Source of the DNA: Octopus sinensis
Taxonomy: Eukaryota
NCBI RefSeq assembly: GCF_006345805.1
Contig: NC_043007.1
Coordinates: forward strand, 14,818,001 to 14,882,000
Direction: 5' to 3'
DNA length: 64,000 bases
Shown here: positions 1 to 64,000 of the stretch, one piece after another
Layout of the letters: each line of letters opens with the position of its first letter
Position numbering within the stretch: position 1 is the first letter of the stretch
The notes under the pieces: model-generated
What the model was told of the DNA's origin: nothing
Seen by the model: only the letters and a program-made list of their open reading frames with translations
The model's database searches: none
Made by a program: the position numbers and the translations under genes

Positions 1-372
1 GGAGAGGGGAGGCTGGTATGCATGGGCGACTGCTGGTCTTCCATAAACAACCTTGCCCGGACTTGTGTCTAGGAGGGTAACTTTCTAGGTGCAATCCCAT
101 GGTCATTCATGACCGAAGGGGGTCTTTACCCTTTTTTTACATTTGTTATCCCAGCTTTTATGCTTTTGAAAAACCACAAGTTGAAATGACCAATCAAATT
201 CAGACATGCATCTGTCGATGTGAATTATATCATAATATAAATTATAAGTGTAACCTAAATTCTTATTCCATTCTGAATCACAACTGTCCAACGAATGGGA
301 ACGTGAAACTCTAAGTAGCAGTTTTTTGTGATATTTTTAATGATGTTTTTGCCGATTTAATTATAAAGCATA

Positions 373-771
373 TCTTTATATATAAAAGTCAAGTTGTGTG
401 TCTGTCTCCTACGATTTAGATTCCTAACTACTCCCACATTTTGCGGTGCAGTGTAACCAAAAGCGGGTATCTTATAGTTGTGATTCACATCGAGCCCTTC
501 TGGGTATTAGCACGCGTCTACGATGAGTCTACGATTTTAAAAATAAGTTACCATCATTTTTTTCCATTTTAATGCATTTTTTCGCTATTATATAAGGGAA
601 GTAACTCTCTAAAAATATCTACGATGAGTCGACGATTTAAAAAAAAATTCACCATAATTTTTTTTCCATTTTTAATGCATTTTTTTTGCTGTTTTTTGGC
701 TATAACTCTCTAAAAATGCTTATATAGTTATTTCCCTTACAAACCCGAGCAACGCCGGGTGATACTGCTAG
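373..771 (+). mobile_element. Non-autonomous Helitron
   Basis: 5' TC, 3' CTAG, subterminal hairpin cccgagcaacgccggg, inserted between A and T with no TSD. Confidence 0.85.
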
Positions 772-1454
772 TTATAAATATATTTCTTTATTGCCCACAG
801 GGGGCTAAACACAGAGGGGACAAACAAAGGGAGTAAATCGATTACATCGACCCTAGTGCATAACTGGTACTTATTTAATTGACCCTGAAAAGATGAGAGG
901 CAGAATTTGAACTCAGAACATAATGGCAGATGAAATACCGCTAAGCATTTCACCCGGTGTGCTAACGATTCTGCCAGTTCGCCGCCTTAATTATAAAGCA
1001 TATTATAAATATATTTCTTTATTGCCCACAGGGAGCTAAACACAGAGGGGACAAACAAAGGGAATAAGTCGATTACATCGACCCCAGTGCATAACTTCAG
1101 TGGAATTTGAACTCAGAGCATAATGGCAGGCGAAATACCACTAAGCATTTCACCTGGTGTGCTAACGATTCTGCCAGCTCACCACCTTAATTACAAAGCA
1201 TATTACTCTACCTCTGGTATTCGAGTACTATTTATTCTCACCTTGATTCACATTTATGTGCTTATTCTGGCGTGTATATATATATACTGGTGCAGGAGTG
1301 GCTGTGGTAAGTGGCTTGCTTACCAACAACATGGTTCTGGGTTCAGTCCCACTGCATGGCACCTTCGACAAGTGTCTTCTACTATAGCCTTGAACTGACC
1401 AAAGCCTTGTGAGTGGATTTGATAGATGAAAACTGAAAGAAGCCTGTTGTGTGT

Positions 1455-1845
<391 letters not shown>

Positions 1846-2814
1846 TATATTTAAGTATGTGCATCTTTGTGTCTCGGTGTTCGTCCACCCTACCCCTGCC
1901 ATCACTTTGATACCAATATTGGTATGTTTATGTCCCTGTAACCTAGTGGTTCAGTAAAAAAGACTGATAGAATAAGTACTAGGCTTACAGAGAGTAAGTC
2001 TGGGCCTGATACAATAGACGGATAGAAGCTGCTGGTGTCCTGCTGTAGAGGAGATACATGGCTACTCCTGTTGGAGAGAGAGAGAGAGAGGGAGAGGGAG
2101 AGAGAGGGAGAGAGAGAGAGGGAGAGAGAGAGAGAGTCAAAAAGATGTCTGACTCACTTTGCAGTCAATGATGAAGGCACACATTGAAACACACAAAAGT
2201 ATGTAAATGTAAGTTTTTGCTGTCTGCTGATCTTGTTTGTTTGTTTGTTGAGCAAAGCGGTCTTCGTCCCAGAGCTGGCAAGATCGCGCCTCAGGATTGT
2301 CTGTAGTGGGAGAAGTCCGAAACGTGGTCCTTTGCTATTTGTAAGACCCGCAGAAGATAAACCAGGTCAACCCCCAACACCGAGAGCATCGACGGATGGA
2401 TGAATGCGCATCCAGGCTCAGCTGTTGCATAGGACGTCAAGGACAAGAAACAGGAAGAAAGAGTGAGAGAAAGTTGGAGCGAAAGAGTACAACAGGGGTC
2501 GCCACGCCCCACCCCCTGCTGGAGCCTTGGGGAGCTTTAGGTGTTTTCGCTCAATAAACACACACAATGCCCGGTCTGGGGAATCGAAACCGCGAGCCTC
2601 TGACCGCGAGTCCGTTGCCCTAACAACTGGGCCATTGTGCCTCCTTCTGATCTTGCTGCAGCAGGATAGATTGTTGAAATTTTAAAAGTATGTTGTGAAG
2701 TGAAAGTGTATCAATGCCTGGTGAAGCAAGTCTCAACCAAACAACATGGAATATATACTCTAATGCAGTGCTACTCAAAGTGGTCGTCTGTGGGCTGGTG
2801 CATCATCATCATCA

Positions 2815-3190
2815 TCATTGTTCGACCGTGTTACGCCAGACTTCACGGTCCATCATAGCATTACAGAGGTCCTGTTGCTGAATGCCTGTATCCCTGGAGA
2901 TTACATCAGGGTAGGAGAGTGTGCACCCTCTGGTATCGCGAGCAGATGGCTTCCAGAGGAGAAGAGTAGAAATTGCCTCGTTTTCAGCTCTACAACAATG
3001 TCCAGCAAACTGGACTCTTGTACCTTTCACAAGAGATGATACAGGTGGTAGTTTCCCATATATTTGTACTTTGGTTGGATGATGCTTCCATGAGAGATTT
3101 TGAGCTCTCATAAGGAGGCGAGTGTAGGTTCCATCCAACCGCCTCTCAAGCTTCTTTGATAACGTCCAGTTCATGAGCTGTACATGAGCC
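2815..3190 (-). mobile_element. Non-LTR retrotransposon (RTE-like) C-terminal ORF fragment
   Basis: WTLSKKLERRLDGTYTRLLMRA...QFAGHCCR...MMDREVWR is a post-RT LINE motif set. Confidence 0.75.
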
Positions 3191-3895
3191 GTCAGCTGCC
3201 GGTACGCAGTGAGTTTCCAGAAAAGAAAGAAACATTATAAAATGCTTATGTGATATTGTATTATTTGTTTACAAAATAAATACAAGATGAAAAAATTGTC
3301 AACTTTTATCATCATCATCATCATCATCATCATCGTACAATGTCCGTTTTCCATGCTAGCATGGGTTGGACGGTTCGACTGGGGTCTGAGAAGCCAGGAG
3401 GCTGCACCATCTCCAATCTGATCTGGCAGTTTTTCTACAGCTTGATGCCCTTCCTAACGCCAACCACTTTGTGAGTGTAGTGGGTGCATTTTACATGCCA
3501 CCAGCACAGGAGCCAGGGGAGGCTGGCAAACGGCCACGATTGGTTGGTGCTTTTTATGAGGCACCGGCACAGGTGCCAGGGGGAGGCTGGCAACAGACAC
3601 GTTCGCATGGTGCTTTTTACGTGCCACCGGCGCGAGTGTCACAACTACAATTTACATATGATTCCATTTGATTATATTCATTATATATATTGTTTCCGGT
3701 ATAAATTAATATTACTAAGAAATATTATTGGTCCCAGAGGCACATTGGGAAAAAAACTGCTAGAATGCCACATCTGACAGTTTGAGAAACACTGACCAAA
3801 TGAAGAGAAAAAAAAAATTTCTCTTCTTCCCTTGTTTATCATTCCATTGATGTTCACCATTGATGTCAGCCTGAATTCTTCCTTTTTATTTACAG

Positions 3896-4034
3896 ATTGA
3901 GATGAGACACACATTGAGAGATCCGTTGGAAAATGTAAGCCATGTATCAATCAAATCTGTACCATTCGCTGTTTCCAAGGAAGGGTTTATTGGTAACTAT
4001 GAGCCTGCCCCTAGAGAAGCACTCGACAGACCTG
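3896..4034 (+). CDS. GALNT7: GALNT7-like, first visible coding exon (stem region; IEMRHTL...GFIGNYEPAPREALDRPG)
   Basis: tttacag acceptor and gtaag donor; 139 nt, phase 0 to 1; GNYEP...PG resembles the GALNT7 stem (GNFEP...PG). The upstream TM exon was not found in the window. Confidence 0.8.
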
Positions 4035-5004
4035 GTAAGAAATGACACAGTATATGTTTTGTTGTAAGGCGGCAAGCTGGCAAAAACATTAGCAAGGTGG
4101 TGAGCTGGCAGAAGCATTAGCACGCCGGGCAAAGTGCTTAGCGGTATTTTGTCTGCCACTATGTTCTGAGTTCGAATTCTGCCGAGGTCGACTTTGCCTT
4201 TCATCCTTTCGGGGTCAATTAAATGAGTACCAGTTGTGCACTGGGGTCGATATAAGTGACTTAATCCATTTGTCTGTCCTTGTTTGTCCCCTCTATGTTT
4301 AGCCCCTAGTGGGCAGTAAATAAATAAGAAACATTAGCATGCCAGGCAAAATGCTTAGCAGTATTTCATGGATCTTTACATTCTGTGTTCAAATTCTGCT
4401 GAGGTCGACTTTGCCTTTCATCCTTTCAGGGTTGATAATTTCAGTACCAGTTCTGTACTGGGGTTGATCTAATCGACTGGCCCCCATCCCCCAAAATTTT
4501 GGGCCTTGTGCCTAGAGTAGAAAAGAATATATGTTTTGTTGTAAGAGCAAAGTGAGGGAGCAAGTAAAAGAGAGAATGAGTAGGGGGAGGAAAAAGAGAG
4601 TGGAGTTATAAATAGTTAAAGCAGTTGATGGAAAACAGAGTAGAGTATACAGATAAACATTTGTGAATTCATGGCTGTTTTGTGCACCAGTTTTGCATAG
4701 CCCCAGCCCATCGAAAGTGCTCACCTTGGGTCATAGGGTGACCTGCTGTGTTTGAGGAGACCTATTGAGTCAAGTACTTCAACATCAAAATAAATATCAA
4801 ATGGAAATTGTAGATGTAATACCTGTGCCGGTGGCACGTAAAAAGCACCATCCAAATCGTGGCTGATGCCAGCCTCCCCTGGCACCTGTGCCGGTGGCAT
4901 GTAAAAAGCACCCACTACACTCACGGAGTTGTTGGTGTTAGGAAGGGCATCTAGCTGTAGAAAGACTGCCAGATCAGACTGGAGCCTGGTACAGCCTCCT
5001 GGCT

Positions 5005-5757
5005 GAAAAGTAACTTCTTATTTTAAAATACTTATAAATTATATATTAATTGCAATTTTTTACTAAAAAATGGATACAAGAGGGAAGTTTTTAGTATGAG
5101 GTTTTATTTAAAATTCGATATGGACTCCAGGTGTCACCACCAGCTTCTTGAGTTGTTCAGGAACTGTGTCAATTGATTTCATCAGAAAATCTTGTGAGAT
5201 GGAAGAAGACATGACTTCTCGTATTCGCTCTTCAAGTTCTTCCAAAGTCTTTGGTTTAGTGCAGTAGAACTGTTCCTTTAACCCTTTAGTGTTTAAACCG
5301 GCCATATCTGGCCCAGATATTCTACATGTTTTACATTCAAACGGGCGATATCTAGCCTCTCACACCTAACCTACATTGATATTCTAAAAACAAACAATCA
5401 CATCATTGAAACCTCAAAGCTATAAGATAATGTATGATTAATTCAAAACAATTTGAGTGAAAAATTATTACATTTAACAGAGTAATCTGAACACTAAAGG
5501 GTTAAGCAACCCCAGAGAAAGAAGCCACAAGGTGTTAAGTCAGGACTCCTGGCTAGCCAATAAAGCAGACCATGATGACCCAACCATCTCCCGGGGGGGG
5601 GGGAGTGGGCATTCAGCCATTCATGAACAACAACAGAAAATTACAGATTGAATTCTCTCTCTTCAAAAAACAAACACAAAAAAATCTGGGAAAAACTTAC
5701 AATTAATTAATAATTTATAAGTATTTTAAAATAGGGAGTTACTTTTCAATTACCCTG
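5005..5757 (-). mobile_element. Internally deleted Tc1/mariner (maT-like) element with transposase C-terminal remnant, interrupted by a MITE
   Basis: About 60-bp TIRs, right end ...ccctg|ta; WLARSPDLTPCGFFLWGCLKEQFYCTKPKTLEELEERI once the MITE is removed. Confidence 0.85.
5282..5501. mobile_element. piggyBac-like MITE (family 1)
   Basis: TIR ccctttagtgtt/aacactaaaggg with TTAA on both sides. Confidence 0.85.
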
Positions 5758-6816
5758 TATGTCTTTTATCTTTTACTTGTTTCAGTTATGGGACTGGCCA
5801 TACTGGAGTACCACCTTGAAGTATATTTTGGTCAATAAAATCATGAAATCAACTCCAGTACTTATATTTTTTTAAGCTTGAGACTTATTCTATCAGTCTT
5901 TATTGTTGTATTGGTACATCATGGGATCCGAAACAATCCAGACTCAGTTGTCAAATGGTGGTGGTGTGGTGGTGGTGGTGGTAGTGGTAGGACAAACACA
6001 AACACAAAGACACATAGAGATATCATCATCATCATCATCATCATCTTCATCTGTCAACTATCCCCCATTGACAGTTCACTCAGTTCTTAATTATTCTTTT
6101 CTACTCTAGGCACAAGGCACGAAATTTTTGGTAAGGGGGCCAATCGATAAGATCGACCCCAGTACGCAACTGGTACTTAATTCATCGACCCCGAAAGCAT
6201 GAAAGGCAAAGCCGACCTCCGGGGAAATTGAACTCAGAACGTAGAGACAGACGAAATACCGCTGAACATTATGCCCAGTGTGCTAACATTTCTTATTTCT
6301 TTATTGCCCACAGGGGACTAAACATAGAAAGGACAAACAAGGACAGACAAAGGGATTAAGTCAATTACATCGACCCCAGTGCGTAACTGGGACTTAATTT
6401 ATCGATCCCGAAAGATGAAAGGCAAAGTCGACCTCAGTGGAATTTGAACTCAGAATGTAAAGACAGATGAAATACTGCTAAGTATTTCGCTTGGCATGCT
6501 AATATTTCTGCCAGCTTGCCGCCTTTCAGTTCTTATTTATTGTAATCAGTAGTCCACCTTCAGTCACACAGGGGTGTTGAGGATTCTCTCATAACCTCTA
6601 GTGGCCAGGGTGTTGCACAAGATGGTGGTTTTGATTCCCAGACTGAGTGGTGCATAGTGTTCTTGTGTGAAACACTTCATTTCACACAGTTCTACTCTAC
6701 TTAGCTGCAAATAAGGGGAAATGTTGTGATCTCAGTTACTTATAAGCCAAGGAAACCAAATAAGCAGTGCCATGAGACCTTAGTCTTGGCATTATGGATG
6801 GAAGCACTCTGTCGGT

Positions 6817-7182
6817 TACGACGACGAGGGTTCTGGTTGATCTGAATCAACGGAACAGCCTGCTCATGAAATTAACACGCAAGTGGTTGAGCACTCCACA
6901 GACACGTGTACCCTTAACGTAGTTCTCGGGGATATTCAGCATGACACAGAGAGTGACAAGGCCGGTCCTTTGAAGTACAGGTACAACAGAAACAGGAAGT
7001 AAGAGTGAGAAAGTTGTGGTGAAAGAGTACAGCAGGGATCACCACCATTCCCTGCTGGAGCCTCGTGGAGCTTTTAGGTGTTTTCGCTCAATAAACACTC
7101 ACAACGCCCGGTCTGGGAATCGAAACCGCGATCCTATGACCGCGAGTCCGCTGCCCTAACCACTGGGCCATTGCGCCTCCAC
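6817..7182 (-). mobile_element. tRNA-derived SINE family C (other copies near 2245, 11986, 23185, 24412, 27567, 30287, 31935, 61570)
   Basis: ggaggcgcaatggcccagtgg A box and ggtttcgattcc B box. Confidence 0.8.
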
Positions 7183-7641
7183 TCTTGGCATTATACATAG
7201 CTTACTACTCACTTCAATCTGTGGAAAGTGAAAAATAGACTTTGTTTTGAAGTCAGTCTTTTCACTTCTGAATATGGAATTTTTTAAAATGTTTTTTTAG
7301 TTTCTTCAGAAGTTTAATTTAAAGATTATTCCATAATTTAAATATGGCTAACCCCCAAGGGTGGATGCTACTGTATTTTGTAGCCCCAGGAGGACACCTC
7401 TCTAAAGCCAGCTGGAGGAGGTGTCCTCCTGGGGCTACAAACTACAGTAGCATCCACCCTTGGGGGTTAGCCATATTTAAATGGCAAATATATGTCACGA
7501 TGTGTTGCAGCTACTGTTTATAACTCGCTCTGAGATTTATTATTCCATAATTTAATTTACCACAAAAAAAAACCCCCAAACATACAAAAAAAAACATTAA
7601 AAAAAAATCTCATCTGAATTGGTTATCTTCATCTTTGGTAG

Positions 7642-7780
7642 GTGACTACGGCAAACCGGTGATCGTGAGAGGAAAAGAAAGAGTTTTGGCTGAGAAATCT
7701 GTGGGAATTTATGGATACAACATAATTGCAAGTGACAAAATTGCAATGGACCGAATACCACCGGATTTTAGAATGACCGA
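7642..7780 (+). CDS. GALNT7: GALNT7-like exon (GDYGKPVIVRGKERVLAEKSVGIYGYNIIASDKIAMDRIPPDFRMTD)
   Basis: tag/gtaagt boundaries; phase 1 to 2; typical GalNAc-T G-x-x-G-K-P ... N-x-x-x-SDxIxxDR motif. Confidence 0.92.
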
Positions 7781-7789
7781 GTAAGTATC

Positions 7790-8410
7790 CCTCCTTATCT
7801 CCCTCCTCCTCCTCTTCCTCCTCTTTCTCCTCATCTCCCTTCTCCTCCTCATCCTCTCCCTCCTCATCTCCCTTCTCCTCCTCATCCTCTCCCTCCTCCT
7901 CCTCTCCCTCCTCATCTCCCTTCTCCTCCTCATCCTCTCCCTCCTCATCTCCCTCCTCATCTCCCTCCTCCCCCTCATCTCCCTCCTCATTTCCCTTCTC
8001 CTCCTCATCCTCTCCCTCCTCTCCTCATCTCCCTCCTCATCTCCCTCCTCATTTCCCTTCTCCCCCTCATCTCCTCCTCCTCATCTCCTTCTCCTCCTCC
8101 TCTCTCCCTCCTCCTCCTCATCTCCCTCCTCATCTCCTCTCATTTCCCTTCTCCCCCTCATCTCCCTCCTCATTCCCTTCTCCTCCTCATCCTCTCCCTC
8201 CTCCTCCTCATCTCTCCTCCTCATCTCCCTCCTCATCTCTCCTCCTCATCTCCCTCCTCATTTCCCTTCTCCCCCTCATCTCCCTCCTCATTTCCCTTCT
8301 CCTCCTCATCCTCTCCCTCCTCATCTCCCTCCTCCTCCTCCTCTCCCTTCTCCTCCTCCTCCTCTCCCTCCTCGTCTCCCTCCTCCTCCTCATCTCCCTT
8401 CTCCTCCTCA
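7790..8410. repeat. Compound (CTC/CTCATCTCC) pyrimidine-rich repeat
   Basis: Direct reading; almost no G on the plus strand. Confidence 0.9.
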
Positions 8411-8868
8411 TCTACCTCCCCTCACCCCTCGCCCCTCATCTCCCCCGCCTCCCCCCTCTCCTTCCCCATCATACCCCCTCCTCTTCTCCCCCACCCCTCC
8501 ACCCCACCACCACTTCACAAAGCTATTTGTTTACTATTCATCTGTATATATCATGAAGTACTGAAGAAAGACCTCGAGACACCGAGGCCAGATGACATCG
8601 GTCCGAGATGTCTGGCACCTTGCTATACTCAAGAAGACCTCTACTCTGTAGTAGAAATGTTAAGAACAGTCCCTCTGCTGGTGTAAATCATTAACGGAGG
8701 AGCCATGTAAAAGGGCCAGTGCAATGCCACATAAAAACACCCAACACACTCTGTAAAGTGGTTGGCGTTAGGAAGGGCACCCAGCTGTAGAAACCATACC
8801 AAATCAGACTGGAGTCTGGTGCAGCCCCCCAGCTTGCCAGCTCAGGTCACACTGTCCAATCCATGTCA

Positions 8869-9687
8869 GGGATCTTTTCCTTTTGAACGACAGTTTGTAA
8901 CATAATTTCTAGGTAGCTAAAAAGTTTTAAACTTCGTATGCTGGTAGAATGTGTTTATAAAACATCATTTTCTCTTGGCCTTATTGAGAAAATTCTATAG
9001 GTTGTAACATATTTCGTCTAAAATTTCTTGCATTTCGGCAATTTTAACCAATCAATTACCTCCATTGACGTAAATAACATTCTGTGCATAATGAATATGT
9101 CCCTCGTTTAAGAAATAGATTGGGTTTATTTACATTTGTGAAGAAAAAAGATACCCTTCCCCCACACCTAACCCTAACTCTAACCTTAAATCTAAAATAG
9201 ATTGAAATGCAATAGATCAATACTAGGGTTGTAATTATGGGTGACAATTTCATACGACACCGCTAAGTTTTTTATAGCGGTGTCGTATGAAATTGCCATC
9301 CATAATTATAACCCTAGTATTGATCTATTGCATTTCAATCTATTTTAGATTTAAGGTTAGAGTTAGGGTTAGTTAGGGTTAGGGTTAGGGGTGGGGGAAG
9401 GGTATCTTTTTTCTTCACAAATGTAAATAAACCCAATCTATTTGTTAAACGAGGGACATATTCATTATGCACAGAATGTTATTTATGTCAATGGAGGTAA
9501 TTGATTGGTTAAAATTGCCGAAATGCAAGAAATTTTAGACGAAATATGTTACAACCTATAGAATTTTCTCAATAAGGCCAAGAGAAAATGATGTTTTATA
9601 AACACATTCAACCAGCATACGAAGTTTAAAACTTTTTAGTTACCTAGAAATTATGTTACAAACTGCCGTTCAAAAGGAAAAGATCCC
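8869..9687. mobile_element. 819-bp foldback (palindromic) DNA element with 6-bp TSD and internal TTAGGG-like repeats
   Basis: Arms of about 400 bp, 9-nt loop at 9266-9274, termini gggatc/gatccc, atgtca on both flanks. Confidence 0.9.
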
Positions 9688-9727
9688 ATGTCAGTATGGA
9701 CAATGGATGTTAAATGATGATGATTAA

Positions 9728-10251
9728 CCCCTTGACGCCGGTATTACCCGAAGCATGCGAGACACTGCTCCGGTTTTTTTTAAATCTAATGAGGCCACGC
9801 AAACACACAAGTACCAACGAGCTCGCGTCTATTTACGTTCACCGTTACAATAACATAGCATCGTACATTTACGTCTACCAGTTTATGAAAACGAACTATG
9901 TGAAGCTTTCTATCATAATACGATATGCATGAGTTATTCTGCTCAAGTTCAGAAAATAGCTTGCGTGTGGTACAACCCAAAACACGGTATTATGCATGTA
10001 AAGTATCCGCATGTCATTGGTCTACTGCTAGTCCCATGACTCGAACGTAACCTAAAATAGCTAAGATAATGCAAGGGACGGCGAGTGCACGCACCTCAAG
10101 GGATAAAGTAAATGACAGCGAACGTAAACATACGTCAGCCGCTAAAAAATCCGTGATAGATGTAGGGCAGCTCTACATCGTATATTTACATTAACCGCAG
10201 GTAGGCAAGCAAAAGTGTGATCGCATATTTGCGTCAACCGTTGTCAAGGGG
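9728..10251. mobile_element. piggyBac-like non-autonomous element (family 3)
   Basis: TIR ccccttgac/gtcaagggg; TTAA TSD. Confidence 0.75.
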
Positions 10252-10718
10252 TTAATGATAAATCAAAGAAGGCAGAGATGGTATCAACGGTAAAGATCTG
10301 TAATTCAATACTTTACAATACTTTACTCGTCTGGCACCTGTGCCGGTGGCACGTAAAAAGCACCCACTACACTCAGAGTGGTTGGCGTTAGGAAGGGCAT
10401 CCAGCCGTAGAAACACTGTCAGATCAGACTGGAGCCTGGAGCAGCCTTCTGGCTTCCCAGACCCCAGTTGAACCGTCCAACCCATGCTAGCATGGAAAGC
10501 GGATGCTAAACGATGATGATGATGATGATGATGATTTCATTGAAAGCCCCACTGTCCCAATTTTAATTTAAATTCAATTGGGTTTTATTCTGTATTGTCC
10601 CTTACTACTCTCAATAAAATAAGTACCTGTAATAAACTTAGGTCAATTCAATAAAGTTTCACTTGCAATTTTCCATGTGTCTAATTGTAAAAAAAAAAAA
10701 ATCTATATTATTTTGCAG

Positions 10719-10891
10719 TTGTAAGTTTTGGCATTATCCCGAAGAATCAGAACTGCCATCAGCAAGTGTGGTTATAGCGTTCCGTGATGAAGGTTGGTCC
10801 ACACTTCTGAGGACCATCCATAGCGTTATTAATATGTCTCCGCCAGCTTTACTCAAAGAGGTCATCTTGATTGATGACGAAAGTAATAAAG
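10719..10891 (+). CDS. GALNT7: GALNT7-like exon, start of GT-A domain ([36 protein letters not shown]...[11 protein letters not shown])
   Basis: ttgcag/gtcag; phase 2 to 1; matches the GALNT7 pattern CKYWHY...[21 protein letters not shown]. Confidence 0.95.
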
Positions 10892-11708
10892 GTCAGCTTC
10901 TTGTATTTTGTGTATATGTATGTGTATGTATGTAATTACACACACATTCTGTATGTGTGTGTGTGTGTGTTAGTATGCATGCATGTATGTATGTTGTATG
11001 TATGTTTGTTTGTATGTATGTATGTAAGTATGTATGTATGTATGTATGTTTGTTTGTTTGTATGTATGTATGTATGTATGTATGCATGTATGTATGTATG
11101 TATGTATGTATGTATGTATGTATGTATGTATGTATGTATGTATGTATATATGTATGTCAGGTCACTTTCGAGTGCTACTGGTAACATGTAACCCAGTACA
11201 ACCTGTTGCATGGTCGGGTCGTCGGCAACTAAACCGGCAACCCCACCAAGCTTGCTTGGTGAGGAGGGTGTTTATTGGACACCCTGCAGGATGAAAAACA
11301 AAACCTGTTAAAGGGTGGACGAACACTTGAGTGTCAACGGCCATCCAATAAATGTCTTAAGACTGTATCAAGCACGGGGACATAGAAATAATCGGACTGA
11401 ATACCCGATTGCGCGGTTAAACCATTGGGAGTGAAGGACTCCTAGCCTCTGTTAGGGCATCCTTCTAGGAGAAGGTAACTCAGGTAACTGGGATAATTCC
11501 GACATAAAACCTGCGGCTCAGTGGTTACCGATGATGTTAACTTGTTCTTCTTTTCGGATTATGGCTGCTGTTGCTTAGTGAGTGAGATTGACTCCGTGCA
11601 CAGCCTTTCCTCACTTTAAAAGAAATCTTCTTGCACAGGCATTGCACGATAACAACATTGATTAAGCTTCGTGCAATGGCCATACTCGATAACGAGGGGG
11701 CAGCCACC

Positions 11709-11741
<33 letters not shown>

Positions 11742-13829
11742 TGTATGTATGTATGTATATTCACTGCATGATGGCCTTTGTTGACTGGTGCAGTTGATGT
11801 TGCAATTTAGCTAAATTAAATCACAACACCAACTGCATTGACTAAATTAGCCAAATTAAGGTGACGAGCTGGCAGGATCGTTAACACACTGTGTAAAATA
11901 CTTAATAACATTTTGTCCATCTTTACATCCTGAATTCAAATTCTACCAAAGTCGACTTTAGTTCAACCTATGCCAGCATGTGGAGGCACATGGCCTAGTG
12001 GTTAGAGCAGCGGACTCGCGGTTGAGGGATCGTGGGTTTGAATCTCAGACCGGGCGATGTGTGTGTTTATGAGTGAAACACTTAAGCTCCATGTCACTCC
12101 GGCAGAAGGTAATGGCGAACCTCTGCTGACTCTTTCGCCACAACTTTCTCTCACTCTTTCCTCCTGCATGAGGGTAATGATGAAACTCTCAGAGTTCTTC
12201 CAGTTTCTATGCTGTTATCTCTTTCATTCAAAATTCTTGCATTTAACTAAGTGGATAATTCTTATCATCTTTTTTGGTGCGTAGATTATCCATTACACTG
12301 TACATGGAGGTGTGTGGAAATTGTGGTTTCGATTCCTGAATCGGGTAATAATGCGTTGTGTTCTTCAGCAAAATACCTCATTTCACATTGCTTCAGTCCA
12401 CTTGGCTGACAAAAGTGTGTAATCCTGAAATTTTGGGGGAATGGGGGGGGGGAGTTGATTAGCTTGAACCCATTATGCAACTGGTACTTAATTTATCGAC
12501 CCCAAAAGGATGGAAGGCAAAGTTGACCTCGGTGGAATTTGAACTCAAAACTTAAAGACAGACGAAATACCACTAAGCATTTCGTGCATTAATGTTTCTT
12601 ATTTCTTTGTTGCCCACAAGGGGCTAAACAGACAAAGGGGTTAAGTCGATTACATCAACCCCAGTGCAAAAGTGGTACTTAATTTATCCACCCCGAAAGG
12701 ACGAAAGACAAAGTCGACCTTGGTGGAATTTGAACTCAGAACGTAATGGCAAACGAAATACCTATTTCTTTACTACATACAAGGGGCTACACACAGAGGG
12801 GACAAACAAGGACAGACAAACGGATTAAATCGATTACATCGACCCCAGTACATAACTGGTACTTAATTTATTGACCGAGAAAGGATGAAAGGCAAAGTCG
12901 ACTTCAGCGGAATTTGAACTCAGAATGTAACAGCAGACGAAATACCACTAAGCATTTCGCCCGGCATGCTAACGTTTCTGCCAGCTCACTCCCTTTTAAA
13001 CTGCCATTTTAATGATTGCAAAATGAACTTTAAGAATGCAAAACATATATTCCTGCATCACATAATCTTTAAAGCCTCCCAACCACCAAAATACATTTGG
13101 TCCCTCCAGTCTGTGACCGATAGTTTTCACAACTAATTTTGCAGAATCCTCAATGAAAATGGTTCTGTAAAAATGATCATCAGAACATAAATGCCAAATA
13201 ATTTACTGTCCATTTTGGTCCCAGTTCCACCATACCTCTCCCCTTCGCTCACATACACACACATACATGCGCACACGCAAACACACATGCAAACACACAC
13301 ACATGCATACTTTGAAATTCACTCCTCTTTCTTTCTCTTCTTTTACTTGTTTCCAGTCATTTGACTGTGGCCATGCTGGAGCACCGCCTTTAGTTGAGCA
13401 AATTGACTCCAGAACTTATTAACTGTAAGCGTAGTACTTATTCCATCAGTCTCTTTTGCTGAACCACTAAGTTATGGGGATGTAAATACACCAACATTGG
13501 TTGTCAAGCGATGGTGGAGGAACAAACAGACTCATAAACACGCATACATATATATACACACACACACATACATACACACATACACACACATGTATATACA
13601 CATACACATATTTATATATCTATATGACAGGCTTCTTTCAGTTTCCATCTACCAAATCCACTCACAAGGCTTTGGTTGGCTTGAGGCTATATAGTAGAAG
13701 ACACTTGCCCAAGGTGCCACGCAGTGTGACTGAACCCAGAACCATGTGGTTGGTAAGTAAGCTACTTTACCACACAGCCATACCAGCACCTCTGTCACTC
13801 ATTCCTCTATCTCCACCTTATATGTTCAA

Positions 13830-14130
13830 CTAGCAGTATCGCCCGGCGTTGCTCAGGTTTGTAAGGGAAATAACTATATAAGCATTTTTAGAGAGTTACT
13901 TCCCTTATATAAACCGAGCAAAAAATGCATTAAAAATGGGAAAAAATGATGGTAAATTTTTTTTTAAATTGTAGACTCATCGTAGACCCGCACTAATACC
14001 CAGAAGGGCTCGATATGAATCACGACTATAAGATACCCGCTTTTGGTTACACTGCACCGCAAAATGTGGGAGTAGTTAAGAATCTAAATCGTAGGAGACA
14101 GACACACAACCTCACTTTTATATATAAAGA
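13830..14130 (-). mobile_element. Same Helitron family, shorter copy
   Basis: Reverse complement of the 373-771 family, same termini. Confidence 0.85.
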
Positions 14131-14239
14131 TTACAAAGTATGAACACCTCTCTTGTTACTTCAGATCAACAAAAATGACGGATTTCTTCAATTTTAGACT
14201 GAATTTCTAATTCTAATTTTCTAACCTGTTTTATTTCAG

Positions 14240-14450
14240 GAAATTTTAAAGCAGATCTCAGTGTATATTTAAAAGATAATTTTAAAGACAAAGTGAACCT
14301 ATTTCGTAACAGCAAGAAAGAAGGTTTGATTCGTTCGAAGACAATCGGTGCTAAATATGCATCTGGAGATATCCTAGTATTTATGGATGCTCATTGTGAA
14401 TGTGGTCGGAACTGGTTGGTACCAATTTTAGCCCTGCTAGCACATAACAG
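14240..14450 (+). CDS. GALNT7: GALNT7-like exon with DxH motif (...EGLIRSKTIGAKYASGDILVFMDAHCECGRNWLVP...)
   Basis: tttcag/gtaatg; 211 nt, phase 1 to 2; DAH at 14386-14394. Confidence 0.95.
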
Positions 14451-14759
14451 GTAATGTTATTTATTGTTCAAAAAATGTTTCAAGAAAAATAATTCCATGA
14501 AAAACAACAAAATTTGTTGTGTCTGGGGAGAGTAATTTTTTTTTTTTGTGCTTTATAATGTAACACACTCATCAGTAAAATTTCCACTTATTTCTTATTT
14601 TTATTTTCCTAAAATTTTTTTGTGTCTTGGCAACCTTTTCAATAGTCTTGACTCTATTGTCAGATTTTAGGAAAATAAAAATAAGAAATAAGTGGAAATT
14701 TTACCAGTGAATGTGTTACATTGTAAGGCACAAAAAGAAAATTACTCTCTCCAGACATA

Positions 14760-15010
14760 CACAAGCATGGAACAAACTGCCGGCATCAGTTGTTAATTGT
14801 TGGAACACTGCATCCTTCAAAACTTCCATGCTTCCTGAGATTCGCCAACACTACACCTGATTTTCTCCCCTCCATACACACGCAAGCATGTATCTGACTC
14901 ATACATTGTTCGCTTTCCAGAGATTTGTACATTACTGCATATACTTTATACGCAATTTTTGACAAGTTGTGATGCACCTGGGCACTGTATACAATAATTT
15001 CATTATTATT
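14760..15010 (+). mobile_element. CR1-like LINE 3' end
   Basis: Matches the 3' part of the 34720-35180 copy. Confidence 0.65.
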
Positions 15011-16458
15011 TTTTTATATTTAGAATATGCTTCAACACACGAACTCATATAAAAAATCTTGTAAACCAAATCCAAAAACAAAAAACAAGGTTGTTTACTT
15101 ACAAATCTTTGGCTCCCATTTAAAGGGTTTTTTATGATATTGAAGAGGGTTGCTTTTGCAGATTTAAAACTTATAGAATCAGAGGGGACCATTCAAGAGT
15201 CATCAAGAATTCCTCCATATGGCTGCTTAGCCTGCAAGAAATAGCAGTAAATACTTCCTCAAATTAAATATTTTCCTTTCTTAATAAAGAAAATATAAAC
15301 TACATCTAACACATGTTAGATATAGATCTTATATGCTAAAGCTGAAAGCAAACAAAAAAAAAAGAAGGTTGATTGAGGCTGGAACGCGGCTGATTACAGG
15401 TGTGTTTGATCAAACAGGCCAACTGATAGAGTCACTAGAACTTTAGATTGAATGCTTTGCAATATTCAGTCCAACCCTGGCAGAAACGTTAGCATGCTGT
15501 GCAAAATGCTTAGTGGTATTTCGTCTGCTGTTACATTCTAGGTTCAAATTCCGCCGAGGTCGACTTCACCTTTCATCCTTTTGGGGTCAATAAATTAAGT
15601 ACCAGTTATGCACTGGGGTCGATGTAATCGACTTAATCTCTTTGCCTGTCCTTGTTTGTCCCCTCTATGTTTAGCTCCTTGTGGGCAATAAAAAAATAAG
15701 AAACGTTAGCTGGTAAAAATGTTAGCATACCAAGCGAAATGCGTAGTGGTATTTCATCTGTCTTTCACTTTCTGAGTTCAAATTCCGCTGAGGTCGACTT
15801 TGTTTTTCATCCTTTTGGGGGTCAATAAATTAAGTACCAGTTGCTTACTCGGGTCAATCTAATCGACTGCCTCTCCCCTCCCCCCAAATTTCGGGCCTTG
15901 TGCCTAGAGTAGAAAAGATTATTCAGTTCAACCATTTACACTGTGAATTCAAATCCTGCTGAGGTCAATGGTGCGTTTCGTCCTTTTGAGGTTGATAAAT
16001 TAAATATCTGTCAAGTACTTAGGTTGATTCTTCTTTTCTCCTGCCACACCATCTCCCTCCCTCTTCCTCCCTCTCCCCACCTCTCTCTTCAGAAGAAATT
16101 GACTGTGTTCAAATCTGGAAAGGGACAAGCACCAGCAGGTTTAAGGTGCTCAAGACATACTCATGTCATGATGGTGCACCTACAATTCTGTTCGGGGCCA
16201 TCAAGGGCTCCTACCCACACCTCTCACCGTCTACTCAATCGAAACTGACATGGGGGTCAGCAACAACCAACAACATGGAGATAAACATAAAGACTGCTTC
16301 ACCTTGATGGAAATACAAAATGGCAGTGATGTACAATCTTGATTTTTCTAAGTGACAGAGTAGAAATAACCTTGGCACATTTAGCCAAGTCTGTTATGAT
16401 TGAACAGTGGTTCCTAGCTTGCATGGAAGTGCCCTCTTGTGGGTATTGATAGCTCATA

Positions 16459-16691
16459 GAGGTGGCGAGCTGGCAGAATCGTTAGCACGCCGGGCGAAAT
16501 GATTAGCAGTATTTCGTCTGCCGCTACGTTCTGAGTTCAAATTCCGCCGAGGTCGACTTTGCCTTTCATCCTTTCGGGGTCGATTAAATAAGTACCAGTT
16601 ATGCACTGGGGTCGATGTAATCGACTTAATACCTATGTCTGTCCTTGTTTGTCCCCTCTATGTTTAGCCCCTTGTGGGTAATAAAGAAATA
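16459..16691 (+). mobile_element. tRNA-derived SINE family A with 17-bp TSD (family present in dozens of copies)
   Basis: ggtattgatagctcata on both sides; B-box-like gagttcaaattcc. Confidence 0.85.
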
Positions 16692-17307
16692 GGTATTGAT
16701 AGCTCATAAGCTGGAAGTAAATATCAAGAGGGTTCTATGAAAATGATGGGTGTTTAGAAGGATGATGATTTTTCTTACACCAAATAGGATCTTGTTTTGT
16801 CTTCTTGTCTCCATTCTCTTACTTGATGAGGCTGGGGTCAATCCAAGTTAGTGGTCCCAGAGGTGTCATCACACATAAAGTTGGACAGGTCCATCAATGC
16901 TCTTCCTCACTGGTGGTCCCGTGCCAGCCCCTCTGCATCGTCCTAGGTGATATTGAGCCTCTGGAGATCTTTCCCAATCATGTCCAGCCATCTGGTGCAG
17001 GGCTTGCCACAAGGCCACTTCCAGCATGCAACTGCTGTGTTGAATGAGAGTAAAACCCTGGTGGGATGATCTAGTGGGAGACTTATAATTTAAATATCAT
17101 CATCATCATCGTTTCAGTCATTTGACTGCAGCCATGCTGGAGCACCGCCTTTTTGTCGAGCAAATTGACCCTGGGATTTATTCTTTGTAAGCCCAGTACT
17201 TATTCTATCGGTCTCTTTTGCCGAACCGCTAAGTGACGGGGACATAAACACAGCAGCATCAGTTGTCAAGCAATGCTAGGGAGACAAACAAAGACACACA
17301 AACGCAT

Positions 17308-17353
<46 letters not shown>

Positions 17354-17629
17354 TATATAATATATATATATATATACATATATACAACAGGCTTCTTTCA
17401 GTTTCCGTCTACCAAATCCACTCACAAGGCATTGGTTGGCCTGGGGCTATAGCAGAAGACACTTGCCCAAGATGCCACGCAGTAGGACTGAACCCGGAAC
17501 CATGTGGTTGGTTAGCAAGCTACTTACCACACAGCCACTCCTGCGCCTATTGTCCTGGGTTGGACAATTAATAATAATAACATTGAAAAATACCTTAGCA
17601 ATGAGAACCCAGGTTCGAAATTTCCCCAA

Positions 17630-17675
17630 GACACCTGATGAAGGCTGGAGGGTATATCAGACGAAACGTTGTGTT
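17630..17675 (+). ncRNA. Minimal type I hammerhead ribozyme-like motif
   Basis: gacac-CUGAUGA-a-ggcug/caga(c)c-GAAA-cgu-u-guguu; stem I and palindromic ACGU stem III. Confidence 0.65.
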
Positions 17676-17773
17676 AACAACAAACAAGATGAGGACAAAT
17701 ATCTGTCAAATGTAAATAATGTAAATAATGTATTGTGATTTTATGTAATAATTTTCTTGTTATTTCTTTGCAG

Positions 17774-17947
17774 AACCATCGTGGCATCTCCAGTCACTAA
17801 TGTAATTGACTGGGAAACTTTTGCTTACAAGACAACTTTTAGAGAGAAACATCATCATGGTATTTTTGAATGGGGGTTTCTTTATAAAGAGAGCAAAGTG
17901 CCAGATATGGAGCTGACGAGCAGAAAGTACAATAGTGAACCCTATCG
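17774..17947 (+). CDS. GALNT7: GALNT7-like exon (TIVASPVTNVIDWETFAY...HGIFEWGFLYKESKVP...NSEPYR)
   Basis: ttgcag/gtaac; phase 2 to 2; GIFEWGxLYKE...NSEPYR matches invertebrate pgant7. Confidence 0.95.
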
Positions 17948-18128
17948 GTAACAACTTTTTTCAAATAACTATTTATTCTCGATTTGATAATAGCCCTCAG
18001 TTAAAACCGTCCAACCCATGCTTGCATGGAAAACGGACGTTAAATGATGATGATGATGTTTCCTAAAATAAGCATGAAGTCACATATCTTTGGCAATCTA
18101 TGTTTTAGTGATTAACTGGTACTTATTT

Positions 18129-18541
18129 GGGATCTTTTCGGTTTGAATGGCACTTTTTTCTAGCGGTATCATATGAAATTGTCACCCATAATTATGACCC
18201 TAGTATCGATCTATTGCATTTCAATCTGTTTTAGGGTTGGGGTGGGGGGAAGGGTATCTTTTTTTCCTTCACAAATGTAAATAAACCCAGTCTGTTTCTC
18301 AAACGAGGGACATATTCATACGGCACAGAATGTTTTTTACTTCAATAGACGTCAGTAATTGGTTGAAATTGCAGAAATTGAAGAAAAAAAACAACAAATA
18401 TCTTACAAACTATAGAATTTTCTCAATAAAGCCAGGAGAAAAAGATGTTTTATAAACACATTCTACCAGTATACGAAGTTGAAAATTTTTTAGTTACCTA
18501 GAAATTATGTTAAAAACTTCTGTTCAAACTGAAAAGATTTG
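18129..18541 (+). mobile_element. Monomeric relative of the 8869-9687 foldback
   Basis: Starts gggatcttttc, ends gaaaagat; body equals one arm of the foldback. Confidence 0.75.
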
Positions 18542-20844
18542 AAATTTGATCCAGTTCCAGACAAATGAAAGACCAACTTGGCTTTGGCTGAGCGAGGTCG
18601 TTGCCAGTGCCGCTGGACTGGCTCCTGTGCAGGTGGCACATAAAAAGCACCATTTGAGTGTGGCCGTTGCCAGTACCACCTGACTGGCCCTCACGCCAGT
18701 GGCACGTAAAAGCACACACTACACTCTCAGAGTGGTTAGCGTTAAGAAGGGCATTGAGCTATAGAAACTCCGCCAGATCAGATTGGAATTTGGTGCAGCC
18801 ATCTGGTTCGCCAGACCTCAGTCAAATTGTCCAACCCATGCCAGCATGGAAAGCGAACATTAAACGATGATGATTATGATGATGATGATGATGATGATGA
18901 ACTCAAAATGTAAAGAAAGCTGGAACATATTTTCCAACACATTTTGCTCATTGTATAAATGATTCTACTAATCCACTGCCCTTAATATAATAATCCTTTC
19001 TACTAAAGGCACAAAGCCTGGAATTTGTTGGGAGGAGCATAGTTGATTATATTGACCCCAATACTTGACTGGTACTTAATTTATTGAACCCGAAAGGATG
19101 AAAAGCAAAGTCAACCTCAGCAGAATTTGAACTCAGAATGTATCCGGTAGATGAAATACTGCCAAGCATTTCACCCGGCGTGCTAACGAACTGCCCTTAA
19201 TAATAATGGTTTCAAATTTTTGCACAGGGTCAACAATTTTTGCAGAGAGTGGGATGTCAATTACTCAAAAAGAATGAAAGGTGAGGTTAACCTGAGAAAA
19301 ATTTGAGCTCAAGGCATACAGATGGACAAAATGCCGCTAAGCTTTTATTTGAGTGTGGTAATGATCCTGCCAGTTCGTTGTCTTAATAACAATAATGGCT
19401 TCAAATTTTGGCACAAGGCCAGCAATTCTGGGGGAGGGGTCAAGTTGATTACAATTTTGCCTTACATCCTTTTGGGGTTGATAAATTAAGTACCACTTAT
19501 GCACTGGGGTCGATATAATCGACTTAATCCCTTTGTCTGTCCTTGTTTGTCCTCTCTGTGTTTAGCCCCTTGTGGGTAGTAAAGAAATAGGTATTTCGTC
19601 TGCAGCTACGTTCTGAATTCAAATTATGCTGAGGTTGACTTTGCCTTTCATTCTTTCAGGGTGGATAAATAAGTACCAGTTACGCACTGGGGTTGATGTA
19701 ATCGACTTAATCCTTTTGTCTGTCCTTGTTTGTCCTCTCTGTGTTTAGCCCCTTGTGGGTAGTAAAGAAATAGGTACTTCGTCTGCTGCTACGTTCTGAG
19801 TTCAAATTACGCTGAGGTTGACTTTGCCTTTCATCCTTTCAGGGTTGATTAAATAAGTACCAGTTACGCACTGGGGTCGATGTAATCGACTTAATCCCTT
19901 TGTCCATCCTTGTTTGTCCCCTCTATGTTTAGCCCCTTGTGGGTAGTAAAGAAATAAGAAACTACACTACTGCAGTATTCAGCATGGAAGAAGGTTGCAT
20001 AATAACATGTGATCACATGACCGACTTAACTATTGGATGTTGTTAAACATCACTGGTCACAATGCACTTTGCATCATCATAGCTTTTGAATGATGCCACC
20101 CTGCTGGCTAGGCAAGCAGGCCAATATTTATACCCCCTAGCTGTAAGGCTTCTCCATTGTAGGATTTCCCATTTACAGCTGAATGGACTGGAGCAACTTG
20201 AAATGAAGTGTCTTGCTCAAGAGCACGTTGTGCTCTTTGTCCAGAAATCATACCCATGACCTAGTGACCATGAGTGCAAAGCCCCAACTACAAGGCTGTG
20301 AACCTTCACATAATAACCCAAGAAAAATCATTTTTGCTGGGGCCATATCTGAGGCCGGTTTTTTTTTTTTTTTTTTTTTTTTTACTAATTTCAGAGTGCT
20401 GAACCTTAAAACCATATATATTTTATCTTTTTGTTAAGAAGGAAGGACAGTAACCATGGCTTTTTACCTCTTCCCCTTCATACCTATTTCTTTACTACCC
20501 ACAAGGGGCTAAACACAGAGGAGACAAACAAGGACAGATAGACGGATTAAGTCGATTATATCGACCCCAGTGTGTAACTGGTACTTAATTTATCCACCCT
20601 GAAAGGATGAAAGGCAAAGTCGACCTCGACAGAATTTGAACTCAGAACGTAATGGCAGGCGAAATACCGCTAAGCATTTCGCCCGTCATGCTAACGTTTC
20701 TGCCAAAACCCCACCTTTTCATACCACCACCACCACCACCACTGCCGTTTTTTTCTCCCCTTTCCTTATCCTTGCTGTTTTAATATCTGCTGTTGATAAT
20801 GTCTTTTTTTCTTGATGTAAATCTTGTTGTTTATTGCTGTCCAG

Positions 20845-20962
20845 TTCTCCAACCCTTGCTGGTGGCTTGTTTGCTATAGACGGCAAATATTTCTTTGAAC
20901 TTGGAGGTTTTGATCCAGGACTTCAGTCACAGGGAGGAGAGAATTTTGAATTATCTTTCAAG
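20845..20962 (+). CDS. GALNT7: GALNT7-like exon, Gal/GalNAc-T motif ([39 protein letters not shown])
   Basis: gtccag/gtaagt; phase 2 to 0. Confidence 0.95.
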
Positions 20963-20992
20963 GTAAGTATTTCTATCAGAAACAAACACACT

Positions 20993-21009
<17 letters not shown>

Positions 21010-21027
<18 letters not shown>

Positions 21028-22270
21028 CATACATACATGGTGGCTGCCCCCTCGTTATCGAGTATGGCCATTGCGCGAAGCTTAATCAATGTTGTTATCG
21101 TGCAATGCCTGTGCAAGAAGATTTCTTTTAAAGTGAGGAAAGGCTGTGCACTGAGTCAATCCCACTCACTAAGCAACACCAGCCATAATCCGAAAAGAAG
21201 AACAAGTCAACATCATCGTAACCACTGAGCCGCAGGTCTTATGTCGGAGTTATCCCAGTTACCTGAGTTACCTTCTCCTAGAAGGATGCCCTAACAAAGG
21301 CTAGGAGTCCTTCACTCCCAATGGTATAACCGCGCGATCGGGTATTCAGTCTGATTATTTCTATGTCCCCGCGCATGATACATACATACATACATACATA
21401 CATATAAATATATATATATCATCAACATCATCATCCTCATCATCATCATCGTTTAACATCCGTTTTCCATGGTAGCATGGGTTGGACGGTTCGACTCAGG
21501 TCTGGGAAGTCAGGAGGCTGTGCTAGGTTCCAGTGTGATCTGGCAGTGTTTCTACAGCTGGATGCCCTTCCTAACGCCAACCACTCCATGAGTGTAGTGG
21601 GTGCTTTTTACGTGCCACCACCACAGGGCCCATATATAATATATATATATATATATATATACATACATACATACATGGTGGCTGCCCCCTCGTTATCGAG
21701 TATGGCCATTGCGCGAAGCTTAATCAATGTTGTTATCGTGCAATGCCTGTGCAAGAAGATTTCTTTTAAAGTGAGGAAAGGCTGTGCACTGAGTCAATCC
21801 CACTCACTAAGCAACACCAGCCATAATCCGAAAAGAAGAACAAGTCAACATCATCGGTAACCACTGAGCCGCAGGTCTTATGTCGGAGTTATCCCAGTTA
21901 CCTGAGTTACCTTCTCCTAGAAGGATGCCCTAACAAAGGCTAGGAGTCCTTCACTCCCAATGGTTTAACCGCGCGATCGGGTATTCAGTCTGATTATTTC
22001 TATGTCCCCGCGCATGATACATACATACATACATACATACATATAAATATATATATATCATCAACATCATCATCCTCATCATCATCATCGTTTAACATCC
22101 GTTTTCCATGGTAGCATGGGTTGGACGGTTCGACTCAGGTCTGGGAAGTCAGGAGGCTGTGCTAGGTTCCAGTGTGATCTGGCAGTGTTTCTACAGCTGG
22201 ATGCCCTTCCTAACGCCAACCACTCCATGAGTGTAGTGGGTGCTTTTTACGTGCCACCACCACAGGGCCC

Positions 22271-22290
<20 letters not shown>
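21010..22290. repeat. Near-identical tandem duplication, about 638-bp unit
   Basis: The two copies differ by one SNP and one 1-nt indel outside microsatellites. Confidence 0.9.
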
Positions 22291-22301
<11 letters not shown>

Positions 22302-22344
22302 GAATAAAAAAATTGTTAACAAGGTAAAAATACACTCATCTATT

Positions 22345-22392
<48 letters not shown>

Positions 22393-23646
22393 TGTATGTA
22401 TGTATGTATTATAAGGAGAATAGAGAGTTATAAATATTTTCATCCATTCGATATAGAACAATATAGAATTTTAACAATATAAAAAAAGAAAAATGGAGAG
22501 TTTTAACACAGAAAAAAAATCAATTTATTTATATAATAGTCAATTTCCTAGGTATTTCCTAGGTATTTATCAATTTCTTACCTTCATTCATGTTTTTGCG
22601 ATTAAGATTGCATTATGCATTCATAAGGTAAAAATCTTTTCAGGGCAAAAATTTACAAATATTCATTCACATCCTAATTGATGGAGAGTTACTTGTCGGC
22701 AAACAACTCTCCTTCCATGAGGATGTGAATGGATATTTGTAAATTTTTTGCCCAGAAGAGATTTTTACTTTATAAATACATAATGCAATCTTAATTGCAA
22801 AAACATGAATGAAGGTAAGAAAGGATGAAAGGCAAAGTAGACCTCGGCGGAATTTGAAATCAGAACGTAATGGCAGACGAAAGTTGAGTTCAAATTTCGC
22901 CGACGTCAACTTTGCCTTTCATCCTTTCGGGGTCGATTAAATAAGTACCAGTTATGCACTGGGGTAGCTATAATCGACTTAATCTGTTTGTCTGTCCTTG
23001 TTTGTCCCCTCTGTGTTTAGCCCCTTGTGGGTAGTAAAGAAATTGGTATGGTTATCCAACTTCTTTAAAGGACAGTCACTCCAAATAAGGACTGACTTGG
23101 CCTATGACAGCCTATCCAATCGTGGCTAGCATGGAAAGCAGGTGTGAAATGAGTTTGTTAATGCTGCTGCTGCTGCTTTGTTTGTTTGTTTGTTGAACAA
23201 AGCGGTCTTCGTCCCATTAGTGGGGGAAGTCCGAAACGTGGTCCTTTGCTATTTGTAAGACCCGCAGAAGAGAAAGCAGGTCAACCCCCTAACACCGAGA
23301 GCATCGACGGATGGATGAATGCGCATCCAGGCTCAGCAGTTGCGTAGAAAGTCGGGGACAAGAAACAAGAAGAAAGAGTGAGAGAAATTTGAAGTGAAAG
23401 AGTACAACAGTGGTCGCCACCCACCCACCCCTGCTGGAGCCTCGTGGAGCTTTAGGTGTTTTCGCTCAATAAACACACACAACGCCCAGTCTGGGAATCA
23501 AAACCATGATCTTCCGAACGCTGCTGATGATGATGATGAGATGATGACGACGATGATGATGATTACGAGGATGATGATGATGATGATGATGATATATAAA
23601 ATGCATGGTTATCTAAAATCGATTGTATCCTTGTTTTCTTTTCCAG

Positions 23647-23717
23647 ATATGGCAGTGTGGAGGCAGCATAAAGTGGGTCCCATGTTCCCATGTTGGATAC
23701 GTCCGTCAAACGCCCAT
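23647..23717 (+). CDS. GALNT7: GALNT7-like exon (IWQCGGSIKWVPCSHVGYVRQTPM); 3' boundary uncertain (23717 or 23761)
   Basis: ttccag acceptor, phase 0; IWQCGGSIxWVPCS is diagnostic; only weak donors are available. Confidence 0.85.
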
Positions 23718-24158
23718 GTTTTTAGACACCGTCCAAAATCTCAGTGATCTTGCTTTGGTTTGTATCTGTTATTGTAGATAAACATTACTATTTAGTACCA
23801 GTGAAAAACTGGGGTTAATTTGATCAGCTATAATGTCCCCCCCCTTCTATACCAGTGACAATGGTAGAAACTAATATTTGAAGACTGTGCAGTAAACTGC
23901 ATATTTAATTTATAGACATCAATTTCTAATTGTTCAAGAATAACATTTATTTATCATGTTGGTTTCATTGACCTCAGAGGACCTTCAAAGACCATAAGCT
24001 AATCTTTTAGTAGTGGGTGATCTTTAGAAGCAGATGAGTTTTTCTAATTCCGTTTAGAAGGTGATTACTGGTTGCTATAGTTGATAGCTGGTAACGAAAT
24101 TTGAGCTCTCTTTGTTATTCTCACAATGAATTTAAAAACAAAGAATTTGAGACATTAA

Positions 24159-24381
24159 CCCTTTCGTTACTGTATTTATTTTGAGATGATCTGTGTTTCT
24201 CCCAATTATTTTAAATATAACAAAGAATTTAGTAAAATAACTTAGTTATATCATTATGCTAGTGTTAGGAACAGTATTTGTGACTAAGGTTTGGTGGAAG
24301 ATGTAAATTAAAAACTTATAAAAACAAGACATTTGTACTACAGAGCCAGAGCCAGTTTCAGCCGGGTTGGTAACGAAAGGG
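24159..24381. mobile_element. piggyBac-like MITE (family 2)
   Basis: TIR ccctttcgttac/gtaacgaaaggg; TTAA TSD. Confidence 0.8.
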
Positions 24382-25797
24382 TTAAGAGTGTTATTACATT
24401 ACATGTTATCACAGTGGTTAGGGCAGTGGACTCGCGGTCATAAGATCGCGGTTTCGATTCCCAGACCGGGCATTGTGAGTGTTTATTGAGTGAAAACACC
24501 TAAAGCTCCACGAGGCTCCGGCAGGGATGGTGGTGATCCCTGCTGTACTCTTTCACCACAACTTTCTCTCACTCTTACTTCCTGTTTCTGTTGTACCTGT
24601 ATTTCAAAGGGCCGGCCTTGTCACTCTCTGTGTCACGCTGAATATCCCCGAGAACTACGTTAAGGGTACACGTGTCTGTGGAGTGCTCAGCCACTTACAC
24701 GTTAATTTCACGAGCAGGCTGTTCCGTTGATTCGGATCAACCGGAACCCTCATCGTTGTAACCGACGGAGTGCTTCCACCACTATCACATCATAGTTTAT
24801 CAGGTCATAGAATGTAATATCATAAGTAATGACATCACTAGCTGTTACATCATAGCTCTTCACCTCACATGGCTGTCACATCATCACTTGTGATATGAAG
24901 TGTTACATCGTAGCTAATCACATCCTAGCCTGTTATGTGCCATGGTGTCACATCATAGCCCCTCACATCATATGCTGCTACAGCATTAACTTGACAATGC
25001 GTAAGACCCGCAGAAGTCTTGACAATGTCATATTGTTATGTCATAGTTCCTCACATCACGTCCCCAAAGTCCATCCCCTCCTCACCTTGGTGGGGACACT
25101 GGCAATGGGTAGTATCAGAGCTATGCCGTCGGGAACTTCGGTTCCTGGTAGGGCCACCCAAGGCGGATTGGTCTGACACCGAGTGGTATTAGGGCCACAA
25201 CCCAGCAGACGGGGCTCTGTTGAAAATCCTCTGAGTGTCTGTTTCGGCAACCGGTGGCTCCTCGGTCGTTCTGTCCCTGCGTCTGCGGACAATCTGCGGC
25301 AAACAGGATGTCTCTACATGCGGGATTGTTGGGGACCGCTTGTGAAATCCACATATTCCCACGAAACTTCTTTGATGCCATGAGGGTGATAGAAGCCGAC
25401 TCAACCCACCCAGGGTGAATGTGGCCTAGTGGTTCAAGTGTTGTAGTCATGATCATGAGATTGTGATTTCTATTCCTGGATATTCCAATTTTTTTGAAAA
25501 TTTTTGGTCAAAATTTTTTCAAAATTTTTTGAAAATTTTTGGTCAAAATTTTTTGAAAAATATTCTGAAAATTTTTGGTCAAAATTATTTGAAAAATTTT
25601 CTCAAAATTTTGGTCAAAATTTTTTTGAAAATTTTTGGTCACCACAAGTACAAGTAAGTAAGCACATCACAAGTTATATGTCATGTTGTTAGATCACAGC
25701 TCCTTGCATGATAACCTATTACATTGCATATCATTAAAATGCGCTTGATTACACAACAGGCTCTTACATAACACCATCTTATCACCATTTCCTCCAG

Positions 25798-26056
25798 GAA
25801 AGCTAACGCCTATCCATTTCCATTGTTTACTCAGAATTACATACGAGTTGTCGAAGTGTGGCTGGACAATGAACACAAACAGTATTTCTATGCGAGACAA
25901 CCTTCAATGGAAGAATACCCTATTCTTAACATTTCCAAACAGCTGGAATTTAAGAAGGAGCACGAATGTAAGAGCTTCAAATGGTTTCTGGAGAATGTAG
26001 CCAATGAAGTACTGGACTATTATCCACCACCGCCCCCTAATAAATATTGGGGCCAG
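25798..26056 (+). CDS. GALNT7: GALNT7-like exon, end of catalytic domain and linker (KANAYPFPLFTQNYIRVVEVW...CKSFKWFLENVANEVLDYYPPPPPNKYWGQ)
   Basis: cctccag/gtaagt; NYxRVVEVW and CKSFKWF motifs. Confidence 0.93.
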
Positions 26057-26284
26057 GTAAGTATTCTGATTAGTCTTCATACTATATGTTCCTTTTGTAA
26101 GTATGTGATAGTAGGCGTAGGCATGGCTGTGTGGTAAGTAGCTTGCTTACCAACCACATGGTTCCGGGTTCAGTCCCACTGCGTGACACCTTGGGCAAGT
26201 GTCTTCTACTATAACCTCGGGCCGCCCAAAGCCTTGTGAGTGGATTTGGTAGACAGAAACTGAAAGAAACCTGTCATATATATG

Positions 26285-26317
<33 letters not shown>

Positions 26318-27989
26318 ATGTGTGTGTGTGTGTGTGTGGTGTGTGTGTGTGTGTGTGTGTATACACGTTTGTGTGTCTGTTTGTCCCTCCAACATTGCTT
26401 GACAAGCGATGGTGGTGTGTTTATGTCCCCGTAACTTAGCGGTTTGGCAAAAGAGGCCGATAAAATAAGTACTAGGCTTACAAAGAATAAGTCCTGTGGT
26501 TGATTTGCTCGACTAAAGGCAGTGCTCCAGCATGACCACAGTCAAATGACTGAAACAAGTAAAAAAAGTAAAAAAGTAAAAAGTAGATGGTTTCAGGTAC
26601 AGTTCAACTTTGGGCAAATGTCTGCTACTAATAACCTTGGGATGACTAAAAGCTTGTGAGAGAATTTGGTAAATGGAAACTGTAAGAAGCCTGTCATATA
26701 TATGTATGTGCTATTGAGTAGTAGTATTATACTGTCATGTATGAACAGATAAATGAAAATTGGAGTCAACAAGAAGGATTGAACATTTAGTTTCAATCAC
26801 TACAATTGTTTCTATGCCATTTGAGCGTGTGGTGGTTCTGTGTGTGTATCAGGTGAATAGATGCAAAAGGAATGTGTATGCCTTTGAAGTAAACAAATGA
26901 GTGAATCGATTCATAGTCAAAAGATAATTTATTCACTGGACTTAATTTGTTATTGGTACACATAATTCTTCACTACATGCAAAATGTTGACAACTGCTAC
27001 AAGTTGCTAGAAAAAGAGACAGGGTATATCTGTGGAAGTGATGTGTCAGAAATCAATGTTTGTGTGTAGTTCATCTGAGATCAGTAGTCTACCGTGGAAC
27101 TTTGAACATTTCTCTCGGGCCTGTACGGTTGTTGAAAACCTGATGTGTGGTAGATGTTGCTCATTTGCCTGCTGGGCCTTTTTTCTTCACTGTCTGACGA
27201 CCACTGCATTTTATAATCATCGTGGCAGCTAGAAGGACAGACATACTGCTGCAGAGTTTGTACCTAAATAGGTCAGCTGCTGTCCATTTGAACTTTGCCT
27301 GACATGGCTGAGGTCGTAGGTCAAAGGGAGATGATCAATCACTTTTTGACAGGAGAAAGAAAAACCGCTTTTTGCCCCTGTTGATTGTGGTGGTTTGGAC
27401 GATTGAGAATTCTTATATTCGGTCTTGAACCAAGGCTTGGAGAAGGAAGTGTTAATTTTTACAAAGGATATTTGGCTGTCATTACTTGTAGGTGAATGAA
27501 CATGTCATGAACATTTGTCTTTGGTTCATGAAATGGAATTTTGGGGTATGTAAACTGTTAAAATGTGGAGGCGCAATGGCCCAGTGGTTATGGCAGAGGA
27601 CTCACGGTTGGAGGATCGCGGTTTCAATTCCCAGACTGGGCGTTGTGTGTGCTTATTGTGCGAAAACACCTAAAGCTCCACGAGGCTCCGGCAGGGGGTG
27701 GTGGTGACCCCTTTTGTACTCTTTCGTCCCAACTTTCTCTCACTCTTTCTTCCTGTTTCTTGAGTAACGCTTTTGATGGACTGGCGTCCCGTTCAGCTGG
27801 GGGGGAACACATACGCCACAGAAACCGGGAAACCGGGTCCATGAACCTGGCTAGGCTTGAAAAGGGCAAGAAAAAAAAAAACTGTTAAATGTCTGGTTTA
27901 TGTGTTGCTTCTGTTGTATTATATTTTTGATCAAGTATCTTAATCACATCTTTTCTTATAGTAAATACCTATTACTGTTTGTCATTCAG

Positions 27990-28091
27990 GTTATGTTGGA
28001 AAACACTAAAACTTGTAGTTATTGGCGGGCATCAGCTGCTAAAGAAAGAAATATTCGTATGAGTCCTTGCAAGTCCGACAAAGAAAGCCAG
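27990..28091 (+). CDS. GALNT7: GALNT7-like exon, ricin-type lectin alpha repeat (VMLENTKTCSYWRASAAKERNIRMSPCKSDKESQ)
   Basis: cattcag/gtaac; 34 codons, phase 0 to 0; two Cys and terminal Q spaced as in a lectin alpha repeat. Confidence 0.8.
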
Positions 28092-28298
28092 GTAACAGCA
28101 ACACTATACGTTTTGATTCATTAATTGCAGATATGCTGACAGAGTTTTATTTAATTGCTATAATCTAGGTACAGGCATAACTGTGTGGTAATAAGCTTTC
28201 TTGCTTCCCAATCACATGGATCTGAGTTCAGTCCCACTGCATGGCATCTTGGGCAAGGCTGACCAAAGCCTGGCAAGTGAGTTTGGTAGACTGAGAAA

Positions 28299-28304
<6 letters not shown>

Positions 28305-28339
<35 letters not shown>

Positions 28340-29475
28340 TGTATGTATATATATGTATGTATTTATGTAATGTATGTATGTATGTATGTATTTATGTAAT
28401 GTATGTATGTATGTATGTATGTATTTATGTAATGTATGTATGTATGTATGTATGTATTTATGTAATGTATGTATGTATGTATTTATGTAATCTATGTATG
28501 TATGTATATATGTATGTATGTATGTATGTATTTATGTAATGTATGTATGTATGTATTTATGTATGTATGTATGTATGTATGTATTTATGTATGTATGTAT
28601 GTATGTATGTATGCATGTAATGTATGTATGTATGTATTTATGTAATGTAATGTATGTATGTATGTATGTATGTATGTATTTATGTAATGTATGTATGTAT
28701 GTATGTATTTATGTAATGTATGTATGTATGTATGTATTTATGTATGTATGTATGTATGCATGTAATGTATGTATGTATGTATGTATTTATGTAATGTATG
28801 TATGTATGTATGTATTTATGTAATGTATGTATGTATGTATTTATGTATGTATGTATGTATGTATGCATGTAATGTATGCATGTATGTATGTATTTATGTA
28901 ATGTATGTGTGTATGTATGTATGTATTTATGTATGTATGTATGTATGTATGTATGTATGCATGTATGTATGTATGTATGTATGTATTTATGTAATGTATG
29001 TATGTATGTATGTATTTATGTAATGTATGTATGTATGTATGTATTTATGTAATGTATGTATGTATATATGTATTTATGTAATGTATGTATTTATGTAATG
29101 TATGTATGTATGTATTTATGTAATGTATGTATGTATGTATGTATGCATGTATGTATGTATTTATGTAATGTATGTATGTAATGTATGTATTTATGTAATG
29201 TATGTATGTATGTATGTATGTATGTATTTATGTAATGTATGTATGTATATATGTATTTATGTAATGTATGTATTTATGTAATGTATGTATGTATTTATGT
29301 AATGTATGTATGTATGTATGTATGTATGCATGTATGTATGTATTTATGTAATGTATGTATGAATGTATGTATGTGTGTGTGTATGTATGCATGTATGTAT
29401 GTATGTATGTATGTTTGTATGTATGTGTGTATGTATGTATGTATGTATGTATGTATGTATGTATGTATGTATGTG
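28305..29475. repeat. (TATG)n microsatellite with higher-order tatttatgtaatg interruptions
   Basis: Direct reading. Confidence 0.95.
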
Positions 29476-30216
29476 TGTCAATGTTTGTCCCCCTGCCATC
29501 ACTTGACAACCAATGCTGGTGTGCTTATGTGCCCATAACTTAGCGGTTTGGCATGTTTGGCAAAAGAAACCAATAGAATAAGTAGCAGGCTTACAAAGAA
29601 AAAAGTCCTGGGGTCGATTTCTTCAACTAAAACCCTTTAAGGTAGTGTTCCAGCATGGCTGCAGTCAAACGACTGAAACAATCTTAACCCTGACCCTGAC
29701 CCTAAAACCCTAACCCTAACTGTAACTACAGAAATGTTTTAAAATTTTTGTCAGAATCATAATGTCCGTATTTTTCCGCATATTTAGAAAAGAAAACATT
29801 CTTAAAAAATTTCACAAAAATTTTTGGAAAATTTTCATAATCATAATCTCTGCCTATTTTGAAAAAAAAAATTTCTGCACAAAGTAAAAGATGAAGGAAT
29901 CTAAAAATGCCGATTTTTGCCAATTTTTTTTGCAGATTTGTATTCCCCATAGTCAAAAAGCGGGGTTTGTAAAAATTTTTAAAATTTTAGTAAAAGGGTG
30001 GGTTTTTTTGGTGAGGGACGGGTGGAAGTCTTGCCATGATTTTACTTAGCTTGATAGGTCCTATCAAGTACAGCAAATTGTTACATCTCCTGGTCTCTTG
30101 CCATTTCCTCAGTGAGACCCAGCATCTGAAGATCCTTTACCCCTTCCACAAGAACCCTCCACAATTAGAGTTCTGCACTTCTTCACACAGCTGTCCTCAT
30201 CCACATACACCCTCTC

Positions 30217-30286
<70 letters not shown>

Positions 30287-31170
30287 GGTGGAAGCGCAAT
30301 GGCTCAGTGGTTAGGGCAGCGGACTCGCGGTTGTAGGATCGCGGTTTTGATTCCCTGACCAGGCATTGTGAGTGTTTATTGAGCGAAAACACCTAAAGCT
30401 CCACGAGGCTCCGGCAGGGATGTGGTGAACCCTGCTGTACTCTTTCACCACAGCTTTCTCTCACTCTTTCTTCCTGTTTCTGTTGTGCCTGTATTTCAAA
30501 GGGCCAGCCTTGTCACATTCTGTGTCATGCTGAATCTCCTCGAGAACTACGTTAAGGGTACACGTGTCTGTGGAGTGCTCAGCCACTTGCACGTTAATAA
30601 ATGAGCTGCAACGTCATTGGTGCCAAGCTGTATCGGCCTTTGCCTTTCCCTTAGATAACATCGGTGGCTTGGAGAGGGGAGGCTGGTATGCATAGGCGAC
30701 TGCTGGTCTTCCATAAAACAATCTTGCCCAGACTTGCACCTCGGAGGGTAACTTTCTAGGTGCAATTCCATGGTCATTCATGACTGAAGGGGGTCACAAA
30801 TATATATGTAGGAGAACAAAGTGTACGTACGCCGCTATATATATATATATAAAATACAGCATTGTCTGTTTTTCTGTCCTTGTTTTCATATACATTCGAT
30901 GCTTTTTTCCAAGGAATGTAATGCTCTTAGCTTATTTTTTCCTTTGGGCTGGCCAGATTGGGGCAATCTCAAGATTAATCAGCCAAAATTGCAAGGATGA
31001 TCCGGTTCTTGACTGAGGATAAAAGGCTTCGAATGATCTGTCCTTGCTTTTTTGTATTGTCTATATGGATGTTTTGTCGTCCCTTTTTGTAACACCTAGT
31101 TGTTTGGATGTTTTGTGTTCTTGTCCCATTTTGTATTTTATATATATGTATGTATTTGGTTCTTTTACAG

Positions 31171-31302
31171 CTGTTTCGGTTATTTCGGTTAAATGTGAAA
31201 GGTCAATTGATATGGGATGAGTTCTGCATTGAAACAAGAAACGATATTTTATACATACAAGAGTGTCCTGTCCAACCTACTAGTAACTGGTCCTATCTAG
31301 AG
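31171..31302 (+). CDS. GALNT7: GALNT7-like exon, lectin beta repeat (LFRLFRLNVKGQLIWDEFCIETRNDILYIQECPVQPTSNWSYLE)
   Basis: ttttacag/gtaagc; 44 codons; matches pgant7 LVRLNAAGQL...CVE...C...W.Y. Confidence 0.88.
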
Positions 31303-33479
31303 GTAAGCTGATATTTTAACATACTGCTTTATATAATCTTTGTTATGGTTTTTGTTCATTTATGTTGATTTTACAGACAAAATGGAGCCTGGACAGCCCT
31401 CCAGCTGGTCACCTCCACTGAAACTATCCAAGCCATCTCGGTACGGAGAACAGGCCTTAAACGATGATGATGATGATGCTGATCATGATGATGATGATCA
31501 TCAATGCTTTACTAAATTATTGTACTACAACACAACACAAAGAATACCACACTATCACAGTGCATACTACATCACTATACTGTAACATATAGAGCACCAC
31601 TGTACTATTGTATATAGAGCCCCACTGTACTGAAATGCAGAAGGTTATCGCAACCCTACATCATCATTGTTTAATGCCTGCTTTCCATGCTGGCATGGAT
31701 TGGATGGTTTTGACTGAGGACTGGCGAGCCAGATGGCTGCACCAGGCTCCAATCTGATCTGGCAGAGTTTCTACAGCTGAATGCCCTTCCTAACGCCAAC
31801 CATTCTAAAAGTATTGTGGGTGCTTTTATGTGCCACCAGCCCAAGGGCCAGTCAGGCGGTAATGGCAATGGCCATGCTCAAATGGTGTTTTTTACGTGCC
31901 ACCTGCACAGGAACCAGTCCAGCAGCACTGGCAGTGGAGGCGCAATGGCCCAATGGTTAGGGCAGCGGACTCATGGTCAGAGGATCGCGGTTTCGATTCC
32001 CAGACTGGGCGTTGTGTGTGTTTATTGAGCGAAAACACCTAAAAAGCTCCATGAGGCTCCGTCAGGGGGTGGTGGCGACCCCTGTTGTACTCTTTCGCTC
32101 CAGCTTTCTCTCACTCTTTCTTCCTGTTTCTTGTCCCCAACTTCCTACGCAACTGCTGAGCCTGGATGCGCATTCATCCATCCATCGATGCTCTCGGTGT
32201 CGGGGGTTGACCTGCTTTCTCTTCTGCGGGTCTTATGAATAGCAAAGGACCACGTTTCGGACTTCTCCCACTGGGACGAAGACCGCTTTGCTCAACAGCA
32301 ACAGCAGCACTGGCAATGACCTCGCTTGAATGTCGTTTTTCATGTGCCACATATATGATATTGTTCTAGTAAGGGTGTGTTGCTATTTTGAAAATACTTC
32401 ATAGAGTGATTACAATGCTATGCATAGTTACAGATTGTGAAGACGTAACGGAAGAGCCCAAATGAGTCAACGGTGCTTCTTATATTGAGTGGAGAAATCC
32501 TGGAGAGATCACCAAGCTCTATCAGGGGAGTAACTGCAATGTATCCATTGGGGAAGTGTCCATGGTTTAAGGCGGCGAGCTGGCAGAAGCGTTAGCAAGC
32601 ATGGCAAAATGCGTAGCTGTATTTCGTCTGCCGCTATGTTCTGAGTTCAAATTCCACCGAGGTCGACATTGCCTTTCATCCATTCAGGGTCGATTAAATA
32701 AGTACCAGTTACGCACTGGGGTCGATACAACCGACTTAATCCATTTGTCTGTCCTTGTTTGTCCTCTCTGTGTTTAGCTCCTTGTGGGTAGTAAAGAAAT
32801 AGGTATTTCGCCCACCGCTACGTTCTGAGTTCAAATTCTACCGAAGTCGACTTTGCCTTTCATCCTTTCGGGGTCGATTAAATAAGTACCAGTTACGCAC
32901 TGGGGTCGATACAACCGACTTAATCTGTTTGTCTGTCCTTGTTTGTCCTCTCTGTGTTTAGCTCCTTGTGGGTAGTAAAGAAATAGGTTGTGTAATCAAC
33001 TAATGAAAGATTCACTGTGACTCAATCAAGCTCCTAATTTAAATTCCTAATAAGGGTGTTGAGGGTGTATGAGGGGCTCTGCAAGCCTCATTGGACTTAA
33101 AATTTTAGATTGTGTATTTGCTGGTGAGTTGACTCGATGCGTGGTCAAGTAAGAGAGCATTGTTGTGAGCATGCAATCTGCAGATGCACAACCTGGGTGA
33201 AGCGCCGACAGCTGGTGCAATAATCTTTTGTATGGGTGTTGCTGGCATTATATATATGGGCAAAATGGTCAGTGATGGTCTTCCTCAGTCACAAGTGGGC
33301 AGCCATCATCATCATCGTCATCATCATATGCCTGATGTGAAACGGCTGTACTACTACGGATATCAAGTAATTAAATAGATATATTTACCTTCTATACTGC
33401 CTAACTTTTTATGGTTCATATATACACATGTGTATATGTATATGTATATATATATATATATCACCTTGATCACCTTGAC

Positions 33480-33750
33480 CGACCAGTCTGTCAGGCGTCC
33501 ATTTGACACTGCTGATCACAGCACGCTGTCCACTCCTCTCTGGATCGCACCTTTCTCATCCACGTGATCCCAATTGTCTTCCTGAAATCGTAACTCCACC
33601 GTCTTCTGGGAGGTCTTCTGGGTGGTCTTTTCCGCTCATGCGGGTACCACTTGACAACTGCGTGTGTCCACCAATTATCGGTGAGCCGGGCAACATGTCC
33701 AGCCCATCTATACTTGCTGCGTGTATACTCTGCGATGTCTACCTGGGACA
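33480..33750 (-). mobile_element. RTE LINE C-terminal fragment
   Basis: KYRWAGHVARLTDNWWT...KRPPRRPPRRRWSYD motif. Confidence 0.8.
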
Positions 33751-33819
33751 GGAAGTAAATATGTGCCGAGATATATATATATATATATATATATGAACCA
33801 TATATATATATATGAACCA

Positions 33820-34230
33820 TAGGCGCAGGAGTGGCTGTGTGGTAAGTAGCTTGCTAACCAACCACATGGTTCTGGGTTCAGTCCCACTGGGTGGCATCTT
33901 GGGCAAGTGTCTTCTGCTATAGCCCCAGGCTGACCAATGCCTTGTGAGAAGATTTGGTAGACGGAAACTGAAAGAAGCCTGTCATATATATGTATATATA
34001 TATATGTGTGTATATGTGTTTCTGTGTTTGTCCCCCTAGCATTGCTTGACAACCAATGCTGGTGTGTTTACGTCCCCTTCACTTAGCGGTTCGACAAAAG
34101 AGACCGATAGAATAAGTACTGGCCTTACAAAGAATAAGTCCCGGGGTCGATTTGCTCGACTAAAGGCAGTGCTCCAGCATGGCCGCAGTCAAATGACTGA
34201 AACAAGTAAAAGAGTAAAAGAGTAAAGAGT
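33820..34230 (+). mobile_element. tRNA-derived SINE family B with CORE-like motif and internal microsatellite (other copies near 13345, 17110, 26116, 43030, 44470, 62300)
   Basis: A/B boxes, ttgggcaagtgtctt core, (agtaaaag)n tail. Confidence 0.8.
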
Positions 34231-34661
34231 ATATGCCATGTAAATATAGTTTTCAATAGTTTCGTCTTCCTTGTTGTTCCCTTAAGATAACCTTAGTTCA
34301 CGTATTTCCTTAACTGCAACATATTCATTCATTCATTCATCTATTAACGTTTTATCACACAATCACTTATTCTCTAAATTTTGTCATAGATTGTCTGACA
34401 GAGAACTCTCAGATTTTTCAAGTTTATTTTACTATTATCAACATTTGCTGCCTCGTTAAACTATGCTAAGTAGACCCCTTCCTAGTAAGCTGGAAGGTTG
34501 CATCAGACACCAGTCTGATTTGACATGGTTTTCTATGGCTGGATGCCCTTCCTAATGTGAATCCCTTTTGCATGTCACCGGCATGGGTGCCATTTGTGTG
34601 GAACTGGTATCTGCCATGATTGTGATTCTGCTCAGCTCAATGGGTCTTCTTCTCAAGCATG

Positions 34662-34714
<53 letters not shown>

Positions 34715-34719
34715 TCATA

Positions 34720-35180
34720 TAATATAATGAAATTATTGTATACAGTGATCAGGTGCACCACAACTTGTCAGAGTATATGCAGTAATGTACAAATGTCAGA
34801 TACATGCTTGTGCGTGTATGGAGGGGAGAAAATCAGGTGTAGTGTTGGCGAATCTCAGGAAGCATGGAAGTTTTGAAGGATGCAGTGCTCCGACAGCTAA
34901 CAACTGATGCCAGCAGTTTGTTCCATGCTTCAGCAACTCTTAGCATGAAAAAATGTTTTCTGACTTTGTAAATATGTCCACGGGTGTTAGATGGGTGGAG
35001 TTTAAAAAGGTGCTCAGAGTTATTGTTTGTAAGATGGTTGATAATTTTATGGGTGTCTACCAAGTCAGCTGCCAGACGTCGGAGTTTCAATGTGTCCATG
35101 CCCAGGGAAGTAAGGCATTCAGGATATGGCAAATGCCTGATGGCGGGTATTCTTTTGGTTGCATGTCGTTTTTGGTTGCA
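34720..35180 (-). mobile_element. CR1-like LINE 3' fragment
   Basis: RHATKRIPAIRHLPYPECLTSLGMDTLKLRRLAADLVDT...NTRGH...RVAEAWNKL are CR1 C-terminal motifs. Confidence 0.8.
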
Positions 35181-35481
35181 TATGTATGTATGCAAGCATG
35201 TATTTATGTATGTATGTATGCATGTATGTGTGTGTGTTTGTATGTATGTGTATACACACACACATACACATATATATGTATACAAAATTTTAATTTCCAT
35301 CTCTCAAATCTACTATGGAACTGAACCTGGAACCACGAGGCTGGAAGGCAAATTTCTTACCATACACACACATCTATTGTCTTGAATCTCTGTAAGACAG
35401 CAGCCCCCCAACTCTAAAATATTTCTCCTCTCCACCTATCTCTATCAATCTAAATGTCTAATTTCTTTTATTTCATTCTAG

Positions 35482-36408
35482 AATACAAAACAAATTTTCA
35501 ACAGTCGTTTCCGAAAATGTGTTGAAGCAGCATCAAACTCTGTTCTTTGTCTCAAAGACTGTGATGCTAACAACAAGATGCAGCAATGGAGTTTTAAGAA
35601 ATTTAGGACCTGGGATGCTCCTAAACAACAACAACAACCTCAACAACCGCAGCAGCAGCAGCCGCCTCAACAACATGAACACCAAAAACAGCCTGAACAA
35701 CAACAACAACAACAACAACAACAAAAACAACCTGAACAACAACAACAACAACAAAAACAGCCTGAACAACAGGAACAAGAACAACAAAAACAACCTGAAC
35801 AACAACAACAACAAAAACAACCTGAACAACAACAACAACAAAAACAGCCTGAACAACAACAACAACAACAAAAACAACCTGAACAACAACAACAACAACA
35901 ACAAGAACAACAAAAACAGCCTCAACAACAACAACAACAACAACAAAAACAACCTGAACAACAACAACAACAACAACAAGAACAACAAAAACAGCCTCAA
36001 CAACAACAACAACAACAAAAACAACCTGAACAACAACAACAACAACAAAAACAGCCTGAACAACAACAACAAGAACAACAAAAACAGCCTGAACAACAAC
36101 AACAAGAACAACAAAAACAGCCTGAACAACAACAACAACAACAACAAAAACAACCTGAACAACAACAACAACAACTACAACAACAACAAAAACAGCCTCA
36201 ACAACAACAACAACAACAAAAACAGCCTCAACAACAACAACAACAACAACAACAACAAAAACAGCTGCAACATCAACAACAAGAACAACAAAAACCGCCT
36301 CAACAACAACAACAACAACAACAAAACACAGCCTCAACAACAACAACAACAACAACAACAACAAAAACAACCTCAACAACAACAACAACAACAACAAAAA
36401 CAGCCTGA
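35482..36408 (+). CDS. GALNT7: GALNT7-like terminal exon: lectin gamma repeat (NTKQIFNSRFRKCVEAASNSVLCLKDCDANNKMQQWSFKKFRTW) plus Gln-rich then Thr-rich tail
   Basis: ttcattctag acceptor in phase 0; QQW ricin motif; in frame with ORF 35578..36408. The stop position depends on a 1-nt insertion at 36327. Confidence 0.85.
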   Translation, partial: NTKQIFNSRFRKCVEAASNSVLCLKDCDANNKMQQWSFKKFRTWDAPKQQQQPQQPQQQQPPQQHEHQKQPEQQQQQQQQQKQPEQQQQQQKQPEQQEQEQQKQPEQQQQQKQPEQQQQQKQPEQQQQQQKQPEQQQQQQQEQQKQPQQQQQQQQKQPEQQQQQQQEQQKQPQQQQQQQKQPEQQQQQQKQPEQQQQEQQKQPEQQQQEQQKQPEQQQQQQQKQPEQQQQQLQQQQKQPQQQQQQQKQPQQQQQQQQQQKQLQHQQQEQQKPPQQQQQQQQNTASTTTTTTTTTKTTSTTTTTTTKTA

Positions 36409-36440
36409 ACAACAACAACAACAACAACAAAAACAGCCTC

Positions 36441-36478
<38 letters not shown>

Positions 36479-36687
36479 AAACAGCCGCAACATCAACAAA
36501 AACAACAAAAACAGCCTGAACAACAACAACAACAACAAAAACCGCCTGAACAACAACAAGAACAACAAAAACAGCCTCAACAACAACAACAACAAGAACA
36601 ACAAAAACAGCCTTAACAACAACAACAACAACAACAAAAACAACCTGAACAACAACAACAACAACAACAACAAAAACAGCCGCTACT

Positions 36688-36718
<31 letters not shown>

Positions 36719-36850
36719 AAACAGCCTCAACAACAAAAATAACAACAACAACAGCGTCAACAACAAAAATGGCCCCAACAAGGAGAACAAGAACAGCCTC
36801 AATAACAACAACAACAGCAGCCTCAACAAGAACAACTATAGCAGCAGTAG
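35620..36850 (+). repeat. (CAA)n-based compound coding minisatellite, unit caa aaa cag cct gaa (caa)n
   Basis: Direct reading of the sequence; degenerates after about 36740. Confidence 0.95.
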
Positions 36851-37029
36851 CAACTACAGTGGCAGCAACAGAAACACCAACAACAGCAATATTTTCCCTT
36901 AATTTTGTTCACCTGCCAAAATGCTTAACTGGTTTTACTAAATTTATCATTAGTCAACCTACTGAAGGACATTATTACAAATTAAATTCATTATTACAGA
37001 ATAACTATTATGATTATTATCATTATTTC

Positions 37030-39632
37030 CTTTGACGAAATAGAAGGGGATATAGCTTCACTTAATGTGGAAGACAACTGGAGATTTCTACGGGACAATC
37101 TGCTGACAGCCACTGACCAGATCTGTGGATGGAGCAAAGTCCCATCTCAACCCAGAGTAACATGGTGGTGGAACAATGTGGTTGACAGGGCTATTAGACA
37201 AAAGAAACAGGTTTGGAGGGACTGGAAGAACGGTGGTAGCAGGGAATTGTATCAGACAGCCAGAAGGGAAGCTAGGAGACAGGTTTATTTAGCCAGAGGG
37301 GAAGCGGATAAGAAAAAATTTGCCAATATTCTGCGCCGTGAGGATGAAAGACTTGAGGTGTTTCGTGTTGCAAGACAGTGTGTGAGAGAGAATCGTGACG
37401 TGGTAGGAGAGAAATGTGTCCGCATGGATGATGGTTCACTTGCACTAAATGAGGATGCAAAGAGAGAATGGGATAAAGAGAGTCTGCCGAATGTCAACCC
37501 AACAGAGGGACCAGCCATCTGAGTTGACAATTCTTTGGTAGTTAAGGCAATTAGAAGCATGAAGACAGGGAAAGCCCCAGGCCCATCAAGAATTACTGCA
37601 GAGATGCTCAAAATATCTGGCTGTGTCGGCTATAACCTAGTCACCCGTATAGTTAACCAGGTGATACACGAAGGAGTCATACCCAATGACTGGTGTAGCA
37701 GCATACTAGTCAACTGCTACAAAGGTAAAGGAGACGCCCTAGATACAAATAATTACAGAGGTATCAAGCTGTTGGATCAGGTAATGAAGGTTACAGAGAG
37801 GGTCATAGCCCAACTGATTAGGGAGAGAGTCAACTTGGATGAGATGCAGTTTGGTTTCATGCCAGGGAAAAGCACCACTGATGCCATATTTCTGGTGAGA
37901 CAGCTGCAGGAGAAATACCTAGCCAAAGATAAGCCCCTGTACTTGGCTTTCGTTGACATGGAGAAAGCCTTTGACAGGGTCCTCCGATCCCTTATCTGGT
38001 GATCAATGAGGAAACTAGGGATAGATGAATGGCTGGTGAGGGCTGTGTAAGCCATGTACAGGGATGCCGTAAGTAAGGTTAGGGTTGGCAACATGTACAC
38101 AGAAGAATTCAAAGTAGAGGTTGGGGTCCACCAGGGTTCAGTACTCAGCCCCCTCCTATTTATCATAGTCTTCCAGGCAATTACGGAGGAATTCAAGACA
38201 GGTTGCCCCTGGGAGCTCCTCTATGCTGACGACCTTGCTCTAATTGCTGAGTCACTATCAGAACTGGAGGAGAAGTTCCAGGTGTGGAAGGAGGGTTTAG
38301 AATTGAGGGGCCTTAGAGTCAACCTAGCTAAAACCAAAGTACTAATAAGTAGGAAGGGAGACAATCCACAAATGTCTTCAGGAAGATGGCCCTGCTCGAT
38401 CTGTAGAAAAGGTGTAGGTAGAAACTCTATAAGATGTACCCAGTGTAAGCTATGGACACATAAGAGGTGCAGCAATGTCAAAGGAAGGCTAACTAGGAAG
38501 ATAGTTTTTGTATGTGGCAGATGTTTGGGAGCATTAAACTCTGAAAATCTGCAGAAAACAACCTCCGTCACTTTCCAGGGGGAAAAACTAGAAGTAGTTG
38601 ATAGCTTCCGTTATCTAGGTGACCAAGTCAGTAGTGGGGGTGGATGTGTTGAAAGTGTAACTGCTAGAGTAAGAATAGCCTGGGCAAAGTTTAGGGAGCT
38701 CTTACCTCTGCTGGTGACTAAAGGCCTCTCGCTCAGAGTAAAAGGCAGACTGTATGATGCATGTGTACGAACTGCCATGCTACATGGCAGTGAAACATGG
38801 GCCATGACTGCTGAGGACATGCGTAAGCTCGCGAGGAATGAAGCCAGTATGCTCCGATGGATGTGTAAAGTCAGTGTGCATATTCGACAGAGCGTTAGTA
38901 CCTTGAGAGAAATGTTGGACCTAAGAAGCATCAGTTGGGGTGTGCAAGAGAGACGATTGCGCTGGTATGGTCATGTGGCGAGAATGTATGAAGATAGGTG
39001 TGTGAAAAAGTGCCAATCCCTAACAGTGGAGGGAACCTGTGGAAGAGGTAGACCTAGGAAAACCTGGGATGAGGTGGTGAAGCACGACCTTCGAACTTTA
39101 GGCCTCACTGAGGAAATGACCAGTGACCGAGACCTTTGGAAATATGCTGTGTGTGAGAAGACCAGGCAGGACAAGTGAGTCCAGCCCACTTATGCATGCC
39201 TTTCCTCCCTTAGACACACAAAGACCTGTTGAGGCAAGCGAAGTCGATATCGAACCTCATCCGATGACAGGCACCCATGTCAATCCCCCTTTGCTTGCGA
39301 GACCTGTTGGGGCAAGTGAAATCGGAATCGGAATTGAACCAATCCTATGACTGGCACCCGGCAGATGCCAGGACCCCTGGACTGGTGGCACATAAAATGC
39401 ACCAATCCGACCGTGGCTGTTGCCAGCCTCGCCTGGCACCTGTGCAGGTGGCACGTAAAATGCACCCACTACACTCACGGAGTGGTTGGCGTTAGGAAGG
39501 GCATCCAGCTGTAGAAACATTGCCTGATCAGACTGGAGCCTGGTGCGGCCTTCTGGCTTCCCAGATCCCCGGTCGAACTGTCCAACCCATGCTAGCATGG
39601 AGAACGGACATTAAACGATGATGATGATGATG
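37030..39632 (+). mobile_element. 5'-truncated RTE-type LINE (RT with inserted PHD-like finger), three premature stops, (GAT)n tail
   Basis: ORFs 37010, 37535 and 38054 share one frame; QFGF, DMEKAFD, GVHQGSVLSP, YADD, YLG motifs. Confidence 0.95.
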
Positions 39633-39779
39633 ATTATCATATTTCAATTGAATAGCATTTTAATTTTATCTTCTGACCAAATCTCAATCAGAGACCTAAA
39701 GCATATACATATTAATATTAGATGGAAAGAAACCTCTTGAGAATATGGGCGGTTGATCTCAACACTGTGTTTTGAATCT

Positions 39780-40170
39780 CATAAATTGTTGGTTTCCCAG
39801 GGATCTGGTCAAAAAATTTGTCAGTACCTTTCTTGGGATGGTTTTGGTTTTTAATTGCTATGTCCTAGATATCTCAATCTCAAAGTCTTTATATTTCAAT
39901 GGTTTTTTAAATTCCTTTACTAAGATGTTTCTCTCAGTGGGTAATGTCATGTCAGTTAACAGGCATATTTTTTGTTTTAGGTCTTTGATGATGATGTCAG
40001 ATCTGTTAGCATTTATTTGCCTGTCTGTATGTATTCCATTATCCCAAAGGATGGTAACAGTTCCTCCCTCAGTGACTGGCTCTGAATGGTGTCTATACCA
40101 GTTCTTAGGGTGCAGAATATCATAGTGGTGGCATATTGTCCAGTGCAAGTATCAGCCAACTTGATCATGC
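39780..40170 (-). mobile_element. R4/Dong-like retrotransposon fragment (restriction-like endonuclease region)
   Basis: TILWDNGIHTDRQINANRSDIIIKD...LLTDMTLP...KY. Confidence 0.75.
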
Positions 40171-41339
40171 CTGGTTTTATATTCTTTTTTCTTTATTGTC
40201 CACAAGGGGCAAAACATAGAGGGGACAAACAAGGACAGACAACAGGATTAAGTCGATTACATCGACCCCTGTGCATAACTTGTACTTAATTTATCGACCC
40301 TGAAAGGATGAAAGGCAAAGTCAACCTCGTCGGAATTTGAACTCAGAATGTAATGGCAGACGAAATACCTATTTCTTTACTGCCCACAAGGGGCTACACA
40401 CAGAGGGGACAAACAAGGACAGACAAACGGATTAAGTCGATTATATCGACCCTTGTGCGTAACTGGAACTTATTTAATCGACCCTGAAAGGATGAAAGGC
40501 AAAGTCGACCTCGGCGGAATTTGAACTCAGAACGTAACGGCAGACAAAATACCGCTCAGCATTTCACCCAGCATGCTAATGTTTCTGCCAGCTCGCCACC
40601 TATTTTATATTCTAGTTTTATATTCTGTAGGAGCAAAGACTGAGCAACTGGTAACAATGTGGTCAATACTCCCAAGTTTTGTTGTATTCGGAATGGTCAT
40701 TTTGCCAGTTTAGCCAATAAAAACACACGCACTATATATTTGGTGTTGCTTTGCTTCAGCGTTATGTATTTTTTACATTAATCTTAATCATATTTCGGCC
40801 AGAGTTCTTTCATCACACTCCTGTGACCGCATCAGTGATCCTTTGCTTTCTTCTTTCTTATTTGTGTGCCTCTCCTTACTAACCGTCAGCCATTTTGTAT
40901 TTCTATTGTATGTGTCTTCATTTGCGCATGCATATATCTCTATGTGCGTCTATGTTTAGTTAGTGTGTGTGTGTGTGGGGGGGAATGCCTGTAATATTTG
41001 TATCTTCTGTTTATATACGTCCGTGTAATTTGTTTTTGTTTTTGTTTATTCTTTTTTTTTTATTTTGTTCATGTTTACATCCACTTATTATTACTATTAT
41101 TATCATTATTATTATTATATTATTATTATTACGTATGCTTGTATGTATGTATGTATGTATAACAACAATACTAGTAATAACAATAATAATAATAATAAAA
41201 CATTAAAAAAAATTTTTTTATTTTTTAAATTAAAAAAAACCCTATATAGTTATTTATTTCTATTTGTTAATTAATCTGTGTATTTTATTTTATTATGTTT
41301 TTGGTTTTGTTTATATTGTAACCAGTTTATGGGGATCCT

Positions 41340-41540
41340 CTTCTGTCATATATTGTGATGTGTGCTAGTGTTCCATTCCAGTTTCCTATTCAGGCTAGGT
41401 TTATCTTCTATTATGTGTGTAGCTTCTGTAATTTGTCTGATTGTTGCATCTGTTCTATGTGTGGACAAGATTTTAACCTCTATGTTGTTGATTGATCCCC
41501 TGTGTTCCTGCTTAGCGTGTTGGTACAGAATCAATGAGCT
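41340..41540 (-). mobile_element. Penelope-like GIY-YIG C-terminal remnant between about 290-bp direct repeats (40679-40966, 42405-42696)
   Basis: H...H...KIL...RQITEATHI...PSLNRKLEW; flanking direct repeats read directly. Confidence 0.65.
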
Positions 41541-42089
41541 TTTTCCTTCCTTGAGTTCTCTCCAATGATCATTTACCCGCTCTCCTATGCTTCGTGCCGT
41601 TTCCCCTACATATGTCGTTGTCTTGTTACTACATCATCCCTCTATACATTTTATACTATTGACTACATTTCTGGCTTTACAGATTTTCTGTTTTTGCATT
41701 TCCCATCTATATCAATCTCTGATATTTCATACACATTCACATTTGATACTTCAGTTTCAAAAAAGCTAAAATGTTTTTTATTACAATTGAACAGAAAAGG
41801 ATAAAAATGCTTTTTTTCTGCAATCCCCATTTGGGACTTTTTGAAAAATTCATCATAATTTCCAAATTCACATGTAAAGAAAATTTAAATACACAGGCGT
41901 GGCTGTGTGGTAAGTAGTTTGCTTGCCAACCACATGGTTCCGGGTTCAGTCCCACTGCGTGGCACCTTGGAAAAGTGTCTTCTACTATAGCCTCAGGCCG
42001 ACCAAAGCCTTCTTTCTGATTTTGATGATGATAAGGAGGACACCTCACCCACTAAGGCAGCAAAAAAGTGTAAAACAAAAGCCAAACAA

Positions 42090-42340
42090 AAAAGCTTGAA
42101 GGAAATATCAAGATTGTGGAAAGAAAAACCATTGCATGGGCAATACACCAAATGAGCTGGAGAAGCTGATGTAGATGTAAGAAGACCCCATCAGTGACTG
42201 TAGACTGTTAGTTTGAAAGCCAAAACAGTTGGATTCATCCTATCAGTACAAGACCAGAGCCTCCTCACCCGGAACTATCAAACTAATGTTACACACAATG
42301 AGGTAGACACAAAGTGTAGATTCTGCAATTACAAACTTGG
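42090..42340 (+). mobile_element. R4/Dong-like fragment (degenerate)
   Basis: EEKPLHGQY...GFILSVQDQSLLTRNYQ...KCRFC with stops. Confidence 0.65.
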
Positions 42341-43872
42341 GAGTTACGTTTATATATTTGTTGTGCAAGATTTTTTTATGTAAAGTCGTGTGTTGAAACA
42401 GACATTGTTGTATTTCGGAATGGTCATTTTGCCAGTTTAGCCAATAAAAACACATGCACTATATATTTGGTGTTACTTTGCTTCAGCGTTATATATTTTT
42501 TACATTAATCTTAATCTTATTTCGGCCAGAGTTCTTTCGTCACACTCCTGTGACCGCATCAGTGATCCTTTGCTTTCTTCTTTCTTATTTGTGTGTCTCT
42601 CCTTACTAACCGCCAGCCATTTTGTATTTCTATTGTATGTGTCTTCATTTGTGCATGCGTATATCTCTATGTGCGTCTATGTTTAGTTAGTGTGTATGTG
42701 TATGTATAGTAGAAGACACTTCCCCAAGGTGCCACGCAGTGGGACTGAAACCGGAACCATGTGGTTGGCAAGCAAGCTACTTACCACACAGCCACGCCTG
42801 TGTATTTAAATTTTCTTTACATGTGAATTTGGAAATTATGATGAATTTTTCAAAATGTCCCAAATGGGGATTGCAGAAAAAAAGCATTTTTATCCTTTTC
42901 TGTTCAATTGTAATAAAAAACATTTTAGCTTTTTTGAAACTGAAGTATCAAATGTGAATGTGTATGAAATATCAGAGATTGATATAGATGGGAAATGCAA
43001 AAACAGAAAATCTGTAAAGCCAGAAATGTAGTCTATAGGTGTAGGAGTGGCTGTGTGGTAAGCAGCTTGCTTATGAACCACTGCATGGCACCTTAGGCAA
43101 GTCCCACTGTGTGGCACCTTAGGCAAGTCCCACTGTATGGCACCTTAGGCAAGTGTCTTCTACTATAGCCTCGAGCCAACCAAAGCCTTGTGAGTGGATT
43201 TGGTAGACGGAAACTGAAAGAAGCAAGTCGTATATATGTATATATATGTGTATATGCATGTGTATGTGTTTGTGTGTCTGTGTCCCCCCCCCCCCCCAAC
43301 ATCGCTTGACAACTGATGCTGGTGTGTTTACGTCCCCCATAACTTAGCGGTTCAGCAAAAGAGACCAATAGAATAAGTACTAGGCTTCCTAAGAATAAGT
43401 CCTGGGGACAATTTGCTCAACTAAAGGTGGTGTTCTAGCATGGCCACAGTCAAATGACTGAAACAAGTAAAAGAGTAAAGAGTTTTCAAAACCGTTGATA
43501 TTTTTGTAGGTCAAAAATTGCGATTTATGACATAAAATGTCCTCTAGAATTAGCCAGAGCTAATAAGGACAAACTTTGACTCCTAAATATTGTTAAACAC
43601 ACCTCTGCAAATGCAATGTACATAAGCAAAGCAATTCACTTTAAATACAATGAACAACCAGCAGTGAGACTGTTTTTAGCAGGGTCCCAAATGGGGCTCA
43701 TGGCAGGCAATGGGTTAAGGACAGCAGTGTTATGGTAAAGCGGCTGGAACTGGTATAACTACATGTACATAGACATCTTGTATTTTCATTTCTCTCATTT
43801 GAGTTTTCAGGCAAAGAAAATTCTACATTACTTACATTTAACGGATATTCTGTCCTCATTTTGTTTGTTGTT

Positions 43873-43918
43873 AACACAAAGTTTCGGCTGATATACCTTC
43901 CAGCCTTCATCAGGTGTT
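43873..43918 (-). ncRNA. Hammerhead-like motif, same family (stem III mutated)
   Basis: aacac-CUGAUGA-a-ggcug/cagcc-GAAAcuuu-guguu. Confidence 0.55.
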
Positions 43919-44138
43919 TTGGGGAAATTTCGAACCTGGGTTCTCATTCCTAAGGTATTTTTCGATGTTGTTGTTATTATTATTATTATTATTGTTATTA
44001 TTATTCAGGTCACTGCCTGGAATTGAACTCAAAATGTAGCCTGCACTCTTAACCACTATGCCATATGCCCATGGGCATAATAATAATAACATCGAAAAAT
44101 ACCTTAGGAATGAAAACCCAGGTTTGAAATTTCCCCAA

Positions 44139-44184
44139 GACACCTGATGAAAGCTGGAGGGTATATCAGCTGAAATGTTGTGTT
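44139..44184 (+). ncRNA. Hammerhead-like motif, same family, inverted partner of 43873-43918
   Basis: gacac-CUGAUGA-a-agcug/cagcu-GAAAuguu-guguu. Confidence 0.55.
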
Positions 44185-46375
44185 AACAACAAACAAGATG
44201 AGGGCAAATATCCGTCAAATGTCAATAATGTACATAATTCCTCATCTCTTAAACATAGAACTGAAAGAAAATTCTGATTGAAGTTTGGGGCTACAGTGTC
44301 AGTTCTTCCTTAATCTCTTTATGTCTTCGTACAAAGGAGGAGATGCACTGCTAAATGGTGCATCACCAAGCTTCATGATTAAAGGCTATAGGAAACATTG
44401 GGTGATGGTAGATGTAACACATGCCAAAGGATTCTTCAGAGAGCCCTGGTAGTCAGTAGAAATTTTGCTATACTCTTTTACTTGTTTCAGTCATTTGACT
44501 GCGGCCATGCTGGAGCAATGCCTTTAGTCGAACAACTCAACCCCAGGACTTATTCTTTGTAAGCCTAGTACTTATTCTATCAGTCTCTTTGGCTGAACTG
44601 CTAAGTGACGGGGATGTAAACACACCAGCATTGGTTGTCAAGCAATGCTCTAGGGACAAACACAGACACACAAACACACACATACATATATATATACATA
44701 TATATATACGACAGGCTTCTTTCAGTTTCCGTCTACCAAATCCACTCACAAGGCATTGGTCGGCCCGGGGCTATAGCAGAAGACACTTGCCCAAGATGCC
44801 ATGCAGTGGGACTGAACCCGGAACCATGTGGTTGGTTAGCAAGTTACTTACCACACAGCCACTCCTGCGCCTATACAGGATAATCTTGAGCAAATGCTGT
44901 CTTTTTTCCATTCTAGAAATGTGCTCTGTTTAATGCTGTTGTAAATTGAATAGTGTGGCCCTTGTGCTGGTGACTTCAGCCTGTTTTAGGATTTCAATCA
45001 TCATCATCATCATCGTTTAACGTCCGCTTTCCATGCTAGCATGGGTTGGACGGTTATGACTGAGGGCTGGCAAACCAGATGGCTGCACCAGGCTCCCATC
45101 TTGATTTGGCAGAGTTTCTACAGCTTGATGCCCTTCCTAACGCCAACCACTCCGAGAGTGTAGTGGGTGCTTTTATATGCCACCAGCACGGAGGCCAGTC
45201 AGGCAGTACTGGCAATGACCTCGCTCGAATCTTTTTACACATGCCACCAGCACAGGTGCCAGTAAGGCGACGTTGATAACGATCACGCTTGAATGATGCC
45301 CTTTTACATGCCACTTGCACAGAAGCCAGTTGGCTGCTCTGGTAATGATCATGCTCGGATGGTGCTCTTGGCACCCTACTAGCTCGGGCACAAGTGCCAG
45401 TAAGGCGATGCTGGTAACGATCACACTCGAATGGTAAAAAAATTATTCCAGTCAATGGCAAGGGTGGTGTTATGCAGGCAGTCTTCAAGAAGTCATTGGT
45501 GTTTATGGTAGGTAATTCACTACTCAGTGCCACAGACACACATACATGCTAGTACACACATACACACATTCCCCAGTAGTGATAGGTTCCATCAACTACA
45601 GCTTGCCTTCCACTTCACCCATCCTACCGTTATATTTTCCTGCATCATGATCTGAAATGTCAGGCTTTTATTTCTCTAATTTAAATATGGAGGCCAGATC
45701 TATCCAATATTTATTTGCTTCCATTACTGGTTGTATACTCTGGTGGACTACATCTGCCAACATTATAAATTAAATCTGATCCTCTAGAAACAGCTGTTGG
45801 ACATGCGACACCATAACTTCTCCCCTTTAATTTTCTCTGTCGTTTGTACTCTGTGTAAGTTTGCTCTGTTAATATATAAATATCTATATATTTATACTTG
45901 AATATTCATCGTCTGAAAATTTTCCAGTCTTTGTTTTATCTCTATTTACATCATCATTGTTTAACGTCCGTTTTCCATGCTGGCATGGGTTGGACGGCTC
46001 GACCGGGGTCTGGGAAGCCAGGAGGCTGCGCCAAGCTCCAGTCTCATCTGGCAGTGTTTCTACAGCTGGATGCCCTTCCTAACGCCAACCACTCTGTGAG
46101 TGTAGTGGGTGCTTTTTACATGCCACCGGCACAGGAGCCTGAGGCTGGCAAACAGCCACGAATGGTCACCGACATGTATACATATTTCGTATATTAAACT
46201 CAAGCAGTTTTATTTGTCTATATGTATTATTGTCTCCATAGCTGCTCACCTGGATTCCTCTTATAGCCACACTTTACCCTGAAGACTTGGTCCTTGGTAA
46301 AAATATCAGAGTGTAAGTTCAAATCATTTGAGCACTACTGTTTTCTATACTGAGAATCTCTGGATCTCATGTTGA

Positions 46376-46433
<58 letters not shown>

Positions 46434-46750
46434 TCATCATCATCATCATTTAGCGTCCGCTTTCCATGCTAGCATGGGTTGGACGGTTCAACTGGGGTCT
46501 GTGAAGCCAGAAGGCTGCATCAGGCCCAGTCTGATCTGGCAGTGTTTCTACGGCTGGATGCCCTTCCTAACACCAACCACTCCGTGAGTGTAGTGGGTGC
46601 TTTTTACGTGCCACCCGCCAGACGGAGCTGGCAAACGGCCACAGACGGATGGTGCTTTTTACGTGCCACCGGCACAGGGGCCAGGCGAGGCTGGCAACGG
46701 CCACGATCGGATGGTGCTTTTTACCGTTATATATATATATATACATACAC

Positions 46751-46787
<37 letters not shown>

Positions 46788-47075
46788 CATACAACCTCTC
46801 TCTCTCTCTATATATATATATATGAAGGTGTGTGGCTTGCTTAGGTGTTATGGCATTGCACTTATGATTGCAAGATCATAGTTCCAATTCCACATTGTTC
46901 CAGTTCATTTGACTGTAAATAGGTATTCCTGCTCGAGGCTGGCATTCCTTTCAGGAGGAATGTTGGCCTGGCCAGTAGGGGTTTATCGTTGGAAAAGTAC
47001 AATGATGTGAGGAAGGGCACTGTGACCAGTGGTATATAACTGCATCTGATATTCTGGTTGATACAGTGATGTGTC

Positions 47076-49902
47076 ATCATCATCATCATCATCATTTAGC
47101 GTCCGTTCTCCATGCTAGCATGGGTTGGACGGTTCAACTGGGGTCTGTGAAGCTGGAAGGCTTCATCAGGCCCAGTCAGATCTGGCAGTGTTTCTACGGC
47201 TGGATGCCCTTCCTAACGCCAACCACTCCGTGAGTGTAGTGGGTGCTTTTTACGTGCCACCTGCACAGGTGCCAGACAGAGCTGGCAAACGGCCACGAAC
47301 GGATGGTGCTTTTACGTGACACCGGCACGGGGCCAGGCGAGGCTGGCAACGGACACGAACGGATGGTGCTTTTACGTGCCACCAACATGGGGGCCAGACA
47401 GAGCTGGCAAACGGCCACGAAACGGATGGTACTTTTACGTGTCACCGGCACGGGGGCCAGGCGAGGCTGGCAATGGGCACGAACGGATGGTGCTTTTACA
47501 TGCCACCGACATGGGGGCCAGACAGGGCCGGCAAACGGCCACGAACGGATGGTGCTTTTACGTGTCACCGGCACGGGGGCCAGGCGAGGCTGGCAACGGA
47601 CACGAACGGATGGTGCTTTTACATGTCACCGACATGGGGGCCAGACAGGGCTGGCAAACGGCCACGAACGGATGGTGCTTTTACGTGTCACCGGCACGGG
47701 GGCCAGACAGAGCTGGCAATCGGCCACGAACGGATGGTGCTTTTACGTGTCACCGGCACGGGGGCCAGACAGAGCTGGCAAACGGCCACGAACGGATGGT
47801 ACTTTTACGTGTCACCGGCACGGGGGCCAGGCCAGGCTGGCAACGAACACGAACGGATGGTGCTTTTACGTGCCACCTACACGGGGGCCAGACAGGGCTG
47901 GCGAACGGCTACGAACGGATGGTACTTTTACGTGTCACCTGCACGGAGGCCCTGATGTTGATCGACCTCAATTTGGTTTGATCTTGATTTTGACTGTTCT
48001 CACTGGTCTTGCCAGGTTTTCTCACGCACAGCATACCTCCAAAGGTCTCGGTCACTGGTCATTTCCTTGGTGAGACCTAAAGTTCGAAGGTCGTGCTTCA
48101 CCGCCTCGACCCAGGTTTTCCTGGGTCTACCTCTTCCACAGGTCCCCTCAACTGCCAGGGTGTGGCACTTTCGCACACAACTATCTTCAGCCATTCTCAT
48201 CACATGACCATACCAGCGCATACGTCTCTCTTGCACACAACAACTGATACTTCTTAGATTCAACTTTTCTCTCAAGGTACTTACACTCTGTCGATTATGA
48301 ACACTGACGTTACACATCCATCGGAGCATACTAGCTTCATTTCTTGCGAGCTTACGCAAATCCTCAGCAGTCACAGCCCAAGTTTCACTACCATGTAGCA
48401 TGGCTGTACGTACACATGCATCATACAGTCTGCCTTTTACTTTGAGCGAGAGGCCTTTTGTCACCAGCAGAGGTAAGAGCTCTCTAAACTTTGCCCAGGC
48501 TATTCTTACTCTAGCAGTTATACTCTCAGCGCACCCGCCCCCGCTACTGACTTGGTCACCTAGGTAACGGAAACTATCAACTACTTCTAGCTTTTCTCCC
48601 TGGAAAGTGACGGAAGTTGGTCTCAGAGCATCTTCAGTGTTAATTGTTCCTGAGCATCTGCCACATACAAAAACCATCTTCCTAGTTAGCCTTCCTTTGA
48701 CATTGCTGCACCTCTTATGTGTCCATAGCTTACACTTGGTGCATCTTATAGAGTTTCTACCTACACCTTTTCTACAGATCGAGCAGGGCCATCTACCTGA
48801 AGGCGTTTGTGATTGGTCTACCTTCCTACTTATTAGGACTTTGGTTTTGGCTAGGTTGATTCTAAGGCCCTTCGATTCTAAACCTTGTTTCCATACCTGA
48901 AACTTCTCCTCTAGTTCTGATAGAGACTCAGCAATTAGAGCAAGGTCATCAGCATAGAGGAGCTCCCAGGGGCATCCTGTCTTGAATTCCTCCGTTATTG
49001 CCTGGAGGACTATGATAAATAGGAGGGGACTGAGGACTGAACCTTGGTGGACCCCAACCTCTACCCTGAATTCTTCACTGTACTCGGTGCCAACCCTCAC
49101 CTTACTAGCAGCGTCTCTGTACATGGCTTGTACAGCTTTCACTAACCATTCATCTATCCCTAGTTTCCTCATTGACCACCAGATGAGGGATCGGGGGACC
49201 CTGTCGAAGGCTTTCTCCATATCAACAAAAGCCAGGTATAGGGGCTTGTCTTTGGCTAGGTATTTCTCTTGCAGCTGTCTTACCATGAAAATAGCATCAG
49301 TAGTACTTTTCCCTGGCACGAACCCAAACTGCATCTGATCTAGGCTAACTCCCTCTCTAATTAGTTGGGCTATAACCCTCTCCGTAACCTTCATTACCTG
49401 ATCCAGCAGCTTGATACCCCTGTAGCTATTTGTATCTAGGGCGTCACCTTTACCTTTGTAGCAGCTGACTATTATGCTGCTACACCAGTCATTGGGAATG
49501 ACTCCTTCGTGTATCACCTGGTTAACTATACGGGTGACTAGGCTATAGCCGACACTACCAGATATTTTGAGCATCTCTGCAGTAATTCCTGATGGGCCTG
49601 GGGCTTTCCCTGTTTTCATGCTTTTAATTGCCTTATCTACTAAGGAACTGTCAACTCGGATTGCTGGTCCCTCTGTTGGGTCAACATTCGGCAGACTCTC
49701 TTTATCCCATTCATTTTCCTCATTCAGCAACCTTTCATAGTGGCTTCTCCAAACCTCTCTCTTTGCATCCTCATTTAGCGCAAGTGAGCCGTCATCCGTG
49801 CGAACACATTTTTCTCCTACCACGTCACGATTCTCTCTCACACACTGTCTTGCTATACGAAATACCTCAAGTCTTTCATCCTCACGGCGCAGGACATTGG
49901 CA
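47076..49902 (-). mobile_element. 5'-truncated RTE-type LINE with uninterrupted RT ORF (48000-49902) and expanded 3' UTR array
   Basis: ORF 48000..50021 is stop-free; same family as 37030-39632; (CAT)n tail near 47076; the 5' break falls at a (TA)n tract. Confidence 0.95.
47240..47950. repeat. Tandem array of about 11-12 units of 59-64 bp inside the LINE 3' UTR
   Basis: Repeated ggatggtgcttttacgtg...ctggcaa...cacgaac. Confidence 0.9.
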
Positions 49903-50120
49903 TATATATATATATATATGAATTTGAATAAATGAATAAAAAATGAAAACAAAAACAAACATGAGGACGTGCACACGATGTGCATTAGCCTGACGCTTGG
50001 TGAAAAGAGAGAGTTTAACATTCAGAGCATAACTCTTTGTTAGAAAGGAGAAAGGGAAAAGTCCAAAGAAAGAGAAGAAATCATCAATGGTGTATGTATA
50101 GTTACATTGCTGAAGTGTGA

Positions 50121-50153
<33 letters not shown>

Positions 50154-51448
50154 CAAATATACACTTTGTGTAATAAAGCTACCATTGGTTTCATGTTAAA
50201 AAAGCCCCCAACAATTACTAAACCTATTGCATGGAACATTGTGTTTGTCTCAATTTGGGATTAAAACATGTGACTTTTATTGTGATTTTATGCTACTTTC
50301 ATTGTTTCAATCCAAAATGGAGGCAAACACTGATGCTCCATGCAATAAGGCTTGATAATTGTGGAGGGATTCTTTCACATGAAACTAATGGTAGCCTTAA
50401 TACACAAATAAAAAAAACCGTTTTATCCACCAATGTGGTGTTAAGCACTCATTCTCATTGTTCAATATCTATATCTACCTATCTATATCATCATCATCAT
50501 CGTTTAACGTCCGTTTTCCGTGCTAGCACGGGTTGGACGGTTTGACTGGGGTCTGGGAAGCCGGGGACAGCACCAGGCTCCAGTCTGATCTGGCAGAGTT
50601 TCTACAGCTGGATGCCCTTCCTAATGCCAACCATATATATATATTAGTAGTAGAAAAAAAATGCTATTATGATATTGAAATAAGAATAGTCAGGACTTGA
50701 ACCAACAAAACAGAAATAGAGAAATATAGAAAAAAAAACAACCCAAAACAAAAACAATAAAAGAAAAAACCCACACATACACACACAGAGAAAAAAAGAA
50801 AAAGAGAATAAGACATATTAGGAGTCCATGGGAGAAAAGGATTTTATTTTCTGAAATAATAAATATAACGAAAACAAACTTCATTTTTGTACGATGTCCC
50901 AAACTGTAGCAGTCTTCAAAACTAATACTAATCAATATAATTAAATGTTTTAAATAAATTTTAATTATCCAAGGTTATCTTTTCATCATCATTATAATAA
51001 TAATCATAATAATCATAATAATAATACCACAAATGTATGAAGCGATGTTAAAAAAAAAAAAAATGAGACTGGTGGAAAACAAGTTTAAATTCCTTCCAAT
51101 TCCCAAACTGCAGTTGGGTGTTGGTGGTAGGTGAAACCTTTTATGTTACAGCAGACTTTGGTAAGATCTATTTTCAGAAAGTGAATGTCCCGATGAATAT
51201 TTTGTCCTCATGAAATAAATGGCAGATTTATTTTCAGACTTCATAAACAGAACAAACAAAATTTTAGAGAAAAGTCCACAATCAATGGAAGAAGGAAGTT
51301 TGAGAGAGACAAAAGCAACAATGCACAAATAAAGCACCTAGACACAATATGTATATATATATATATATATATACATACATATATATATATACATATACAT
51401 ATATACACATATATATATACATATACATATATACACATATATATATAC

Positions 51449-51498
<50 letters not shown>

Positions 51499-51518
51499 AT
51501 ACATATACATATATATAC

Positions 51519-51574
<56 letters not shown>

Positions 51575-52162
51575 GTAAAATTAATGTTAAATCTTTTAAT
51601 ATAAATAACAATAAACATTATACTTTTCATGTTTAAAAAATATATAATGTTTAACATTTCATATAACACAAGCACATATATATTTATATATAATGATGAT
51701 TTTCATAGTTTATTTCTGCAGGTCCACCTTGCCAAGTTTTACAAATGTTTGCTACAAAATTCTTAAAAATCAGAAGATTGACACATATGTTTGCTCCAGG
51801 GATAATTTAAATTATATAAATATTTTTTTCTGTATTTCTTAGCTGTGGCAAATTTGCGGTCAAAGTAAGGAAATTGGAAAAAAAAACTTTAGTAGTAATT
51901 AAACCACACAACACCACTCCATGCTACCACCTGAGCTACTTTGAGAAGCCAAGAGCTATAGTTTTCTTTATTGAGGTGAACAGAAGAAATGGTGCTATAT
52001 GCTTATTGGTAAGAGTAAAACCATTATGGCTAAGCTATTTCTAGTAGCAAAACTATACTATAAGCTAGTTTATACAAGTCTATAATATTTTCATCTAGTA
52101 TCAAGTGCTGTTTACAACTAAATATATCAGAGAAATGCTTGGTGCTAGAATCAGTTCTATAC

Positions 52163-52692
52163 CAGGGGTTACCAAACTTTTTTCACAGAAAGCCAGATAA
52201 TGAGCATGGGCCATGTAACCATTTTGTTCAATACAATACAATGAATACACAAAAACTTAAGACAACCGACATATTTATTTACCAAAAAGCTATCAAAGAA
52301 GGTGATGTTAGCAATAAGATTGTTTTATCACACCCAGTGTGCAAGTATCTGAATCTCACAAACTGAGCAGCAAAAAAGGTTAGTGAGATTTGAGAAACTG
52401 GTGTTTAGCTTTTAAGATATCATCAATATTTTCTTTGGAATTGCTGCATCCAACCAAGACAATTGCTTTCAAATGTTCATCAGTCAACCTCATTTGATGT
52501 ACTCACTTCACGTACTTCATTTTTGAAAATGTTTGCTCACAGACATAAATTGTTCCAAACACTGATGCCATACCAGAGGTAAATGAACTTTCATTGTAGG
52601 TACTTACACAAAAGGTACGGTGCATTAGCAGGCCAGATGAACTGACCCCACGGGCCAGATCTGGCCCATGAGCTGTAGTTTGGTGACCCCTG
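52163..52692 (-). mobile_element. hAT (Charlie/SPIN-like) deletion derivative
   Basis: TIR caggggt(t/c)accaaact; 8-bp TSD ttctatac; remnant MASVFGTIYVCEQTFSKMKYVK*...RLTDEHLKAI. Confidence 0.92.
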
Positions 52693-53710
52693 TTCTATAC
52701 TATATTCTGATTGTGATTGGCTTTTTTGAAGGGCAGGTAACTGTTAAAAATTTTCAGGAAAATACCTTAAATTTTACTAAACAATATTATTAAAAGAAAT
52801 ATGGCCAGGCAGACCTGTCTAAGTCCTGCAAGCTTTGTAAAATAGATATTAAGTGAAATGATGGCGATGATGACGATGATGATGATGATGATAACGACAA
52901 TGCTGATTATGTACTTGTAATTAGTTCATTCTTGAACATTTGATGGTTTGTAAAGAATTTTGTGACATGAGCAACTTAATAGAAGACAAAATGTTTCAGT
53001 CTCAAGAATCTGATAAATAATTCCATAGATTTTTAAAATTTTATTTTAGTAGAAATAACCTAGCAGTTTAGTACTAGACATTTCTTTAGTTTTTTTTATA
53101 CATCTACTTCATTCCACAGTATGACTAGTTAATATTTTCTCTCTTGTAATAATGCAACATTAAATAAAATTGATCATGAAAATAAATAAAAACAATTCAA
53201 AATTAACACATATACATACTTGAAAATATTCGCAAATAGGCAACGCACCAAGTTTCAAAAAATGAACTGTTTAAATTTTTATACCTAAAAATCATGAAAT
53301 AGCACAATTGAATAATCTTTGTACATTCCACCAGAAATCCACATCCTGGTATGTCTGAGATATCTTAAGAGTATAAATATTAGTTGACTATTTCACGACA
53401 AAGCATGTGCTTCATAGACACTACAAAACATTTAGATTTTGTTTTTATTTTCCTTTCTAAACCATTGATCAAAATATTTTCAAGGAATCGGAATTGGTCA
53501 CAGCTTTAAATCGACAAAGAAGTCGATGCAATGTAAAGAATTTTCTGTACAATCTGTAAAATTTGGTTTCAATCATATACATTGTAATTGGAATAACTTT
53601 TCAATTGAAGATTTTTATAGATGCAGTAAATAATTCTGACAGTCAAGACAATGGCACAGAAGAAACATTCCTTTAAATAGTTGGAGGAGAGAAGGTCACT
53701 AGTTAGTGTA

Positions 53711-53750
<40 letters not shown>

Positions 53751-53759
53751 TAATCCGAA

Positions 53760-54330
53760 CAAGAAAGCACAAAAAAACACAACAACGTGAGGACGTGGAA
53801 CAAATATAGTATTATTGGACGCTCAGGAAAGAAGGAAAGAAGGAGGGTTTAACGTTTCGAGCGGAGCTCTTCATCGGAAACATAGAAGGAAAGATCCAGA
53901 GAAGGTAAGACAGAGGAAAAAAAATCGCCAACGGTACACACAAGGTCACATTTTGATATATATATATATCTGTAAATGTAATATGTGACAATTATTCAGT
54001 AGCCATGATAAAACTCTGAGTTTCGGATGCTGAGGTGGAAATGCACGCTGCCATCTCTTCAGTTATCCGGTCATCAGAAAGAATGCCCTCTTCCATGTTA
54101 TAAAAGAAAGCTTTCCATCTCATGCTCTTAATCAGGTCTGTAATTTTCTCCAAAAGTTTCTTAGAGTATAGTTCCCTTGATGGTATAGGTATGTTTTTCA
54201 TACAATAATCAATGTAATAGGCGTCCATATTGAATTCTTACTAAGGGTAGAGTCCTCAACCGATGTTTGGCGATTTTCCAAAATAAGCTGTATTAGCCCT
54301 TAGGGAAAAATAGCAGTGTACGGGAATAAT
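53760..54330 (-). mobile_element. Penelope-like element fragment: N-terminal ORF piece plus pLTR
   Basis: YCMKNIPIPSRELYSKKLLEKITDLIKSMRWKAFF is typical of the PLE ORF N-terminus; adjacent hammerhead fold. Confidence 0.7.
53847..53881 (-). ncRNA. Minimal hammerhead-like motif with U4C core variant
   Basis: guuu-CCGAUGA-a-gagc/gcuc-GAAA-cgu-u-aaac. Confidence 0.55.
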
Positions 54331-54421
54331 TGTCACATATTACATTTGCAGATAAATTCCCCTATTTACATAATATCGAGGTCTCTTTCTTTCTTTTGTT
54401 GTCTTACCATTTTTATCAATA

Positions 54422-54458
<37 letters not shown>

Positions 54459-55199
54459 AATTACATGTGGCAAGTAAGCGAGTAATAAGATAACTTAAGT
54501 CTTCCTTTCTTTTCTGGTTATAGTATCACAGATTGAAAATAATTTTAATACACGTAAACAACAAAATTTGTTAAAACAAATTATCAAAATAAATTTTAAA
54601 ACACCATTGTATGAAATAGAAGCTTAATCTATTTTGAAATTTAAATTCCAGTTAAGAATCATTCTTCTTCTTTTCCTTTTTCTTCATCTCTTCCCCCTCC
54701 TCCTCCTCCTCCTCTTTTTGTCTTCCCCCATCATAAATCATTATTATTAATTATCATCATAATACAAATCCTCGTTTTAGCAACAGCCTTTTTTTTATAG
54801 ACAGGCAATGCTGTTTCAAAATGAAAAAATATTAGCATATAACTGAAAAAAATGATCACAATAAAATATTCCTGCACAAGGATTGTCAAAAATAAATACA
54901 TTGAAAAAAAAAAAAAAAACTGTAAAATAATATTTATAAAAAAAAAAAATTAAAGCAAAATATCTGAATGCAAAATATAAAAATAAATTGATCATTTTGT
55001 AATTAACATATTGATGCAATAAAAGAATATGAGCTTGGGTTTGTAATTATCAGCCAGTGATATTAGCGATAAACGTCTGGAATGATAATGGCAATGTTCA
55101 TAATTTATGTTGTCGTTGAAATTCTCTCATAAACTTGAGAAAGCAGAAAAAATTTATCTGTTATTTCCAGATGCAGTAGTTCTAACGATATAAAATCTG

Positions 55200-55470
55200 T
55201 CAGTTATTCCAGGAAACAGTTCTAGAAGTACGAATTTGATAATTATTCCTGGAAACAATTCTAGAAGTACGAATTTGATAATTATTCCTGGAAACAATTC
55301 TAGAAGTACGAATTTGATAATTATTCCTAGAAACAATTCTAGAAGTACGAATTTGATAATTATTCCTAGAAACAATTCTAGAAGTACGAATTTGATAATT
55401 ATTCCTAGAAACAATTCTAGAAGTACGAATTTGATAATTATTCCTAGAAACAATTCTAAAGGTACAAATT
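55200..55470. repeat. 39-bp minisatellite, about 6-7 units
   Basis: aattattcct(a/g)gaaacaattctagaagtacgaatttgat repeated. Confidence 0.92.
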
Positions 55471-55858
55471 TGTCGAGTTGTTCCTGGATACCTTCCTCGA
55501 GAAGGAGGCATTAACGTTCTGGAAAGAATCTACAGGAATACATTAACCAGGGTTGCAACTCAGATGTAATAATTCTATGGGTGAACCACATCATTGACAA
55601 AATATGATTACAATTGGTTTGCGCCAGTGAAAGCAGCTTGATTCTGTAAGGGACTTTAAGCATGACATAAAAAGGAAATTGATAGAAAGACATGGTCTAT
55701 GGGCTCAGTAGATTAAATGTGTGTGTGTATATGAGAGAGAGAGAGAGGGAGAGAGATATGATTTTCAGTATATCTTTCAATTGAGAAATTGAAGTTATTT
55801 TTAATGTCTGATGTCAGGTAACCTTTCTCTCCTATCATTTGAAAGATTTTATATACAT

Positions 55859-55901
<43 letters not shown>

Positions 55902-55926
55902 GTATGTATGTGTGTGTGTGTGTATG

Positions 55927-55959
<33 letters not shown>

Positions 55960-56048
55960 GTATGTATGTGTGTGTGTGTGTATGTATATATATATATATA
56001 TATGTATGTATATATATATGTATAGATATATATATGCATATATATATG

Positions 56049-56079
<31 letters not shown>

Positions 56080-56882
56080 ATATATATATATACACACACA
56101 TACATACACAGACACATGTACATATGTAAGAGTATATATATATATATAAATATATATATACATATATATATATATAAATACACACACACTCACACAAACT
56201 CAGGAGAGATGGACCAATACCATCATCATTATTATTATTATTATTATTATTATAATTAATATCATTGTTGTCCCAAACCTACAAAGACATCAACTTACTG
56301 ATTATTTTTTTTTTTTTTACCCATTAAGTGATGCGAATTTTATACACAAATAAACCACACCCATGTGTTGAGTATATTTTTTTCCTTTCAGATTTGTAAC
56401 ATCGAAATACTCTCTCACATACACATGTGCGTGCACACATAGTGTGTGTGTTTGTGTGTGTGCACACACATATCTACATTAATATAGGGCTGTGAGGAGC
56501 TGTATGCAATAACATGATTGTTAAAGAGAGATGAAATGAATACACACAATGATTATATATCTGACATAAGCCGCTTCTGCAAATGCCTTTCGTGCCGCAT
56601 ATAGCCTTCTTCTTCTTATTGTCTCCAATCGGTAGCAGTGCTAATGAGTACCCAGAGTTCAAAGGTCGAGGTCAGTGGGACAGAGATAAGCGGGGAAAGG
56701 GAAGAAGCCAGGGATCTGTGCGAAGACTGTCGCAAACAAGACAGATTTACATTCTGTGGTTTTTGAACAATTATTAATCGCACGCATACACAAATACACA
56801 CACAAATATTTACATGTTATTCTGTGTCTGTGATTATTTGCATGTATGTATGTAAGTGTTGTGTGTGTTTGTATGTATGTGA

Positions 56883-56914
<32 letters not shown>

Positions 56915-57342
56915 GTAGTAGTAACAGAAAAGAGGAATTTCAGTTATCCCCACGTGGTGAGTTGTAATGTATATAAGAAATTAAAAAAGGAAAATACGCA
57001 CACTTACATACTTTTAATATAATTTTTAATATATCGACCGGTTTTGCTATCGCTATTCATGATATTAGTAAAACATAATATCATGAATAGCAATAGCGAA
57101 ACCGGTCGATATATTAAAAATTATATTAAAACTATGTGAGTGTGTGTATTTTCCTTTTTTAATTTCTTATATATATATATATATGAAAATGTGTGTACAT
57201 GATTGTATATGTATATGTGTAATTGTGAGTACATGATTGTGTGTGTATGTGTAATTATGTGTACATGATTGTTTATATATATATATGTGCGTGTGTAATT
57301 GTGTACAACTGTTTTTATATATATATACACACACACCCAAAT

Positions 57343-57376
<34 letters not shown>

Positions 57377-57699
57377 CTTTTATATTTGTTTATGGGGAAA
57401 TGTTTTGAATATGCAAATAAAGCACCCAATCCATTATGCCGGCCACCGTCTAATGATGCTGACTAGTGAACCAGTTTTTTGGGGTTGCATCGAGCTCGAG
57501 GATTATTGTTATTATTATTATTCATGTATATATATATATGTGTTGGTAAAGACAAACAGTAACAGGGGTGGGTGGGAGTAAATGAATAGAGTATCAGGAA
57601 ATGGGAATTTGTGGGGTGTATGTGTGTATGTGTTGTGGTTTAACTCCAGGTCAACCCCTATCAAGCAGAACCTATGAGCAAAGAGACATTCCAGCAAAC

Positions 57700-58292
57700 C
57701 CATCTTTCTGTATCTCCGACTACATAACCATAATCCAATGTGTCCTTCCTGTTTTTAAAAAGAAGGTAGAAATTTAGCTGTTATTTCTAGCAGGTCAAGG
57801 ATCTTCCTGTATCTCAATGATTATGTAACATAATCCAATGTGTCCTTCCTGTCTTTAAAAAGGTAGAGATTTGGCTGTTATTTCTAGCAGGGCAAGGATC
57901 TTCCTGTATCTCAATGATTACGTAACATAATCCAATGTGTCCTTCCTGTTTTTAAAAAGGTAGAGATTTGGCTGTTATTTCTAGTAGGTCAAGGATCTTC
58001 CTGTATCTCAATGATTACGTAACATAATCCAATGTGTCCTTCCTGTTTTTAAAAAGGTAGAGATTTGGCTGTTATTTCTAGTAGGTCAAGGATCTTCCTG
58101 TATCTCAATGATTACGTAACATAATCCAATGTGTCCTTCCTGTTTTTAAAAAGAAGGTAAAAATTTGGCTGTTATTTCTAGCAGGTCAAAGATCTTCCTG
58201 TATCTCAACGATTACGTAACATAATCCAATGTGTCCTTCCTGTTTTTAAAAAAGAAGGTAGAAATTTGGCTGTTTATTTCTAGCAGGTCAAG
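57700..58292. repeat. 97-100-bp tandem array, about 6 units
   Basis: cataatccaatg recurs at 57729, 57829, 57926, 58023, 58120 and 58220. Confidence 0.95.
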
Positions 58293-58320
58293 GGTTACTT
58301 ATATACATGTGTGTTTTGTT

Positions 58321-58355
<35 letters not shown>

Positions 58356-58386
58356 GGGCGGCGGCGGTGGTGGTGGTGGTAAGTAA

Positions 58387-58544
58387 TTATACAATTTCCC
58401 AATCATCTTCCATTGTCGATTGGTCCAGCAGGTCAGCAGGTGCAGCAGGCATTGCTGATTGACGTTTGCGATAAATAAACTTCGTGTGATGACGATACAG
58501 CTGCAGTTCTTTACTGATTGCCCACAGCTCGTTAGACGGAGAGG
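58387..58544 (-). CDS. TECPR2: TECPR2 terminal coding exon (ASPSNELWAISKE...MEDDWEIV*)
   Basis: ttacag acceptor in phase 1; ends in a LIR motif equivalent to human EDEWEVI. Confidence 0.93.
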
Positions 58545-58599
58545 CTGTAATGAGAAAGACAAAGTGAGAGAGAATGGTAGAGAATGACAGACCGAGATG

Positions 58600-58670
58600 G
58601 ATAGATGGATGGATAGGCAGATAGATAGACAGACAGATAGATAAACAGACAGACAGACAGACACTCAGAC

Positions 58671-58705
<35 letters not shown>

Positions 58706-58997
58706 TAGACAGACAGACAGATAGACAGATAGATAGATAGACAGATAGACAGATAGATAGACAGATATAGATATAGATAGATAGATAGATGGATAGACAG
58801 ATGGATAGACAGATGGATAGATAGATGGATAGATAGGTAGGTAGATAGATAGATAGATAGATAGACAGACAGATAGATAGACAGATAGATGGATAGACAG
58901 ATAGATGGATAGACAGATAGATAGATAAACAGATAGATAGATAGATGGATAGACAGATAGATAGATAAACAGACAGACAGACAGACACTCAGACAGA

Positions 58998-59029
<32 letters not shown>

Positions 59030-59145
59030 TAGATAGACAGACAGATAGATAGACAGATAGATAGACAGATAGATAGATAGACAGACAGATGGATAGACAG
59101 ATAGATAGACAAATAGATAGATAAACAGATAGATAGATAGACAGA
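58600..59145. repeat. (GATA/GACA)n microsatellite in the last TECPR2 intron
   Basis: Direct reading. Confidence 0.95.
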
Positions 59146-59750
59146 TCATCATCATTTAACATCTACTTTCCATGCTAGCATGGGTTGGACGATTTGACTG
59201 AGGGCTGGCGAACCAGATGGCTGCACCAGGCTTCAATCTTGATCTGGCAGAGTTTCTACAGCTGGATACTCTTCCTAACGCCAACCACTCCGAGAGTGTA
59301 GTGGGTGCTTTTTATGTGCCAGTCAGACGGTACTGCCAATGACCTCGCTCGAATCTTTTTACACATGCCACCGGCACAGGTGCCAGTAAGGCGATGCTGG
59401 CAACGATCACGCTCGGATGGTGCTCTTAGCACCCTACTAGCACGGGGCCCGAGTACCAGTAAGGCGACGCTGGTAACGATTACGCTCGAATGGTGCCTTT
59501 TAAGTGCCACTGGCACACAAGCCGGTTATGCGCTCTGTCAATGATCACACTTGTATGGTGCTCTTTGCACCCTGCTAGCACGGATGCCAGTCATCAAATT
59601 TGATTTTGATTTCACTTGCCTCAACAGGCCTAAAGTTCGATTAGTGCAATATTACAGATATGTGGGGTGGACTCCAGATAGATCATATCTATGACATTTT
59701 AAAGTCAGATGCTACTGAAGGTTAAAGTACTTTAAGGATTCAAAACTTAC

Positions 59751-59900
59751 CTGATAGAAAAGAAAATACACCAGGTATTTTCTTCCAGTAATCTCCACCT
59801 CGGTTAGCAATAGAGACGCCAAGTCTGTGCAATATTTCTCCCTCAGGATTTAGGGCCCAGACAGTTAACTTGCTTATACTTAACTGATTTGCAGGGGTAC
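59751..59900 (-). CDS. TECPR2: TECPR2 exon (TPANQLSISKLTVWALNPEGEILHRLGVSIANRGGDYWKKIPGVFSFLS)
   Basis: ctttag/gtaagt; GDYWKKIPG is shared with TECPR2. Confidence 0.95.
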
Positions 59901-59953
59901 CTAAAGAGAAAGACACAAATTCATGCATTTGATTACGAGACAATCAGTATTAA

Positions 59954-60172
59954 CCCTTTAGTGTTCAGATTATTCTATCAAACATAATGCTTATTGATTC
60001 CCATTGATTTGAATTAATCATGCATTATCTCATACCTTCAAGATCTTGATGGTGTAATTACTTAATGTAGAATAACATTGTAGGGTAGGTGAGAGAGCTT
60101 GGATCTGGTCAGTTTGAGCGTAAAACAGATTAGCTATTTTGGCCGGGTATGGCCGGTTTAAATACTAAAGGG
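59954..60172. mobile_element. piggyBac-like MITE (family 1, inverted copy)
   Basis: Same TIRs and TTAA TSD as 5282-5501. Confidence 0.85.
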
Positions 60173-60812
60173 TTAAGACGTGTGGTTATAATGTCCTGTG
60201 GTCATCGTATAGTGAAAATGGTGCTAAATATTAACTGAAGTTTAATGGTTTCATCTAAAAGTCAGTAAGAGAGCCTCTCAAAATGCAACCAAGGGTTTTA
60301 AAGAATGACTGCAGCATGGCTCCACCGGTATGGGTGCCATTTGCATGGCACTGTTATCTGTCACAGCTGTGATTTTGTTTGGCTTCATGGGTCTTCTTCC
60401 CAAGCATGACATAATGCCAAAGATCTTGGTCATTGCCTCCTTGAGACCCAACGCTCAAAGGAACTCAGCCACCTCACCTACGTGAGGCCCTGCGGTCTCC
60501 CACTCTCTCTCTCACTCTCCTTCTCCTGCACACTCAAACACAATCATGCACACACAATTACTTATACACACACACACATTATATATATATCTACACACAC
60601 ACACACATACACATACATATCTACACATCACACACACACATATCTACACACACAAACACAATCATGCACACACAATTACTTATACACACATGTACATACA
60701 CATATATCTACACACACACACACATATGCAAGTATATACATGTACATATCTATACACATACGTACATCTCAGTTATATAAATTAAACAAACAACAAACAA
60801 ATGTAAACTCAC

Positions 60813-60903
60813 CAGTAATCTGGCACCATTTCGTTCCAATAGACATTTTATCTGAGATACCGTCCCTCATGTACACTTGCTTTCGGTTGTCAATAGCCCA
60901 CAC
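60813..60903 (-). CDS. TECPR2: TECPR2 exon (VWAIDNRKQVYMRDGISDKMSIGTKWCQITG)
   Basis: ttttcag/gtgagt; 91 nt, phase 0 to 1. Confidence 0.92.
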
Positions 60904-61264
60904 CTGAAAAGAAGAAGCACCAACCTCACCCTTAATTACATTGATACAGTTTATTCCAGCCCCCACAACCTTTTTTTTCACCTGTGTCACACTTATATTC
61001 TTCTCAAAATTCAACAACACACCTGGACCAAAAATATAATTAAAAGTAGAGGGAAAAAAATTATATTCAGATTACACTGCAGCACACCTAGCATTGTCTT
61101 GTGGCACACCAGTGTGCCATGACATACTGGTTGCGGCACACTGGTTTATTCTATGCTGTTAGAATTTCTGCATTATAACAATGCTCATTTGAATTCCTTT
61201 ACAACCATTTTGCTAATACTTTCCTGGTTGATGTAATAGTTTATTGTTGAGGGTAAATATTTTG

Positions 61265-61497
61265 AAGGCGGCAAGCTGGCAGAAACGTTAGCACGCTGGG
61301 CGAAATGCTTAGCGGTATTTCGTCTGCCGCTACATTCTGCGTTCAAATTCCACCGAGGTCGACTTTGCCTTTCATCCTTTCGGGGTCGATTAAATAAGTA
61401 CCAGTTACGCACTGGTGTCGATATAATCGACTTAATCTGTTTGTCTGTCCTTGTTTGTCCTCTCTGTGTTTAGCCCCTTGTGGGTAATAAAGAAATA
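61265..61497 (+). mobile_element. SINE family A with 13-bp TSD
   Basis: ggtaaatattttg on both sides. Confidence 0.85.
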
Positions 61498-62930
61498 GGT
61501 AAATATTTTGCTTAACTACACACTAGCAATGCTCAAAGGATTTTTCAAACAATACACACTTATATATGTCGTGGTACTCTGTCGGTTATGACGACGAGGG
61601 TTCCAGTTGATCCAATCAACAGAACAACCTGCTTGTGAAATTAACGTGCAAGTGGCTGAGCACTCCACAGACACATGTACCCTTAACATAGTTCTTGGGG
61701 AGTTTTAGCGTGACACAGAATGTGACAAGGCTGACCCTTTGAAATACAGGTACAACAGAAACAGGAAGAAAGAGTGAGAGAAAGTTGTGGATAAAGAATA
61801 CAGCAGGGTTCGCCACCATCCTCTGCCATAGCCTCGTGGGTGTTTTCACTCAATAAACACTCACAACGCCCGGTCTAGGAATTGAAACCACGATCCTACA
61901 ACCGCGAGTCCGCTGCCTTAAACACTGGGCCATTGCAACTCCACTCACATATATGTATATATATAATAAAAGGTAAAGACCTCTTTGGTCATGAATGACC
62001 ATGGGATGCATCTAGAAAATTCCCCCGAGGCACAAGTCCGGGCAAGGTTGTTTGCGAAAGACCAGCAGCTGCCCTTACATACTAGCCTCCCCTCTAATCA
62101 AAGGTTTGCCTGGTCAGGCCTTATGTGAAGTTAAGCAATAACATCCTCAGACATTTTGTACTCTGTCACACATTTAAACTATGTTTGTCTTTGAATTCCA
62201 CAAGATGGGTCCTTTGTAAGTCCCAAGTTCTCTTTCAGTCTTTCCAGGAGACAGAACATATTTATTTACCAATAAATATGGGTGGGGAGAAGGTATACTC
62301 TTACTCTTTTACTCTTTTACTTGTTTCAGTCATTTGACTGCGGCCATGCTGGAGCACCGCCTTTAGTCGAGCAAATCGACCCCGGGACTTATTCTTTGTA
62401 AGCCCAGTACTTATTCTATCGGTCTCTTTTGCCGAACCGCTAAGTGACGGGGACGTAAACACACCAGCATCGGTTGTCAAGCAATGCTAGGGGGACAAAC
62501 ACAGACACACAAACATATACACACACACTTATATATATATATATACATATATACGACAGGCTTCTTTCAGTTTCCGTCTACCAAATCCACTCACAAGGCA
62601 TTGGTCGGCCCGGGGCTATAGCAGAAGACACTTGCCCAAGATGCCACGCAGTGGGACTGAACCCGGAACCATGTGGTTGGTTAGCAAGCTACTTACCACA
62701 CAGCCACTCTGGCATTTTCCTGACAAGGATTCGTCTGGGTATTCTGCTTATGAAGACAACATATTTCAGCAGTACTTAGGTACCATCCAGTCTGCTTTGG
62801 GAACAATATATGTTTTTATAGGTGTGTGGAAGTATTCAGACACACACACATAAATACAGATTCAAGTACACATACACAAGCACACACACACACAAAACAC
62901 ATGTATAAATAAAGCAACAGATCAACTTAC

Positions 62931-63124
62931 CATCCAGTTCTCAGGTCCGGCTATTACTTGAGTGAAGCATATACCATTGGGCTCTGGGTCCACCTGGAGC
63001 CAGACAGGCGTGAAGACAGTATGAGACGGAGGATGCACTCCAAACTTGTGGTAGACGCTGCCTTTGTTATCCACAGCCCAGATACAGTCACTGCCGCAGG
63101 ACAGATGGGTAAAGAAATTGTTTC
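62931..63124 (-). CDS. TECPR2: TECPR2 exon (NNFFTHLSCGSDCIWAVDNKGSVYHKFGVHPPSHTVFTPVWLQVDPEPNGICFTQVIAGPENWM)
   Basis: cttag/gtaagt on minus strand; phase 1 to 0; tectonin repeat matching the TECPR2 LACGNQHIWACDSRGGVYFRVG...PAW region. Confidence 0.9.
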
Positions 63125-63185
63125 CTAAGAGGAGAGAGAGAAGGGATATACAGATGTGAAAGAAAGGTGAGTTTTCTGGATGCAG

Positions 63186-63219
<34 letters not shown>

Positions 63220-63295
63220 ATCAACAAACCTCCAAGTATGTTATATGTCAGATAAGATTTAAGTCAATTAATCAAAATAAAATTATATAATAAAA

Positions 63296-63680
63296 TTAGC
63301 AGTATCGCCTGGCGTTGCTCGGGTTTGTAAGGGAAATAACTATATAAGCATTTTTAGAGAGTTATAGCCAAAAAATAGCAAAAAAATGGAAAAAAATTAA
63401 GGTAAATTTTTTTTTAAATCGTTGACACATCGTAGATATTTTTAGAGAGTTACTTCCCTTATATAATAGCGAAAAAATGCATTAAAATGGAAAAATATGA
63501 TGGTAAATTTTTTTTAAATCGTAGACTCATCGTAGACGCACGCTAATACCCAGAAGGGCTCGATATGAATCACGACTATAAGATACCCGGTTTTGGTTAC
63601 ACTGCACCGCAAAATGTGGGAGTAGTTAGGAATCTAAATCGTAGGAGACAGACACACAACTTCACTTTTATATATAAAGA
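63296..63680 (-). mobile_element. Same Helitron family, in a TECPR2 intron
   Basis: Reverse complement of the 373-771 family; 3' end CTAA. Confidence 0.85.
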
Positions 63681-64000
63681 TAAATGAAATACTTTTTATG
63701 ACATGTGAAAAGCACCATTTGAGTGTGGTTGTTGCCAGTGCCGCCTGACTAGTTCCCGTACCAGTAGCACATAAAGAACACCATTTGAGTGTGGTCATTG
63801 CCAGTACTACCTGACTGGCCCTCATACCAGTGGCATGTAAAAAGCACCCAGTACACTTTCAGAGTGGTTGGCGTTAGGAAGGCATTCAACTGTAGAAACC
63901 TTGCCAGATCAGAATGGAGCCTGGTACAGCCTTCTGGCTTGCCAGTCTCAGTCAAACCGTCCAACCCATGCCAGCATGGAAAGCGAACGTTAAATGATAA

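What the first reader, a model, noticed from the sequence alone, without database searches (positions are those of the whole stretch)
35482..36408. GalNAc-transferase extended by a ~260-aa Gln-rich repeat tail after the lectin domain
pgant7-type proteins end right after ...QQWxFKxxRxxW. Here TGG is followed by gat gct cct aaa and then (QKQPE-Qn) repeats, with no stop or evident donor in between. A luminal polyQ, coiled-coil or prion-like extension on a degenerate GALNT is not something I recognise. It could drive self-assembly or scaffolding in the Golgi or in secretions (inference). CAA repeats are stop-free in all frames, so openness alone does not show selection; the evidence is the direct read-through from a validated exon.
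Basis: partly seen in the sequence, partly recalled or inferred. Interest (0 to 1): 0.8.

Follow-up and report, generated by a model that had tools for sequence, protein, structure and literature searches.

The report
Gln-rich repeat tail on octopus pseudo-GalNAc-transferase
An octopus-only, catalytically crippled copy of the sugar-transferase GALNT7 has lost its normal stop codon and reads straight into a 1.2-kb CAA-based minisatellite, which gives it a long, floppy, glutamine-rich tail; the tail exists in three octopus species, but its length and end point differ between them, so it is a real but evolutionarily loose appendage and not a defined new domain.

Summary
The window is Octopus sinensis chromosome CM016869.1. 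Exon 35482-35613 encodes the last lectin repeat of a GALNT7-like gene. It runs without a stop or a GT donor into a CAA/KQPE minisatellite (35624-36836), and the ORF ends at TGA 36406-36408, giving a 264-aa tail.

All 24 other GALNT7 relatives checked stop 0-4 codons after the last Trp. The read-through is present in O. vulgaris (339-aa tail) and in O. bimaculoides (at least 54 aa, then an assembly gap). RefSeq XP_029642743.2 already reads 41 codons into the tail and is marked "partial".

The tail looks like a DNA-level repeat that happens to be coding:
- The array continues about 430 bp past the stop.
- Four of six frames are open for more than 200 aa.
- Its untranslated part also changes in multiples of 3.
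- The ORF ends by a +1 insertion in O. sinensis and by a CAG>TAG change in O. vulgaris.

The tail is 70% Gln, has a Pro about every 10 residues, and its longest Gln run is 10. This argues against a coiled coil or classic polyQ and fits a disordered chain.

The enzyme body has lost the WGGEN Trp and a Mn-binding His. It evolves at dN/dS 0.74-0.91 yet keeps an intact ORF. No transcript or protein data could be reached. Interest is moderate to low.

The parts
3896..4034 (+). Stem-region exon (IEMRHTLRDPLEN...REALDRPG). The first exon, with the signal anchor MKRKLRLLLFIAVLVFCAFQLYIF, lies about 8 kb upstream of the window.
   Evidence: tblastn of the P0002 N-terminus; splice sites read; the first exon is seen in L001/L002
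7642..7780 (+). Exon (DYGKPVIVRGKER...PPDFRMT)
   Evidence: identical to RefSeq model P0002
10719..10891 (+). Exon, start of the GT-A catalytic domain (CKFWHYPEE...IDDESNK)
14240..14450 (+). Exon with the DxH motif (MDAHCEC)
17774..17947 (+). Exon (TIVASPVTNVIDWETF...SEPYR)
20845..20962 (+). Exon with the degenerate Gal/GalNAc-T motif ([14 protein letters not shown]; W replaced by Q)
23647..23757 (+). Exon with CSHVGYV (Mn-ligand His replaced by Tyr); donor GCTTTG|gtttgt
25835..26056 (+). Exon at the end of the catalytic domain and the linker (NYIRVVEVWLD...NKYWGQ)
27990..28091 (+). Lectin alpha sub-domain exon (CSYWRAS...; the sugar-binding Asp is lost). It differs from O. vulgaris at 8 of 102 nt.
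31171..31302 (+). Lectin beta sub-domain exon
35482..35613 (+). Lectin gamma sub-domain part of the last exon, ending ...NNKMQQWSFKKFRTW, where all other GALNT7 proteins stop within 0-4 codons
35614..35685 (+). Degenerate proximal edge of the array (DAPKQQQQPQQPQQQQPPQQHEHQ). It is identical in O. vulgaris and recognisable in O. bimaculoides (DIPKQQQQQQQQPQQQQ...).
35686..36326 (+). 20 complete and 1 truncated tandem units AAA-CA(A/G)-CCT-(G/C)AA-(CAA)n of 27-42 nt, all multiples of 3, read as KQP(E/Q)Qn
36327..36327 (+). Extra C (caaaaCacag against consensus caaaaacag) that shifts translation from the Gln frame to the Thr frame. It is absent in O. vulgaris and could be real or a long-read consensus error.
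36328..36408 (+). Thr-rich end of the ORF (…TTTTTTTTTKTTSTTTTTTTKTA) and the stop TGA at 36406-36408, made by the spacer CCTGAA in the third frame
36409..36840 (+). Untranslated continuation of the same array. In the Gln phase it carries TAA at 36614, 36740 and 36803. The TAA at 36614 (cagccTTAAcaa) is shared with O. vulgaris and is the likely ancestral stop.
36981..36986 (+). ATTAAA, the only poly(A)-signal hexamer between 35601 and 37400, and the candidate 3' end of the mRNA

Best explanation
The gene is an Octopus-lineage paralogue of GALNT7. It encodes a type II Golgi membrane protein with a GT-A catalytic domain and a ricin-type lectin domain.

Shown:
- The gene has lost residues that every other family member examined keeps. 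These are the Trp of WGGEN, the third Mn2+-ligand His, in O. bimaculoides also the His of DxH, and the alpha-site Asp of the lectin.
- It lacks the stop codon that its relatives have 0-4 codons after the last Trp.
- A CAA-based minisatellite with units AAA CAR CCT SAA (CAA)n, all multiples of three, starts 9 nt after that Trp.
- The exon's frame enters one of the two stop-poor frames of the repeat.
- No splice donor lies in the repeat. Any mRNA that contains this exon therefore encodes a long tail of KQP(E/Q)Qn units. The tail is 264 aa in this assembly, 339 aa in O. vulgaris, and at least 54 aa before a gap in O. bimaculoides.
- The array changes by slippage and unit gain or loss. It continues past the stop codon. 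The ORF is cut at different places by different lesions in sister species.

Inferred:
- The tail is made as a hydrophilic, proline-punctuated, intrinsically disordered luminal appendage.
- It is tolerated, or at most selected for bulk properties, and not for a defined sequence, length or fold.
- It does not form a coiled coil or a polyQ/prion-type aggregate.
- The protein as a whole is a pseudoenzyme that is kept translatable, because its ORF is intact in three species, but it is under very weak sequence constraint.
For: - **Identity of the window.** It has 0 mismatches over 45,736 nt to O. sinensis GCA_006345805.1.
- **Gene model.** There are 11 exons in the window with canonical borders, all in phase. 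They are identical to RefSeq XP_029642743.2, which ends at window 35736 inside the tail and is flagged partial.
- **Family.** Human GALNT7 structure 6IWQ matches at E 1e-121 across residues 26-546, and Pfam Glycos_transf_2 matches at 3e-26.
- **Lost residues and C-termini.** 24 of 24 other homologues keep W, H and D and end 0-4 aa after the last Trp.
- **Conserved read-through.** It is seen in O. vulgaris and O. bimaculoides.
- **Minisatellite behaviour.** All units are multiples of 3 apart from one +1 insertion. The array goes on for 430 nt after the stop. Four of six frames give ORFs of 213-365 aa. The unused Asn frame has 0 stops over 1.56 kb in O. vulgaris, while the Gln frame has 5. In the part untranslated in both species, the length differences are 27, 9 and 30 nt. 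The ORF ends at TGA after a frameshift in O. sinensis, and at CAG>TAG in O. vulgaris; both lie upstream of a shared TAA.
- **Composition.** The Gln part has Q 165, P 24, E 21 and K 20 of 237 residues. The longest Gln run is 10, and Pro spacing is about 10. CAA outnumbers CAG by 149 to 16, as expected for slippage.
- **Weak constraint on the body.** dN/dS is 0.91 (sinensis-vulgaris), 0.83 (sinensis-bimaculoides) and 0.74 (vulgaris-bimaculoides) over 500 codons. No 50-codon window is below 0.4.
- **ORF nonetheless kept.** There is no stop or frameshift in any of the three species. None of 5000 simulations with 185 random substitutions stayed stop-free. Introns show about 12.6 gap openings per kb.
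Against: - No transcript, ribosome or peptide evidence could be reached, so translation of the tail is inferred from the ORF and from RefSeq's partial model.
- Public models disagree on the 3' end. The O. vulgaris model skips this exon. Two O. bimaculoides models jump from the Gln run to downstream exons, although the second jump starts at the edge of an assembly gap.
- An array of roughly 0.9-1.5 kb has persisted at the same place across dS of about 0.14. The body ORF is also maintained although catalysis is lost. Both facts would also fit a tail that is itself the selected part.
- The proximal 237-339 codons carry no stop, although CAA is one transition from TAA.
- The +1 insertion may be an assembly error. 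In that case the O. sinensis tail would be about 333 aa and all Gln-rich.
Confidence: 0.6

Rival explanations
1. The tail is the selected, functional part. On this view the dead GalNAc-transferase body serves as a carrier (signal anchor plus folded luminal module). It carries a Gln/Lys-rich repeat polymer that works as a luminal or secreted material, for example a transglutaminase-cross-linkable or condensate-forming scaffold.
For: - The ORF of the body is kept intact over dS of about 0.14 while its residues drift almost neutrally and catalytic residues are lost. Something other than catalysis is therefore being preserved.
- A Gln-rich array follows the last Trp in all three Octopus genomes.
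- The tail is longer than 235 aa in both fully assembled species.
- Regular K and Q residues give both partners of a transglutaminase cross-link (an inference from composition).
Against: - The array extends beyond the stop.
- The ORF is truncated by different lesions in two sister species.
- Frame-keeping is explained by the unit structure alone.
- Codon use is almost pure CAA.
- No homologous tail was detected in 1.84 billion representative proteins, and no Pfam family matches.
- No Logan transcript-derived members sit in the paralogue's protein clusters, whereas the canonical GALNT7 cluster has them (weak evidence).
Confidence: 0.2
2. The tail is not made in vivo. Either the gene is a silent or decaying duplicate, or its mRNAs use another 3' end that skips exon 35482-35613, for example the exon at 52925-53017 used in the O. 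vulgaris model. In either case the open frame over the repeat is only conceptual.
For: - dN/dS is close to 1, and exon substitution rates are about equal to intron rates.
- Catalytic and lectin residues are lost.
- The O. vulgaris model CAI (P0004) joins the beta-lectin exon to a distant exon, and an older O. bimaculoides model stops after the beta-lectin exon.
- No Logan members sit in the paralogue's clusters.
Against: - The last lectin exon keeps its acceptor, frame and QxW motif in three species, with a local pN/pS of 0.63.
- The whole body has no stop or frameshift, against an expectation of several.
- RefSeq models in O. sinensis and O. bimaculoides include this exon and enter the Gln run.
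- The O. vulgaris model also drops internal exons, which points to a poor prediction.
Confidence: 0.15
3. The read-through is an assembly artefact: a stop after the last Trp was lost, or a foreign repeat was misjoined.
For: The O. sinensis assembly is built from noisy long reads, and the single +1 insertion at 36327 is of the kind such assemblies produce (an inference).
Against: The 141 nt after the Trp codon are identical in the independently assembled O. vulgaris genome. O. bimaculoides shows the same W-D-(A/I)-P-K-Qn junction. Both flanks of the array are collinear between species.
Confidence: 0.03

Closest known systems
GALNT7 / Drosophila pgant7-type polypeptide GalNAc-transferases (CAZy GT27; human GALNT7 structure 6IWQ/6IWR)
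   Same: The domain order and exon-encoded motifs match from the stem to the last QxW of the lectin. The alignment covers residues 26-546 at E 1e-121. The gene falls with GALNT7 sequences in a distance tree.
   Different: - It lacks the WGGEN Trp, the third Mn ligand His and the alpha-site Asp.
- It sits on a long branch and evolves at dN/dS of about 0.8.
- It carries a tail of 264-339 aa, where 24 of 24 relatives stop 0-4 residues after the last Trp.
Catalytically inactive glycosyltransferase paralogues (e.g. human GALNTL5, a GALNT-like protein without detectable activity; Cosmc/C1GALT1C1, an inactive paralogue that chaperones T-synthase). Recalled from my own knowledge, not tested here.
   Same: It is a family member that has lost catalytic residues yet is retained as an open gene.
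   Different: Those proteins are truncated or compact and sequence-conserved. This one keeps the lectin domain, drifts almost neutrally and has gained a long repeat tail. No partner or function is known.
Coding minisatellites / VNTR proteins with Gln-rich repeats (e.g. involucrin's species-variable Gln-rich 10-codon repeats, recalled from my own knowledge; variable Gln-rich repeats in transcription factors, PMC4543046)
   Same: The tandem units are multiples of three. Copy number changes quickly between close species. The glutamine codons are slippage-prone, and the product is low-complexity and probably disordered.
   Different: - The repeat is appended to a luminal glycosyltransferase fold, not to a cytosolic or nuclear protein.
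- It runs on into the 3' UTR.
- Its stop position is set by random lesions.
Stop-loss C-terminal extensions into former 3' UTR sequence
   Same: The family-typical stop right after the last Trp is missing, and translation continues to the next stop that happens to occur.
   Different: The ancestral stop cannot be traced at the DNA level. The closest relative with a normal end (Logan transcript P0005: TGG AAA TAA) has an unrelated 3' UTR. The extension is therefore not shown to be an old UTR.

Membership tests
GT27 polypeptide GalNAc-transferase, GALNT7 subfamily | GT-A catalytic domain followed by a ricin-type lectin domain, alignable end to end with a solved GALNT7 | tested here: met
   6IWQ_A at E 1.4e-121 over query residues 26-546; Pfam PF00535 at 3.4e-26. 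Pfam Ricin_B_lectin did not reach E 0.01 in my scan, though it is listed in the precomputed hits.
GT27 polypeptide GalNAc-transferase, GALNT7 subfamily | DxH Mn2+-binding motif | tested here: met
   DAH is present in O. sinensis and O. vulgaris. In O. bimaculoides it is DAP, so the His is lost.
GT27 polypeptide GalNAc-transferase, GALNT7 subfamily | Third Mn2+ ligand His in CSRVGH | tested here: not met
   Tyr in O. sinensis and O. vulgaris, Arg at that column in O. bimaculoides; His in 24 of 24 other homologues.
GT27 polypeptide GalNAc-transferase, GALNT7 subfamily | Gal/GalNAc-T motif WGGENxE | tested here: not met
   QGGEN (O. sinensis, O. vulgaris) and RGGEN (O. bimaculoides); Trp in 24 of 24 others; the Glu is retained.
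GT27 polypeptide GalNAc-transferase, GALNT7 subfamily | Lectin alpha-site C-x-D sugar-binding Asp and QxW repeats | tested here: inconclusive
   The alpha Asp is replaced by Tyr or Asn, while the gamma QQW is kept. The beta site was not assessed.
GT27 polypeptide GalNAc-transferase, GALNT7 subfamily | C-terminus within a few residues of the last Trp | tested here: not met
   264 aa follow the Trp here, against 0-4 in 24 of 24 others.
GT27 polypeptide GalNAc-transferase, GALNT7 subfamily | GalNAc transfer to Ser/Thr of peptides | not testable with these tools
   This needs an enzyme assay. The lost ligands predict little or no activity (an inference).
PolyQ / prion-like (Q/N-rich) aggregation domain | Long uninterrupted Q/N stretches with few charges and few prolines | tested here: not met
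   The longest Gln run is 10. Pro is 10% and K plus E are 17% of the 237-aa Gln part.
Coiled coil | Heptad pattern of hydrophobic residues in a proline-free helix | tested here: not met
   Only 2 Leu and 1 Ala occur in 237 residues, and Pro recurs every 9-14 residues.
Coding minisatellite (VNTR within an ORF) | Tandem units of 3n nucleotides whose number differs between close relatives | tested here: met
   Units of 27-48 nt are all 3n apart from one +1 insertion. The array is 1.2 kb in O. sinensis and 1.56 kb in O. vulgaris, at 1.7% flank divergence.
Coding minisatellite (VNTR within an ORF) | Repeat maintained by selection on the protein (frame and stop position conserved; excess of synonymous change) | tested here: not met
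   The stop position differs between species. The array continues after the stop. 3n indels also occur in the untranslated part. Codon use is 90% CAA.

The most novel reading that the evidence does not exclude
An Octopus-specific GALNT7 duplicate has been converted from an enzyme into a carrier for a Gln/Lys/Pro/Glu-rich repeat polymer. Selection keeps the whole ORF translatable so that the tail is delivered into the secretory pathway. There it would act as a cross-linkable or phase-forming material or as a steric brush. This would be a new way of making a structural or secreted protein from a glycosyltransferase scaffold.
Probability: 0.15. Interest if true: 0.65.

Novelty: new variant of a known kind. 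Interest (0 to 1): 0.35.

Why it matters
If the tail is made, this is, as far as I could find, the first GT27 family member with a long C-terminal low-complexity extension beyond the lectin domain. It sits on a copy that has lost catalytic residues but is kept open while drifting almost neutrally. That combination makes it a compact natural case for two questions: how pseudoenzymes are retained, and how coding minisatellites are tolerated in the secretory pathway.

There is also a practical point. Five public gene models of this locus have five different 3' ends, and none contains the full tail. The O. bimaculoides chromosome assembly has a gap exactly in the array. The locus is therefore a useful warning for annotation of repeat-terminated genes. 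If the tail is merely tolerated, which I think most likely, the finding is a curiosity of limited reach.

Tried and rejected
**Searches that gave nothing**
- A 121-aa query made of two exons found only one unrelated fragment. It was too short for a database of 5.8 billion sequences.
- A C-terminal query that included 41 tail residues found nothing, probably because Gln words swamped the candidate stage.
- phmmer of the last exon plus the Gln part against 1.84 billion representatives gave no hit at E<=0.001. This is uninformative beyond saying that no recognisable homologous tail exists.
- Two literature searches found nothing on this gene or on Gln-rich tails in octopus.
- The look-up of XP_014776901.1 was not on record.

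I did not fold the tail alone, since a single-sequence model of a low-complexity chain would say nothing.

**Readings I dropped**
- I first suspected a frame break between the exons at 7642-7780 and 10719-10891. It was a misreading of the donor (GA|gtaagt) and was resolved.
- My first donor for the exon at 23647 was wrong. It was corrected to 23757 from the RefSeq model.
- I first read the O. bimaculoides models as showing a short Gln run with a real splice to downstream exons, and therefore a lineage-specific expansion in O. sinensis and O. vulgaris. I rejected this after seeing that the Gln run ends in a 726-N assembly gap.
- The idea that the repeat is a dispersed satellite was rejected. 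It occurs only at this locus in the window and in the two orthologous loci.
- A relation between the tail and the 3' UTR of the nearest normal-ended relative was rejected, because the sequences are unrelated.
Full report
**1. What is in the sequence**

The window matches Octopus sinensis assembly GCA_006345805.1, chromosome CM016869.1, with no mismatch over 45,736 compared bases. A GALNT7-like gene lies on the plus strand. I rebuilt it from stop-to-stop open segments and splice sites. The exons are 3896-4034, 7642-7780, 10719-10891, 14240-14450, 17774-17947, 20845-20962, 23647-23757, 25835-26056, 27990-28091, 31171-31302 and 35482 onward. All have AG/GT borders and compatible phases.

The conceptual protein is identical to RefSeq XP_029642743.2, "N-acetylgalactosaminyltransferase 7, partial" (P0002). 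The first exon of that model, which holds the signal anchor, lies about 8 kb upstream of the window.

The last exon begins at 35482 after a good acceptor. It encodes the gamma repeat of the lectin domain, ending ...NNKMQQWSFKKFRTW (Trp codon at 35611-35613). It continues GAT GCT CCT AAA and then enters a repeat. The first in-frame stop is TGA at 36406-36408, so 264 residues follow the last Trp. There is no GT between 35614 and 36408.

**2. Anatomy of the repeat**

TRF reports a period-3 AAC array from 35624 to 36836. It resolves into 31 units of the form AAA CA(A/G) CCT (G/C)AA (CAA)n. They are 27-48 nt long and are read as KQP(E/Q)Qn. The unit core occurs 28 times against 0 expected by chance, and only at this place in the window.

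Every unit is a multiple of three except at one point. An extra C at 36327 (caaaaCacag against consensus caaaaacag) moves translation from the Gln frame to the Thr frame. The ORF then ends 27 residues later (NTASTTTTTTTTTKTTSTTTTTTTKTA) at the first CCTGAA spacer, which reads TGA in that frame.

The array itself continues for another 430 nt or so after the stop. In the Gln phase this distal part carries TAA at 36614, 36740 and 36803. The only poly(A) hexamer nearby is ATTAAA at 36981. A LINE-type reverse-transcriptase element starts about 30 nt later.

**3. Is the open frame more than chance?**

The repeat is real, but its openness is mechanical.
- Four of the six frames over the array give ORFs of 213-365 aa.
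- Given that no stop lies in the 9 nt before the array, an incoming frame has a two-in-three chance of being long-open.

**4. Relatives**

A full-length query found 1095 homologues. In an alignment of 24 other GALNT7-type proteins from molluscs, brachiopods, annelid-like taxa and insects, every one ends 0-4 residues after the last Trp. The missing stop is thus a derived feature.

The same alignment, together with the alignment to the human GALNT7 structure 6IWQ (E 1e-121), shows which invariant residues the gene has lost:
- the Trp of WGGEN (Gln here, Arg in O. bimaculoides);
- the third Mn2+-ligand His (Tyr here and in O. vulgaris, Arg at that column in O. bimaculoides);
- the alpha-site Asp of the lectin (Tyr or Asn).

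O. bimaculoides has additionally lost the His of DxH (DAP).

In a distance tree the three Octopus sequences form a long branch. Their sister is an unidentified transcript-derived sequence (P0005) that has all the motifs and a normal WK-stop end. The canonical Octopus GALNT7 sits elsewhere. Canonical GALNT7 from O. vulgaris, O. sinensis and O. bimaculoides fall in one 90%-identity cluster. The paralogue is only 77% identical between O. sinensis and O. bimaculoides.

**5. The orthologous loci**

*O. vulgaris (L001, GCA_951406725.2).* The same exon is present, and the 141 nt after the Trp codon are identical. Its array is longer (60711-62270) and stays in the Gln phase throughout. The ORF runs 339 tail codons to a TAG at 61728 (aaaTagcct, a CAG>TAG change). 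Further on it has a TAA at 61995 (cagccTTAAcaa), which is shared with the window (36614).

The likely ancestral stop is therefore this shared TAA, near the distal end of the array. Each species now has its own earlier truncation, a frameshift in O. sinensis and a nonsense change in O. vulgaris. The O. sinensis frameshift could also be a long-read consensus error. Without it the tail would be about 333 aa.

In the distal part, which is untranslated in both species, the length differences are 27, 9 and 30 nt. Frame-keeping is therefore a property of the repeat and not evidence of selection. In O. vulgaris the unused Asn frame has no stop over 1.56 kb, while the Gln frame has five.

*O. bimaculoides (L009, GCA_001194135.2).* The exon and the junction W-D-I-P-K-Q8-P-Q7-E-Q-K-P-Q11... 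are present. After 169 nt the Gln-rich run ends in a 726-N assembly gap (39116-39841). Behind the gap the post-array flank resumes. An array of roughly 0.9 kb therefore probably exists there too.

The two RefSeq models of that species jump from the Gln run to downstream exons. The homologues of those exons in the window are at 45436-45510, 46269-46315 and 51844-51885. These jumps are best read as ways around the gap. In the window the first of those pieces has an in-frame stop and no acceptor upstream.

Altogether five public models have five different 3' ends, and none contains the full tail.

**6. Constraint on the gene**

Nei-Gojobori estimates over 500 codons:

| Pair | dN/dS | dS |
|---|---|---|
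| O. sinensis - O. vulgaris | 0.91 | 0.017 |
| O. sinensis - O. bimaculoides | 0.83 | 0.136 |
| O. vulgaris - O. bimaculoides | 0.74 | 0.149 |

No 50-codon window falls below 0.4, and the nucleotide-sugar-binding region is near 2. Exon divergence is about 11%. This is no lower than in alignable syntenic intron, which is about 9% with 12.6 gap openings per kb.

Yet no exon has a stop or a frameshift in any of the three species, and all splice sites are kept. None of 5000 simulations with 185 random substitutions stayed stop-free. The only exon length differences are 3 nt and a 9-nt acceptor shift. The gene is therefore not a plain pseudogene. Something keeps it translatable while its residues are nearly free to change.

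**7. Nature of the tail**

The Gln part (237 aa) has 165 Q, 24 P, 21 E, 20 K, 3 H, 2 L, 1 D and 1 A. The longest Gln run is 10, and Pro recurs every 9-14 residues. Codon use is 149 CAA to 16 CAG. No Pfam family matches.

This composition rules out a canonical coiled coil, because there is no hydrophobic heptad and Pro is frequent. It also falls short of polyQ or prion-like criteria, because the runs are short and 17% of residues are charged. The most likely state is an extended, disordered, hydrophilic chain in the Golgi lumen, or outside the cell if the stem is cleaved (an inference).

The Thr-rich end in this assembly would be an O-glycosylation-type sequence. It depends on the single extra base and is absent in O. 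vulgaris.

**8. Explanation and rivals**

*Best explanation (about 0.6).* A stop-less, catalytically degenerate GALNT7 paralogue reads into a slippage-driven coding minisatellite. The tail is made, but only as a labile low-complexity appendage that is tolerated or selected for bulk properties alone.

*Rival 1 (about 0.2).* The tail is the selected payload and the dead enzyme is its carrier. In favour are the maintained ORF, the loss of catalysis and the presence of the array in three species. Against are the continuation of the array past the stop, the species-specific truncations and the pure CAA usage.

*Rival 2 (about 0.15).* The exon or the gene is not expressed, so the tail is only conceptual. 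In favour are a dN/dS near 1, the discordant models and the absence of Logan transcript-derived members in the paralogue's clusters. Against are the conserved last exon and the intact ORF.

*Rival 3 (about 0.03).* Assembly artefact. This is excluded for the junction by three independent assemblies.

**9. Known or new**

The gene and the first 41 tail codons are already in RefSeq, but the full tail is not annotated anywhere I could see. I found no paper on it. Coding minisatellites, stop-loss extensions and inactive glycosyltransferase paralogues are all known kinds. Their combination on a GT27 protein is a new variant.

**10. Limits**

I could not reach transcript or peptide data. The last homology search, meant to find transcript fragments, returned nothing. 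The organism behind P0005 is unknown.

Noticed in passing
window 37010-39178 (+) and 48000-50021 (-): There are two copies of a LINE-type retrotransposon (Pfam RVT_1 plus a PHD-like finger). The plus-strand copy is broken into three ORFs and starts about 30 nt after the only poly(A) signal behind the repeat. The minus-strand copy has a 673-aa ORF.
   Followed up: partly
window 27990-28091 (lectin alpha sub-domain exon): This exon differs from O. vulgaris at 8 of 102 nt, against about 1.5% elsewhere in the gene. Most changes alter amino acids (CSYWRASAAKERN against CSNWEASSAGERN). O. vulgaris resembles O. bimaculoides here, so the burst is on the O. sinensis side. It could be local positive selection, gene conversion or assembly error.
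   Followed up: partly
window 45436-45510, 46269-46315, 51844-51885, 52925-53017: These short exon-like pieces have splice sites and are used as 3' exons of this gene in O. bimaculoides and O. vulgaris models. They match no family. They may belong to a separate transcript or be annotation artefacts. The first has no usable acceptor in O. sinensis.
   Followed up: partly
L009 39116-39841 (O. bimaculoides CM046611.1): A 726-N assembly gap sits exactly in the Gln-rich array. The RefSeq model XP_052827964.1 splices from the gap edge to a terminal mini-exon. The true tail length in this species is unknown.
   Followed up: yes
window 3896-35613 (whole gene body) versus L001 and L009: The coding exons diverge as fast as alignable intron (dN/dS 0.74-0.91), yet they have no stop, no frameshift and no lost splice site in three species. 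This is an unusual mix of near-neutral residue change and a preserved ORF.
   Followed up: yes
window 35181-35272 and many introns (e.g. 33418-34027, 34664-34726): Dense (TATG)n, (TG)n and (AT)n microsatellites occur here. A recurring SINE-like element is scattered through the introns on both strands; its translations repeat as ...VPVMHWGRCNRLN...CLSPLCLAPCG.
   Followed up: no
L002 1690-7956 (upstream of the window, O. sinensis): A Helitron_like_N gene call lies on the minus strand just upstream of the GALNT7-like gene.
   Followed up: no
L003 (Logan SRR29271458 contig) and 16 other transcript contigs: The nearest relative of the Octopus paralogue outside the genus (P0005, 615 aa) has all catalytic motifs and a normal WK-stop end. 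It is known only from RNA-seq assemblies of an organism I could not identify. It would date the duplication and the stop loss.
   Followed up: partly
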